Part shown: positions 1-64,000 of the stretch, piece after piece
How positions within the stretch are numbered: position 1 is the stretch's first letter
Layout: the number at the start of each line of letters is the position of its first letter
From: Tubulanus polymorphus
Lineage: Eukaryota > Animalia > Nemertea
Reading direction: 5' to 3'
DNA length: 64,000 nucleotides
Assembly (NCBI RefSeq): GCF_964204645.1
Contig: NC_134032.1
Coordinates: 6,994,275 to 7,058,274, forward strand
Translations under genes and position numbers: made by a program
The notes under the pieces: model-generated
Databases searched by the model: none
Told to the model about the DNA's origin: nothing
The model's input: the letters and a program-made list of their open reading frames with translations, nothing else

Positions 1-438
1 AAATAATCGAGAACTAAGAAAAAGAACATAGATATCAGTGCCGGTTTTGAAAGAAAACTGAGAAGAGTAGGTAGATTAATAAAATATGAAAAATTCAAAA
101 TATTAGGATTAGCATTTAGTGAAGTAGTAAGACATTTACCAGAAATTGAAGAAATGATTGGAAACAATCCAGTAATTAAAGAATTCTGGACAAAATTATA
201 AATTATAATACTGAAGGTCTTTGTAATATAGATATCAAAAAATGTAATCTCGATTGTATATATCTGTTTTAATATTGTATTGTTTACTGTTAACTAAGTA
301 TTGCGCAATAACCGGTCCGATTGAACCGCTTTTCTATTGTTCTCCATTGTTCTATTATCGATCGCTAAAATTTACATAATAAATATATGTGTTTATGAAA
401 TTAGATTTCCACCAGTCGTTTCTTTGAATTTATTTTCA

Positions 439-471
439 GTTTGAGGATTTATTATCGAGGATCCGAAATGA
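439..471 (+). pseudogene. 3' remnant of the E1 HNH nuclease gene
   Basis: gtttgaggatttattatcgaggatccgaaatga and the following ~60 nt match the reverse complement of the E2 HNH 3' end and UTR (42901-42990). Confidence 0.7.
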
Positions 472-775
472 CTTATCTGGACAGTTATAATTACTGCTCC
501 TAATAGATAGACAATAGTAGTGAGATATTAAATCCTAATTTAAATAAAATATAATAAAAAAACAATAACTTCAACTAGCTAGTCAATTCTATTATATTTT
601 CAATATTTTCTTTTGGTAATTCTAATTGACATTAGATTGAATAGATTTTGAATAGATTTGAATAGAAATTCTTTAACTTTAACTAACCTAGTCAATTTAG
701 TATTAACCTAAAGAGATACTAGTATCATTTGAAGAATATTTATAATATTTTTTTTGCTTTTTTCCTCTAATATAA

Positions 776-1378
776 ATGTCAAAGAAATCTAATAAGAATA
801 GTATTGATATTGAAAAAACATTAGATGATTTGGGTATTAGTGATAATAAAGATACAGTTGTTTCTAATTCTATTCAAGTTAATAACAATATAGATTATGA
901 ATACTATTTATATTGTAAGCATCATATAGAACTATTGATTGCGAGTGGAAAAACTAAAGAGTTTATTGGTAAAACAATAACTTTTCAAGAATTAGATAAT
1001 ATGAATAAAGAAAAAGTAATAAAATATTTTAAGATTTATGAAGAAGCTCGATTAGCTAGAATAAATGATTCTATTTCAGATGGTATTGTAAAATGTTATT
1101 CTAAGTTATGTAACCAGTTAATACCAATTGATAATGAAAATAAATTATATAGTGATTTGAAAAATGACTACTTAGTTATGACTGAATTACAAAAATGGGT
1201 TGGATATGCTTCATTTCAATTAGGATCGGTTATGACATTGATTTCTACTGGCGTCATAACATTTTCGAATATCAAGCCTATGGAATATAAATCAGGTAAG
1301 AACGAAACAGATGTACTACAACCAAACAGTGAAACAGAAAATGAATCAGAACAAAAATTAACTAAAATAAATGAGTGA
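776..1378 (+). CDS. Conserved Polinton protein of unknown function with a C-terminal hydrophobic segment
   Basis: 200 aa; orthologues at 42062-42658 and 55650-56258; hydrophobic stretch YASFQLGSVMTLISTGVITF. Confidence 0.75.
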   Translation: MSKKSNKNSIDIEKTLDDLGISDNKDTVVSNSIQVNNNIDYEYYLYCKHHIELLIASGKTKEFIGKTITFQELDNMNKEKVIKYFKIYEEARLARINDSISDGIVKCYSKLCNQLIPIDNENKLYSDLKNDYLVMTELQKWVGYASFQLGSVMTLISTGVITFSNIKPMEYKSGKNETDVLQPNSETENESEQKLTKINE

Positions 1379-1769
1379 TGGAGTTAAGAAAAAGGCTAGA
1401 TCCGAGAAACAAATTAAATGGGCAAGAGAATTAGGTAAAAGATCATCAGAATTAAAAAAAGCTAAGAAAAAGAAATTAACTGATATAAATGAATCACAGA
1501 CTTTATCTGATGGTGCCGTACAGCACCCACACGGTGGTATTGATTCAAATAATAATCCATCTAATTCTTCTAATGCTGGAAGTAATTATAAATTATATAT
1601 TACAATTGGATTAGTAACAGTTATTATATTATCCGGTGTAATATATAAATCAAAATTCAAATCTGATGATAAAGATGATTCCAATGACAATCGGAAACAT
1701 ATTATACCAGAAAATAAGTCAAATCATAAAGTCATTGAAACTAAATCTAAATTATTATTAATGGATTAA
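1371..1769 (+). CDS. Small basic single-pass membrane protein
   Basis: K/R-rich N-terminus; TM-like LYITIGLVTVIILSGVIY; present in all three copies. Confidence 0.75.
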   Translation: MSDGVKKKARSEKQIKWARELGKRSSELKKAKKKKLTDINESQTLSDGAVQHPHGGIDSNNNPSNSSNAGSNYKLYITIGLVTVIILSGVIYKSKFKSDDKDDSNDNRKHIIPENKSNHKVIETKSKLLLMD

Positions 1770-1775
1770 AATAAG

Positions 1776-2860
1776 ATGAAAAAAGAACAATATTTAAGAG
1801 ATTTATATTATAACCCAGAAAGTGAAGTATCATATTCTAACGTTTCAGAATTATGGAATAAAATTAAATCTGATAAAGAAAAAATAAAATATAGTGAATT
1901 AAAATCATGGTTACAAAATCAACCCACATATCAAATTCATAAAAAGATGGATAAAAAATATTTAACAAGAAAAGTAATGGTTTCATATATTGATCAACAA
2001 TGGCAAGCTGATTTAATTGATATGAAAAACTTAGAAGAATATAACAAAGGATATTTCTGGATATTAAATGTTATAGATATATTCAGTAGATACGCATGGA
2101 GTATCCCGATTAAAAATAAAACTGGTATAGAAGTTACAAATTCTTTCAAATTAATATTTAAAGAAGCTATCCCAGATAAAATACAATTTGATGAAGGTAA
2201 AGAATTTTATAACAAACATTTCAAAAAACTATTATCTGATAACGATGTAGAATATTTTTCAACGCATTCAGATAAAAAAGCATCTGTTATAGAAAGATTT
2301 AATAAAACATTGAAAACTAGAATGTGGAAATATTTCACCGCTAATGAAACATATAAATATATCGATGTGTTAGATGATTTAGTTAAAGGTTATAATTATT
2401 CTAAACATAGTTCTATAAATATGAAACCTATACAAGCTAGAAAAGAAGAAAATTCAGAAATAGTTTGGAATAATTTATATGGAGCATTTGTTACACATGA
2501 TTTTGGAGAACCTAAATTTAAAATAGGACAACATGTTAGAATTTCTAAATATAGAAAAACATTTTATAAAGGTTATACCCCTAATTTTACTGAAGAAATA
2601 TTTAAAATTAAAAAGATAATATTAACTAAACCATTTGTTTATAAATTGTTTGATATAAAGATGAAGAAATATTAGGTTATTTTTATGAACAAGAATTATC
2701 ATTAGTACCAAATCCAGATGAAATAGAATACAAAATAGAAAAGGTATTAAAAACTAAAACTCTTAAAGGAAAAAAGTATTCTTTGGTGAAATATAAAGGA
2801 TATGATGATAGATTTAATGAATGGATTTTATCTAGTAAAATTAAAAGAATAAATGAATAA
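1776..2860 (+). pseudogene. Retroviral-like (rve) integrase with chromodomain, frameshifted near 2655
   Basis: WQADL, IDIFSRYAW, QFDEGKEF, IERFNKTLK motifs; 1-nt deletion relative to the intact E3 copy detaches the chromodomain. Confidence 0.9.
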
Positions 2861-3464
2861 AGATTTGTTTATATTTGAACCACATAATATGTTAGTTACT
2901 GGAGTAACCAATTGTGGTAAAACACACTTCATATTATATTTATTAGAAACTATTTATAAAAATCATTTTGATAATATAATATTATTCTGCCCAACTTATG
3001 AAATGAATGAAACGTATAATAGAGATATAGTTAAGATAAAAAAGTTTATTATATTAGACCCTAAAACAGTAAAAGATAATTTAGATAATTGTATAAAAAT
3101 TGCATTAGATATTTATAAAGGATCTAATACATTATTTATTATTGATGATTGCGCAAATTTACATGATTCTAAAATTAGAGAAAGTGAGTTATGTTATTTA
3201 GCTTTCTCTGGTAGACATTTTGGGATAACAACATGGGTTTTAAATCAGAAATATAATTCAATTGTGAAAGACTTTAGGGAGAATATAAGATTTCTAGTTT
3301 TATTCTACAACAAAGATAGAAAATCTATGCAACAATCATTGGAAGAAAATCAAATTATACCTCCTGAATTACATGATGAATATATGAATAAATTAAAGAA
3401 TAATAAAGGTTCCAAATTACTTATGAGATTACAATTTCCATATGAATATGAATTTATAAAATAA
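2853..3464 (+). CDS. A32/FtsK-like DNA packaging ATPase
   Basis: Walker A GVTNCGKT, Walker B LFIIDD, GRH motif. Confidence 0.92.
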   Translation: MNKDLFIFEPHNMLVTGVTNCGKTHFILYLLETIYKNHFDNIILFCPTYEMNETYNRDIVKIKKFIILDPKTVKDNLDNCIKIALDIYKGSNTLFIIDDCANLHDSKIRESELCYLAFSGRHFGITTWVLNQKYNSIVKDFRENIRFLVLFYNKDRKSMQQSLEENQIIPPELHDEYMNKLKNNKGSKLLMRLQFPYEYEFIK

Positions 3465-3479
3465 CTATTTGTATACCTA

Positions 3480-3546
3480 TGTATTAGATACCCCAATACC
3501 TAATACCCATTAGATACCCTAATACCTGATACCCTATTAGATACCT
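3480..3546. repeat. Short repeat cluster (ATTAGATACC / AATACC) between convergent genes
   Basis: attagataccc repeated with aatacct/gatacc; same array in E2 at ~39862-39940. Confidence 0.7.
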
Positions 3547-3603
3547 TAAATAATTAAAACCTTTTTTTAATTTACTATTATTTTATACAATTTTCAACTT
3601 TTA

Positions 3604-4509
3604 TTATTCGAGTGTTAGATAATTAATTTCTGAATCACTTTCACTATCAGACGGCCCTAACAACATATTTAACTGCTCTACCGAATCTACATCAACATCT
3701 TTATAATTTTTTTTCACCTTTTTTACCGAATCATCAATAGTTGTTTCATTGTTATGCTTATTCATCCTTTCTATCATATCATCAATAGTTACTACTTTAT
3801 GTTTCATAGAATCTTTATTATCAATATGCTTATCTGTAACTATATCACCATGTGGGTGCTGTATGGCACCATTTTCATTATCATCTTTATTAGTGTTTGC
3901 TCCTAATATTTCATTTACAGTGTTTGATCCTAATATTTCATTAGCATCGGTTAAATCTAATTCATCGTTATTAGGTGTTGCTAATAATAAATCTTTATAT
4001 AATTCTTTACCATTTACTTTTTTATTTGAAACAAATTTTGTAACATATCTAAATGGGTGTTCTATAAATTCTTTTTTTCCAACACGTTCTATAACATTAG
4101 TAATATGTGAATTTGTATTCATATGTTTATTCCAATTTGATGGAGCGTTTGAAAATTCACCATTACAATAACCACAATAATTTCTATTTTCACTAACATC
4201 TAATATTATTTTATTATTAGATGTAGTAGGTATTACAGATGTAGTAGGTATTACAGATGTAGTAGGTATTACAGATGTAGTAGGTATTACAGATGTAGTA
4301 GTAGGTATTACATTATTATCAATTACACTATTATTAACAACACCACTTTTATTATTACGTTCAATTAAATATTCTTTGTATTGATTTAATTCATTTAATA
4401 AAAATGTTCCAATATATTCATTTATTCTTTTATAAGGTATTATATAATACAAATCATCATTGATTTCTTTATCAGCTTTGATTCTTTCATATACTTTACC
4501 TCCTTCCAT
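3604..4509 (-). CDS. Variable protein with VIPTTS repeats and a C2H2 (U1-like) zinc finger
   Basis: 18-bp tandem repeat at ~4219-4312; CGYC...H...H motif. Confidence 0.7.
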   Translation of the reverse strand: MEGGKVYERIKADKEINDDLYYIIPYKRINEYIGTFLLNELNQYKEYLIERNNKSGVVNNSVIDNNVIPTTTSVIPTTSVIPTTSVIPTTSVIPTTSNNKIILDVSENRNYCGYCNGEFSNAPSNWNKHMNTNSHITNVIERVGKKEFIEHPFRYVTKFVSNKKVNGKELYKDLLLATPNNDELDLTDANEILGSNTVNEILGANTNKDDNENGAIQHPHGDIVTDKHIDNKDSMKHKVVTIDDMIERMNKHNNETTIDDSVKKVKKNYKDVDVDSVEQLNMLLGPSDSESDSEINYLTLE

Positions 4510-4541
4510 TTATTATATATATTTTTATTAAAGTTAAAATT

Positions 4542-5789
4542 TTAATACATAACACTATCTAATTGTGAATTTACAATATTTAATTGCGCGTCAGAGATAA
4601 TATAAATGTGCATTTTAAAATTTTTGATTCCCTTTTTCTTTGTCATGAATAATTGTATTCCATCTTTAGTGTTCTGTAGTTTTTTTCCAGAACCATGTAA
4701 TGAATTATCCTCTGTTGTTCTAAAATCTAACCATAATGCATATTTATTACCGGTATAATAATCAATTTGATTAATGTTACAATTTTCAAATGATTTTATT
4801 TTTTCATTCATAAAATGTTTTTTAATTTCTACCCATTGATCAATCATTCTCATTCCTTGACAAAATATTTTATTTGCTATACCTTCGATAGTTATTTCTA
4901 CTTTTGTTATTTCAGGATTATAATAATTATCAACATTTATTGCACCATTAGTATACGTTCCAATGGTAAAAAATATTAATATACCTTTAATAGATCTTCT
5001 AGGGAAGTTAATATTCTCATTAATTATTTCATCATTTGCATTAATAGTTACAGTTTTAAATTTATCAATATAATCATATAATAATGAAAACCCTTGATTG
5101 TATTGAGTTTGAATTATACTTGAAATATTTTCATCAGTTACCGTATCATATTCTAAACATATATTCGATAATTTATAACTCATATCTTTATTAACGCTAG
5201 ATAATACAATTTCATTTACAGGAGCAAATGTTATCTCAAATATAATATCTTCTTGAATTGCGTATTTATATAAAGGTGCATTATTATTTATCAATTCAAA
5301 ATCTAATGGAATTTTATATTTGCTTCCATATATACTTTTTATCAATTTATCTACATCATTTGTTAATATTGCGCTATTAGCTTCTGATCTTAATTTATTT
5401 TGGTTTTCTGATTGGATTCCTTGAAATATCATATTATTTCTATTTTCTTTAGTTAACCATAAATCTTTGTAATGCATAAATAAATTATAATCATCTAATG
5501 AGAAAACTGTTTCTGGACCAATCTTTATTGTTAACTTTTTAATCAAATATCTTCCAACATTATCAACGACATAATTATTATTATTACCGATTACTTTTAT
5601 ATCAGCTGATAAATAAATACTATTTGGAACATAAAAAGTATTTTGTGTTAATCTAGGAATTCTAACATATAAAGTTTCATCGGGATTAATATTTGAAGGA
5701 TTATGAGTAATTATATGATGTGATCTTTCTGCTTTAATAGCATTAGATATTCTATGATTCTTCGAAGGACTTATATAACTCCCACTCAT
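4542..5789 (-). CDS. Major capsid protein (double jelly-roll, inferred)
   Basis: 415 aa beta-rich protein, highly conserved between copies; motifs such as KYALWLDFRT...LHGSG resemble Polinton MCPs. Confidence 0.8.
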   Translation of the reverse strand: MSGSYISPSKNHRISNAIKAERSHHIITHNPSNINPDETLYVRIPRLTQNTFYVPNSIYLSADIKVIGNNNNYVVDNVGRYLIKKLTIKIGPETVFSLDDYNLFMHYKDLWLTKENRNNMIFQGIQSENQNKLRSEANSAILTNDVDKLIKSIYGSKYKIPLDFELINNNAPLYKYAIQEDIIFEITFAPVNEIVLSSVNKDMSYKLSNICLEYDTVTDENISSIIQTQYNQGFSLLYDYIDKFKTVTINANDEIINENINFPRRSIKGILIFFTIGTYTNGAINVDNYYNPEITKVEITIEGIANKIFCQGMRMIDQWVEIKKHFMNEKIKSFENCNINQIDYYTGNKYALWLDFRTTEDNSLHGSGKKLQNTKDGIQLFMTKKKGIKNFKMHIYIISDAQLNIVNSQLDSVMY

Positions 5790-5812
5790 TTATTTAACAA
5801 AAAAAATTAATT

Positions 5813-5884
5813 ATTTATTTTTTGATATCATGGTTTACTTGATATTTTTTGATATCATGGTTTACTTGATATATTTTGATATCA
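5813..5884. repeat. 27-bp tandem repeat upstream of MCP
   Basis: gatattttttgatatcatggtttactt x~2.5; x~3 in E3 (61120-61206); absent in E2. Confidence 0.75.
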
Positions 5885-7451
5885 TATTTACTAAACCAAA
5901 AATAATAGCACTTACAACTGTAATTAAAAATAAAATAATATGTTCAGCAGCAAAGTTAATAATGTTTCCTGCAGATTTCAATATAAAACCAACAATTGAA
6001 GCAATAACTCCTGGCAATGCTGCAGCAGATCTTTTAGATAGTTCCCATAAATATTTTGCTAATTTCTTTAAACCATCTTTAACTTTATCTTGTATAGAAT
6101 TATTGCCTGGAGGTTTATCTGGTTTATTGGGAGTGGGAGTAGGAGTAGATTTTAAAGCATTTGATATAGCTAAACCAATTGTTGTGAATAACATAGTTAC
6201 AGCTGTTAGAATTGAAAGAATTGTTATTCCTTCTTATTTAAATAATAACTTTATTCTGTCTTTTAATGATATTTCAGAATTTGGTTTAATCAACAAATCT
6301 TTAAAAATAACTTTTAATCTATTAATATTATAATCATATGATTTTAATAATAATTTAATTTCTTCTTTTTGTAATTCTATGTTATATTCTAAATCATCAA
6401 TTTCTTTTTCTAAATATGCATTTCTTTTTTTAAATTCAATTTCTTCAATAACTTTATTATCTCTATCTAATTTTAATTGTTCTATTTCTTTATTTTTATC
6501 AGTTAATTCTTTTTCTAAAGTTCTAATTTTAAAATCTCTTATACTTTTATCATGCGCAATTTTATCAGCTGATTTTTGCGTACCTTTAATTTCTCTACGT
6601 GTTTGTTCAGGAAATGCTTCTAATTCATCATTAGTTAAATCAAGTAATCCTTTTTCTAGTAAATATTGCAGTCGATTTATTCCAGCACTATTCATCTCTT
6701 TTTCTGAATCTCTTAATCTATCAATTTGTTTTTCTAATTGTAATTGTAATTGTAATTGACTTGAATCATTATCAATTGGTTGAGTGTCTCTTCTCGATGT
6801 TTCGGGTGTTGAAGATCTTAATTTATCTTATCGATCTCTATTCTCTTCCATTTCTGTTTCTAAATTATTATCGATTGTTTCAAATAATTCATTAATTCTT
6901 ATTTTAAATAATTTTTTATAGTGATCTATTTCTTCTTTTGTTACATCTTCTAGTTTATTATTATAAATAATTTTCTTAATTCTATCTGGTTCTAACTTAA
7001 GCAAAGTTGATTCTGCTAATATTTTGTTTTGATTTTTATAAGAGATATTAATATAATATTCACCATTTAAATTATCACCATCCAAATAATAATAATATTC
7101 ACCATCTAAATATTTTAAATCTTTTACTAAAAGTCTAGCGCCTCTATCATTTATATTATAACCAGATTCTTCAAATAAAGGTTTAAAATCATCAATAAAT
7201 TCATTATATTCTAATTCTTGTCTTGCTAAATCTGGATTTTCATTTTCAGTATTTATTCTCTTTCTATTTGTTCTATCAAATTCATCTGTTGATGGGATTT
7301 TAGAACCACTATCTGCTAAATTAGAATTATATGCTGATTCATCATCATTATCAATATTAGTTTCTGCATCATTATAATCATCATCAATATATCCTTCATT
7401 ATTATTTCCCATTTCTCCCATTTCATAATCTTCTCCACCTTCTACATCCAT
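5862..7451 (-). pseudogene. Acidic/coiled-coil protein with C-terminal TM helices; two in-frame stops
   Basis: ORF pieces 6828-7451, 6234-6695 and 5862-6194 share one frame; intact orthologue at 61182-62639. Confidence 0.8.
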
Positions 7452-7467
7452 TTACATAATAAAAAAA

Positions 7468-8883
7468 TTAAAATTTAAAATATAATATTCCTCCGATTAC
7501 AATTCCTATACAAGTTATAGCTAATTTAGTATTTTCATGTGATTTATTATCATCATTAGTTTTAATTATATCATGTTGAATAATATCAGTTTTAATATCA
7601 CCGTGTGGGTGCCGTACGGCACCATTTTCTGATGTATTGTAATCTTTTATTTTGGAATCATTAACCAATTTAATATTCTTAGTTTTAGTTTCTGTTGATT
7701 GAATATGTTTTTTATTTTTTTCACCTTCCATTAATTTTGGAGCAGTAATAATCTTTTTATTTATATCATTTAATCCAAATGAATTATTTATTGTTGCAGT
7801 TTTAATTAGATTATTATAACCAATTATATTTCCCATCTTCAATACTAAATCATTAGAAATAATTAATAGATTAGGGCCTATACAATAATTAAGTCTTACA
7901 TGAGATTTATCTAAATAATTTTGATATCTTATAATGTTTTCTGGAATCGATCTATTTTTATCATTATGAATTGAATCTTCAAATAAAACTTTAAATTGTT
8001 TTTGTGTATCGAATGATGTATTCAAATTTCCAATTATCGGTGATCTTGTTTCAACTTGTGATCCTAGAATACATATCAAATAAGTTCTAATAGATTGATT
8101 TATTCTTTCTATACCTGATTTAGTAAAACCTTCACTATTTTCTAAAATAAAATAAACCCAACCATTATTGTTTTCTTGTTTTGAATTATCATAAAATTTT
8201 GGTAATTTATTGAAATATAATGTTTCTAAATCTTTTGTTTCTATTTTACCATAACCTAATTTATTATTATAGATATTATAAAAACTATTAGATGGTATGG
8301 GAAGTGCACAATATTCTGCAATCTTTTTAGGGCAAGGAAGTGATCTTATTGTTCCAATTTTTGTTCTAAAATCAGAATTATTTATATCTATATTAAATTC
8401 ATTACAAATTTTATAAAACTTAGATAAATTAATATTGTTATCTAATTCTTTGAAATACCTAGATCCTGGTAAAGCGCACTCTAATTCATTTAATATTATT
8501 CTGATTTGAAAGTATGTATGAAATCTAAATAAACTTTGAATTAGTTTATATTTAGAATTATTCAAATGATCATTCCAACTAATTCCACATCCTGTTGTTG
8601 CACAATAAACAGCAAAATTTAATTGATTCTGCCAATACTTCATATTAGATTTTAATAACCATTGTTTTTCATCTTTCAATTTTTTAAAATTAATTAAATA
8701 TATATGAAATATATTTTCCATCTTTGCATTAAAATTATTAGTTTCAGTAACATAAATTTCTAAATTAGTTAATGAATCTAAAACTTCATTTCTATATGTA
8801 ATATCTTTATTAAAATCTATTGCTGGAATATTATATTTAATTGATTTATTATATCGGAAAGCTTTTGGAAAACTATCTACCAT
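7468..8883 (-). CDS. Conserved Polinton protein with C-terminal TM anchor, function unknown
   Basis: 471 aa; YWQNQLNFAVYCATTGCGISW conserved in all copies; terminal LAITCIGIVIGGILYF. Confidence 0.75.
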   Translation of the reverse strand: MVDSFPKAFRYNKSIKYNIPAIDFNKDITYRNEVLDSLTNLEIYVTETNNFNAKMENIFHIYLINFKKLKDEKQWLLKSNMKYWQNQLNFAVYCATTGCGISWNDHLNNSKYKLIQSLFRFHTYFQIRIILNELECALPGSRYFKELDNNINLSKFYKICNEFNIDINNSDFRTKIGTIRSLPCPKKIAEYCALPIPSNSFYNIYNNKLGYGKIETKDLETLYFNKLPKFYDNSKQENNNGWVYFILENSEGFTKSGIERINQSIRTYLICILGSQVETRSPIIGNLNTSFDTQKQFKVLFEDSIHNDKNRSIPENIIRYQNYLDKSHVRLNYCIGPNLLIISNDLVLKMGNIIGYNNLIKTATINNSFGLNDINKKIITAPKLMEGEKNKKHIQSTETKTKNIKLVNDSKIKDYNTSENGAVRHPHGDIKTDIIQHDIIKTNDDNKSHENTKLAITCIGIVIGGILYFKF

Positions 8884-8900
8884 TTATATCATTAAAAAAA

Positions 8901-9335
8901 TTAATAATTTATTAATTCTTTTAATAATTTATCTTGTTCTTCAACTGTTATATGACCATTTAAACTTATTATATAATCTAGTGTATTCTTTAATTTATTA
9001 AGTTCTTTTATATTAGTTGTAATTTTTTCTTTATTACTTTTTATATTTAATTTTGAACTTATACCAGTTAAAACACTTGAACTTAATCCTAATACACCAA
9101 TTGATATAGCTAATGGTGTTAATGGACTGAATATTGCTAAAAATGTTATTACAGAACTAATTGTAACCGAACCACTTATAATCAAATAATATATAATTTT
9201 ACTTTTTAAATATTTTTTCTTTTTTATCTTTAAGTCACTTTCAAATTCTAATATTTGTTTTTCTAAATATGTTTTTAATTTAGTTTTATTTATATCATGA
9301 GGAATAATATCAATATTATCAACTTTATCTTCCAT
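8901..9335 (-). CDS. Two-TM small membrane protein
   Basis: IIYYLIISGSVTISSVITFLAIF / LAISIGVLGLSSSVLTGI; orthologue at 34646-35080. Confidence 0.75.
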   Translation of the reverse strand: MEDKVDNIDIIPHDINKTKLKTYLEKQILEFESDLKIKKKKYLKSKIIYYLIISGSVTISSVITFLAIFSPLTPLAISIGVLGLSSSVLTGISSKLNIKSNKEKITTNIKELNKLKNTLDYIISLNGHITVEEQDKLLKELINY

Positions 9336-9354
9336 TTATTTAGAATAAAAATTA

Positions 9355-9779
9355 CTAATTAGTAAACTTATAAGCAACAAATATAACAATAACAGTTCCA
9401 CCTAAAATCCATATTATTTCATATTTCTGTTGTTCTTTACTTGGGGTATAATAATCTGATAATTTAGGTTTGTATAGATGTAATTTTTCTTTATTTGTTA
9501 CTGCGTTATATAAACTCATTGCATCATCAACTGATTGAAAATCTCTATTTGAAATCTTCTGATCATATAATTCTTTATTGATGTAATCCATATAGTTTTG
9601 TCGTTTTTTTTTCTATATTCTTCTGCAGCTTTATTGTATTTCTCTAACGCTAAGTTATGTCTTCTTTGTTCTCCTAATGAACTATTTTTATCAATATGTT
9701 TAAATAAATAACCACCACCAGTAAATGCTAAAGCGTTAACAATTGCCGATCCTATAATAGTTATAATTGCAGAAGCCAT
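9355..9779 (-). pseudogene. Small protein with N-terminal amphipathic helix and C-terminal TM, frameshifted in an A-run
   Basis: Two ORF pieces join to give the intact 141-aa orthologue at 34204-34629. Confidence 0.8.
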
Positions 9780-9804
9780 TTATTTAGCAAAAAAAATTAT
9801 GCAT

Positions 9805-10026
9805 TTATATGGGAGGAATATATTTTTGTTTTTCCAAATAATCAATAGTTAAATTAGATAAAGTAACTGCTAATGTTAATTTTAGAATATCATTTATATC
9901 AAATCTATCAACATTAACACTTCCCATTTTGAATACTTTTTTTAATACCATTGAATAACCAACCGTTCCAACTGATAGTAATGCGCCATTATATAATCCA
10001 GTTATTATCCACTTATTATCACTCAT
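9805..10026 (-). CDS. 73-aa hydrophobic protein
   Basis: Near-identical in E2 (33958-34179); TAAATG start. Confidence 0.7.
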   Translation of the reverse strand: MSDNKWIITGLYNGALLSVGTVGYSMVLKKVFKMGSVNVDRFDINDILKLTLAVTLSNLTIDYLEKQKYIPPI

Positions 10027-10368
10027 TTATTTATCAAAAAAATTACTATCATCAAAATATTTAGTTAACTTATTTATGATTAATTCAACATTTATTTCAT
10101 TACTAGTTTTATGATTATCATATATTTTGGTTAATATGTTTTTAATATCATCAATAATTCCATCTTCATTTAATTCATAATATTCTAAAGGTGATTTAAT
10201 TAAATCAATTACTTTTTCTATATTATAATTTTCTTTATCAATCATTGATGCATTGTTAAATGATTTACTTTTTATATCAGTAATTACATCATTTAGTTTA
10301 ATTCTCATTTCTTTACCATGTTTAAAATCAAACCCAAAACATATACTCGGTCCAACAGTTATATTCAT
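10027..10368 (-). CDS. 113-aa protein of unknown function
   Basis: Orthologue with an internal stop at 33626-33957. Confidence 0.65.
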   Translation of the reverse strand: MNITVGPSICFGFDFKHGKEMRIKLNDVITDIKSKSFNNASMIDKENYNIEKVIDLIKSPLEYYELNEDGIIDDIKNILTKIYDNHKTSNEINVELIINKLTKYFDDSNFFDK

Positions 10369-10384
10369 TTATATAGTGAAAAAA

Positions 10385-11146
10385 TTACTCTTTACATCTT
10401 ATAACTAATTCATAAATTACAGGAAAGTTATTCAAATCAATTAAGTATCCATTATGATTTCTAATTTCTAATCTAAAATTATTAAAACTAGGAATGCATG
10501 GTTTGAAATCACATTCTGTTAAATTATAATTTATTTGCGTTCCAAATTCTTTAACATTCTTCAATGGTAAAATGTTTAGTAAACCAGAATTACAAGTTAT
10601 ATCTTTAGTTGCTTCGAATGTTTTTGTAGGATCAATTAAATTGCAATAAATATAAAAATGTGTGTAAGGTATTAAGTTTGGTGTAGTAGCGTCAATATTT
10701 GTAAAAGATCTATCTGGAAGAATTCCTAACAGTTTAGCTATAGGTTTTTTTACCATAAGTTTATGTTTTTCACTATTATACAACCTTATCTTTATTCTAT
10801 CAGAACTCTCACTGTTTAAAAATCTAATACTAAACCCAGAACTACTACCTAATTTGTGCCAGGCTTTTCTATTAATTTCTTGTGATAATGTATCTAAATT
10901 ATATAACCCTGGTTTTAAATATATATAGACCCATTCATTTTTATTTTTATTAAAAACTAAAAAGACTCTATGTTCAATAGACTTATCCGATACATTGTAA
11001 AAAGAATTACATAAACTTATATTTACTAATTTTAAATCTACACAATTCTTAAATTCTCTATCTAATTGTACTAATAAATTATGTGATTTATAATTTGTAA
11101 GTTTTCTAGAATCAACAAATATTCTGTATTCTTTTAATTCCACCAT
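10385..11146 (-). CDS. Minor capsid protein (penton, single jelly-roll, inferred)
   Basis: YIYCNLI, LLNILPL and FRLEIRNHNGYLIDLNNFPVIYELVI resemble Polinton penton motifs. Confidence 0.75.
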   Translation of the reverse strand: MVELKEYRIFVDSRKLTNYKSHNLLVQLDREFKNCVDLKLVNISLCNSFYNVSDKSIEHRVFLVFNKNKNEWVYIYLKPGLYNLDTLSQEINRKAWHKLGSSSGFSIRFLNSESSDRIKIRLYNSEKHKLMVKKPIAKLLGILPDRSFTNIDATTPNLIPYTHFYIYCNLIDPTKTFEATKDITCNSGLLNILPLKNVKEFGTQINYNLTECDFKPCIPSFNNFRLEIRNHNGYLIDLNNFPVIYELVIRCKE

Positions 11147-11163
11147 TTATTTTACATATTTTC

Positions 11164-11505
11164 TTATTCGAAATCTATTTCATGGTGCCCTTTTTCATTC
11201 TTACCTTTGTATACGAAATAGAAATCTCCAGAATATAATTCTTCTAGATCTTCACTTGATAATCTATGAAATCTATCTGGTAAATAAGTTCTGAATTTAT
11301 ATTTATTTCCTTTTAATCCTTCATATTCTAAATGAATTACTAATTTATCTCCATATTTATTAGTAATTGTTTCAATGTTAGTAATTAAATATTTCTTGTG
11401 AATTGTTAACTCAGTTAACTTTTTGAATTTATAATCTACAGATTTGACGCTTGAAGTATCTTTAATTCTATCTAAGAATTCACTGTGTACTTGTTTACTC
11501 TCCAT
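11164..11505 (-). CDS. Small protein next to PolB, possibly an OB-fold ssDNA-binding protein
   Basis: FKKLTEL...NKYGDKLVIHLE...TYLPDRF, beta-rich; orthologue at 32484-32837; function is inferred. Confidence 0.55.
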   Translation of the reverse strand: MESKQVHSEFLDRIKDTSSVKSVDYKFKKLTELTIHKKYLITNIETITNKYGDKLVIHLEYEGLKGNKYKFRTYLPDRFHRLSSEDLEELYSGDFYFVYKGKNEKGHHEIDFE

Positions 11506-11533
11506 TTGTTATACAAATTTTTATTGAAATTGA

Positions 11534-14500
11534 TTAACACGCTAGAATCCTTTTCATAATCTCATTTTCTTTTGTTTCTTCTCTTTTGAATTTTATATAT
11601 TCATCTAAATTGCAACCATAGGCGACTGTGTGGATTCCATCATCTAAAATATATCTTTTATCATCAAATGGGTTTAGACTTATCTTCTCTATCTCTTCAA
11701 TATACATTTCATGATCTTCAGATCTTAAACATTTCATCTTATGTTTTCTAACTTCTTCATTAAATATACAATTGATGTAATCTTTGAAATGAATATTCTT
11801 TTCAACAACGCTTTTGGTAATTCCTTTTAACTTTTTAGCTTCATGTTCTTTAGTTTTATATGAATACATTTTAGATCTAATACCAATGAACTCTATCATT
11901 TCTTCACCACCTAATTCATCTTTGAATTTACCGGGAACTTTTTTATTATCATTGCTAAACAATTCATGATTTTTAGGATAGTTACTGAAATCAAAATGGT
12001 GTTTTAATGTTTTTAAATCATCAGTTATGTTATCAGTTTTTATCTTTAATATGTAAGAATCTGTATCAAAGTATAGAATTTCTATGTGTTTTTCTCCAAA
12101 ATGGGGTTGTAATATGTTATAGTAAAATTTATACATTAATAACTTTGATAATTCTAAAACCGATGCACCAACATAAATAGGTTTATTGAACTTCATAGAA
12201 GTTCCCCTCATTTTAACTGCTGCTAAATTTTCATCAAATATTCTGTTACCTATAAACTTAGGATATGATTGTAAATGCCTTATCCTTTTACCATTACTAA
12301 CTAACTCAATATCATTTCTATTTCTTATGTTTTCACAAGTCTTACCATAGAATGCATTATTCATTAGTTTGAAGAAATCTTTCTCGAAATCAGTTTTAGC
12401 TTCAGTTCTCTGTGTAGTATTAAAATCTATATATTTTTCTAACCATTTAGATTGACTGAATGAAATATATCTATGTACTTTTTTTAATATCATTCCTTGA
12501 TTCAAATAAAACTTCAACATTCTATAATGTACTACATAATTATATTTATCTTCTTGAGTTACCATTAACTTTTCTGTATGAATATGATTTTCGGGTTTAA
12601 TTCTTTTTTGGTAATTTGATAATTCTTCATGAGTTACAGTTTTATGTTCGGGACAGTAAGCTAGATTTCTAGATTTGAATTTAATATTTTCAGGGTATTC
12701 TAAATCTACAACGAAGAAGTAACCAGTATCTGAATCATCTGCAATATCTAGAATTCTATTCTTCCAATCAAATTTATCAATTTGTAAAACTTCAGTTATT
12801 TCAAACATCCCATAAGGTTGTGGTTCCATCATTGCCCAACCATAAAGATTATTTGCATCTATGTATAATAATTTATATCCAGGATTATCATTTACATTGA
12901 AATATCTATCACCTAATACACCTGAAACACCTCCTCTTATAGATTTTTCAAATAATAGTAATTGATCTATATTTGTTAACAAATCCATTTTTATATCTGT
13001 AAATTTTAATCCACAATCCCATGTTAATCCTGGTGATGAATAACAATGACAAGGATCAATATTGAAATATTTTAGGTTTACATCTCTAAACCTTTCGAAT
13101 ATATCGGTTAATAATAATACATCTGATTTTAAATATAAATCTACTAATTGCCCATGATTTGTTATTTTGAAATGATTCCAAATATTCAATGTTCTATTAT
13201 AGACTTCATCTTTAACATATTCATTTTTTAATTCATCATAGAATTGTTCTTTCAATAATTCAGTTATTTTAAAATCATTATGATTTTTATAGAAAGAATA
13301 TGGAATAGCGCCTTTATATCTCATTAATTGAAAATCATCATTATTTGGGTAATATTCTTTTAATATCTTTAATTCATCATCAACCAATGATTTTGATAGA
13401 TTGTCTAATGAACTACTTAAAAATCTATATGAATCTATAAATCTTAGACAACCAAATTGGAATGATATATAATTCTCAGATGTTTTAGCTAACATTCTAA
13501 ATTTATAAGTTGGTATTTTATCTTTTGATCTATTTGAATTTAATATTTCTATTTCATTATTAATTTCTTCTATTTTATGACATAACTGTTTGATAAATAA
13601 ATGTGCATCATATCCTGATAGATTATGAAATATAACTGGTACAAAGTTAATTTTCTTAGCTTGTAAGTTACAATTCTCATGTGCAGCGCCTCTAAACTTT
13701 CCATTCAAATGATCATGGTCTCTTACTTTTTTATCTTTATAATTAAATATCTTTTCACAATAATAACATTTATCTGCAAACTCAAATTCTTCTTTATCTT
13801 CTTCTGTCATAATTATTTCTTTATTTGTATTCAATAATTTACTAAATCTTATTTCATATTCAATTAATAAGTCACAAAAATGATTGATAACATTTTCATT
13901 TCTATAATTATAATATTCACTTTCGATTAGTTCTGGATAATTAGATTTAATATATAACCCGAAAGCTGCAGCTGATTGATGAATCTTTTTAATTGTATTT
14001 GTTATTGGTGGTTCATCAGAAAAATCATTTTCATTAAAATTTAATTTCTTTCTTTTATAATATATTTCTTTTCTATCTTGATCAGTTAGTTCTTTATTTA
14101 ATGATTCAAAATCTCCATATATTACAAATGGTACTTTATTTTTGTAATCATATTTTTTGAATTCTAATATTTTATCCTTTTCATTTGGTAAAACTAATTT
14201 ACAATAATCATGATTATCACATAGTTGTTTATGATTTAATAATGTACTTTCATTACTAAATTTATGTAAACATTTTCTACATAGATATATTTTATTATGG
14301 TGATCACTTTCTGTTCTAAAAAATAAATCTATTTGTTTAATCCACATATAATGATTCTCATAATATAGTATATCTATAACATCATTTGAATCATAATCTT
14401 TTGATAGGTATAAAGGTTCTAATGTATAATGTTTAATATTATTTCCTTTTGTATTTGGTAATTTGATTAAATCAAATACATTTATCTTTATATTATTATC

Positions 14501-15568
14501 TCTTTCTATTTTTGGGATGTTTTTAATTCTAACAGGATACTTATCTATCTTATAATTATTTTCAAATTGTTTATAATGAGTTAATCTAAAACTATGTTGT
14601 TTATAATCTTCAACTGGGTGTAAACAACTTATTATAGCCCATAGAAAACATTTTTTATCAAAATTTTGTATGTTTATTACTGCTTTTGTTGTAAATGGTA
14701 ATTTAATATAACTTGTTCCATTTATACTATCATCTTTATAATATGATAAATTATTTTCATCAATTGGTTTTGATTTAGTTAACTTATTATATTTTGTGTT
14801 ATAAACATGTAAAGTTATAAATATTATCTCATCAAATATTAAACCAGATCCTTCAAAATATTTCTCTTCTATTTTAGTTTTTACTTCATTATAACATTTA
14901 TCTAATTTATCATCTATATGTTGTTTAGATATAATATGTTGTGAATGAGAATTTATATTATATATTGGTTTATCTTCAGATTTTATAAACTTTACTTTAA
15001 CTGATATACTAATTTTAGGATATTCAACATCTGTAATTATTTTTATTATTTCTTTCATATTTTCTAAATGTTTTTTATTTTCTTCTATTGTTTTACTTTT
15101 ATGAAATTTAAACTCGATAGCTGCTGGACCAATATCACTTTTAAATGCTTCGGTTATCTCTATATCTTTTTTATTATCTAATGAATTAATATAATTTCTT
15201 ACATCTTCCATGTATGGTCTTTTATTGTTTAATTTATTTTTTATGCTTTTAATTATCTTCTGTTTCTTATCGTTATCATTATCAAAATAATCTTCACCTA
15301 AAATATCATTATTCTTATTTCTAATATGACTTATAGATTTTAAATGTTCATTATAATATCTTTTATCACTGAATGATTGATTACATGTATCACATTTATA
15401 TGTTTCTTTTTCATTCTTTAATTCTTCTAATTTAGTTTCTAATATATCATCTTCATATTCTAGTTTCAATTTATTCTCTAAATGTGTTCTAGTTTTATTG
15501 TGTCTTGCTTTTTGGGATTTATCTATATCGATATTACATGTTGGGCAGTAGTACTTATTTGCTTCCAT
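11534..15568 (-). CDS. polB: Protein-primed family B DNA polymerase (intact, 1344 aa)
   Basis: Exo motifs YGDFES, FHNLSGYDAH, YLKSDV; Pol motifs YIDANNLYG, KLMNNAFYGK, YFDTDS; N-terminal Zn fingers; EndoVII-like CYYC...RDHDH...AHENCN. Confidence 0.96.
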   Translation of the reverse strand: MEANKYYCPTCNIDIDKSQKARHNKTRTHLENKLKLEYEDDILETKLEELKNEKETYKCDTCNQSFSDKRYYNEHLKSISHIRNKNNDILGEDYFDNDNDKKQKIIKSIKNKLNNKRPYMEDVRNYINSLDNKKDIEITEAFKSDIGPAAIEFKFHKSKTIEENKKHLENMKEIIKIITDVEYPKISISVKVKFIKSEDKPIYNINSHSQHIISKQHIDDKLDKCYNEVKTKIEEKYFEGSGLIFDEIIFITLHVYNTKYNKLTKSKPIDENNLSYYKDDSINGTSYIKLPFTTKAVINIQNFDKKCFLWAIISCLHPVEDYKQHSFRLTHYKQFENNYKIDKYPVRIKNIPKIERDNNIKINVFDLIKLPNTKGNNIKHYTLEPLYLSKDYDSNDVIDILYYENHYMWIKQIDLFFRTESDHHNKIYLCRKCLHKFSNESTLLNHKQLCDNHDYCKLVLPNEKDKILEFKKYDYKNKVPFVIYGDFESLNKELTDQDRKEIYYKRKKLNFNENDFSDEPPITNTIKKIHQSAAAFGLYIKSNYPELIESEYYNYRNENVINHFCDLLIEYEIRFSKLLNTNKEIIMTEEDKEEFEFADKCYYCEKIFNYKDKKVRDHDHLNGKFRGAAHENCNLQAKKINFVPVIFHNLSGYDAHLFIKQLCHKIEEINNEIEILNSNRSKDKIPTYKFRMLAKTSENYISFQFGCLRFIDSYRFLSSSLDNLSKSLVDDELKILKEYYPNNDDFQLMRYKGAIPYSFYKNHNDFKITELLKEQFYDELKNEYVKDEVYNRTLNIWNHFKITNHGQLVDLYLKSDVLLLTDIFERFRDVNLKYFNIDPCHCYSSPGLTWDCGLKFTDIKMDLLTNIDQLLLFEKSIRGGVSGVLGDRYFNVNDNPGYKLLYIDANNLYGWAMMEPQPYGMFEITEVLQIDKFDWKNRILDIADDSDTGYFFVVDLEYPENIKFKSRNLAYCPEHKTVTHEELSNYQKRIKPENHIHTEKLMVTQEDKYNYVVHYRMLKFYLNQGMILKKVHRYISFSQSKWLEKYIDFNTTQRTEAKTDFEKDFFKLMNNAFYGKTCENIRNRNDIELVSNGKRIRHLQSYPKFIGNRIFDENLAAVKMRGTSMKFNKPIYVGASVLELSKLLMYKFYYNILQPHFGEKHIEILYFDTDSYILKIKTDNITDDLKTLKHHFDFSNYPKNHELFSNDNKKVPGKFKDELGGEEMIEFIGIRSKMYSYKTKEHEAKKLKGITKSVVEKNIHFKDYINCIFNEEVRKHKMKCLRSEDHEMYIEEIEKISLNPFDDKRYILDDGIHTVAYGCNLDEYIKFKREETKENEIMKRILAC

Positions 15569-15648
15569 TTTAATACTATATTTTTTATTAAAATTGATTT
15601 TAGAAGTTCAATGATTTAAATGTTATTCATATATATGAATATTTTAAG

Positions 15649-15916
15649 AGTAATAGGGATAATAGGCTTTCAAGCTAAAGGTTGAACGGGCGGGTGAGTA
15701 AAAATGAAAAACATAAAAATAATTACAATTTCTACTTGAATTAGGAGTGAAACTCATAAAAATGAAAAATTAATTCGAGCGTGTGAGAATTAATTTTTCA
15801 TTTTTATGAGTTTCGCGAGTAATTCAAGTAGAAATTGTAATTATTTTTATGTTTTTTCATTTTTTACGAGCTCGACCGTTCGACCTTTGGCTTGAAAGCC
15901 TATTATCCCTATTACT
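15649..15916. repeat. E1 right terminal fold-back palindrome (268 bp)
   Basis: agtaatagggataataggctttcaagc ... gcttgaaagcctattatccctattact, pairing inward to a loop near 15780. Confidence 0.92.
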
Positions 15917-15978
15917 AACAACGTAAAGCTCTGTCGTCTCCCAAGGTATCGCAAATTGGGACCGAACCAAATAAAGCG

Positions 15979-16401
15979 ATGGGTGACGTTATGACTGAGT
16001 TACGGGACATGTTCTGCCAAATTATGGACATCCAGAAGTCTACCCGTACTCAGCGGAATGATAGAGCCACATTTTATAGCGAAAGCCGCCCGTCACAAAG
16101 GTCACAGGATGGCCAGGTAACGTGCTATCAATGTCACGCCCCTGGTCATTACGCCAGGAATTGCCCGACGTGGCGTTACGACCAACAAAGGTCACCAAAT
16201 CGGGACGCATTTCAGCGTGATAATCGCCGTCCCCAAAATGCTAGTAGGGGTCAGTTTCGGCCACAGAATATTGGGCGAGGCTCCCAAGGGGCTAATCGAA
16301 CATTTAGTCAGGGAAACGACCGGAGACCTCATCCTATGGACCGACAAGGGTGGGGTCGCGCAATGATTGGTCAAAAGAGCCCTCGCCCGTTTCGGCGATA
16401 A
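15979..16401 (+). pseudogene. LTR-retrotransposon gag C-terminal remnant with CCHC zinc knuckle
   Basis: CYQCHAPGHYARNC followed by an R/G/Q-rich tail; E1 abuts it. Confidence 0.8.
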
Positions 16402-16890
16402 TGAGTGATTTTTGGTGGGATGACACATATTCGGGTTATCATAGTATGATAATGACAGTCCGGTAATTGATAATTATATTTTTGATGATGTTGATGATTA
16501 TTTTGAGGACGATAGGGATGATATATTTGACATGTTATTTGATCAGGGCGACATGCTAGCTGATTCAGTTGACGATTATTTTGGACCTGAGGAAAACTGT
16601 ACTGCGTATTACTTTCATGACAATGAGACTCTGAATTAAGATAGGTTTGCCGGCCATCACACTCCTTCATGGGGTGCTGATGACGTTTGTGATATTCAAG
16701 ATCGTAACTTTGGGGATAGCTGGAGGGACAATTCCCAGTTGTCGTTAGATGGAAATTTTTATATGGATCAGGGATCCCATTTTGAGGACATCTGGAGGGA
16801 CAATTCCCAGTTGTCAGCTACTTACGAGCATATAAAAAGACACAGGAGGGTTACGTTTAGCGATCCGGTTAAATTGCAGGAGGTGATCTT

Positions 16891-18108
16891 GTGTCATCAG
16901 GTTCAAGTAGTAGTAATAATTCACGATCGGAATGTCTTAATGATCAGAGTAATATGGAAACTATTTTGTCAAAGATATCTAGTCAGGAGTCAATGTCGGA
17001 GAATTTGTGTCACTCGTTTGAAAGAGGACAGAACTTTCCTGTCACCTCAAATGCCAGCAGTTTCCACCATCCAGTTGGGGATGGAATGTCCCATGAACAG
17101 GACAGAGGTCAAGTTGTCCTCACGTCGAAACCGATTATGCCAATCATCGAAAATGTTGGGATAGGAGATTCGAACTCCGATTGTCAACCAACTGTTCACT
17201 GTCAGGAACAACTTCCACCTGTTACGACGACTTTAGGTGACACGCCAACCAACGACATAGGGTCCCTTTCCAGTCAGAACAACACTATTGGACAGGAGGC
17301 TTATTCCCCGTCAATCATGGCAACTGCCGCCAACCGAGTGACTGGTAGTCATTCAGGGACACCGTTAAACATTTTGATTGATACGGGTGCCGATATTTCT
17401 GTACTCTCAAAGAATTACTTCATCAATCTTCCTCAGATATCGAATGGCCCTTTGCTGGAGGGACAATTTCAGTCCACCCGTGGGGTAGATGGTACTAAGT
17501 TTTATTTAAAAGGTGTTATTTCCGTAGATTTTGTATTAGGAAATTTGGACGTGTCACATTCTATGTACGTGGTGGATGGAGTCACCTCGGACTTCATTCT
17601 CGGAGTTGATTTCCTGGAACGAAACCAGGCAGTTATCGATTATGCTAAAAAGGCTCTCTTGTTGCCAGGCGTCGACATAATTTACTTTAGTAATGATGTC
17701 ATCTTGGGGAAATCTTCGTCGGTTAAAGTCACGCGTATGACTGTTATTCCCCCTTCATGCGATGTCACCGTAGACCGTAAGTGGTTAATTGACAAGTCTC
17801 AGTCATCGATTGCAGCCTTTGAGCCTGTACATTATTTGAGAATGCGTGATCTCATGAGCGCAAGGTCAGTTGTTAGCGTCATGCCATCAAGGCATAGGCT
17901 TCGGGTCACAAACCCTACGTCACGACACGTCACCCTCTTTGAAGATACGTGTCGTAGTGATTCGTGGACAGATGGGTGGTCACTTGACCGATCACTCAAA
18001 ACAGAGGCGAAGTCAGGCCAGCTTCCGCGGCCACCGGAGGTGTCTGTCACACATGTGGAAGACCCTCAGACGTCAGACGAAATTTGTAAGTATAATCGAA
18101 TTATTTAG
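16891..18108 (+). pseudogene. Ty3/gypsy-type aspartic protease remnant
   Basis: LIDTGADISV and DFILGVDFL; no downstream RT seen. Confidence 0.82.
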
Positions 18109-19388
18109 AGTTTGGATCAAGATGCATACGTCCTATTGAAAATTATGAATTGTATACGGTGAGCGTCTCTTCAGTAAGTTGTCAAAATATAATTACTTAA
18201 GTGTTGTGAAACTGAAGTATATATAACGCATTGTTGCCAATGAGTTAACTCATGATCTGGGTTTAATCTAATATAGGAGATAAAGACAACCATAAATAAA
18301 AGTGAATAATAGCTTGATTGTCGTGATATTGGTTTTTTTTGCTGAAATATCACTAGTCTCTAGGGTTTATTATCTGTAGTCTGAATGGATGTCATTGATT
18401 GTCAGTTAGAAAAGAAAGAGTTATGAAATTTTTATATAATCTCTGTGTTTTTATTTGATTGTAAGGTACCCTTATCGGATGTGTGAAGATGAGACCGTCG
18501 GTATATGACAGCACTACGATGGAAGAATGTCTTCTTCTGTCAACCGCAATAGATGTTGACGGGTACCCCCCTGATAGTGACCATATGGAGATGGGGACTT
18601 GTTGGGAGGTATCCTGAAACTCTATTCGACGCAACTGATAGTTTGAAAAACCAGCAACTGGTATGCTCTGGCCGAGATGGGTGATATTAATTCACCGATT
18701 CGTCAATTAACGAGGAAAAAGGAACAACTATATACAGCCTACAACAACGATCTAGGGCGTTGCCGTTTCAACGGGATGGAATCATGCTCGATGATTAGTC
18801 ATGCGATTATGGCCATGGTTAGCGGTGCTTGTCACTCTCGAAGACTTGCTATATACTCACAAACTTAAGTGATGAAGGGTGGACAAAGACACCTGGCCAA
18901 TGCGATACGAAATGTGAAGAAAAGTGATAATTTCCGTAGACATTTTAGCGGAGTGAAGCCGAGTGTGTTCAAGATGGCTCCCGCGTAGTTACATTAACAT
19001 TCGATGGAATGTTGTTCGCTCAAGCCGTAAGATGCGAATGCATTACTGTTATATACTAGCTGTGGAGAAAAGACTCCGATATTCACCATAGAACTGTAAC
19101 GTCTATGTGTACCAGTGAGCGTGTTTTAGTAAAGAAAGAATGCGGATTGCCGTACTGAACGATTTAGCGGTATGAGTTGCGGGAACTGCGGTGGATGACG
19201 TCATTCGTCCGTCCATGACGTACCTTGTTGTGTCTGGTAGCTGTTGCGTCACTTCGCGGTAAATTCTAAACTCAAACTGTGAACTGTTTTGTGCTTAACT
19301 TTCGACTGTTTAGTGTGCGGGCACAGCGGTCTCGAATGAACTTTTTTTTCCGATTGGGTATCCAGAACTTTAAATACGGTTTTAAGCA

Positions 19389-22300
19389 TGTATGCGACAA
19401 ATAAGGAAAATACAGTTAATTTCCCTGTTTTCGGCTTAAATTTGAAGTAGGTGAAAACCTGTTTTCTTTGAATTGAAGTCACGGGAACCACTTAACCTCA
19501 TTTTCAAGCCGGCTTAGAATTGGCGATGTCGTGTTATTATGTCATTGATTTGCACAAAACGGACACCAGTATAATCAAATTCCCATCCTCGATGGCAAGC
19601 GTTTCCAACAACCCAGCAACAGTGAGTTCCGGGAACTCCTTTTGACATGGAATGTCGGAAACGAAGCCTTCGATAAATTCCCGTCTTTCTAATGGCCCAA
19701 TAGGGTCAAATACCGTGATTTACGGATCTGAGAGTTAACGCGGCATTAAAAATTCTAAACCTGCCAGGCAATCGAATTTAAAAACTAGAAAATAAAGAAA
19801 AACTCCCAAAAAAACTATTCTATCTTATATATTACTATTGTTAAGTCCATTACATATAAACCTAAATTGAAACCTCATTAATCAGTGGGTTGTACACTAT
19901 TATCTTTATGATATATTATAATAATCGAAATTTTAAGTTCCAAAACCTGAAACAAAGTTCCCGTAACTATGAAAGTCACAATTATTATAGGGAAGTTACT
20001 TTATCAAATTCTGATAAAGTTACTGTAACAGTAGGCCATGATGGGCGTCAGGAAATAAACAGTCAATCTTTACTACAATGCTGCATTAGTGCTTTGACTA
20101 TTAATATAAATCTCCAACAATAATCTATCGCGATGCTCGCACAAATACCCGTGCCTAAATCCGTATTATCGGGGTATTAAAATGGTCTGATCGCTTTTGT
20201 TTTATATGGCGAATTTATCGATTTCAATCGAAAAATATACCCTAAGCAATTGTTTCTGAAGTATACTTCAGAAACAATATTGTTTATTATTCTCAATTAT
20301 CATTTGATCACTGTCACCTAGAGTTGATAAACAAGGTTCTGAAATAGTAATTCTGATCATAGATCATTTTAGAAACCCGTGGATAATATTTTTCACAACG
20401 GTGTTGAGGAATATGTGTATGTAAAATCAGTGAATTAATGCTAAATAGAAATTATTCATTTTCACGTGACCTTAATTAGCCAATGGTCTAATTCTATGGA
20501 CTGAGTTTCGAATCTAATCAACAACTCGTACTCCTCGAATCAAAATGTCCTCAAGTTATCAATCCTTAAAATGATTCGTGTGCTTCGCTAGCTCAGTACA
20601 CTTTGAAGGGATTACTGTCGATCATCTAGTGCTCAGTAGAAATAGTCAAATCATTATATGTTTTTCTTAATCAAGATGAGAATCATCGATTAACATGTTA
20701 TGAAATTCAATTTGGAAGGGCGAGATTTTCATGTGGCGGATTATTACCCGTTACCCGGATAGACTCACGCTTATCAATCAACAACCGTATTAATGCGTCA
20801 CAAATACACATTCAAAATATATCAGAAAATTTCGTAGACCTGCAATGGGCCCGATAACTAAATTATGTGTATCAATGTATATCATATTTTGTATTATTAA
20901 TCTATATATACAATGTTTGAATTTGAAGGTCAGTATTTGCCTAAAGATGTTCATTGCACATTTTAGACATCATCGTTATTGATAGTGTGGTTTTCCTTTT
21001 TTCTTGCAAGATCTGAAACGAACTGCAGAGATGTATTCGAATTTTCGTAAGTCCATTTTAATTTTAAAGCAGAGTAGCGAATATTGGATCCCGTTGACTA
21101 TTGACCTCCTCAGTTGTTTTTGTTATAGCGTGCTCATGGTGCAACTATGGCGATATCCTCTTGTTTTTGTATAAGGTAACGGGCTTCAATAGAAATGGCC
21201 CAATTTATTTTGGGATGGATTAAAACTAAGTATTCTTGAGCGCTCTTGAGAGCGGCTGAACGATCGTGAACATTAGCAACCCTATAGTTTATACAGTGAG
21301 ACCACCACCTACAGTGTCTCCTATGCGATCTGTATGTAGGTTCATTAGCATAGATTCATCAAATACTGGTTGGACACATGAAAAAATAATTTCTTTACTA
21401 GAATTTAGGGTGTAGGAGTCAGCACTTCAGACCCTATTTTTCATACACTAGTTTTCATTACCGATTATTTCAATCTGTGTCGCAATAGACTTATCGTTTT
21501 CACTATTATGTTAACCATAGCGTGCCTTTATAGTCTATGTGTTAATATTAACTTTCGGACTATTTATTCGTTGAAATCGAGAGCAGAAAATACAGTCAAT
21601 ATGGCTCAGTTATTTCAGAATTTCAAAGTAGGCCTATATAATGACGACGCTAAAAGCCCCAGATCGTTGCTTGCTGTTCAGGTTGAATGGAATTGTTTAC
21701 TGAACTGGAATTTCCTAACGGGATTTTTTATATAAACTGAAGTCTTTTTTTCAAATCCTATAAGTTAATTCTTCAACTGGATGTAATTATATTTCGTCAG
21801 TAATAGAATTCCAGAGCAGACATCAAACCAATACGTCGACCTACCAATAAAAGATGAAACTTGCTTTAACTAGTAATTACTAATTATTATCTTACCTACC
21901 TACATTATAGATATTATTGAAGTTTTCAGTAAAAAAGCCATAACAGAATTCACATTACATGAACCACTACCACAAAATAAGCTTTTCGTCTTATTCCCAA
22001 AGGCACTGGTTCAACACAAATCAGTTATCTATTTTTTACTAGCATGCAAGGCAAAACATTCAAATGTTCTTTGATATATTCTAAATGTATTCTTGATTGC
22101 TTTTATTTCTATTAACGGAATTAATGGAAAGTTGTTTAGCTGAATCACAGTATCGTCTCGCAACTGGATCTTTTATGGCACAGGGTATTATACCTTTTTC
22201 CACTTTCGGGTTATTTTCAAAGTGATTCACAATACACGAGCGGATCTATTGATGTATGATAGTGATGGTGATCGAATTCTAATTTAAGATAATCATGATA

Positions 22301-25300
22301 GCCATATAATAGCTAGAAAAGACATGAGTAGCAAATAATCACGAATATGAGAATGTTTAATGTATACACTGACTTTTAAGTGTTCTTAATATCCAGCAAT
22401 GATGAATAGTGTGTGTATTATTGAAGTTCGTTAGTGTCCATGTGAAGTAGGTATTATCGGATAAACGAAATGGCCTGGTCGCTTTCGGTCTATGTGTTTT
22501 ATGTTCTTATGTTACGGAATCATAAATAAAATAATCTAGTATAGGCCTACAAAGAAAGTCTTTACAGCGGTCAAATGCATGGTCTCGAAGAAAGAGCGCA
22601 CCATGCGAAAGTTACTTACAAATCGTGAATTATCAGGCCAGTAGTAGGCGGCATTGCAACTGATTCGAAATAGTTGTGTTATCACTAAGAAATATCACAT
22701 TTAGATTAATAGTTTTAGCCGGTGCTCGTGGTATTCTGATGCAAGATTGGTGTGATCAGATAAAACCAAATGATATTTCAATTTTCAAATAGTATAGTAC
22801 AATTGGTCGTTTGATTCAATTGTTCATTTTCTTGAAAATAAAAACCCTGATAGAACTGGAAGATGGAAAATCCTCTATGTTAATCCACTAGTTCAAAGCA
22901 AGTTTCGTCTTTCATTGGTAGGTCGACGTATTGGTTTGATGTCTGCTCGGGAATTCTATTTCTGACGAAATAGAATTACATCCAGTTGAAGAATTAACTT
23001 AAAGGATTTGAAAAAAAGATTTTAACGCCTGATTCATAAGTCCTCGTTCAATATCTTCTGATATCGGTCTCATAATCGGGCAACGCATATGGTATAGGAG
23101 CAAACCTCACGGGTTTCAAAGTCCTGAAATAGGCTTTTGAGATCGGAATCGCTGTCGTCATTTTGTTATCGTTTTAATACCTTTAAAATTATTTAGAGCT
23201 TATGTTATCTCTTATTTATTTGGCGTGTCCCTACAAACCCACCACACCTGAAGGGACTGAATTACGGGCTCAGATTTTGAAGTCAAAATTCGGGGTAACA
23301 AACATTCTATTCATGGATTAACGCAGATTCACTGAAATTTCAGTTTATATAAAACATCCCGTTAGGAAATTCCAGTTCAGTAAACAATTCCATTCAACCT
23401 GAACAGCAAGCAACGATCTGGGGCTTTTAGTGTCGTCATTATATAGGCCTACTTTGAAATTCTGAAATAACTGAGCCATATTGTCTGAAGTGCTGACTCC
23501 TACACCCTAAATTCTAGTAAAGAAATTATTTTTTCATGTGTCCAATCAGTATTTGATGAATCTATGCTAATGAACCTACATACAGATCGCATAGGAGACA
23601 CTTTAGGTGATGGTCTCACTGTATAAACTATAGGGTTGCTAATGTTCACCTATTGATGACGATCGTTCAGCCGCTCTCAAGAGCTATCAAGAATTCTTAG
23701 TTTTAATCCATCCCTAAATAAATTGGGCCATTTCTATTGAAGCCCGTTGCATTATACAAAAACAAGAGCATATCACCATAGTTGCACCATGGGCACGCTA
23801 TAACAAAAACAACTGAGGAGGTCAATAGTCAACGGGATCCAATATTCGCTACTCTGCTTTAAAAATAAAATGGACTTACGAAAATTGGAATACATCTCTG
23901 CAGTTCGCTTCAGGTCTTGCAAGAAAAAAGGAAAAACCACACTATCAATAACGATGATGTCTAAAATGTGCAATGAACATCTTTAGGCAAATACTGACCT
24001 TCAAATTCAAACATTGTATATATAGATTAATAATACAAAATATGATATACATTGATACACATAATTTAGTTATCGGGCCCATTGCAGGTCTACGAAATTT
24101 TCTGATATATTTTGAATGTGTATTTGTGACGCATTAATACGGTTGTTGATTGATAAGCGTGAGTCTATCCGGGTAACGGGTAATAATCCGCCACATGAAA
24201 ATCTCGCCCTTCCAAATTGAATTTCATAACATGTTAATCGATGATTCTCATCTTGATTAAGAAAAACATATAATGATTTGACTATTTCTACTGAGCACTA
24301 GATGATCGACAGTAATCCCTTCAAAGTGTTAAAAAGCGATAAATTCGCCATATAAAACAAAAGCGATCAGACCATTTTAATACCCCGATAACACTGATTT
24401 AGGCACGGGTATTTGTGAGAGCATCGCGATGGATTATTGCTGGAGATTTATAATAAAATTCAGAGCACTCATGCAGCATTGTAGTAAAGATTGACTGTTT
24501 ATTTCCTGACGCTCATTGTGGCCTATAGGCCTACACAAGAATGGAGATCAGATGAAATGAAGTCCTGTCATTCAACCAAACGGATATTCAATTAATTTCA
24601 TTAATAAAGAAGCAAACAAAACTAAAGAAATAAAATCGTTTCTTTGACAGAATTTGAACTTGGACCCTGAATGCTTTGTTTTGCACACACTCAGCTGCTA
24701 ACAAAATAAACAACGGTTTGTTTGGCTATTGCGCATGCAGTGACGTCATTGTAGTGTATAATACTAATTCTTGTGGTTTTTATTGGAGGTTGGAAAATAA
24801 ATGCGCTTACACTCTACAAATATGTTTTACACTCTATCAAGCATCAGAATTTGATAAAGTAACTTCCCTATATTAATTGTGACTTTTATAATTACGGGAA
24901 CTTTGTACCAGGTTTTGGAACTTAAGATTTCGATTGTTATAATATATTATAAAAAGATGTATAGTGCAACCCACTGGAGGTTTCAATTTAGGCCTAGAAT
25001 AGTTTTTTTGAGTTTTTCTTTATTTTCTACTTGATTTAAATTCGATTGCCTGGCAGGTTTAGAATTTTTAATGCTGCGTTAACTCTCAGATCCGTAAATC
25101 ACGGTATTTGACCATATTGGGCCATTAGAAAGACGGGAAATTATCGAAGGCTTCGATTCCGACATTCCATGTCAAAATGAGTTCCCGGAACTCACTGTTG
25201 CTGGGTTTTTGGAAACGCTTGCCATCGAGGATGGGAATTTGATTATTCTGGTGTCCGTTTTGTGCAAATCAATGACATAATAACACGACATCGCCAATTC

Positions 25301-25428
25301 TAAGCCGGCTTGAAAATGAGGTTAAGTGGTTCCCGCGGCTTCAATTCAAAGAAAACAGGTTTTCACCTACTTCAAATTTAAGCCGAAAACAGGGAAATTA
25401 ACTGTATTTTCCTTATTTGTCGCATACA
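19389..25428. repeat. ~6-kb imperfect palindrome (arms ~19389-21874 and ~22887-25428)
   Basis: Blockwise reverse-complement identity, e.g. tgtatgcgacaaataagg (19389) with ccttatttgtcgcataca (25428), and 20600-21430 with 23483-24328. Confidence 0.9.
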
Positions 25429-25624
25429 CCCTTTTTTATGATAAACTACATCATGAACTTTAATATGCGTTGTAGTGTCGAACTCTGAGAAATAGTTACT
25501 CGTTATAATGAATTGTTTACTAATGTTCTTTTTCAGGATTTGTTCTAGAGGTATCAGCGGGATATTCACGAGTTGGTTTAAATTCAAAATTTCGGGACGA
25601 AATTTAAACTGGATAGGAAGTGTT

Positions 25625-26013
25625 AGTAATAGGGGTAATAGGCTTTCATACCAAAGGTCGAACGGTCGAGTTCATTAAAAACAAAACATTAAAAGTAATT
25701 TAAAACTATAATATATTTTCATAACCGTGTGTATTTTATATTATAACTAAATATTTATTCTAAGATATCAATAATTTAAAAAGCATATTATATTAAATCA
25801 ATTGGTCGCTCCACTTCGCTACCGCTCCGCGACCAATTGATTTATTTACAATACACAAATTCATATAATCAAATATATTCAAATAATAATAATATTCAAC
25901 TGAAATACACACGGTTATGAAAATATATTATAGTTTTAAATTACTTTTAATATTTGTTTTTAATGAACTCGACCATTCAACCTTTGATATGAAAGCCTAT
26001 TACCCCTATTACT
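25625..26013. repeat. E2 left terminal palindrome (duplicated at 27818-28206)
   Basis: agtaataggggtaataggctttcata ... tatgaaagcctattacccctattact; central aattggtcgc...gcgaccaatt. Confidence 0.92.
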
Positions 26014-26221
26014 CTTAAAATATTCATATATATATGAATAACATTTAAATTGACAGATTATTCAATATAAAAGTATATATTAACAACATTATTTCAATAT
26101 TCATATTTGTGTGAGTTAGATGTTTAAACATTAAAAGTGTTAGTAAAGTGTGATTGAAATAATACATGATATAAATCATTGAACTTCTAAAATCAATTTT
26201 TAAAAAAAATTTGATATTAAA

Positions 26222-27496
26222 ATGGAAGCAAATAAGTACTACTGCCCAACATGTAATATCAATATAGATAAATCCCAAAAAGCAAGACACAATAAAACTA
26301 AAACACATTTAGAGAATAAATTGAATATAGAATATAAAGATGATATATTAGAAACTAAATTAGATGAATTAAAGAATGAAAAAGAAACATACAAATGTGA
26401 TATATGTTATCAATCATTCAGTGATAAAAGATATTATAATGAACATTTAAAATCTAAAAGTCATAATAGAAATAAGATTAATGATATTTTAGGTGAAGAT
26501 TATTTTGATAAAGATAATGATAAGAAACAGAAGACAATTAAAAGCATAAAAAATAAATTAAACAATAAAAGACCATACATGGAAGATGTAAGAAAATATA
26601 TTAATTCATTAGATAATAAAAAAGATATAGAGATAACCGAAGCATTTAAAAGTGATATTGGTCCAGCAGCTATCGAGTTTAAATTTCATAAAGGAAAAAC
26701 ATTAGAAGAAAATAAAAAACATTTAGAAAATATGAAAGAAATAATAAAAATAATAACTGATGTTGAATATCCTAAAATTAGTATATCAGTTAAAGTAAAG
26801 TTTATAAAATCTGAAGATAAACCAATATATAATATAAATTCTCATTCACAACATATTATATCTAAACAACATATAGATGATAAATTAGATAAATGTTATA
26901 ATGAAGTAAAAACTAAAATAGAAGAGAAATATTTTGAAGGATCTGGTTTAATATTTGATGAAATAATATTTATGACTTTACATGTGTATAACACAAAATA
27001 TAATAAGTTAACTAAATCAAAACCAATAGATGAAAATAATGTATCATATTATAAAGAACCAGATATTGAAGCATCGAGTTATATTAAACTACCATTTAAA
27101 ACTAATGCTGAAATAAATGTACAAAATTTTGATGATAAATGTTTTCTATGGACAATTATAAGTTGTTTACACCCAACAGAAGATATTACACATAGTTTTA
27201 GATTAACTCATTATAAACCATTTAAAAATAATTATAAGATAGATAAGTATCCTGTTAGAATTAAAAACATCCCAAAAATAGAAAGAGATAATAATATAAA
27301 GATAAATGTATTTGATTTAATCAAATTACCAAATACAAAAGGTAACAATATAAAGCATTATACATTAGAACCTTTATACCTATCAAAAGATTATGATTCA
27401 AACGATGTTATAGATATATTATATTATGAGAATCATTATATGTGGATTAAACAAATAGATTTATTTTTTAGAACAGAAAGTGATCGCCAATTCTAA
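26222..27496 (+). pseudogene. polB: Truncated 5' polB created by the tandem duplication
   Basis: Near-identical to 28415-29678, then runs into flanking DNA. Confidence 0.9.
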
Positions 27497-28414
27497 GCCG
27501 GCTTGAAAATGAGGTTAAGTGGTTCCCGCGGCTTCAATTCAAAGAAAACAGGTTTTCACCTACTTCAAATTTAAGCCGAAAACAGGGAAATTAACTGTAT
27601 TTTCCTTATTTGTCGCATACACCCTTTTTTATGATAAACTACATCATGAACTTTAATATGCGTTGTAGTGTCGAACTCTGAGAAATAGTTACTCGTTATA
27701 ATGAATTGTTTACTAATGTTCTTTTTCAGGATTTGTTCTAGAGGTATCAGCGGGATATTCACGAGTTGGTTTAAATTCAAAATTTCGGGACGAAATTTAA
27801 ACTGGATAGGAAGTGTTAGTAATAGGGGTAATAGGCTTTCATACCAAAGGTCGAACGGTCGAGTTCATTAAAAACAAAACATTAAAAGTAATTTAAAACT
27901 ATAATATATTTTCATAACCGTGTGTATTTTATATTATAACTAAATATTTATTCTAAGATATCAATAATTTAAAAAGCATATTATATTAAATCAATTGGTC
28001 GCTCCACTTCGCTACCGCTCCGCGACCAATTGATTTATTTACAATACACAAATTCATATAATCAAATATATTCAAATAATAATAATATTCAACTGAAATA
28101 CACACGGTTATGAAAATATATTATAGTTTTAAATTACTTTTAATATTTGTTTTTAATGAACTCGACCATTCAACCTTTGATATGAAAGCCTATTACCCCT
28201 ATTACTCTTAAAATATTCATATATATATGAATAACATTTAAATTGACAGATTATTCAATATAAAAGTATATATTAACAACATTATTTCAATATTCATATT
28301 TGTGTGAGTTAGATGTTTAAACATTAAAAGTGTTAGTAAAGTGTGATTGAAATAATACATGATATAAATCATTGAACTTCTAAAATCAATTTTTAAAAAA
28401 AATTTGATATTAAA

Positions 28415-31400
28415 ATGGAAGCAAATAAGTACTACTGCCCAACATGTAATATCAATATAGATAAATCCCAAAAAGCAAGACACAATAAAACTGAAACACA
28501 TTTAGAGAATAAATTGAATATAGAATATAAAGATGATATATTAGAAACTAAATTAGATGAATTAAAGAATGAAAAAGAAACATACAAATGTGATATATGT
28601 TATCAATCATTCAGTGATAAAAGATATTATAATGAACATTTAAAATCTAAAAGTCATAATAGAAATAAGATTAATGATATTTTAGGTGAAGATTATTTTG
28701 ATAAAGATAATGATAAGAAACAGAAGACAATTAAAAGCATAAAAAATAAATTAAACAATAAAAGACCATACATGGAAGATGTAAGAAAATATATTAATTC
28801 ATTAGATAATAAAAAAGATATAGAGATAACCGAAGCATTTAAAAGTGATATTGGTCCAGCAGCTATCGAGTTTAAATTTCATAAAGGAAAAACATTAGAA
28901 GAAAATAAAAAACATTTAGAAAATATGAAAGAAATAATAAAAATAATAACTGATGTTGAATATCCTAAAATTAGTATATCAGTTAAAGTAAAGTTTATAA
29001 AATCTGAAGATAAACCAATATATAATATAAATTCTCATTCACAACATATTATATCTAAACAACATATAGATGATAAATTAGATAAATGTTATAATGAAGT
29101 AAAAACTAAAATAGAAGAGAAATATTTTGAAGGATCTGGTTTAATATTTGATGAAATAATATTTATGACTTTACATGTGTATAACACAAAATATAATAAG
29201 TTAACTAAATCAAAACCAATAGATGAAAATAATGTATCATATTATAAAGAACCAGATATTGAAGCATCGAGTTATATTAAACTACCATTTAAAACTAATG
29301 CTGAAATAAATGTACAAAATTTTGATGATAAATGTTTTCTATGGACAATTTTAAGTTGTTTACACCCAACAGAAGATATTACACATAGTTTTAGATTAAC
29401 TCATTATAAACCATTTAAAAATAATTATAAGATAGATAAGTATCCTGTTAGAATTAAAAACATCCCAAAAATAGAAAGAGATAATAATATAAAGATAAAT
29501 GTATTTGATTTAATCAAATTACCAAATACAAAAGGTAACAATATAAAGCATTATACATTAGAACCTTTATACCTATCAAAAGATTATGATTCAAACGATG
29601 TTATAGATATATTATATTATGAGAATCATTATATGTGGATTAAACAAATAGATTTATTTTTTAGAACAGAAAGTGATCACCATAATAAAATGTATCTATG
29701 TAGAAAATGTTTACATAAATTCAGTAATGAAAGTACATTATTAAATCATAAACAATTATGTGAAAATCATGATTATTGTAAATTAGTTTTACCAAATGAA
29801 AAGGATAAAATATTAGAAATAAAAAAATATGATTACAAAAATAAAGTACCATTTGTAATATATGGAGATTTTGAATCATTAAATAAAGAATTAACTGATC
29901 AAGATAGAAAAGAAATATATTATAAAAGAAAGAAATTAAATTCTAATGAAAATTATTTTTCTGATGAACCACCAAAAACAAATACTATTAAAAAGATTCA
30001 TCAATCAGCTGCAGCTTTCGGGTTATATATTGAATCTGATTATCCAGAACTAATTGAAAGTGAATATTATGATTATAGAAATGAAAATGTTATCAATCAT
30101 TTTGTGACTTATTAATTGAATATGAAATAAGATTTAGTAAATTATTGAATACAAATATAGAAATTATAATGACAGAAGAAGATAAAGAAGAATTTGCGTT
30201 TGCAGATAAATGTTATTATTGTGAAAAGATATTTAATTATAAAGATAAAAAAGTAAGAGACCATGATCATTTGAATGGAAAGTTTAGAGGCGCCGCGCAT
30301 GAGAATTGTAACTTACAAGCTAAGAAAATTAACTTTGTACCAGTTATATTTCATAATCTATCAGGATATGATGCACATTTATTCATCAAACAGTTATGCC
30401 ATAAAATAGAAGAAATCAAAAATGAAATAGAAAGATTAAATTCAAATAGATCAAAAGATAAAATACCAACTTATAAATTTAGAATGTTAGCTAAAACATC
30501 TGAGAATTATATATCATTCCAATTTGGTTGCCTAAGATTTATAGATTCATATAGATTTTTAAATAGTTCATTAGATAACTTATCAAAATCATTAGTTGAT
30601 GATGAATTAAAAATATTAAAACAACATTACCCAAATAATGATGATTTTCAATTAATGAGATATAAAGGCGCAATTCCATATTCATTTTATAAATCACATA
30701 ATGATTTAAACATAACTGAATTATTGAAAGAACAATTCTATGATGAATTAAAAAATGAATATGTTAAAGATGAAGTAGATAATAGAACATTGAATATTTG
30801 GAATCATTTCAAAATAGAAAATCATGGACAATTAGTAGATTTATATTTAAAATCAGATGTATTATTATTAACGGATATATTCGAAAGGTTTAGAGATGTA
30901 AACCTAAAATATTTCAATATTGATCCTTGTCATTGTTATTCTAGCCCAGGTTTAACATGGGATTGTGGATTAAAATTTACAGATATAAAAATGGATTTGT
31001 TAACAAATATAGATCAATTACTATTATTTGAAAAATCTATAAGAGGAGGAGTTTCAGGTGTATTAGGGGATAGATATTTCAATGTAAATGATAACCCTGG
31101 ATATAAGTTATTATATATAGATGCAAATAATTTGTATGGTTGGGCAATGATGGAACCACAACCTTATGGAGTATTTGAATTAACTGAAGTTTTACAGAAT
31201 GAAAATAATGATAAATTTGATTGGAAGAAAAGAATTCTAGATATTGCAGATGATTCAGATACTGGTTACTTCTTTGTTGTAGATTTAGAATATCCTGAAC
31301 ATATTAAATTTAAATCTAGAAATCTAGCTTACTGTCCCGAACATAAAACTGTAACTCATGAAGAATTATCAAATTTCCAAAAAAGAATTAAACCTGAAAA

Positions 31401-32454
31401 TCATATTCATACAGAAAAGTTAATGGTAACTCAAGAAGATAAATATAATTATGTAGTACATTATAGAATGTTAAAGTTTTATTTGAATCAAGGAATGGTT
31501 CTAAAAAAAGTACATAGATATATTTCATTTAGTCAATCTAAGTGGTTAGAAAAATATATAGATTTTAACACCAAACAGAGAACTAAAGCTAAAACTGATT
31601 TCGAGAAAGATTTCTTCAAGTTAATGAATAATGCATTCTTTGGAAAAACTTGTGAAAATATTAGAAATAGAAATGATATTGAGTTAGTTAGTAATGGTAA
31701 AAGAATAAGACATTAACAATCATATCCTAAGTTTTTAGGTAACAGAATATTTGATGAAAATTTAGCCGCAGTTAAAATGAGAAGAACATCAATGAAATTT
31801 AATAAACCAATCTATGTTGGCGCTTCAGTTTTAGAATTATCAAAATTCCTAATGTATGAATTCTATTATAATATATTACAACCACTTTTTGGAGAAAAAC
31901 ATATAGAAATATTATATTTTGATACTGACAGTTACATATTAAAGATAAAAACTGATAACATAACTGATGATTTAAAAACATTAAAACATCATTTTGATTT
32001 CAGTAATTATCCTAAACATCATGAATTGTTTAGCAATGATAATAAAAAAGTTCCCGGTAAATTCAAAGATGAATTAGGTGGTGAAGAAATGATTGAATTC
32101 ATTGGTATTAGATCTAAAATGTATTCATATAAAACTAAAGAACATGAAGCTAAAAAGTTAAAAGGAATAACCGAAAGTGTAGTAGAAAAGAATATTCATT
32201 TCAAAGATTACATCAATTGTATATTCAATGAAGAAGTTAGAAAACATAAGATGGGATGTTTAAGATCTGAAGATCATGAAATGTTTATTGAAGAAATTGA
32301 AAAGATAAGTCTAAACCCATTTGATGATAAACGATATATTTTAGATGATGGAATTCATACAGTTGCTTATGGTTGTAATTTAGATGAATACTTAAAATTT
32401 AAAAGAGAAGAAACAAAAGAGAACGAGATACTGAAAAGAATTCTAACGTGTTAA
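28415..32454 (+). pseudogene. polB: pPolB of E2 (frameshift near 30100, stop at 31714)
   Basis: Three ORF fragments colinear with E1 PolB. Confidence 0.93.
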
Positions 32455-32483
32455 TCAAATTTTAATAAAAATATGTATTATAA

Positions 32484-32837
32484 ATGGAGAGTAAACAAGC
32501 ACACAGTGAGAACAACAAATTATTTCTAGATAGAATTAAAGATATAACAAATGTAAAATCTGTAGATTATAAATTCAAAAAGTTAACAGAATTAATAATC
32601 CATAAGAAATATCTAATTACAAGTATTGATACAGTTACTAACAAATATGGAGATAAATTAGTTATACACTTAGAATATGAAGGATTAAAAGGAAATACAC
32701 ATAAATTCAGAACATATTTACCAGATAGATTTCATAGATTATCAAGTGAAGATCTAGAAGAATTATGTTCTGGAGATTTCTATTTCGTATACAAAGGTAA
32801 GAATGAAAAGGGGCATCATGAAATAGATTTCGAATAA
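32484..32837 (+). CDS. Putative ssDNA-binding protein (E2)
   Basis: Orthologue of 11164-11505. Confidence 0.55.
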   Translation: MESKQAHSENNKLFLDRIKDITNVKSVDYKFKKLTELIIHKKYLITSIDTVTNKYGDKLVIHLEYEGLKGNTHKFRTYLPDRFHRLSSEDLEELCSGDFYFVYKGKNEKGHHEIDFE

Positions 32838-32854
32838 GAAAATATGTAAAATAA

Positions 32855-33608
32855 ATGGTGGAATTAAAAGAATACAGAATATTTGTAGATTCTAGATGAC
32901 TTACAAATTATAAATCTCATAATTTACTAGTACAATTAGATAGAGAATTCAAGAATTGTGTAGATTTAAAATTAGTAAATATAAGTTTATGTAATTCTTT
33001 TTACAATGTATCGGATAAAACTTTTGAACATAGAGGGTTTATGATTTATATGAGAAATAAAGATAAATGGTTTCATATATTTTTAAAACCAGGATTATAT
33101 AATTTAGATCATTAGCGCAGGAAATTAATAGAAGAGCTCGGTTGAAAATCGGGGGCACTTCTGTATTTGAAATTAAATTTAATAAAATTGATAGTACTAA
33201 TAAAATAAGAATAAAGATATCTAATGAACAACATAAATTTATGGTAAACAAACCACTGGCTAAAATGTTCGGAATTAAACCGCTTACAGTTACTGGAAAC
33301 GCAGAAGGCAGCTCAAATATAATACCTTTTACACACTTTTATATTTTTTGCAATTTAATCGAGCCTACAAAAACTTTCGAAGAAACTAAAGAAACAATTT
33401 GTAGTTCTAGTATACTAAATATTTTACCACTAAAAATGTTAAACAATTTGGAACTCAAATAAATTATGATTTAACAGAATGTGATTTTAAACCTTGCATT
33501 CCTAAATTTAATAATTTTAAATTAGAAATAAGAAATCACAATGGATATTTAATTGATTTGAATAACTTTCCTGTAATTTATGAATTAGTTATAAGATGTA
33601 AAGAATAA
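32855..33608 (+). pseudogene. Penton of E2, disrupted
   Basis: Starts MVELKEYRIFVDSR then TGA; 3' part matches the E1 penton with frameshifts. Confidence 0.78.
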
Positions 33609-33625
33609 TTTTTTTCACTATATAA

Positions 33626-33957
33626 ATGACTATAACTGTTGGGCCGAGTATATGTTTTGGGTTTGATTTTAAACATGAGAAAGAAATGAAATTTAACATT
33701 ACTGATGTAATTACACATATCAAAAATATTACATTTTCTGGTAAAACAACATTTGAGTATGAAACAACAATAGATAAAGAAACTTTAAATGTAGAAATTC
33801 AAGATTTTATGAATTAGATGAAGATTTTATCATCGATGATATTAAAAAAATAATAATTGAAATATATACAAATGAAACTAGTAATGAAATAAATGTTGAA
33901 TTAATCACAAATAAGATAACTACATATTTTGATGATAGTAATTTTTTTGATAAATAA
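33626..33957 (+). pseudogene. Orthologue of the 113-aa ORF with an internal stop
   Basis: Shared ITVGPSICFGFDFKH start and YFDDSNFFDK end. Confidence 0.7.
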
Positions 33958-34179
33958 ATGAGTGATAATAAGTGGATAATAACTGGATTATATAATGGAG
34001 CATTACTATCAGTTGGAACTGTTGGTTATTCAATGGTATTAAAAAAAGTATTCAAAATGGGAAGTGTTAGTGTTGATAGATTTGATATAAATGATATTTT
34101 AAAATTAACATTAGCAGTTACTTTATCTAATTTAACTATTGATTATTTGGAAAAACAAAAATATATTCCTTCCATATAA
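33958..34179 (+). CDS. 73-aa hydrophobic protein (E2)
   Basis: Orthologue of 9805-10026. Confidence 0.7.
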   Translation: MSDNKWIITGLYNGALLSVGTVGYSMVLKKVFKMGSVSVDRFDINDILKLTLAVTLSNLTIDYLEKQKYIPSI

Positions 34180-34203
34180 ATGCGTAATTATTTTACTAAA
34201 TAA

Positions 34204-34629
34204 ATGGCTTCTGCAATTATAACTATTATAGGATCAGCAATTGTTAACGCTTTAGCATTTACTGGTGGTGGTTATTTATTTAAACATATTGATAAAAATG
34301 GATCATTATCAGAACAAAAAAGACATAACTTAGCATTAGAAAAATACAATAAATCAGCAGAAGAATATAGAGAAAAGAGGCAAAACTATATGGATTACAT
34401 CAATAAAGAATTATATGATCAGAAGATTTCACATAGAGATTTTCAATCAGTCGATGATGCAATGAGTTTATATAACGCGGTAACAAATAAAGAAAAATTA
34501 CATCTATACAAACCTAAATTATCAGATTATTATACCCCAAGTAATGAACAGAAGAAATATGAAATAATATGGATTTTAGGTGTAACGGTTATTGTTATAT
34601 TTGTTGCTTATAAGTTTACTAATAAGTAA
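34204..34629 (+). CDS. 141-aa amphipathic/TM protein (intact)
   Basis: MASAIITIIGSAIVNALAFTGGGYLF; C-terminal IIWILGVTVIVIFVAY. Confidence 0.75.
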   Translation: MASAIITIIGSAIVNALAFTGGGYLFKHIDKNGSLSEQKRHNLALEKYNKSAEEYREKRQNYMDYINKELYDQKISHRDFQSVDDAMSLYNAVTNKEKLHLYKPKLSDYYTPSNEQKKYEIIWILGVTVIVIFVAYKFTNK

Positions 34630-34645
34630 TTTTTTTGCTAAATAA

Positions 34646-35080
34646 ATGGAAGATAAAGTTGATAATATTGATATTATTTCTCATGGTATAAATAAAACTA
34701 AATTAAAAACATATTTAGAAAAACAAATATTAGAATTTGAAAATGACTTAAAGATAAAAAAGAAAAAATATTTAAAAAGTAAAATTATATATTATTTGAT
34801 TATAAGTGGTTCGGTTACAATTAGTTCTGTAATAACATTTCTAGCAATATTCAGTCCATTAACACCTTTAGCTATATCGATTGGTGTATTAGGATTAAGT
34901 GCAAGTGTTTTAACTGGTATAAGTTCAAAATTGAATATAAAAAGTAATAAAGAAAAAATTAAAACTAATATAAAAGAAATTAATAAATTGAAGAATACGC
35001 TAGATTATATAATAAGTTTAAATGGCCATATAACAGTTGAAGAACAAGATAAATTATTAAAAGAATTAGTTAATTATTAA
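34646..35080 (+). CDS. Two-TM membrane protein (E2)
   Basis: Orthologue of 8901-9335. Confidence 0.75.
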   Translation: MEDKVDNIDIISHGINKTKLKTYLEKQILEFENDLKIKKKKYLKSKIIYYLIISGSVTISSVITFLAIFSPLTPLAISIGVLGLSASVLTGISSKLNIKSNKEKIKTNIKEINKLKNTLDYIISLNGHITVEEQDKLLKELVNY

Positions 35081-35096
35081 TTTTTTAGTTATATAA

Positions 35097-37332
35097 ATGG
35101 GGTTTCCAAAAGCTTTCCAATATAATAAATCAATTAAATATAATATTCCGGCAATAGATTTTAAGAAAAATATTACATATAAAAATGCAGTTTTAAATTC
35201 ATTAACTAATTTGGAAATTTATGTTACTGAATCACAGTTTTTTATTTCTAAAATGGAAAATATATTTAATACATATAAAGTTACTTTTACTCGAGATGAA
35301 TATCATATATATAAAGTAAAATCTAATATGAAATATTGGCAGAACCAATTAGATTTTGCTGTTTATTGTGCAACAACAGGATGTGGAATAAGTTGGAATG
35401 ATCATTTAAATAACTTAGATAAAAATTTGAAGTATTCTGATTTAAAATTAATTCACACAATATTTAGATTTCACACATATTTTCAAATCAGAATAATATT
35501 AAATGAATTAGAATGTCCTTTACCCGGGTCTAAATATTTTAAAGAATTGGATAATAATATTAATCTATCTAAGCTTTATAAAATATGTAATGAATTTAAT
35601 ATAAATATTAATTTCGATTTCAGAGCGCATGGTAAATTGCAAGGTGTTGGTGAAGAGTTTGAAATAAAAAGAATTGATTATATGCATAGAATTTCAGCTT
35701 ATCATAATTATAAAATTGATAATAATAATGGTTGGGTTAATTTCATTTTAGAAAATGGTGAAGGTTTTACAAAATCAGGTATACAAAGAATAAATAAATC
35801 TATTAGAACTTATTTGATATTTATTTTAGGTGCGCAAGTTGAAACAAGATCCCCAATAGTTGGAAATGATAACACTTCATTCGATGCGCAGAAACAATTC
35901 AAAGTATTATTTGAAGATTCAATTCATAATGATAAAAATAGATCGATTCCAGAAAACATTGTAAGATATCAAAATTATTTAGATAAATCACATGATGCAG
36001 AAACTAATATTGATGATGGTAATGAATCAGCATATAATTCTAATTTAGCAGATAGTGGTTCTAAAGGCCAATCAACAGATGAAGAACTAGATCTAGATAG
36101 AAGAACTAGATCTAGAATACCTATTGAAAATGAAAATCCAGGTTTATTAAATGAAAATTTAGAATATAATGAATATATTTATAATTTCAAACCTATATTT
36201 GAAAAATCTGGATATAATATAATTGCCAGAGGCGCAAGACTTTTAGTACAAGAATTAAAATCTTTTGATGGTGAATATTATTATCATTTGAAAGATGATT
36301 ATTATATTGATATCTCTTATAAAAAACAAGAAAAAATATTAGCAAAATCAACTTTGCTTAGGTTAGACCTATCTAAAATCAAAAGAAATAGTAATGAAAT
36401 AGAAGATGTAACACAAGAAGAAATTATTAAAAATGAAAGAGTATTTAAACAAAGAATTAATGAATTATTTGAAACAATCGATAATAATTTAGAAACAGAA
36501 ACAACTTCTGAACAGAATATAACTTCCAAAACTAGTAAACTTAAATCAAATAAAGTTCCAATTGAAACTTTTACCGAATGGATTAATTGATGCAACAGAT
36601 CAATAATTAGAAGATTTAGATATATTTTCTGATAAAGCAATAAGAGAAATTATTAGTATAAGACTTGCATCTAAAATTAGAACTTTAGAAAAAGAATTAA
36701 CTGATAAAAATAAAGAAATAGAAAAATTAAAGTCTGATTTAGATCATCAATTACTTGACAAAATAGAATATGGGCAAAAAGAATCACGTTTAGAAAAAGA
36801 AAAAGATGATTTAGAATATAACATAGAATTACAAAAAGAAGAAATTAAATTATTATTAAAATCATATGATTATAATATTAATAGATTAAAAGATGTTTTT
36901 AAAAGATATCTAATAAAACCAAATTCTAAAATATCATTGAAAGATAGAATAAAATTATTATTTAAGTTTGAAGGAATAACAATTCTTTCAATTCTAACAG
37001 CTGTAACTATGGTATTTACAACAATAGGTTTAGCAATATCAAATTCACTGAAATCTACTCCTACTCCCAATAAACCAGATAAACCTCCAGGTAATAATTC
37101 TATACAAGATAAAGTTAAAGATGGTTTAAAGAAATTAGCAAAATATTTATCGGAACTATCTAAAAAATCTGCTGCAGCTTTACCAGGAATTATTGCATCA
37201 ATTGTTGGTTTAATATTGAAATCTGCAGGGAATATTATTAACTTTGCTGCTGAACATATTATTTTATTTTTAATTACAGTTGTAAGTGCTATTATTTTTG
37301 GGTTAGTGAATATGATAACAAAAAATAAATAA
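35097..37332 (+). pseudogene. Deletion-fusion of the 471-aa gene and the coiled-coil/TM gene, then frameshifted
   Basis: Junction ...YLDKSH|DAETNID... near 35992; frameshift near 36570; TM tail at 36937-37332. Confidence 0.8.
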
Positions 37333-37352
37333 TTAATTTTTTTGTTAAATAA

Positions 37353-38568
37353 ATGAGTGGGAGTTATATCAATCCTTCTAAGAATCATAGAATATCTAAT
37401 GCTATTAAAGCAGAAAGATCACATCATATGATTACTCATAACCCTTCTAATATTAATCCCGATGAAACTGTATATGTTAGAATTCCTAGATTAACACAAA
37501 ATACTTTTTATGTTCCAAATAGTATTTATTTATCAGCCGATATAAAAGTAATCGGTAACAATAATAATTATGTTGTTGATAATGTTGGAAGATATTTGAT
37601 TAAAAAATTAACTATAAAGATTGGACCAGAAACAGTTTTCTCATTAGATGATTATAATTTATTTATGCATTATAAAGATTTATGGTTAACTAAAGAAAAT
37701 AGAAATAATATGATATTTCAAGGCATCCAATCAGAACACCAAAATAAATTAAGATCTGAAGCCAATAGCGCAATATTAACTAATGCTGTAGATAAATTGA
37801 TAAAAAGTATATATGGAAGCAAATATAAAATTCCATTAGACTTTGAATTGATAAATAACAATGCGCCTTTATATAAATATGCAATTCAAGAAGATGTTAT
37901 ATTCGAAATAACATTTGCTCCTGTAAATGAAATTGTAATATCTAGCGTTAATAAAGATATCAGTTATAAATTATCGAATATATGTTTAGAATATGACACA
38001 GTAACTAATGAAAATATTGCTAGCACAATTCAAACTCAATACAATCAAGGATTTTCATTATTGTATGATTATATTGATAAATTTAAAACCGTAACTATTA
38101 ATGCAAATGATGAAATTATTAATGAGAATATTAACTTCCCAAGAAGATCTATTAAAGGTATATTAATATTTTTTACCATTGCAACATATACTAATGGTGC
38201 AATAAATGTTGATAATTATTATAATCCTGAAATAACAAAAGTAGAAATAACTATCGAAGGAATAGCAAATAAAATATTTTGTCAAGGAATGAGAATGATA
38301 GATCAATGGCCAGAAATTAGAAAACATTTTATGAATGAAAAAGTAAAATCATCTGAAAATTGTAATATTAATCAAATTGATTATTATACCGGCAATAAAT
38401 ATGCATTATGGTTAGATTTTAGAACAACAGAGGATAATTCATTACATGGTTCTGGAATAATTCATGACAAAGAATAAAGGAATCAAAAATTTTAAAATGC
38501 ACATTTATATTATATCTGACGCGCAATTAAATATTGTAAATTCACAATTAGATAGTGTTATGTATTAA
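37353..38568 (+). pseudogene. Major capsid protein of E2 with a small 3' deletion and frameshift
   Basis: Matches E1 MCP up to LHGSG; KKLQNTKDG segment missing. Confidence 0.8.
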
Positions 38569-38600
38569 AATTTTAACTTTAATAAAAATATATATAATAA

Positions 38601-39566
38601 ATGGAAGGAGGTAAAGTATATAAACATATTCCATACATCGATACACATGAAAATAATGATGGTTTATATTATGTAATACCTTGTAATATAGCTTTGATAT
38701 TTGATCCTATTTTCAAAATTTATAAAACTAAACTAATAGAAATCAATAATAATAAAAGTGGTGTTGTTGATAATTTAAGTAATGTAATTGATAATAATGT
38801 AATACCTTCTACATCTAATAATGTAATACCTAATACATCTAATAATGTAATACCTACTACATCTAATAATGTAATACCTACTACATCTAATAATGTAATA
38901 CCTTCTACATCTAATAATGTAATACCTTCTACATCTAATAATGTAATACCTTCTACATCTAATAATGCAATAATATTAAATGTTAGTGAAAATAGAAATT
39001 ATTGTGATTATTGTAAAGGTGAATTTTCAAACGCTCCATCAAATTGGAATAAACATATGAATACAAATTCACATATTACTAATGTTATAGAACGTGTTGG
39101 TTTAAGAGAATTTATAGAACACCCATTTAGATATGTTACAAAATTTGTTTCAAATAAAAAAGTAAATGGTAAAGAATTATATGAAGATTTTTTATTAGCA
39201 ACACCTAATAAAGATGAATTAGATTTAACCGATGCTAATAAAATATTAGGATCAAACACTGTAAATGAAATACTAGGAGCAAACACTAATAACGATGATA
39301 ATGAAAATGGTGACGTATGGCACCCACATGGTGATATAGTTACAGATATTGATAATAAAGATTCTATGAAACATAAAGTAGAAAATAATGATAAATTTGA
39401 TTGGATGAATAAGCATAACAATGAAACAACTATTGATGATTCGGTAAAAAGGATGAAAAAGTATAAAGAATTTGAAGAAGAAAATTCGGTAGAGAAATTG
39501 AATAGCTTGTTAAGGCATGATAGTGAAAGTGATTCAGAAATTAATTATCTAACACTCAAAAAGTAA
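38601..39566 (+). CDS. Variable Zn-finger protein with NNVIPSTS repeats (E2)
   Basis: 24-bp tandem repeat at ~38792-38965; homologous to 3604-4509 with a divergent N-terminus. Confidence 0.7.
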   Translation: MEGGKVYKHIPYIDTHENNDGLYYVIPCNIALIFDPIFKIYKTKLIEINNNKSGVVDNLSNVIDNNVIPSTSNNVIPNTSNNVIPTTSNNVIPTTSNNVIPSTSNNVIPSTSNNVIPSTSNNAIILNVSENRNYCDYCKGEFSNAPSNWNKHMNTNSHITNVIERVGLREFIEHPFRYVTKFVSNKKVNGKELYEDFLLATPNKDELDLTDANKILGSNTVNEILGANTNNDDNENGDVWHPHGDIVTDIDNKDSMKHKVENNDKFDWMNKHNNETTIDDSVKRMKKYKEFEEENSVEKLNSLLRHDSESDSEINYLTLKK

Positions 39567-39956
39567 TAAAGGTTGAAAATTGTATAAAATAATAGTAAAT
39601 AAAAAAGGGGGTTTTAAGTATTGAGGTATATAATACATATATAATACGTATTTAATACGTATCTAATACGTATCTAATACATATTATTTGAAAATACCTT
39701 AAATTATATTTCTTTTTTAAATTTATGTTAAAACCTCAGTAATAATAAATAACCTTTATTATTTTCAAACTTATTCCTATATTTGTTGAAAAAATAAAAA
39801 TAAATTGGTTGAAAATTGTATAAATAATATTTATTTTAAAAAAGGGGGTTTTAAGTATTTAAGGTATCTAATAGGGTATCAGGTATTAGGGTATCTAATA
39901 GGGTATCAGGTATTAGGGTATCTAATAGGGTATCTAATACATAGATATATAAATAG

Positions 39957-40564
39957 TTATTTTATAAATTTATATTCATAGGGAAATTGTAATCTCAGTA
40001 ATAATTTTGAACCTCTATTATTCTTTGATTTATTCATATATTCATCATGTAATTCAGTAGGTATAATTTGATTTTCTTCCAATGATTGTTGAATAGATTT
40101 TCTATCTTTGTTATAAAATAAAACTAGAAATCTTATATTCTCCCTAAAGTCTTTAACAATTGAATTATATTTTTGATTTAAAACCCATGTTGTTATCCCG
40201 AAATGTCTCCCAGAGAAAGCTAGATAACATAACTCACTTTCACTTTTGAATCATGTGAATTAGCGCAATCATCTACAATGAATAATGTATTTGATCCTTT
40301 ATAAGTATCAATTGCTATTTTTATACAATTATCTAAATTGTCTTTTACTGTTTTAGGATCTAATATAATAAACTTTTTCATCTTAACTATATCTCTATTA
40401 TATGTTTTATTCATTTCATAAGTAGGACAGAATAATATTATATTATCAAAATGATTCTTATAAATAGTTTCTAACAAATCTAATATGAAATGTGTTTTAC
40501 CACAGTTGGTTACTCCAGTTATTAACATATTATGCGGTTCAAATATAAATAAATCTTTATTCAT
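39957..40564 (-). pseudogene. Packaging ATPase of E2, frameshifted
   Basis: GVTNCGKT present; small deletion after HDSK. Confidence 0.88.
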
Positions 40565-41673
40565 TTATTCTTTTAATTTTACTAGATAAAATCCATTCAT
40601 TAAATTTATCATCATATCCTTTATATTTCACCAAAGAATATTTTTTTCTTTTAAGAGTTTTTGTTTTCAATACTTTCTATTTTGTATTCTATTTCATCTG
40701 GATTTGGTACAAGTGATAATTCTTGTTCATAGAAATAACCTAATATTTCTTCATCTTTTATATCTTCTAATTTATAAACAAATGGTTTAATAATATTATC
40801 TTTTTAATCTTGAATATTTCTTCTGTAATATTTGGGGTATAACCTTTATAAAATGTTTTTCTATATTTAGATATTCTTACGTGTTGTCCTATTTTAAATT
40901 TAGGTTCACCGAAATCATGTGTAACGAACGCACCATACAAATTATTCCAAACTATTTCTGAATTATCTTCTTTTCTAGCTTGTATAGGTTTCATATTTAT
41001 AGAACTATGTTTAGAATTATTATAACCTTTCACTAAATCATCTAATACATCGATATATTTATATGTTTCATTAGCAGTAAAGTATTTCCACATTCTAGTT
41101 TTCAATGTTTTATTAAATCTTTCTATAATAGATGCTTTTTTATCTGAGTGTGTTGAAAAATACTCTACATCGTTATCAGATAATAGTTTTTTAAAATGTT
41201 TGTTATAAAATTCTTTACCTCCATCAAATTGTATCTTATCTGGAATAGCTTCTTTAAATATAGATTTAAAAGCATTTGTTACTTCTATACCAGTTTTATT
41301 TTTGATTGGAATTGACCATGCGTATCTACTGAATATGTCTATAACATTCAGTATCCAGAAATATCCTTTGTTGTATTCTTCTAAGTTCTTCATGTCAATT
41401 AAATCTGCTTGCCACTGTTGATCGATATATGAAACCATAACTTTTCTTGTTAAATAAGTTTTATCCATTTTCTTGTGGATTTGATATGTTGGTTGATTTT
41501 GTAACCATGATTTCAATTCACTATATTTTATACCACCATGTGGGTGCCATACGGCACCATCACCATTTTCTTTATCAGATTTAATTTTATTTCATAATTC
41601 TGTAACGTTAGAATATGATACTTCACTTTCTGGGTTATAATATAAATCTCTTAAATATTGTTCTTTTTTTCAT
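40557..41673 (-). pseudogene. Integrase of E2, disrupted
   Basis: Catalytic core ORF 40767-41516; 5' stop/frameshift and 3' frameshifts. Confidence 0.88.
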
Positions 41674-41679
41674 CTTATT

Positions 41680-42069
41680 TTAATCCATTAATAATAATTT
41701 AGATTTAGTTTCAATGGCTTTATGATTTGATTTATTTTCTGGTATAATAGGTTTATTGTCTGTACACGGATTACTAAGTTTCCGATTATCATTGGAATCA
41801 TCTTTATCATCAGATTTGAATTTTGATTTATATATTACACCGGATAATATAATAACTGTTACTAATCCAATTGTAATATATAATTTATAATTACTTCCAG
41901 CATTAGAAGAATCAGATGGATTATTAATTGAATCAATATCAGATAATTCATTTATATCAGTTAATTTCTTTTTCTTAGCTTTTTTTAATTCTGCAGATCT
42001 TTTACCTAATTCTCTTGCCCATTTAATTTTTTTCTCGGATCTAACCTTTTTCTTAACTCCATCACTCAT
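41680..42069 (-). CDS. Small basic single-pass membrane protein (E2)
   Basis: Orthologue of 1371-1769. Confidence 0.75.
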   Translation of the reverse strand: MSDGVKKKVRSEKKIKWARELGKRSAELKKAKKKKLTDINELSDIDSINNPSDSSNAGSNYKLYITIGLVTVIILSGVIYKSKFKSDDKDDSNDNRKLSNPCTDNKPIIPENKSNHKAIETKSKLLLMD

Positions 42070-42658
42070 TTATTTTAGTTACTTTTTGTTCTGATTCATT
42101 TTCTGTTTCACCGTTTGGTTGTAGTTCATCTGTTTCGTTCTTACCTGATTTATATTCCATAGGCTTGATATTCGAAAATGTTATGACGCCAGTAGAAATT
42201 AATGTCATAACCGATCCTAATTGAAATGAAGCATATCCAACCCATTTTTGTAATTCACTCATAACTAAGTAGTCATTTTTCAAATCACTATATAATTTAT
42301 TTTCATCATTAATTGGTATTAACTGGTTACATAACTTAGAATAACATTTGACAATACCATCTGAAATAGAATCATTTATTCGGGATAATCTAGCTTCTTC
42401 ATAAATCTTAAAATATTTTATTACTTTATCTGGTTTCATAACATCTAATTCTTGAAAAGTCTTAGTTAAAAACTCCTTAGTTTTTCCACCGGCAATCAAT
42501 AGTTCTAGATGATGCTTACAATATAAATAGTATTCATAATCTATATTACAATTAACTTGAGCACAATTAGTTTCAACTGTATCTTCATTATCACTTATAC
42601 CCAAATCATCTAATGTCTTTTCCATATCAATACTATTCTTATTAGATTTCTTTGACAT
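42062..42658 (-). CDS. Conserved protein of unknown function (E2)
   Basis: Orthologue of 776-1378. Confidence 0.75.
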   Translation of the reverse strand: MSKKSNKNSIDMEKTLDDLGISDNEDTVETNCAQVNCNIDYEYYLYCKHHLELLIAGGKTKEFLTKTFQELDVMKPDKVIKYFKIYEEARLSRINDSISDGIVKCYSKLCNQLIPINDENKLYSDLKNDYLVMSELQKWVGYASFQLGSVMTLISTGVITFSNIKPMEYKSGKNETDELQPNGETENESEQKVTKINE

Positions 42659-42959
42659 TTATATTAGAGAAAAAAAGCAAAAAAAATATTATAAGTATTT
42701 TTCAAATGATACTAGTATCTCTTTGGGTTAATACTAGTTAGTTAAAGGTAAAGAATTTTAGTATTAGTTATTGTTTTTTTAGTATTTTTTATTTGTGATA
42801 TAAAGTATTCTTTTTGAAAAGAAAGTATTAAAAAAAACAATAACTAATACTAGCTAGTTGAAGATATGTAATTTTTAATACATTTTATTTGAATTCTATT
42901 TGATATCTCACTACTTTTGTTTATCTATTAGGAGCAGTAATTATAACTGTCCAGATAAG

Positions 42960-43637
42960 TCATTTCGGATCCTTGATATCAAATTCCTCAACATATTGTT
43001 CATTATTTGGATCATTGTTCCATTGATCAATAAATTTCTTTGCCTTTGTTAACTGTTCTAAATATAACTGTAAATCTAGTTTATTAGATTTGATTTGATT
43101 TTCTTTCTTTTCTAAAGGCCTTAAATTTTTCCAACCCCAAATAAGTTTTTTATTGTATTCATCATTCATGTTAAATTTAGATATTGGTAACACGTGATCA
43201 ATATGGTAATAATCCCCATAATTATCTATATTCATTTTATCATCGAATTGAAATATAATCCATGATTTGAGAAATTCATCTGAACAACCCAATAAATTAG
43301 ATAGTGTTTCTGAATGTGTTTCTTTGTTGAATAATCGTGTTAATCTAGATCTTAAGCATTGTTTCAATCTAAAATTAAGATCTGTTTGATATCTTTCTCT
43401 CATATATTCTGCCATATAATAATTAAAATGTTCTATATTATCTTCTCGGTATTGTTTGGTATATAGTTTAGTACAAGTTTTACAGCAATATTGAAAACCA
43501 TCTTTGCTAATCTTACGCTTATTAAATTCTGTTATAGCTAATTTATCTAATTCACATTTAGAACACATCTTGTAGTATATATTTTTGACGCCAGTGTTAT
43601 TTGTAATATTGATAGTTTGTGGTTGTTCTGATTCCAT
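42960..43637 (-). CDS. HNH-family endonuclease with N-terminal CxxC pairs (NCLDV-like)
   Basis: CSKC...CKTC; YHIDHVLPIS...NLRPL...NQIKSNK. Confidence 0.8.
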   Translation of the reverse strand: MESEQPQTINITNNTGVKNIYYKMCSKCELDKLAITEFNKRKISKDGFQYCCKTCTKLYTKQYREDNIEHFNYYMAEYMRERYQTDLNFRLKQCLRSRLTRLFNKETHSETLSNLLGCSDEFLKSWIIFQFDDKMNIDNYGDYYHIDHVLPISKFNMNDEYNKKLIWGWKNLRPLEKKENQIKSNKLDLQLYLEQLTKAKKFIDQWNNDPNNEQYVEEFDIKDPK

Positions 43638-43659
43638 TTATTATACATATTTTTTTACT

Positions 43660-44255
43660 AAATTGATTTTAGAAGTTCAATGATTTATATCATGCATTAT
43701 TTCAATCACACTTTACTAACACTTTTAATGTTTAAAAATCTAACTCATACAAATATGAATGTTGAAATAATGTTGTAAATAAATACTTTTATATTGAATA
43801 ATCTGTCAATTTAAATGTTATTCATGTACATGATTATTTTAAGAGTAATAGGGGTAATGGGCTTTCATATCAAAGGTATGGTCGAGTTCATTAAAAACAA
43901 ATATTAAAAGTAATTTAAAACTATAATATATTATATTCATAACCGTGTGTATTTCAGTTGAATAATAGAATAATTATTATTATTAAAATATATTTGATTA
44001 TATGAATTTGTGTATTGTAAATAAATCAATTGGTCGCGGAGCGGAGCGGTAGCGAAGTGGAGTTTATTTTGAAGTTTATTTTTTTAATATAATATGCTTT
44101 TTAAATTATTGATATCTTAGAATAAATATTTAGTTATAATATAAAATACACACGGTTACGAAAATATATTATAGTTTTAAATTACTTATAATGTTTTGTT
44201 TTTAATGAACTCGACCGTTCGACCTTAGGTATGAAAGCCTATTACCCCTATTACT
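43660..44255. repeat. E2 right TIR, including terminal palindrome 43844-44255
   Basis: Reverse complement of 25625-~26200. Confidence 0.92.
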
Positions 44256-45517
44256 AGTGTTGATCCACAGCTAGATTTTCGTAGTATTTGAAAATGTTTC
44301 GTAGTATTTAGAAATGTTCTTAATGTTGTTTCCGTATGCGTGGGGGTTACGTTAAAGCCGTCAGACAAGAACGTACTAGTAGTAAGAATTACGAAAGTTC
44401 TTGTTTGATGCTTTCATCTACCAACGCAAACCATAAATCAGTCTATAGACAACAATTCTTTCTCGGTTCTTCTGCTGTGAGATCTGGCAAACATTCTGAA
44501 AATCTTTATATACAACTTTTAAATAGTTGGAACCATATTTGGTTGGGTCGGAACAATGGAGTGTATTTATAATGAGGCTCGTGAAGGGATCACGCTGATA
44601 CTTGATGATATTCCCGGCTACGTTCCGTAAAAGGAAAAACCGGAAGTTTAGGAAGATGTGGTTGTTTTGCTTATCCTGTATTAAAATAGAATTAGTTAAA
44701 TTGTAGATAAAATAATTAGTATAAGATATTGATAATCAATCACAATGTATTCCGAATCGTAGTTAATTATAATAATTAAAAAAGAAACAATGAATTTGTA
44801 CTGTAATTAGAAAAGAAAACAAAGTTTTGAAAAGATATTTAATTTGAGTAATCTTGATGTTGTTTAAGAACAAATTGTTAATAATCGCTAATGTTTTAGA
44901 AAAATTAATTTGTGTTAAATGTTAAAACTAGCTGTCTGAAGTTTCTGTTGTCTGTATGCGCTCGTTGGTAATTCACAGACAATAGCTGCTCTCTCAACAA
45001 CGACTAGCAAGGAGTGAGTAAATCACAACGCGTCATGACAGGAGGGTTGGAAGAAAAAGTTTATATCAGCAAATCAGTTTCTAAAAAACCTTTAGATCAG
45101 CAAATCAGTAGGGCTAAATTTTCCGTAACTAAAAACGGTCATGAGAGTTGGGTAGCTGCTCCTTGCCAAAAAGCGGAAGACCCTGCGTGGGAGAATCGGA
45201 ATTCTGAGAATGCCGGTTCTTTCTACAAAAGGGGGCTGCTATCGAGAGAGGAGAGAATCTGTACCTTAGTAAGACGAGTGTCGACAGCAGGGCAGGAGAA
45301 GCTTCGGAACGATAGGGATTCATATACAATAGGGATTAGGAAAATCATTCTTTGTTCAAGGTAAATGAAATATATTATCTTCAATATTATCATCCGGTAT
45401 TTCAATTTATTCATTCGGATTTGTGCACGGACACGTTCTCTCGCCAGGGCCTTACTCAAGTATTTTATAGATAACGATTAAAGAGAGGATTGTGACCGGT
45501 GTATCAATATTGTAAAG

Positions 45518-48500
45518 TTGTTTGTATTATGCGATGACAATTCGGTGCGCCCAATTGAGGCCCTAGTAGTATCTTACATTACCCGTCCAATCTGGGTTGG
45601 GGATAGAAATATTATCGATAATTTTGAACAATTACGCTATTTAAAACTTGCTCATCCAATTGATGATAATCATTATTTTTCTGTTGATTTATTAATTGGT
45701 ACCGATGTCTATTACAGTTTTATGCTAGATATTACCCTGAGGATTGAAACAGGAGGTCTTACAGCAGTCAATACCAGAGTCGGTTATATCATAACCGGTC
45801 CTGTACCTACTGACGTGACACTTCACTCAATGCTAACGACTATGCTCACCGACGTTGAGGACGACAAATTTGATTTGGAGCGTTTCTGGAATCTTAGAGT
45901 CTTTAGGCGTTGAACCCCCAGACGATGATACCACAATCTAATATTACTGCCGAGGATTACTGCAATAACTCGGTACAGTTAGATGAAGATAGTGGACAAT
46001 ACGTAGTCCATTTACCATGGAAGCTGGAACATGGTCCACTACCTACAAACTACGGAGTCTGTCTTGGTAGGACAAAATCTACTATTCAGCGCTTGGTGAA
46101 ACACAACATGCTTGATGTTTATGCCAACATTATCGACGACCAATTAGCAAGAGGTTTTATTGAAAGAGTACCAGACGCCCGTTCGTCGGATACGAATTGC
46201 CACTACATACCACACCATCCTGTTTTCAAGGATTCTGCTACAACTCCAGTACGTGTTGTGTATGATTGCAGCTGTAAGATATCAACTGATCACAACTCAC
46301 TAAACGACTGTCTTGAATCGGGCCCAGCGTTGCAGAATGACATCACGTCTATACTACTTAGGTTTCGTCTTCACCGTTTTGCTACAATTTCAGATATTGA
46401 GAAGGCATTCCTGATGATACGCTTACATGATAGTGAAAAAGATTTCACCCGTTTTCTATGGTTGGATGACCCAGCGGATCCGAACAGTCAATTGGTTACG
46501 TTCAGGTTCCGTGTTGTACTTTTCGGAGCGACCAGCTCACCCTTTATCCTGAATGCAACGATATTAAAACATGTTAGTCTACATCCAGGTCCTGCATCAT
46601 CTGAAATCAAACGGAACTTTTATGTCGATAACGTTACCACCAGTTTTGAAGATGAAGAAATGATATGTGTCTTCTAGAGAGTCTTCGAGACAAATCATGG
46701 GAAAAGGTGGATTCAATTTGCGATCGTGGTGTAGCAACTCTAATCGATTGATGTGTTTGGCAAAAAAAGAGAATGTGGCTGATGAATCTGATAAATTATC
46801 TGTACTTGGGTTGTACTGGTCACCGGAGAACGATACCTTGTCGTTGAAGACGATTGCTATCCATCCTCCGGGGTCTTCGTCGGTCACGATACGTATGGTA
46901 GCAAGTGCAGCAGCGAAACTTTTCGATCCACTTGGTCTTGTACCGCTAGTTGTTCTACGCGCAAAACTATTTCTGCAGACTCTCTGGAAACAGACTAATG
47001 ACTGGGACGCCCTTTTATCACCAGAATTTACGTCAGCATGGTTTGACATTTCACGAGATTAACGACGTTTACCAATCATGACCTTCGACAGACAATATTT
47101 TAAGAATGACTTGAGTCAAGTGACAGATAATACATATGCATTACATGTATTTTCTGACGCGAGCGAAAAGGCATATGGCGCAGTGGCATATTTACATAGA
47201 TCGGATAATACTTGTATACTGATGTCGAAAACAAAGGTTGCACCCCTTCGAAAATTGACTATACCCCGATTAGAGTTGATGGCTGTGGTTATTTCAGTTC
47301 GGTTAGCGAATCATATCATGAAAAGTCTGGACATCAACATTCCTTGTCACATTTGGAGTGACAGCAAGATCGTTCTGCATTGGGTAACCGGGGAAAAATC
47401 ACTTCGACGCTTCGAAGCGAACAGAGTTAAAGAGATTAGAGCTACACCATATGAAATTATATGGCATTTTTGTCCATCGGGCAGTAACCCGGCAGACATA
47501 TCATCTCGAGGCTGTAGTAACGACGCATTAGTTGATAATATGTTGTGGTGGACTGGTCCCGAAATTGTGTCAATCGCCAAGAATTTTGAGTTTTCTCGGA
47601 CGGTTACTTCTATGACTGTTCAGACGGAGACAGTTCCACGACCAAAAACTGACGGTTTGTTTTACGATGTCGGACTAGTGATGGACATTCATAGATTTTC
47701 CAAATTAAACCGATTACTTGGAGCGACTGTTTATCTCATGAGATTCATTAATAAGTTATCTGACTCGACACTAACGTTCCCTGAATATCCGACTATTGAA
47801 GAGTTGAACATGGCCTTAATGCTCTAGGTGTGATCTAGCCAATATGAATGTTTCAATACTGAAATAGCGCTATTAACGAATGGTCGCAAAAATGAAATGA
47901 TCAACAAATTAAGTTTGTTCTTGGATGGTAACATTCTAAAATCAAGGGGTAGAATACAAAATGCACCTGTTAACGAATCAGTTAAATTCCCCATTATTTT
48001 GTCACCGAAACACTATCTTACAAGATTGATTGTTTTACGTACACACCAGAACATTATGCATTTCGGTGTTAGTGCAACAATAGTTGAAGTGAGGCAGAAA
48101 TTTTGGGTACCACGACTTAGACAATTAGTAAAATCATTACTAAGTCGTTGTGTCAAATGTAAGAAACTCCAGGGTAATCATTACAGTTGCCCAGTTCCTG
48201 CTCCACTTCCAGTGTATCGTGTTTAAGATGCGCCACCATTTGCTATCTGTGGCGTCGATTTTACTGGTGCTATTTCGTGTAATAATCATGAAAAGCTTTA
48301 TCTCTGCTTGTTTACTTGCGCGATTACACCTTGTATACATCTCGAAGTCGTTACTGATATGACTGTACATGTATTCATGCAAGCATTTCGACGTTTCGCT
48401 AGTAGGCGGTCATGTCCTAATTTGTTGGTCTATGTTATTTCAAGGGCGTAGGATTAGAAATGTTCCATATCCTGTTGTTGATATTGATGAAATCTGCGAT

Positions 48501-48965
48501 CCAAATTACCTGTGTCAAAGTGATTTAGTGAGTCGTGCCAAGCTTATAGCCTTTTTGTATCGCCATTTTTGTGAGCGCTTTAGACGCGAGTATTTAACGG
48601 CCCTTCATGAGAAGCATTCGTCTTCCGGTGTTTCGAGTTCGTTTGTAAAAGTTGGCGATGTAGTTCAGTTAGGTGATAACTCAAACCGTTTATCGTGACG
48701 GCTCGGGGTTGTAACTGATGTAAATGTTGGCGGCGATGGGCTCGTTCGCTCTGCACATATTCAAACCTCGTCGGGGGTAACATCGCGTCCGATAAAGAAA
48801 CTGTTTCCTTTGGAAGTTTCGTCAGTTTCTGAACTTGAGCGAGAACGACTTACCGGAACTCAGGAGTCAATGGAACCGGGATTTCGCTGCCCGGAACGTG
48901 CGGCCGCAAAAGCCGCAAAGAAGAAAATTAAAGAAATAGTCGCTGATAACGACAGCGATGAGTGA
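45518..48965 (+). pseudogene. BEL/Pao LTR-retrotransposon pol (protease tail, RT, RNase H, integrase), multiply disrupted
   Basis: DIEKAFLMI, FGATSSPF, YVDN, HVFSDASEKAYG, KTKVAPL...IPRLEL, HHCC region, REYLTAL...KVGDVV. Confidence 0.9.
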
Positions 48966-49169
48966 AGTGTAGCGAATGTGTTTGTGTTATAAGTCTCTGT
49001 AAACCTCTTTAGGTTTACACAATCGAACGAATGGCGTTATTGTGTTGCGATATTTGCGTTATACCTCAATATCGGTACGGCCAGTTTTTTGTGTTCAACG
49101 CTCGTTAAAAAGTGAAATTATTCAGCGTAGACTTCATTGCTATTAAAACTTTATTGATGCTAAACTATC

Positions 49170-49500
49170 ATTAGGGTTTTCTGTTATTTCACAGAAAACC
49201 CTATTGATATCCGCGTGATTATTATTAGGGTTTTCTGATATTTCACAGAAAACCCTATTGATATCCGCGTGATTATTAGGGTTTTCTGTTATTTCACAGA
49301 AAACCCTATTGATATCCGCGTGATTATTAGGGTTTTCTGTTATTTCACAGAAAACCCTATTGATATCCGCGTGATTATTAGGGTTTTCTGTTATTTCACA
49401 GAAAACCCTATTGATATCCGCGTGATTATTAGGGTTTTCTGTTATTTCACAGAAAACCCTATTGATATCCGCGTGATTATTATTATTATTATTTTCTTCC
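49170..49500. repeat. 51-bp tandem repeat (~6 copies), each with a 12-bp hairpin, followed by (ATT)n
   Basis: tagggttttctg-ttatttca-cagaaaacccta in each unit. Confidence 0.92.
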
Positions 49501-50362
49501 ACACTATTTTTACCAAAAGAACATAGGCTTTGTTACCTTACCGCTGTTTCATATACAATCCATAATATCGTTCAGCTCACTGAGATCTACAAATAGCCCG
49601 CGTGTTTTTTCACGAATCATCGTTACAAAAGCGCTGTCGGGCCGTAAACATCGAAAATTTAGCCCCATTCAATGGGGCGACATGTTTTTCGAGTCGTCAT
49701 CCCGAAATCAACCCGCAGGCCGACTGTCATTTCGATTATCAATTCAAGTATAAATGAACTAATTTATTGCCGCAGACTTCACATTCAGTCGTGGTCTTCA
49801 AACAGTGATTTTAACAATAGCCCATTTTCCTCATCAAATCATATTACCGATACACTGGAAATTTACTACTTTAGATTTTAAAAGCACTGTCGAGCCGTAA
49901 ACATCGACGAATCGACGTGTGTTACTACATCGTCGTTCCGGGGATGAGCTGCGAGTTTCTCCTCATCATGAGAATCAAATCGAGTACAAATTAATTCATT
50001 ACTACCAGTGATTTGGCTGCGGGTTTCAAGGAGTTAGTTTAACAATACCTATTTTTCTTTACCGAATTAACCGTGTATTTACTAAGATAAATCTTTAGTG
50101 TACCGGGGAATCGTAGGCCTAAACTAAACAGACCGAAGAGATATAGCGGAGAAAAGCTGTTATGTCGACGAGGTATCAAAATAAAAGAATATATTACTTT
50201 ATTCGGCCGCGGGCTTCAACCTCTATATCAATACCATCAATACTCTATATTTCCTACAGTACATACCGATCATTGTCAAATACACAAGGTATTTACTAAA
50301 TACAAGTATATAACACACTCCTTTTCGTATCCTGGACTCACACTTGACATTCGGAGTAAGCG

Positions 50363-50715
50363 TTCGCTGTGGGGGAAAGGAGATCGTTCACTGTGTCGCT
50401 TGAGGTGTTTATCGGGTTTTACGCGGCTTAAGGCCTACCGGTACCGAGCTTTACTGTCTCAAACAAACACAGTATAAAATTGTTGCGTTTATTAACGGAC
50501 TCATTGGATCGAACTTCAAAACAAAATTTACGATACTTAGGTGGGTTGTTATTCAATAGGCCTACGACCAATCTGTCCGGATGTTAGGCCTACGCATATA
50601 CATAGGCCTACATAGGCTAGTAGCCTCTACTAGGTTAAGCTTTCGCTGTGGGGGAAAGGAGATCGTTCGCTGTGTCGCTTGAAGTGTTTATCGAGTTTTA
50701 CGCGACCTTAAGGCT
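50363..50715 (+). repeat. ~75-bp dispersed direct repeat
   Basis: ttcgctgtgggggaaaggagatcgttc...ttaaggc at ~50363 and ~50642. Confidence 0.75.
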
Positions 50716-50817
50716 TTAGTATGGTGGCTGATAAGGGCCATGCTTAAAAAAACACGTATATGCAAATGAGGGCGACATTATGACAAAACGACAAAACTAA
50801 AATAACGCGAGAAAACA

Positions 50818-53140
50818 ATAATTTTGGTTTTGTCGCCCGCGACAATTCATTATTTTGGTTTTATCGCCCGCGACATTTCATTATTTTGGTTTTATCGCCC
50901 GCGAAATTCATTAATTTGGTTTGGTCACCCGCGACAAATATATATTGGTTTTGTCGCCCACGAAAATTCAATATTTTGGTTTTATCGCCCGCGACAATTC
51001 ATTATATTGGTTTTATCGCCCGCGCCAATTCATTTTTTTTTGTCGCGGTTATATCGCCTGCGACAATTCAATATTTTGGTTATATCGCCAGCGACAATTC
51101 ATTATTTTGGTTTTATCGCCCGCCGCAATTCATTATTTTGGTTTTTTCGCCGGCGAAAATTCATTAGTTTGGTTTTGTCACCTGCGACAATTCATTATTT
51201 TGGTTTTATCGCCCGCGACAATTCATTATTTTGGTTTTATCGCCCGCGACAATTTTTTTTTATCGCAGTTTTATCGCCTGCGACAATTCAATATTTTGGT
51301 TTTATCGCCAGTGACAATTCAATATTTTGGTTTTATCGCCAGTGACAATTCATTATTTTGGTTTTATCGCCCGCGACAATTCATTATTTTGGTTTTATCG
51401 CCCGCGACAATTCATTAGTTTGGTTTTGTCGCCCGTGACAATTCAATATTTTGGTTTTGTCGCCCGCGACAATTCATTACTTTGGTTTTGTCTCCCGTGA
51501 CAATTCAATATTTTGGTTTTATCGCCTGCGACAATTCAATATTTTGGTTTTATCGCCCGCGATAATTCATTATTTTGGTTTTATCGCCCGCGACAATGAA
51601 ATATTTTGTTTTTATCGCCCGCGACAATTCATTATTTTGGTTTTGTCGCCCGCGACAATTCATTATTTTGGTTTTATCGCCCGCGACAATTCAATATTTT
51701 GGTTTTCATGCCCGCGACAATTCATTATTTTGGTTTTATCGCCCTCGACAATTCAATATTTTGCTTTTATCGCCCGCGATAATTCATTATTTTGGTTTTA
51801 TCGCCCGCGACAATTCATTACTTTGGTTTTGTCCCCTGGACAATTCACCATTTTGGTTTTGTCGCCAGCTACAATTCATTGTTTTGGTTTTGTCGCCCCA
51901 ACAATTCTTTTTTTGGTTTTGTCGCCCGCGACAATTCATTACTTTGGTTTTATCTCCAGCGACAATTCATTATTTTGATTTGGTCACCTGCGACAAATAT
52001 ATATTGGTTTTGTCGCCCACGAAAATTCAATATTTTGGTTTTATCGCCCGCGACAATTCATTATATTGGTTTTATCGCCCGCGCCAATTCATTTTTTTTT
52101 GTCGCGGTTATATCGCCTGCGACAATTCAATATTTTGGTTATATCGCGAGCGACAATTCATTATTTTGGTTTTATCGCCCGCCACAATTCATTATTTTGG
52201 TTTTTTCGCCGGCGAAAATTCATTAGTTTGGTTTTGTCACCTGCGACAATTCATTATTTTGGTTTTATCGCCCGCGACAATTTTTTTTTTGTCGCGGTTT
52301 TATCGCCTGCGACAATTCAATATTTTGGTTTTATCGCCCGCGACAATTCAATATTTAGCTTTTATCGCCCGCGATAATTCATTATTTTGGTTTTATCGCC
52401 CGCGACAATTCATTACTTTGGTTTTGTCCCCTGGACAATTCACCATTTTGGTTTTGTCGCCAGCTACAATTCATTGTTTTGGTTTTGTCGCCCCAACAAT
52501 TCTTTTTTTGGTTTTGTCGCCCGCGACAATTCATTACTTTGGTTTTATCTCCAGCGACAATTCATTATTTTGGTTTTATATTTTGTTTTTGTCACCCGCG
52601 ACAATTTTTTTTCTTGGTTTTGTCGCCTGCGACAATTCAATATTTTGGTTTTGTCGCCCGCGACAATTCATTATTTTGGTTTTATGGCCCGCAACAATTC
52701 AATATTTTGGTTTTATCGCCCGCGATAATTCATTATTTTGGTTTTATCGCCCGCGACAATTCATTATTTTAGTTTTGTCACCCGAGACAATTCAATATTT
52801 TGGTTTTATCGCCCACGACAATTCATTACTTTGGTTTTATCTCCAGCAACAATTCATTATTTTGATTTTGTCGCCCGCGACAATTCTTCTTTTTGGTTTT
52901 ATCACCCGCGAAAATTCATTATTTTGGTTTTGTCGCCCGCGGCAATTCATTATTTTTTAGTTTTGTCGCACGTGATAATTCAATATTTTGTTTTTGTTGC
53001 CCGAGACAATTCATTATTTTGGTTTTATCGCCCGCGACAATTCAATATTTTTGTTTTATCGCCCGCGACAATTCAATATTTTGGTTTTATCACCCGCGAC
53101 AATTCATTAGTTTGGTTTTGTCGCCCGCAACAATTCTTTT
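50818..53140. repeat. 31-bp satellite array (~70+ units)
   Basis: Consensus attttggttttatcgcccgcgacaattcatt. Confidence 0.95.
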
Positions 53141-53933
53141 TCAGTCCACTTGGGACTTTAGTAATTTTGGGAAGTTTTGAAGACGCTTCAAGGTAATGTC
53201 TTGATATTTGGTTTATACATGTATCTACCCTAAACACATTGTCAGCCCAAAAACTGGCCCTGTCAGATTCAAGATGGCCGACTGGCAGCCATTGTTGTTT
53301 GCCATAAGCACTTTTTAAACATTTTCGAAGTTTTCGTGGGAAATTTTGAAGACGCTTTGATCAATTACCTTGATCTTTCGTTTATATTTGAATCTACCAA
53401 AGGCCCATCAGCATATGAAAATTGGGTCGATCTGACTCAAGATGGCCGTCCTTTGACTTTTTTAGTGCCGAAAAATGTCAATTTTGGCCAGAATTCTAGG
53501 TCCTGTAGCTTCCTACTGGTTTGCATTTCTCATTGCAATTGCTGATGGTTATTCTTAAGAGAGGGATGTTTTATGCCTGGGACGGGTATTCTTGATCAGC
53601 CAATTATGACGCAATTGGTGGCCATCTTGGTGTCATCAGTACTCATTCGTAGGTGGGAAAAGGTTTTTCCACATTAAATTGATACCTAAGCATATTGTGT
53701 TACTATATTCAATTGGAAAGTTGTAGCCCATAACGTGTTCTATGATTTTGGTGAGTTTCAAGGTCATTGGTTTTTGTGGCCATCAGGGGGCGTTGAATAA
53801 TACAATAACTGAGTATTGCTATATTATATTTGTACCAAGGCATATTTTGTTACCATGATCAATTGCAAAGTTGTAGTTCATGACCTCGCCTATGATTATG
53901 GTGAGTTTTTAAGGACATTAGTTATTCCATATA

Positions 53934-54347
53934 AGTAATAGGGGTTTAGTTGTTTCATACCAAAGGTCGAAAGGTCGAGCCCATTAAAAAACAAAATATT
54001 AAAAGTAATTAAAAAACTATAATATATTTTCATAACCGCGTGCATTTTATATCAAAACTAAATATTTATTCTAAGATATCAATAATATAAAAAGCATATT
54101 GTATTAAATCAATTGGTCGCTCCACTTCGCTACCGCTCCGCTCCGCGACCAATTGATTTAATTACAATACACAAATTCAAATAATCAAATATATTCAAAT
54201 GATAATAATTATTCTATTATTCTATTATTCAACTGAAATGCACGCGGTTATGAAAATATATTATAGTTTTTTAATTACTTTTAATATATGTTATTAATGA
54301 ACTCGATCATTAAACCTTTGATATGAAACAACTAAACCCCTATTACT
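53934..54347. repeat. E3 left terminal palindrome (414 bp)
   Basis: agtaataggggtttagttgtttcata ... tatgaaacaactaaacccctattact. Confidence 0.92.
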
Positions 54348-54429
54348 CTTAAAATATTCATATATATATGAATAACATTTAAATCATTGAACTTCTAAAA
54401 TCAATTTTAATAAAAAATATAGTATTAAA

Positions 54430-54681
54430 ATGGAAGCAAATAAGTACTACTGCCCAACATGTAATATCGATATAGATAAATCCCAAAAAGCAAGACACAA
54501 TAAAACTAAAACACATTTAGAGAATAAATTGAAACTAGAATATTTACAGTTATATTCAGAACAGTTAACAAAAGCAAAGAAATTTATTGAATTATGGAAT
54601 AATGATCCAAATAATGAACAATACGTTGAGGAATTTGATATCAAGGAATCGAAACAACTTATCAAAAGCAGCGAGGAATGA
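54430..54681 (+). other. Chimeric ORF: PolB N-terminus fused to HNH C-terminus
   Basis: MEANKYYCPTC...KLKLEY joined to LQLYSEQLTKAKKF...EEFDIK. Confidence 0.85.
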
Positions 54682-54759
54682 AAAAGGATGATGTTGGTCG
54701 AAGAAATGGAAGAGGATTATAAAATACTAACCAATTTAGTAAAAAAATACGTATAATAA

Positions 54760-55425
54760 ATGGAACCAGAACAACCACAAACTATCAATATTACAAATAA
54801 CACTGGCGTTATAAACATATATTACAAGAAGTGTTCTAAATGTGAATTAAATAAATCATTAACAGAATTTAGTAAGCGTAAGATTAGCAAAGATGGTTTT
54901 CAATATTACTGTAAAACTTGCATTAAACTATATACCAAACAATATCGAGAAGATAATAGAGAATCTTATAATGATTATATGACAGAATATATGAGAGGAA
55001 GATATCAAACAGATCTTAATTTTAGATTGAAACAATGTTTACGGTCTAGATTAACACAATTATTCAACAAAGAAACACATTCAGAAACACTATCTAATTT
55101 ATTGGGTTGTTCAGATGAATTTCTCAAATCATGGATAATATATCAATTCGATGATAAAATGAATATAAATAATTATGGGGATTATTACCATATTGATCAC
55201 GTGTTACCAATATCTAAATTTAACATGAACGATGAATACAATAAAAAACTTATTTGGAATTGGAAAAATTTAAGACCTTTAGAAAAGAAAGAAAATCAAA
55301 CCAAATCTAATAAACTAGATTTACAATTATATTTAGAACAGTTAATAAAAGTAAAGAAATTCATTGAATTATGGAACAATAATCCAAATAATGAACAATA
55401 TGTTGGGTCTTTAATGAAAGGTTGA
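54760..55425 (+). CDS. HNH-family endonuclease (E3)
   Basis: Orthologue of 42960-43637. Confidence 0.8.
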   Translation: MEPEQPQTINITNNTGVINIYYKKCSKCELNKSLTEFSKRKISKDGFQYYCKTCIKLYTKQYREDNRESYNDYMTEYMRGRYQTDLNFRLKQCLRSRLTQLFNKETHSETLSNLLGCSDEFLKSWIIYQFDDKMNINNYGDYYHIDHVLPISKFNMNDEYNKKLIWNWKNLRPLEKKENQTKSNKLDLQLYLEQLIKVKKFIELWNNNPNNEQYVGSLMKG

Positions 55426-55649
55426 AGATTAATATATCTCAAATAAAATATAATAAAAATTAAATACCTTCAACTAGCTTGTGAATTCTATTATATTTTT
55501 AATATTTTCTTTTCAAAAAAGAATACTTTATATCACAAATAAAAAATACTAAAAAAACAATAACTAATACTAGAATTCTTTAACTTTAACTAGCTAGTAT
55601 CATTTTATAATACTTATAATACTATTCTTATTAAATTTCTCTAATATAA

Positions 55650-56258
55650 ATGTCAAAGAAATCTAATAAGAATAGTATTGATATTGAAAAAACATTAGAT
55701 GATTTAGGTATTAGTGATAATAAAGATACAGTTGTTTCTAATTCTATTCAAGTTAATAACAATATAGATTATGAATACTATTTATATTGTAAGCATCATC
55801 TAGAACTATTGATTGCGAGTGGAAAAACTAAAGAGTTTATTGGTAAAACAATAACTTTTCAAGAATTAGATAATATGAATAAAGAAAAAGTAATAAAATA
55901 TTTTAAGATTTATGAAGAGGCAAGATTATCTAAAATAAATGATTCTATTTCGAATGGTATTGTCAAATGTTATTCTAAGTTATGTAACCAGTTAATATCA
56001 ATTGATGATGAAAATAAATTATATAATGATTTGAAAAATGACTATTTAGTTATGACTGAATTACAAAAATGGGTCGGTTATGCTTCATTTCAATTAGGAT
56101 CGGTTATGACATTGATTTCTACTGGCGTCATAACATTTTCGAACATCAAACCTATGGAATATAAATCAGGTAAGAACGAAACAGATGACGCTGTACTACA
56201 ACCAAACGTCGAAACAGAAAATGAATCAGAACAGAAATTAACTAAAATAAATGAGTGA
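55650..56258 (+). CDS. Conserved protein of unknown function (E3)
   Basis: Orthologue of 776-1378. Confidence 0.75.
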   Translation: MSKKSNKNSIDIEKTLDDLGISDNKDTVVSNSIQVNNNIDYEYYLYCKHHLELLIASGKTKEFIGKTITFQELDNMNKEKVIKYFKIYEEARLSKINDSISNGIVKCYSKLCNQLISIDDENKLYNDLKNDYLVMTELQKWVGYASFQLGSVMTLISTGVITFSNIKPMEYKSGKNETDDAVLQPNVETENESEQKLTKINE

Positions 56259-56646
56259 TAGCGTTAAGAAGAAGCCTAGATCCGAGAAACAAATTATATG
56301 GGCAAGAGAATTAGGTAAAAGATCTTCAGAATTAAAAAAAGCTAAGAAAAAGAAATTAACTGATATAAATGAATCACAGACTTTATCTGATGTAGCCGTA
56401 CGGCACCCACACGGTGGTATTGATTCAAATAATAATCCATCTAATTCTTCTAATGCTGGAAGTAATTATAAATTATATATTACAATTGGATTAGTAACAG
56501 TTATTATATTATCTGGTGTAATATATAAATCAAAATTCAAATCTGATGATAAAGATGATTCCAATGACAATAAACCTATCATACCCGAAAATAAGTCAAA
56601 TCATAAATCAAATGAAAATAAATCTAAAATATTATTAATGGATTAA
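56251..56646 (+). CDS. Small basic single-pass membrane protein (E3)
   Basis: Orthologue of 1371-1769. Confidence 0.75.
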   Translation: MSDSVKKKPRSEKQIIWARELGKRSSELKKAKKKKLTDINESQTLSDVAVRHPHGGIDSNNNPSNSSNAGSNYKLYITIGLVTVIILSGVIYKSKFKSDDKDDSNDNKPIIPENKSNHKSNENKSKILLMD

Positions 56647-56649
56647 AAT

Positions 56650-57738
56650 ATGATGAAAAAAGAACAATATTTGAGAGATTTATATTATAACCCAGAAAGT
56701 GAAGTATTATATTCAAGTGTTTCGGAATTATGGGATAAAATTAAATCTGATAAAGAAAAAATAAAATATAGTGAATTAAAATCATGGTTACAAAATCAAC
56801 CAACATATCAAATCCACAAGAAAATGGATAAAAAATATTTAACAAGAAAAGTTATGGTTTCATATATTGACCAACAATGGCAAGCTGATTTAATTGATAT
56901 AAAAAACTTAGAAGAATACAACAAAGGATATTTTTGGATACTAAATGTTATAGATATATTCAGTAGATACGCATGGAGTATCCCGATTAAAAATAAAACT
57001 GGTATAGAAGTTACAAATTCTTTCAAATTAATATTTAAAGAAGCTATTCCAGATAAAATACAATTTGATGAAGGTAAAGAATTTTATAACAAACATTTCA
57101 AAAAACTATTATCTGATTACGATGTAGAATATTTTTCAACACATTCAGATAAAAAAGCATCCGTTATAGAAAGATTTAATAAAACATTGAAAACTAGAAT
57201 GTGGAAATATTTCACCGCTAATGAAACATATAAATATATCGATGTGTTAGATGATTTAGTGAAAGGTTATAATAATTCTAAACATAGTTCTATAAATATG
57301 AAACCTATACAAGCTAGAAAAGAAGAAAATTCAGAAATAGTTTGGAATAATTTATATGGAGCATTTGTTACACATGATTTTGGAGAACCTAAATTTAAAA
57401 TAGGACAACATGTTAGAATTTCTAAATATAGAAAAACATTTTATAAAGGTTATACCCCTAATTTTACTGAAGAAATATTCAAGATTAAAAAGATAATATT
57501 AACTAAACCATTTGTTTATAAATTGTTTGATTTAAAAGATGAAGAAATATTAGGTTATTTTTATGAACAAGAATTATCACTTGTACCAAATCCAGATGAA
57601 ATAGAATACAAAATAGAAAAGGTATTAAAAACTAAAACTCTTAAAGGAAAAAAGTATTCTTTGGTGAAATATAAAGGATATGATGATAAATTTAATGAAT
57701 GGATTTTATCTAGTAAAATTAAAAGAATAAATGAATAA
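56650..57738 (+). CDS. Retroviral-like integrase with C-terminal chromodomain (intact)
   Basis: DDE core plus YKIEKVLK...YSLVKYKGYDDKFNEWI. Confidence 0.93.
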   Translation: MMKKEQYLRDLYYNPESEVLYSSVSELWDKIKSDKEKIKYSELKSWLQNQPTYQIHKKMDKKYLTRKVMVSYIDQQWQADLIDIKNLEEYNKGYFWILNVIDIFSRYAWSIPIKNKTGIEVTNSFKLIFKEAIPDKIQFDEGKEFYNKHFKKLLSDYDVEYFSTHSDKKASVIERFNKTLKTRMWKYFTANETYKYIDVLDDLVKGYNNSKHSSINMKPIQARKEENSEIVWNNLYGAFVTHDFGEPKFKIGQHVRISKYRKTFYKGYTPNFTEEIFKIKKIILTKPFVYKLFDLKDEEILGYFYEQELSLVPNPDEIEYKIEKVLKTKTLKGKKYSLVKYKGYDDKFNEWILSSKIKRINE

Positions 57739-58342
57739 AGATTTGTTTATATTTGAACCACATAATATGTTAGTTACTGGAGTAACAAACTGTGGTAAAA
57801 CACATTTCATATTAGATTTGTTAGAAACTATTTATAAGAATCATTTTGATAATATAATATTATTCTGTCCTACTTATGAAATGAATAAAACATATAATAG
57901 AGACATAGTTAAGATAAAAAAGTTTATTATATTAGATCCTAAAACAGTAAAAGAAAATTTAGATAATTGTATAAAAATAGCAATTGATACTTATAAAGGA
58001 TCAAATACATTATTCATTATAGATGATTGCGCAAATTTACATGATTCTAAAATTAGAGAAAGTGAGTTATGTTATTTAGCTTTCTCTGGTAGACATTTTG
58101 GGATAACAACATGGGTTTTAAATCAGAAATATAATTCAATTGTGAAAGACTTTAGGGAGAATATAAGATTTCTAGTTTTATTCTACAACAAAGATAGAAA
58201 ATCTATGCAACAATCATTGGAAGAAAATCAAATTATACCTACTGAATTACATGATGAATATATGAATAAATTAAAGAATAATAAAGGTTCCAAATTACTT
58301 ATGAGATTACAATTTCCATATGAATATAAATTCATAAAATAA
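57731..58342 (+). CDS. A32-like packaging ATPase (E3)
   Basis: Walker A and B, GRH motif. Confidence 0.92.
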   Translation: MNKDLFIFEPHNMLVTGVTNCGKTHFILDLLETIYKNHFDNIILFCPTYEMNKTYNRDIVKIKKFIILDPKTVKENLDNCIKIAIDTYKGSNTLFIIDDCANLHDSKIRESELCYLAFSGRHFGITTWVLNQKYNSIVKDFRENIRFLVLFYNKDRKSMQQSLEENQIIPTELHDEYMNKLKNNKGSKLLMRLQFPYEYKFIK

Positions 58343-58358
58343 AATCCTAATTCAAAAT

Positions 58359-58721
58359 ATTATAGAATTCACTGTATACTAATGGATGAGTGGATGAATT
58401 GGATGAATTGGATGAATGGATGAGTGTAACAATATATAATTTACATATGTTTTTTATTTTTAAAACAGTAAGAGTTTGATTTGAAGTTATTTTATCAATT
58501 TTATACTATATTTAAATATTATTTTAATAATATATATATATATTGTGTTAAATTTAATAAAGAATATAAATATTATATTTATACTCATACTATTCTTCCA
58601 ATTTATGTGTTAAAAAGTAAAATATATATATTATTATACTCATCCACTCTTCCACTCATCCAATTCTTCCAACTCATCCAACTCATCCATTCATCCATCA
58701 ATATACAGTGAATTCTATAAT
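58359..58721. repeat. Intergenic inverted repeat carrying TGGATGA(A/G) repeats
   Basis: attatagaattcactgtata...(tggatgaa)n paired with (tcatcca)n...tatacagtgaattctataat. Confidence 0.85.
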
Positions 58722-58725
58722 CTTT

Positions 58726-59781
58726 TTAATTTTCATTTTCATATTTTTCTTTAAGCTTATTGTATTCTAACCATAAATTCCTTTGCATTTTCATTGGTAT
58801 AGGTCCTAAATGATTCTCGAGTTCATATTTATTGAATGTTTTTCTTGAAAATATTTTTGGAATATAATTTTCGATTTCAGTTTTAGATGGATGTTTATTT
58901 AAAAATTCTCTAAAATCATCATATTTAAGTTCAAATAAATTCATTGCATAAGTAACATTTGGTTTAAAGTTATCTAACTTTTTCAATATGGTAACTATAT
59001 CATTACTCAATAAATAATCTATAAATGTTTTTCTATACCACCGATAATCTAATATATTCTTATTATTAAATTTTGGATTTATAACTGTTGGATTTTCTAT
59101 TACATTATCTGTACCAATATGTTTAATTGAGTATTTATGATTCAATTGTTTATCATATATTACATATTCTTTACATTTTTCACACCAAGATTTAAATACT
59201 TGTATTGCATGGGCTGAATCATTTCCACCTTTTGTTTTTAATTTATAATGTTTTGCCCAATTAGCCTTTGTTATACATTCATTACAGAAGGCACAATAAT
59301 TCTGATCCTCTTTGCATTTATCTTTATATATATTGGCATATGTTTTTACTAATTGTAAAATATGTTCATCTTTTTTGATGTGTAATAAATAATCATTATA
59401 ATTATCAAAATCTTCTTCACAATACATACATCTGATGTTATCTTTTGGTTGAACATTTGATTTTTCTATTTTAGGTTCAATATTATATTCTATTTTTGTT
59501 TCAATCTTATCATCATTCGATGTAGAAGGTATAACATTATCTTCTATTTTAGATTCAATATCATCTTCTATTTTATATTCAATATCATTCTTATCTTCTA
59601 TTTTAGGTTCAATATTATCTTCTATTTTTGTTTCAATATTCTTATCTATTTTACTTATTCTATATTTGAATTGATTAAAGTAATCTCCAAAATACTTACT
59701 GTATTCATCATAAGGTAATATATAATATATATCTGATATCATTTCACTTGAAGTTTGTATTTCATATATTCCACCTTCCAT
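58726..59781 (-). CDS. Alternative variable multi-zinc-finger protein with KIED repeats
   Basis: CMYC..H..H, CAFC..H, CEKC..H motifs; shares little more than the MEGG start and NVIPSTS with the E1/E2 gene in this slot. Confidence 0.7.
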   Translation of the reverse strand: MEGGIYEIQTSSEMISDIYYILPYDEYSKYFGDYFNQFKYRISKIDKNIETKIEDNIEPKIEDKNDIEYKIEDDIESKIEDNVIPSTSNDDKIETKIEYNIEPKIEKSNVQPKDNIRCMYCEEDFDNYNDYLLHIKKDEHILQLVKTYANIYKDKCKEDQNYCAFCNECITKANWAKHYKLKTKGGNDSAHAIQVFKSWCEKCKEYVIYDKQLNHKYSIKHIGTDNVIENPTVINPKFNNKNILDYRWYRKTFIDYLLSNDIVTILKKLDNFKPNVTYAMNLFELKYDDFREFLNKHPSKTEIENYIPKIFSRKTFNKYELENHLGPIPMKMQRNLWLEYNKLKEKYENEN

Positions 59782-59813
59782 TTATTATATACATTTTTAT
59801 TAAAGTTAAAATT

Positions 59814-61055
59814 TTAATACATAACACTATCTAATTGTGAATTTACAATATTTAATTGCGCGTCAGATATAATATAAATGTGCATTTTAAAATTTTTGAT
59901 TCCTTTATTCTTTTTCATGAATAATTGTATTCCATCTTTAGTGTTCTGTAGTTTTTTTCCAGAACCATGTAATGAATTATCCTCTGTTGTTCTAAAATCT
60001 AACCATAATGCATATTTATTACCGGTATAATAATCAATTTGATTAATGTTACAATTTTCAAATGATTTTATTTTTTTATTCATAAAATGTTTTTTAATTT
60101 CTACCCATTGATCAATCATTCTCATTCCTTGACAAAATATTTTATTCGCTATTCCTTCGATAGTTATTTCTACTTTTGTTATTTCAGGATTATAATAATT
60201 ATCAACATTTATTGCACCATTAGTATACGTTCCAATGGTAAAAAATATTAATATACCTTTAATAGATCTTCTAGGAAAGTTAATATTCTCATTAATTATT
60301 TCATCATTTGCATTAATAGTTACAGTTTTAAATTTATCAATATAATCATATAATAATGAAAACCCTTGATTGTATTGAGTTTGAATTATACTTGAAACAT
60401 TTTCATCAGTTACTGTATCACATTCTAAACATATATTCGATAATTTATAACTTATATCTTTATTAACGCTAGATATTACGATTTCATTTACAGGAGCAAA
60501 TGTTATCTCAAATATAATATCTTCTTGAATTGCGTATTTATATAAAGGTGCATTATTATTTATCAATTCAAAGTCTAATGGAATTTTATATTTGCTTCCA
60601 TATATACTTTTTATCAATTTATCTACATCATTTGTTAATATTGCGCTATTAGCTTCTGATCTTAATTTATTTTGGTTTTCTGATTGAATTCCTTGAAATA
60701 TCATATTATTTCTATTTTCTTTAGTTAACCATAAATCTTTATAATGCATAAATAAATTATAATCATCTAATGAGAAAACTGTTTCCGGACCAATCTTTAT
60801 AGTTAATTTTTTAATCAAATATCTTCCAACATTATCAACAACATAATTATTATTATTACCGATTACTTTTATATCAGCTGATAAATAAATACTATTTGGA
60901 ACATAAAAAGTATTTTGTGTTAATCGAGGAATCCTCACATATAAAGTTTCATCGGGATTAATATTTGAAGGGTTATGAGTAATTATATGATGTGATCTTT
61001 CTGCTTTAATAGCATTAGATATTCTAGAAATCTTTGAAGGACTTATATAACTCAT
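59814..61055 (-). CDS. Major capsid protein (E3, intact)
   Basis: Near-identical to 4542-5789. Confidence 0.8.
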   Translation of the reverse strand: MSYISPSKISRISNAIKAERSHHIITHNPSNINPDETLYVRIPRLTQNTFYVPNSIYLSADIKVIGNNNNYVVDNVGRYLIKKLTIKIGPETVFSLDDYNLFMHYKDLWLTKENRNNMIFQGIQSENQNKLRSEANSAILTNDVDKLIKSIYGSKYKIPLDFELINNNAPLYKYAIQEDIIFEITFAPVNEIVISSVNKDISYKLSNICLECDTVTDENVSSIIQTQYNQGFSLLYDYIDKFKTVTINANDEIINENINFPRRSIKGILIFFTIGTYTNGAINVDNYYNPEITKVEITIEGIANKIFCQGMRMIDQWVEIKKHFMNKKIKSFENCNINQIDYYTGNKYALWLDFRTTEDNSLHGSGKKLQNTKDGIQLFMKKNKGIKNFKMHIYIISDAQLNIVNSQLDSVMY

Positions 61056-61181
61056 ATTTATTCAACTTCATATTTATATAACTCATTTATTTAACAAAAA
61101 AATTAATTATTTATTTTTAATCATGGTTTACTTGATATTTTTTGATATCATGGTTTACTTGATATTTTTTGATATCATGGT

Positions 61182-62639
61182 TTACTTGATATTTTTTGAT
61201 ATCATATTTACTAAACCAAAAATAATAGCACTTACATCTGTAATTAAAAATAAAATAATATGTTCAGCAGCAAAGTTAATAATGTTTCCTGCAGATTTCA
61301 ATATAAAACCAACAATTGAAGCAATAACTCCTGGCAATGCTGCAGCAGATTTTTTAGATAGTTCCCATAAATATTTTGCTAATTTCTTTAAACCATCCTT
61401 AACTTTATCTTGTATAGAATTATTACCTGGAGGTTTATCTGGTTTATTGGGAGTAGGAGTAGATTTCAAAGCATTTGATATTGCTAAACCAATTGTTGTA
61501 AATAACATAGTTACAGCTGTTAGAATTGAAAGAATTGTTATTCCTTCTAATTTAAATAATAACTTTATTCTGTCTTTTAATGATATTTTAGAATTTGGTT
61601 TAATCAACAAATCTTTAAAAATAACTTTTAATCTATTAATATTATAATCATATGATTTTAATAATGATTTAATTTCTTCTTTTTGTAATTCTATGTTATA
61701 TTCTAAATCATCTTTTTCTTTTTCTAAATATGCATTTCTTTTTTTAAATTCAATTTCTTCAATAACTTTATTATCTCTATCTAATTTTAGTTGTTCTATT
61801 TCTTTATTTTTATCAGTTAATTCTTTTTCTAAAGTTCTAATTTTAAAATCTCTTATACTTTTATCATGCGCAATTTTATCAGATGCAAGTCTTATACTAA
61901 TAATTTCTCTAATTGCTTTATCAGAAAATATATCTAAATCTTCTAATTCTTGATCTGTTGCATCAAGTAACCCATTCGGTAAAAGTTTTTCAATTGGAAC
62001 TTTATTTGATTTAAGTTTACTAGTTTTGGAAGTTATATTCTGTTCAGAAGTTGTTTCTGTTTCTAAATTATTATCGATTGTTTCAAATAATTCATTAATT
62101 CTTTGTTTAAATACTCTTTCATTTTTAATAATTTCTTCTTGTGTTACATCTTCTGGTTCATTACTATTTCTTATTCTTTTAATTCTAGATAGGTCTAACT
62201 TAAGCAAAGTTGATTCTGCTAATATTTTTTCTTGTTTTTTATAAGAGATATCAATATAATAATCATCTTTCAAACGATAATAATATTCACCATCTAAAAA
62301 CTTTAATTCTTGTACTAAAAGTCTAGCGCCTCTGGTATTGATATTATATCCAGATTTTTCAAATATAGGTTTGAAATTATAAATATATTCATTATATTCT
62401 AAATTTTGTTTTACTAAATCTGGATTTTCATATTCAACAGGTATTCTCGATCTAGTTCTTCTATCATATTCATCTGTTGATGGAACTTTAGAACCACTAT
62501 CTGCTAAATTAGAATTATATGCTGATTCATCATCATTATCAATATTAGTTTCTGCATCATTATAATCATCATCAATATATCCTTCATTATTATTTCCCAT
62601 TTCTCCCATTTCATAATCTTCTACACCTTCTACATCCAT
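61182..62639 (-). CDS. 485-aa acidic/coiled-coil protein with 2-3 C-terminal TM helices (intact)
   Basis: Heptad-like E/K/L region; GITILSILTAVTMLFTTIGLAI and AAALPGVIASIVGFIL...IILFLITDVSAIIFGLV. Confidence 0.78.
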   Translation of the reverse strand: MDVEGVEDYEMGEMGNNNEGYIDDDYNDAETNIDNDDESAYNSNLADSGSKVPSTDEYDRRTRSRIPVEYENPDLVKQNLEYNEYIYNFKPIFEKSGYNINTRGARLLVQELKFLDGEYYYRLKDDYYIDISYKKQEKILAESTLLKLDLSRIKRIRNSNEPEDVTQEEIIKNERVFKQRINELFETIDNNLETETTSEQNITSKTSKLKSNKVPIEKLLPNGLLDATDQELEDLDIFSDKAIREIISIRLASDKIAHDKSIRDFKIRTLEKELTDKNKEIEQLKLDRDNKVIEEIEFKKRNAYLEKEKDDLEYNIELQKEEIKSLLKSYDYNINRLKVIFKDLLIKPNSKISLKDRIKLLFKLEGITILSILTAVTMLFTTIGLAISNALKSTPTPNKPDKPPGNNSIQDKVKDGLKKLAKYLWELSKKSAAALPGVIASIVGFILKSAGNIINFAAEHIILFLITDVSAIIFGLVNMISKNIK

Positions 62640-64000
62640 TTACATAATAAAAAAATTTTAATTTAAAATATAATATTCCTCCGATTACAATTCCTATACA
62701 AGTTATAGCTAATTTAGTATTTTCATGGGATTTATTATCATCATTTAGTTTAATTATATCATGTTGAATTTTATCAGTTCTATTATTTTCTGATGTATTG
62801 TAATCTTTTATTTTGGAATCATTAACCAATTTAATATTCTTAGTTTTAGTTTCTGTTGATTGAATATGTTTTTTATTTTTTTCACCTTCCATTAATTTTG
62901 GAGCAGTAATAATCTTTTTATTTATATCATTTAATCCAAATGAATTATTTATTGTTGCAGTTTTAATTAGATTATTATAACCAATTATGTTTCCCATCTT
63001 TAATACTTAATCATTAGAAATAATTAATAGATTAGGGCCTATACAATAATTTAGTCTTACATGAGATTTATCTAAATAGTTTTGATATCTTATAATGTTT
63101 TCTGGAATCGATCTATTTTTATCATTATGAATTGAATCTTCAAATAAAACTTTAAATTGTTTTTGTGTATCGAATGATGTATTCAAATTTCCAATTATCG
63201 GTGATCTTGTTTCAACTTGCGCACCTAAAATACATATCAAATAAGTTCTAATAGATTGATTTATTCTTTCTATACCTGATTTAGTAAAACCTTCACTATT
63301 TTCTAAAATAAAATAAACCCAACCATTATTGTTTTCTTGTTTTAAATTATCATAAAATTTCGGTAATTTATTGAAATTTAATGTTTCTAAATCCTTTGTT
63401 TCTATTTTACCATAACCTAATTTATTATTATAGATATTATAAAAACTATTAGATGGTATGGGAAGTGCACAATATTCTGCAATCTTTCTAGGGCAAGGAA
63501 GTGATCTTATTGTTCCAATTTTTGTTCTAAAATCAGAATTATTTATATCTATATTAAATTCATTACAAATCTTATAAAACTTTGATAAATTAATATTACT
63601 ATCTAATTCTTTGAAATACCTAGATCCTGGTAAAGCGCACTCTAATTCATTTAATATTATCCTTATTTGAAAGTATGTATGAAATCTAAATAAACTTTGA
63701 ATTAATTTATATTTAGAATTATTCAAATGATCATTCCAACTAATTCCACAACCTGTTGTTGCACAATAAACAGCAAAATTTAATTGATTCTGCCAATACT
63801 TCATATTAGATTTTAATAACCATTGTTTTTCATCTTTCAATTTTTTAAAATTAATTAAATATACATGAAATATATTTTCCATCTTTGCATTAAAATTATT
63901 AGTTTCAGTAACATAAATTTCTAAATTAGTTAATGAATCTAAAACTTCATTTCTATATGTAATATCTTTATTAAAATCTATTGCTGGAATATTATATTTA
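62611..64000 (-). pseudogene. 471-aa gene orthologue (partial; in-frame stop at 63007-63009, normal stop lost)
   Basis: Near-identical to 7468-8883. Confidence 0.78.

Follow-up and report, generated by a model that had tools for sequence, protein, structure and literature searches.

Polarised terminal palindromes in a Polinton family of Tubulanus polymorphus and in distant relatives

A Polinton family and its genomic setting

The window, a 64,000-nt stretch of contig NC_134032.1 of the nemertean Tubulanus polymorphus, contains three copies of one AT-rich element family, here designated E1 (up to 15916), E2 (25625–44255) and E3 (from 53934), and their features are listed in Table 1. The family belongs to the Polintons (Mavericks). 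E2 has TIRs of about 600 bp, and its AGTAAT tip and target-site duplication (TSD) correspond to the AG tip and 6-bp TSD by which Polintons are recognised, while E1 carries the protein-primed polymerase (pPolB), rve integrase and A32-type packaging ATPase expected of such elements. PolB motifs are visible in the translation of the 1344-aa ORF of E1; with this ORF as the query, Pfam returned no PolB match, and 2820 homologs were retrieved at E<=1e-30, some of them with PF03175. The polymerase of E2 is interrupted at several places. Genes run inward from both TIRs and converge in the middle of the element.

Table 1. Features of the three element copies (positions are those of the window)
Feature	Position	Strand	Remarks
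rve integrase (E1)	1776..2675	+	PF00665, E 4.8e-9
A32-type packaging ATPase (E1)	2853..3464	+	PF04665, E 6.8e-11
Candidate DJR capsid ORF (E1)	4542..5789	-	ESM Atlas 0.97-0.98 to viral clusters; Capsid_N / DJR-like on 10-24% of members
113-aa ORF after pPolB (E1)	11164..11505	-	Possible phi29-type SSB, weak lead only (score 0.85; 44% of members carry the family)
pPolB, 1344 aa (E1)	11534..15568	-	EndoVII-like insert aa 588-636; predicted terminal-protein-like domain ~aa 130-256
E1 pPolB-side terminal fold-back, 268 nt	15649..15916	-	Different, near-perfect palindromic core
E2 TSD, AGTGTT, 6 bp	25619..25624; 44256-44261		Left copy; right copy
E2 left TIR	25625..26227	+	~600 bp: hairpin and AT-rich stretch reaching pPolB start; 90.7% to 43632-44255
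E2 left terminal fold-back, 389 nt	25625..26013	+	
E2 left outer arm, ~112 bp	25625..25736	+	Mirrored at 1-26 and 64-112; outer-type sequence with two GGTCGA repeats conserved at 27-63
E2 left inner 16-bp stem	25794..25844 (25794-25809 / 25829-25844)	+	Loop of 19 nt, rich in pyrimidines; an AT-rich segment on either side, the two unrelated
E2 left inner arm	25902..26013	+	T for outer-arm C at arm positions 27, 35, 39, 63
Inner-arm T sites of E2 left	25987, 25979, 25975, near 25952		Give G·T on 3'-end strand
Second, identical copy of E2 left fold-back	27818..28206	+	Inside 2,193-bp tandem duplication including host flank
Stand-alone HNH/endonuclease VII-like ORF	42960..43637	-	Directly inside E2 right TIR; phrog_1035
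E2 right terminal fold-back, 412 nt	43844..44255	-	Same polarity; inner stem broken on outer side
E3 terminal fold-back, 414 nt	53934..54347	+	Both arms have a substituted 7-nt block (arm positions 13-19)
E3 copy of stand-alone HNH/endonuclease VII-like ORF	54760-55425		phrog_1035

E1 probably also encodes a double-jelly-roll (DJR) capsid protein, at the level of a lead: the candidate ORF had no match in Pfam, PHROG, NCBIfam or PDB sequences, and the recognition value of its ESM Atlas match is low. An adenain-type protease was not found among the ORFs scanned, a set that took in only some of the small ORFs, and the far end of E1 lies outside the window. The stand-alone nuclease matches phrog_1035 with E-values of 2.8e-16 and 4.3e-19, and has few homologs (n=9).

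Two rearrangements affect the element ends. A head-to-tail duplication of 2,193 bp (25290–27482 and 27483–29675, with two differences) takes in the E2 left end with 335 bp of flanking host DNA on one side and the beginning of pPolB on the other, and is either a recent tandem duplication or an assembly artefact; since the second copy of the E2 left fold-back is part of it, together with host flank, this copy was not counted as independent. In E3, the nuclease-side TIR (54348–54760) continues through about 37 codons (about 110 bases) of the pPolB start, and is followed by a piece of the end of the nuclease ORF and then by the full nuclease ORF, an arrangement that looks like TIR expansion via end-to-end template switching. 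The host spacers (15919–25600 and 44300–53900) hold remains of Gypsy-like and BEL/Pao retrotransposons, nested inverted repeats (19384–25433) and an array with a 31-bp period (50800–53140); the BEL/Pao remains point to an animal host.

Structure, polarity and strand bias of the terminal palindromes

An earlier note on this DNA, made from the letters alone, had described the element termini as palindromes opening AGTAATAGGG and closing CCCTATTACT, and all four were found where it placed them. The outer end of the fold-back is the exact host junction. Folded as single-stranded DNA, the 268, 389, 412 and 414 nt palindromes gave energies of -102.5, -119.9, -89.7 and -115.8 kcal/mol (z of -25.9, -25.0, -17.4 and -31.7, respectively), and none of 100–200 shuffles folded as well as the real termini. 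All four thus fold far beyond their shuffles (z -17 to -32), and the terminal palindromes are real and far beyond chance. Their description as palindromes needs to be refined: only E1 is palindromic over nearly its whole length, and in E2 and E3 the outer stem covers about 112 bp and encloses a 16-bp inner stem between two unrelated AT-rich segments. The core of E1 does differ from the others and is nevertheless palindromic, as had been claimed.

The two arms of each palindrome were compared position by position, numbering from the tip. The mirrored variants of the E1, E2 and E3 arms that the note had quoted are correct, and the arms co-vary at positions 1–26 and 64–112, but not at 27–63, where outer arms are closer to other outer arms than to their own partners. 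The comparison of E2-left with E3 gave 11 columns mirrored between the arms, the 7-nt block at 13–19 among them, four that follow arm position and nine that are private, and the first 50 positions of E1 and E2-left differ in four mirrored columns, one by arm position and eight others. Across positions 27–50, outer arms are separated from each other by 1–4 substitutions, and from their own partners by 3–7. Two GGTCGA repeats are kept in the outer arms and have been lost from the inner arms in different ways, and position 35 is mismatched in E1, E2-left, E3 and the read groups (described below) and deleted in E2-right. Replacement of the 7-nt block in both arms implies copying from arm to arm, while the mismatches that survive between two copied zones suggest that the asymmetry at 27–63 is maintained. 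The mirrored changes therefore support the proposal that the structure is regenerated by fold-back copying, in the sense of upkeep from arm to arm, and the ends of these Polintons are, as judged from their sequences, subject to zoned concerted evolution.

The arm mismatches differ between the strands. Three in E2 had been read as C:A on the 5'-end strand, hence G·T on the 3'-end strand; this is correct (arm positions 27, 35 and 39), and a fourth lies at 63. Five termini (the four described here and that of L121, a distant relative whose arm alignment is loose past position 30) contain 44 arm mismatches, of which 20 are G·T on the 3'-end strand, two are G·T on the 5'-end strand, and the other 22 are transversions that pair on neither strand. 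When the G001 family (below) is added, 16 of 19 distinct transition mismatches from three families form their G·T pair on the 3'-end strand, with a binomial p of 0.004 (a value that overstates independence because mismatch sites share ancestry). The 3'-end strand also gives the better fold in 5/5 termini, by 3.9–11.0 kcal/mol, and the strand difference of six non-terminal palindromes is 0.4–3.2 kcal/mol. The G·T bias could stem from selection, from deamination of an exposed strand or from unrepaired wobbles, and all of the causes considered point to a 3'-terminal strand that is single-stranded or folded. Decay of host CpG was discarded as an origin of the mismatches, since many lie outside CpG and the matching G>A changes are nearly absent.

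The polarity of the palindrome is identical in all four independent termini. It was also followed in raw genomic reads labelled as the same species, covering about 12% of the run, which are short and not phased across the asymmetric core. Reads leaving the arm run into unlike flanks (1521+379 reads, agreement 0.34–0.36), indicating many insertion sites, and the E1-type core is common (685 loose ends). In pooled arms, C is present at position 35 in 56% and at position 47 in 59%. A 66-base stretch that only inner-boundary reads fit recruited 1938 reads, with no drop in depth across the boundary (1915 versus 1916). The four displayed inner-boundary groups that reach the arm (707, 91, 161 and 165 reads; 1,124 in total) are all inner-type by majority, with T as the majority base at position 27 or 28 and at position 35 in every group, and at position 39 in three, although flipped ends may exist as a minority, with the consensus agreeing at 0.84–0.87 and 6 of 35 loose-end rows displayed. 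The position-16 variant is carried by 59% of inner arms and 55% of pooled arms, consistent with mirroring.

Flip/flop isomers of the kind found in poxviruses and parvoviruses, which the earlier note had suggested looking for, did not appear: there is one polarity in the four termini, in the four displayed read groups and in 17/17 tips of the G001 family. Equal flip/flop is unlikely, as termini and read groups behaving as coin tosses would agree in this way about once in 128, and the polarity looks fixed. Flank-joined (1521+379) and interior-joined (about 1916) arm reads occur at roughly 1:1, a rough ratio between differently filtered sets that is weak evidence against many lone palindromes.

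Tip fold-backs in relatives and in other systems

Relatives were collected as 182 pPolB loci (L001–L182), mostly of 26–56% identity, with one at 77%, and most of their contigs lack an element end. A scan of 201 loci for AGT-tipped fold-backs returned three matches, compared with one in shuffles, and only that of L121 is at an element end. This distant Polinton (pPolB identity 35%) has a tip fold-back of 129 nt (5614–5742) situated 150 bp upstream of pPolB, with a z of -10.3 and a 3'-end strand that folds better by 8.9 kcal/mol, and the first 27 bases of its tip resemble the tip of the T. polymorphus family. A second copy was not found in the five genomes searched. The contig was binned as archaeal but is probably eukaryote DNA that was placed there wrongly. 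More generally, 71 loci (L112–L182) that encode the same type of Polinton polymerase come from prokaryote genome bins, and these are probably eukaryotic contamination.

A third family, G001 (L212–L228), consists of 23–24-kb elements with pPolB-like fragments, an integrase and TG-type tips. Its tip hairpin is 62 nt long and has the same polarity in all 17 tips; the 3'-end strand folds better in each of them, and each has a G·T at position 15 beside mirrored neighbours. A compensatory change is found between tip variants, and a target duplication was not seen in the three paired ends.

Other elements are without such a structure. L048, which is complete (1–15051) and has AGTAGT tips, shows no tip fold-back (z -1.2 and -0.1), so a hairpin is not required in all Polintons; its pPolB carries the EndoVII insert, which weakens the proposal that the EndoVII domain is dedicated to resolving the hairpin. 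The TIRs of L048 also contain telomere-like (TTAGGG) runs. TIRs without a tip fold-back were found in L003, L020 and L027, and only short tip fold-backs in L207, the true tip position being uncertain in all four. Several candidate termini were discarded: L142 is an insertion into an integrase-like gene, the palindromes of L112 and L209 are not at a mapped end, and the internal repeats of L122 and G001 are low in complexity or repeat arrays. Tip-motif scans of viral contigs gave no match, and a locus search with a single protein found no relative. On this comparison of sequences, the tip fold-back is recurrent in pPolB elements, being present in three distant families, yet it is not universal, and its presence does not follow that of EndoVII.

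The T. polymorphus family shares its pPolB, rve integrase, A32 ATPase, probable DJR capsid, TIRs, AGT-type tip and 6-bp TSD with adintovirus-like Polintons that have an HNH/EndoVII insert in pPolB, as described in the part of PMC8097293 available to us. It differs from described Polintons in having a polarised palindrome as the outer 270–410 bp of each TIR. The main texts of four surveys of animal Polintons (PMC8097293, PMC10748475, PMC8502044 and PMC11131425) contain neither 'palindrom' nor 'hairpin' (0 occurrences), and the accessible portions of PMC11296320, PMC6431247 and 10.1101/2022.05.25.493380 hold nothing relevant to palindromes at Polinton ends. According to the part of a 2026 report that was available (bioRxiv 10.64898/2026.07.28.741278), the endogenous virophages of Halocafeteria seosinensis (subtypes 1, 2, 5 and 6) and PLV subtype 4 have palindromes in their TIRs adjoining the TSD, 52 nt long in a figure and preferentially in elements without pPolB. 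The likeness is a TIR palindrome next to the TSD, whereas the palindromes described here are 268–414 nt long and belong to a pPolB element; the available part of that report speaks neither of co-variation by zones nor of a fixed polarity or a G·T bias between strands, all of which were seen here. The novelty implied by the earlier note thus stands for the four animal surveys, but terminal palindromes have been reported from protist virophages and PLVs. Contrary to the suggestion of the 2026 report, such palindromes are not confined to protist elements lacking pPolB. What is new at these Polinton ends is concerted evolution in zones, along with a polarity that looks fixed and a wobble bias that is strand-specific and common to three families.

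Terminal hairpins are known from several other replicons. Those of poxviruses and asfarviruses are AT-rich, incompletely paired and covalently closed, and occur as flip and flop isomers, whereas the palindromes studied here, in integrated copies and short reads only, are open duplexes of one polarity joined to host DNA. In the adenovirus panhandle, the displaced strand re-forms a duplex origin for protein priming by pairing end-to-end over the whole genome, while here pairing would be local, within each end. The ends of AAV and B19 occur as flip/flop. The likeness to parvovirus telomeres lies in a terminal fold-back of similar size within a TIR, and the left end of MVM is likewise asymmetric and of a single orientation; because its arms differ in a conserved way, just one of them serves as an origin, and resolution of the junction is asymmetric (PMC1185569, available part). 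Unlike parvoviruses, the present family is an integrated dsDNA element with its own protein-primed polymerase and the same hairpin at both ends, and no HUH nickase was found. Of the features of a rolling-hairpin replicon, it has the terminal fold-back; an HUH/Rep nickase was absent from 22 ORFs scanned with Pfam, and a single polarity was seen in place of flip/flop isomers, with a minority isomer possible.

Possible roles of the fold-back

To our knowledge, the replication of Polintons and their exit from the chromosome have only been modelled, never shown. Whichever reading is right, the function of the fold-back is one that we infer from sequence patterns. A hairpin closing at the terminal base, its polarity, the protected outer motif and the G·T bias would together tell which strand is single-stranded and where the origin lies.

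Our preferred explanation, held tentatively, is that the 3' end of the displaced strand folds back and rebuilds a duplex origin for terminal-protein priming. pPolB would copy from one end and displace a single strand, and the 3' palindrome of this strand would snap back, protecting the end and re-forming the origin locally, so that the predicted terminal-protein/polymerase could restart at the folded end without the far end or a nuclease. Protein-primed synthesis would begin on the outer arm and read through the loop, giving the same polarity and no flip/flop. Chew-back and re-extension of the folded 3' end, together with template switches between arms, would copy changes from arm to arm, and the same end repair or template switching could create new cores such as that of E1. 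Selection would keep the GGTCGA repeats intact in the outer arm, with degradation in the inner arm through changes that pair as G·T, and their restriction to the outer arm would mean that the terminal copy alone acts as the origin.

Such a local rebuilding of the origin would be the simplest scheme to give fixed polarity, a 3'-strand bias and arm copying without a nuclease. The structure model of the pPolB N-terminus contains a confident beta/alpha domain (about aa 130–256), which Foldseek matches best, at E about 2e-3 and in no case at E<=0.001, to little-finger domains of the Y family, and Polinton terminal proteins are described as having the Y-family little-finger fold in the available part of PMC11071308. 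Streptomyces telomeres may serve as a working precedent, by analogy, since their 3' single-stranded end folds back and is used for repair, followed by terminal-protein priming (PMC5449611, available part); they differ in having several short palindromes with internal initiation and end patching, in place of one long hairpin with presumed initiation at the end. Against the proposed rebuilding of the origin, a 3' end paired at a primer-template junction would also be ideally suited to simple extension, in competition with protein priming. Deamination on an exposed strand, rather than selection, might moreover account for the G·T excess, and the E3 right end, with its stretch of pPolB start, suggests that long-range, end-to-end copying also occurs.

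Self-priming by the folded 3' end, with one-sided resolution, is unlikely. The hairpin would here prime the second strand, and the hairpin or dimer junction would be cut on one arm by HNH/EndoVII, leaving one orientation. The size and mismatched arms recall parvovirus ends, and the asymmetric resolution of MVM shows that fixed polarity is compatible with this scheme, which fits the arm asymmetry equally well. Two HNH/EndoVII-type domains are encoded, one of them directly inside the right TIR, and hairpin priming has been proposed for protist virophages and PLVs (bioRxiv 10.64898/2026.07.28.741278, available part). However, the 22 ORFs scanned yielded no nickase, a terminal-protein-like domain is predicted in pPolB, and EndoVII is present in the pPolB of the hairpin-free L048. 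In the 77% relative (L032), whose contig begins inside pPolB, the stand-alone nuclease is located after pPolB, a placement more like that of a mobile endonuclease. We see only a small chance that a branch of protein-primed Polintons, animal ones included, has parvovirus-like asymmetric hairpin telomeres, with 3' self-priming, G·T pairs marking the active origin arm and one-sided resolution by HNH/EndoVII. Such a mode, if true, would combine protein priming with rolling-hairpin replication in a double-jelly-roll virus lineage, in three distant families.

Quite unlikely is a role as an excision signal, in which the chromosomal palindrome would extrude as a cruciform, or fold on a looped-out strand, and be cut by EndoVII or the integrase to free the element. 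Long AT-rich palindromes extrude readily, four-way junctions are resolved by T4 endonuclease VII, and the fold-back ends exactly at the host junction. A cruciform, however, pairs both strands and should give no one-strand G·T preference, diagonal cutting predicts leftover lone palindromes whereas flank- and interior-joined reads are about equal, and L048 has EndoVII without a hairpin.

It is very unlikely that the palindrome is a functionless by-product, made and refreshed by fold-back copying errors at free ends, with deamination as the source of the G·T bias. C>T and A>G, as seen in the inner arm, are the spectrum of single-strand deamination, the new core of E1 indicates that palindromes can arise afresh, and L048 manages without a hairpin. 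Unselected copying should nevertheless erase mismatches everywhere, but those at position 35 and at position 15 of G001 persist beside mirrored neighbours, and the fold-back is present in three families. A G·U-rich hairpin in an outward transcript of the 3'-end strand, terminating transcription or feeding small-RNA silencing, is highly improbable even though G·U bias is a classic mark of RNA structure, as the genes point inward from both TIRs, so that mRNA on that strand never reaches the ends, and the stem closes precisely on the last base, a feature relevant to the ends of DNA.

The frequent lack of Polinton ends in short-read assemblies may also be due to such fold-backs. Inward of the hairpins, the TIRs vary in length: a segment of about 126 bp (26046–26171) occurs at the two ends of E2 but in neither E1 nor E3, and reads of this region have several skips of 126–157 bases, so the family segregates for TIR length. 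Just inside the hairpin, E1, E2 and E3 have a short AT run that is complementary to itself (26020–26037 in E2) and varies by 2-base units, with two bases missing in 746 of 1805 reads.

Follow-up and report, generated by a model that had tools for sequence, protein, structure and literature searches.

The 64-kb window, the whole stretch of DNA analysed here, holds three copies (A, B and C) of a 16-18 kb Polinton-type endogenous virus in which most genes start at the motif TAAATG, preceded by an A-then-T tract. This arrangement is likely a poxvirus-type intermediate/late promoter. We consider it probable (about 0.65) that the element is a germline-integrated satellite transcribed by the post-replicative machinery of a putative pox-type helper, a reading drawn from promoter and gene-content comparisons.

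Gene content and termini of the element

The gene set comprises a protein-primed PolB, an integrase, an A32 ATPase, a double-jelly-roll capsid protein and a penton. Several Maverick/Polinton hallmarks are in place: PolB, retroviral-type integrase and packaging ATPase by Pfam (Table 1), major and minor jelly-roll capsid proteins by predicted fold, and terminal inverted repeats, AG..CT ends and a 6-bp target duplication (criteria as in PMC8097293). Long inverted repeats with AGT..ACT ends and multiple copies in an animal genome add to the likeness to Mavericks/Polintons (Polintoviricetes, 'adintoviruses'; PMC8502044, PMC8097293; 10.64898/2026.06.19.733378). The element differs from them in its poxvirus-type promoter at most genes, its long imperfect-palindrome ends and the lack of a detected adenain-type maturation protease, a hallmark of group 1 Mavericks/adintoviruses. 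No Pfam match to that protease was found in the window ORFs scanned, although a very divergent protease is conceivable; a profile of g8 matched the protease domain of a Polinton-like contig (L087) with a probability of 0.25%.

Table 1. Copies, termini and copy B genes in the window (positions from its first base)
Feature	Positions	Strand	Remarks
Copy A	1..15916	-	inverted; far end beyond window; TAAATG at 12/15 starts
2.2-kb tandem duplication, 99.9%	25290..29682		covers flanking host DNA, the left end and the 5' portion of PolB
Left target-site duplication AGTGTT, copy B	25619..25624	+	repeated at 27812-27817 through local duplication
Outer left terminal unit, copy B	25625..26013		begins AGT; ~390-bp imperfect palindrome, ~80% self-complementary
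Left terminal inverted repeat, copy B	27817..28423	+	91% to 44256-43629; carries PolB promoter (A-tract, TAAAATG)
PolB	28415..32454	+	Pfam DNA_pol_B_2 E 5e-16, Endonuclease_7
g2, putative single-stranded DNA-binding protein (SSB)	32484..32837	+	A-tract promoter, TAAATG
g3, penton (minor capsid protein)	32855..33609	+	broken in copy B; A-tract promoter, TAAATG
g4, no assigned function	33626..33957	+	interrupted in copy B; T-tract promoter, TAAATG
g5, conserved hydrophobic protein, 73 aa	33958..34179	+	T-tract promoter, TAAATG
g6, conserved protein, 141 aa, hydrophobic ends	34204..34629	+	TAAATG
g7, two-membrane-helix protein	34646..35080	+	T-tract promoter, TAAATG; weak SLATT match
g8 (conserved) and g9 remains	35097..37332	+	rearranged, broken in copy B; g8: T-tract promoter, TAAATG
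Double-jelly-roll major capsid protein	37353..38477	+	truncated in copy B; T-tract promoter, TAAATG
Variable zinc-finger gene with 24-bp repeats	38601..39566	+	A-tract promoter, TAAATG
Non-coding junction of two convergent gene blocks	39567..39950		short repeats, imperfect inverted repeats
A32-type packaging ATPase	39953..40564	-	Pfam Pox_A32 E 3.5e-12; TAAATG overlaps integrase stop
Retroviral-type integrase with chromodomain	40557..41673	-	Pfam rve E 2.6e-9, Chromo; start TAAGATG
g14, small conserved protein	41680..42069	-	TAAATG overlaps g15 stop
g15, conserved helical protein	42062..42658	-	T-tract promoter, TAAATG
HNH-like endonuclease	42960..43637	-	promoter inside right inverted repeat; TAAATG
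Right terminal inverted repeat, copy B	43629..44255	-	ends ACT
Right target-site duplication AGTGTT, copy B	44256..44261	+	
BEL/Pao retrotransposon remnant flanking copy B	45925..48226	+	Pfam Peptidase_A17 E 2.5e-25
Copy C	53934..64000		rearranged; continues past window edge

The element is very AT-rich (22-25% GC), and its copies are 81-96% alike over aligned pieces. They are therefore not independent observations; independence is supplied by the related loci below. BEL/Pao retrotransposons are not known outside animals, which makes the remnant flanking copy B the chief sign that the host is an animal. Three DNA-like sequencing runs of one study cover 30 of 30 bins, with many variant contigs; one possible RNA run yielded 4 scraps, uninformative on expression.

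Several genes damaged in copy B are intact elsewhere: the penton (253 aa; 10385-11146, minus strand) and major capsid protein (415 aa; 4542-5789, minus strand) in copy A, the ATPase, also broken in copy B, in copies A and C (203 aa), and the integrase, likewise broken, in copy C (362 aa; 56650-57738). The AlphaFold2 model of the penton (pLDDT 84.7) has the mavirus penton as its top Foldseek match (E 8e-12), and that of the capsid protein (pLDDT 84.9) matches PBCV-1 and iridovirus capsids (E 8e-16). These best folds set the capsid apart from virophages of the Lavidaviridae type; the Sputnik MCP Pfam family gave no match to it and matched a control locus at E 4e-41 (L085). Some assignments are leads: g2 rests on ESM Atlas clusters of phi29 SSB (score 0.85), g7 on Pfam SLATT_fungal under the cut-off (E 0.007) and the HNH-like gene of copy C on a weak HNH_4 match (E 0.034). 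For g8 and g15, the Atlas, PDB sequences and PHROGs gave no informative match; together with g9, a coiled coil with a hydrophobic C-terminus whose start is absent from copy B, they remain without assigned function, and one could be a transcription factor.

The first-pass annotation had claimed that the element lacks an RNA polymerase, in keeping with a virophage lifestyle, and Pfam scans of the element ORFs indeed recovered none of the RNA polymerase families; unassigned ORFs reach at most 485 aa. Poxvirus-derived genes were likewise not detected in the window or in related loci with TAAATG.

Putative promoter structure at gene starts

TAAATG, said by the same annotation to mark most gene starts, occurs at 12 of 15 in copy A (exceptions: PolB, TAAAATG; the SSB-like gene, CAAATG; integrase, TAAGATG), 13 of 15 in copy B (exceptions: PolB, TAAAATG; integrase, TAAGATG at 41673) and 6 of 8 scored in copy C, the capsid start being left out of scoring there. 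Among the remaining ATGs, TAA precedes only 4-7% (42/611, 36/635 and 16/378 in A, B and C; Fisher P 1.9e-11, 6.8e-15 and 4.4e-7). Because the PolB and HNH promoters occupy opposite arms of one terminal inverted repeat (27817-28423 versus 44256-43629, 91%), they count once. The promoter sites quoted at 33958, 34646, 37353, 32484, 38601 and 54430 read as described; that of the HNH gene at 54760 is TTTAGTAAAAAAA, not TTTAATAAAAA. We also recovered, in copy A, the single case per copy in which TAA is the upstream stop codon (g4 to g5) and the two upstream proteins ending INE* over the next start (integrase and g15); two starts per copy overlap ATAAATGA.

Upstream of 94 TAAATG starts, the sequence is patterned. 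T stands at -12 in 79 (P 1e-16), at -13 in 68 and at -14 in 67, and A stands at -18, -17 and -16 in 56, 57 and 52; at non-start TAAATG, T occupies -12 in 46 of 163. According to the available portion of PMC11980589, vaccinia late promoters have a conserved T at ten bases before TAAAT, and in intermediate promoters T follows an AT-rich tract that lies 15-19 bases upstream. The element's T and A-tract positions fall within one base of that description, depending on the counting origin, and TAAAT overlapping the start codon is itself a poxvirus intermediate/late feature. The proposed match to poxvirus intermediate/late promoter anatomy is upheld, within what that portion describes. Further likenesses to these promoters are the back-to-back divergent pairs 14-30 bases apart (PMC11980589 and PMC4542343, as far as available). 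The element differs in using this promoter type at ~85% of its genes, DNA polymerase (TAAAATG) included, a gene that is early in vaccinia; there, D13 and A32 are intermediate genes, and E9 and I3 early.

Two promoter classes had been proposed, one for structural and membrane genes and one for PolB, the putative SSB, HNH and the zinc-finger gene; this proposal is partly supported. Scoring A against T over -20..-14 gave a bimodal distribution (0 of 2000 shuffles), but gene family accounts for little of it (P 0.036, 74 starts). Both penton starts (2 of 2) fall in the A-class although the gene is structural, and capsid genes appear in both classes, their scores ranging from -4 to +5. One A-then-T architecture with a sliding boundary fits better than a strict replication-versus-structure split. 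T-runs as terminators of the upstream gene are ruled out, being equally common at divergent (9/29) and tandem starts (19/53; P 0.81).

Distribution of TAAATG among relatives and viruses

Across related loci, TAAATG is nearly confined to three branches (23 loci), where it occupies 63 of 70 homologous starts (46/52, 15/15 and 2/3); the 60 remaining loci have it at 2 of 171. The base at -3 is T in 64 of 70 starts in the TAAATG branches versus a Kozak-type purine in 138 of 171 elsewhere. Relatives of 40-44% GC keep the motif (L007, L008), and AT-rich relatives of 26-28% GC do without it (1/9, 0/4 and 0/3 starts in L020, L021 and L061); a protease-bearing Polinton-like contig, L087, has it at 7 of 7 starts. 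The capsid tree requires three changes for this distribution; a single TAAATG clade was nevertheless not rejected by the AU test (p 0.125; 31 rows, LG+G4; the 81-row tree was built with a quick method).

Three relatives without TAAATG (L028, L060 and L080) encode a VLTF3-like late factor, whose profile found no match in the window or in TAAATG loci; a homolog search with it returned 5 unnamed proteins. L040 and L046 carry helicase-type replication genes similar to those that the preprint 10.64898/2026.06.19.733378 attributes to group 2. On clade I coding strands, the early terminator signature T5NT (11 versus 33), T5NV (37 versus 70) and T6 (3 versus 27) are all depleted; in entomopoxvirus non-TAAATG genes only T5NT falls (5 versus 16; T5NV 59 versus 57). 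The T5NT depletion in clade I is inseparable from general T-run avoidance and so gives no support to early-type termination.

A search for back-to-back TAAATG motifs, covering 36 of 64 parts of the collection, retrieved 80 viral loci, several giant-virus MAG contigs among them. Only one used TAAATG at >40% of its starts (13/19): L165, an entomopoxvirus (spheroidin, NPH-II, G9/A16, E10, L1R). A weight matrix built on the 23 TAAATG starts of L165, 2 of them chosen by the search motif itself, gave element promoters higher scores than shuffled versions of themselves (0 of 2000; P 0.011 for the window alone), and AT-rich non-TAAATG relatives scores no higher than theirs (P 0.23). The two position profiles correlate weakly (r 0.33, P 0.13; r 0.45 at a one-base shift), the entomopoxvirus profile having no clear A-tract. 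Divergent TAAATG pairs 14-30 bases apart also occur in this control, and very short gaps between divergent starts are found in non-TAAATG relatives too. Among viral contigs there were no capsid relatives and 0 matches to the exact A-class motif; following the L003 kinase gene reached a single viral contig, unrelated and lacking TAAATG.

Candidate readers of the promoter

Host RNA polymerase II might instead read the motif in the nucleus, alone or redirected by an element factor (g8, g9 or g15); the element would then be a self-sufficient nuclear virus or transposon whose leaders are very short. The copies do lie in chromosomal DNA and would first have to reach a cytoplasmic polymerase, conserved genes without assignment exist, and coral polintovirus genes are reported to be expressed without a known helper (available part of PMC11131425, a set not matched to the present lineage). 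We regard this as unlikely. The three candidate genes also occur in relatives without TAAATG, and T at -3, where those relatives mostly have a purine, would suit translation poorly if no leader took its place. AATAAA is not depleted on the coding strands of 18 window genes (80 observed versus 83 expected, ~5 per kb). Its ratio is 0.96 in clade I, 0.97 in entomopoxvirus genes and 0.85 and 0.48 in non-TAAATG relatives, a mild depletion (z ~ -2), and the test separates the groups poorly. Poly(A) signals at convergent 3' ends show no excess (2/14 versus 3.6 expected), and most non-TAAATG relatives lack them at 3' ends as well. Trans-splicing is disfavoured by AG lying within the last 12 bases before only 17 of 82 starts.

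The helper could also be a large DNA virus outside Poxviridae that has come, through descent or convergence, to use a comparable TAAAT initiator. Yeast cytoplasmic linear plasmids pGKL1/2, AT-rich elements with a protein-primed PolB, also initiate at TAAAN and make poly(A) leaders by polymerase slippage; these plasmids bring an RNA polymerase and a capping enzyme of their own and lack both capsid and integrase (PMC6211774, as available). The VLTF3-like factor ties the family to NCLDV transcription generally, and the entomopoxvirus profile is matched loosely. Nonetheless, only an entomopoxvirus used TAAATG throughout, in a motif-selected sample rather than a survey of NCLDV families, and the motif is kept to the deepest chordopoxvirus (PMC4542343, available portion), so we hold a non-pox helper to be improbable.

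It is very unlikely that TAAATG is a translation signal, either for stop-start coupling on polycistronic RNA or as a lineage-specific start context. Tight gene packing, with some starts sharing or overlapping the preceding stop, speaks for it, but only at 3 of 80 starts does the TAA end the preceding gene, 28 of 80 starts lie opposite a divergent gene and have no same-strand gene upstream, and ribosome context would not predict a fixed T at -12 plus an A-tract at -18..-16. Because divergent genes carry it too, the A-then-T tract is neither stop-start coupling nor a terminator. Chance, for all the AT-richness of the element, is refuted by the 4-7% background at other ATGs and by GC-rich relatives that keep the motif and AT-rich ones that lack it, so the enrichment is no AT artefact.

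Under a pox-type helper, its polymerase would, as in vaccinia, start within the AAA of TAAATG and add a poly(A) leader that is not templated; because the leader would replace it, the base encoded at -3 could then be T rather than the relatives' purine. Since early poxvirus transcription takes place inside the helper's own core, a satellite would be restricted to the post-replicative system. PolB, the SSB-like gene, the penton and the ATPase would sit behind A-rich, intermediate-like variants and most other genes behind T-rich, late-like ones. The element would copy its DNA with its own PolB, package it in its own capsid and deposit copies in the germline through its integrase.

Known systems offer partial precedents. 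Mavirus and endogenous virophages (10.1101/068312; 10.1101/2025.10.09.676808) are, in the accessible text, integrated protein-primed PolB/rve elements without their own polymerase that use a helper-type late promoter, that of CroV for mavirus (10.1101/068312). They differ in protist hosts, mimivirus-related helpers and virophage-type capsid and protease; reactivation and protection were shown in those systems. Small Polinton-like viruses (PLVs) found in entomopoxvirus occlusion bodies have been proposed to hyperparasitise poxviruses (Barth et al. 2024, PMC11296320). By description, these all carry a cysteine protease and some a tyrosine recombinase; for the present element, the case for a poxvirus link comes from promoter anatomy in germline copies. 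PLV promoters are unanalysed in that paper, whose main text has 0 occurrences of promoter, motif, TAAAT or transcription; nor, as available, does PMC8502044 or PMC11131425 use the word 'promoter' in its main text.

The field has yet to settle whether animal Mavericks/Polintons are autonomous or rely on a large DNA virus, and a virophage-like role has been proposed without molecular evidence (PMC8097293). A pox-type promoter at nearly every gene offers a direct and inexpensive way into this question: short fragments lend themselves to assays, and the promoter type leads one to expect poly(A) leaders without a template as well as an unseen pox-type virus in the host group. More tentatively, a widespread lineage of invertebrate germline Polintons may be provirophages of undiscovered poxviruses, induced through the intermediate/late machinery of the helper and cutting its yield as an inherited antiviral defence, with promoter type (TAAATG, TATA-rich with VLTF3, Kozak-type) recording each branch's helper and switched more than once. 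Were that so, the elements could be used to predict unseen animal poxviruses. On the satellite reading, endogenous virophage biology, so far a matter of protists, would reach into animal germlines.

Three copies of a Polinton-type element

Three AT-rich blocks of the window (20-27% GC versus a background of 33-45% GC) are copies of a single element, here called A, B and C, with 81-96% likeness over aligned pieces. Copy B begins with AGT, ends with ACT, is bordered on either flank by a 6-bp duplication (AGTGTT) and carries inverted repeats ~610 bp long. The gene set includes a protein-primed PolB, an rve integrase with a chromodomain, an A32 ATPase, a double-jelly-roll capsid (model pLDDT 84.9; top Foldseek matches PBCV-1 and iridovirus capsids, E 8e-16) and a penton whose top match is the mavirus penton (E 8e-12). 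Further genes comprise an HNH-like gene, a variable zinc-finger gene and seven without assignment; one gene is possibly an SSB, as indicated by an Atlas lead. Several genes are broken in every copy, and scans of ORFs detected no RNA polymerase, capping enzyme, transcription factor or protease in the element. Its ends, flanking duplication and gene set mark the element as an endogenous virus of Polinton type in which no maturation protease is recognisable.

The element ends are imperfect palindromes of 270-410 bp each, with a GC-rich hairpin in the centre, and possibly serve as a replication or resolution structure. The window flanks hold an LTR-retrotransposon gag/protease remnant, a BEL/Pao remnant, and 51-bp and 31-bp satellite arrays; BEL/Pao elements are not known outside animals, and their remnant here indicates that the host is an animal.

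Positions of element copies and associated features (L-numbers in this table denote related loci fetched by capsid alignment)
Feature	Position	Remark
Copy A	window 1-15916	inverted
Copy B	window 25625-44255	copy described in the first-pass annotation
Copy C	window 53934 to window end	
Imperfect terminal palindromes	window 25625-26013, 27818-28206, 43844-44255, 53934-54347, 15649-15916	
Flank repeats and remnants	window 15979-18108, 45925-48698, 49116-49533, 50787-53000	
TGAAAA motifs	window 39569, 39782, 39805 (+); 3601 (-)	
Junction inverted repeats	window 58341-58739; L002:3720-3837; L005:3163-3275; window 39626-39687	
Pox_VLTF3-like gene	L028:385-933; L060:5082-5579; L080:5746-6387	

TAAATG at gene starts in the window and in related loci

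The first-pass annotation had reported TAAATG at most gene starts, and we recovered it at 12/15 starts in copy A and 13/15 in copy B; TAA precedes 42 of 611 and 36 of 635 non-start ATGs in these copies, respectively. We then scored 83 related loci found by capsid alignment (the 80 best of 188 from metagenome contigs, plus 3 from genome contigs), using genes homologous to window genes with N-termini agreeing within 25 residues. TAAATG occupies 46 of 52 homologous starts in the 16 loci around the window, 15/15 in a second branch of 6 loci and 2/3 in a further branch (L075). The remaining 60 loci have it at 2/171 homologous starts, and 138 of the 171 carry a purine at -3. Base composition is ruled out as the cause, since the motif is kept in relatives at 40-44% GC and absent from relatives at 26-28% GC. 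Mapped on the capsid tree the trait would require three changes, but the AU test does not reject a single origin (p 0.125, 31 rows). In aggregate, we regard the TAAATG signal, a putative promoter, as real, lineage-wide and specific.

TAAATG also stands at 7/7 starts of L087, a contig from a different Polinton-like lineage, which suggests that a second lineage is wired in this way. Its gene at L087:2740-4251 fuses a protease-like domain to an integrase and chromodomain; we take the motif of that domain to be adenain-like.

In one close relative, a gene for a deoxynucleoside kinase begins at TAAATG (L003:10340-10981; Pfam dNK, E 2e-31), and in two relatives with the same capsid module a large helicase-type gene replaces pPolB (L040:8794-11034 and L046:9967-13596). 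Homologues of g7, an element gene without assigned function, have LYP and PSAP/PTAP-like motifs at their N-termini in L009, L012, L013 and L061, presumably ESCRT late domains. Capsid relatives of 54% identity (cluster P0046) are filed under Bartonella, as proteins from short contigs, and are likely host-animal DNA within those assemblies. Three relatives, all without TAAATG, encode a Pox_VLTF3-like late factor, and two of them (L060 and L080) have a TATA-rich stretch 5-20 bases 5' of most starts; VLTF3 is already known in some polintoviruses (PMC11131425).

Motif anatomy and two proposed promoter classes

Aligning 94 TAAATG starts, from 19 loci (four near-duplicates left out) and 14 window genes, showed that positions -18..-16 form an A-tract, that -14..-12 favour T and that -6 and -4 favour A. 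T occurs at -12 in 79 of the 94 starts (P 1e-16), and in 46/163 TAAATG that are not gene starts. In vaccinia, as described in PMC11980589, a late promoter pairs TAAAT(G) with a T that is conserved ten bases 5' of it, and in an intermediate promoter TAAA is preceded, 15-19 bases 5', by an AT-rich tract followed by T. With the start site at the first A of TAAAT (PMC6211774), the element's -12 T likewise lies ten bases away. The TAA is the upstream stop in just 3/80 starts. A divergent neighbour gene adjoins 28 of 80 starts, several across gaps of 14-30 bases with TAAATG on both strands. T-runs are equally frequent at divergent (9/29) and tandem (19/53) starts, which argues that they are part of the promoter; termination of the preceding gene was rejected on this ground.

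The earlier proposal of two promoter classes, with an A-tract or a T-tract upstream of TAAATG, held in part. Scores of A minus T over -20..-14 have a bimodal distribution (mean square 10.8 versus 6.4; 0/2000 shuffles), but gene family accounts for little of this (P 0.036). The zinc-finger gene falls into the A class in 3/3 and the unassigned g5 on the T side in 5/5, yet the penton is A-class in 2/2, and capsid starts spread over both classes. In divergent pairs, a single tract is a T-run on one strand and an A-run on the other. The promoter sites originally quoted read as given, save that the HNH site has TTTAGTAAAAAAA instead; the PolB and HNH promoters are opposite arms of one inverted repeat and were therefore counted once. 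Among vaccinia genes, those for the A32 ATPase and the capsid-like D13 belong to the intermediate group, and those for polymerase and SSB to the early one. If a satellite can draw on post-replicative machinery alone, intermediate-like variants should precede its replication genes, and this fits the window.

A candidate satellite of a pox-type virus

We favour, at a probability of about 65%, a satellite whose genes are transcribed by the intermediate/late apparatus of a cytoplasmic virus of the pox type, in which slippage in the AAA of TAAATG would supply a poly(A) leader. The motif is unlikely to be read by Pol II of the host, whether alone or helped by an element-encoded factor. In the satellite reading a nuclear copy would need some route to a cytoplasmic polymerase; for mavirus, the proposal was that a late factor enters the nucleus (10.1101/068312). 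AATAAA occurs 80 times in window coding strands versus 83 expected from synonymous shuffles, and convergent 3' ends of TAAATG loci show no poly(A) signal excess (2/14 versus 3.6). These counts suit cytoplasmic transcription, in a test that is weak because non-TAAATG relatives differ only slightly; an early-terminator test gave no discrimination.

Other features of the sense strands and junctions were also recorded. Six-T runs are nearly missing from sense strands of clade I, a branch of the capsid relatives (3 observed versus 27 expected), and six-A runs are far more mildly reduced (ratio 0.67). A gene-free junction holds A-rich, poxvirus-early-promoter-like TGAAAA motifs with no ORF behind them, which were not seen in copy C, L001, L002 or L005. 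Unrelated short repeats form inverted repeats, candidate hairpin terminators, at convergent-block junctions in 4/5 regions examined.

A helper outside the poxviruses that uses a similar initiator is about as improbable. When viral contigs were searched for two TAAATG placed back to back (120 loci in 36/64 parts; 80 with flanks), only one of the 80 loci, the entomopoxvirus contig L165, exceeded 40% TAAATG starts (13/19; runners-up 3/8 and 5/15). Together with two neighbouring stretches it has TAAATG at 23/41 starts, 2 of the 23 having been selected by the search motif itself, and T at -12 in 15/23 (P 0.016). Under an entomopoxvirus weight matrix, element promoters score above their own shuffles (0/2000) and AT-rich non-TAAATG relatives do not (P 0.23). 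Counting against a match, the two profiles correlate only weakly position by position (r 0.33, P 0.13), and no clear A-tract was seen in the entomopoxvirus TAAATG starts. That TAAATG is a translation signal is very improbable, and its chance occurrence hardly credible.

Helper-type promoters are established for integrated virophages of protists (10.1101/068312). PLVs in entomopoxvirus occlusion bodies have been proposed as poxvirus hyperparasites, with no promoter analysis in the main text (PMC11296320), and a virophage-like role was raised as a possibility for vertebrate Mavericks (PMC8097293). Sections 5 and 7 of a current Polinton grouping contain no promoter data (bioRxiv 10.64898/2026.06.19.733378). 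Our literature search, largely outside subscription journals, found no paper that describes promoters of the poxvirus type for animal Polintons. As a satellite of a pox-type virus, the element would rely on a PolB, ATPase and capsid of its own for replication and packaging, and its integrase may have left the germline copies.
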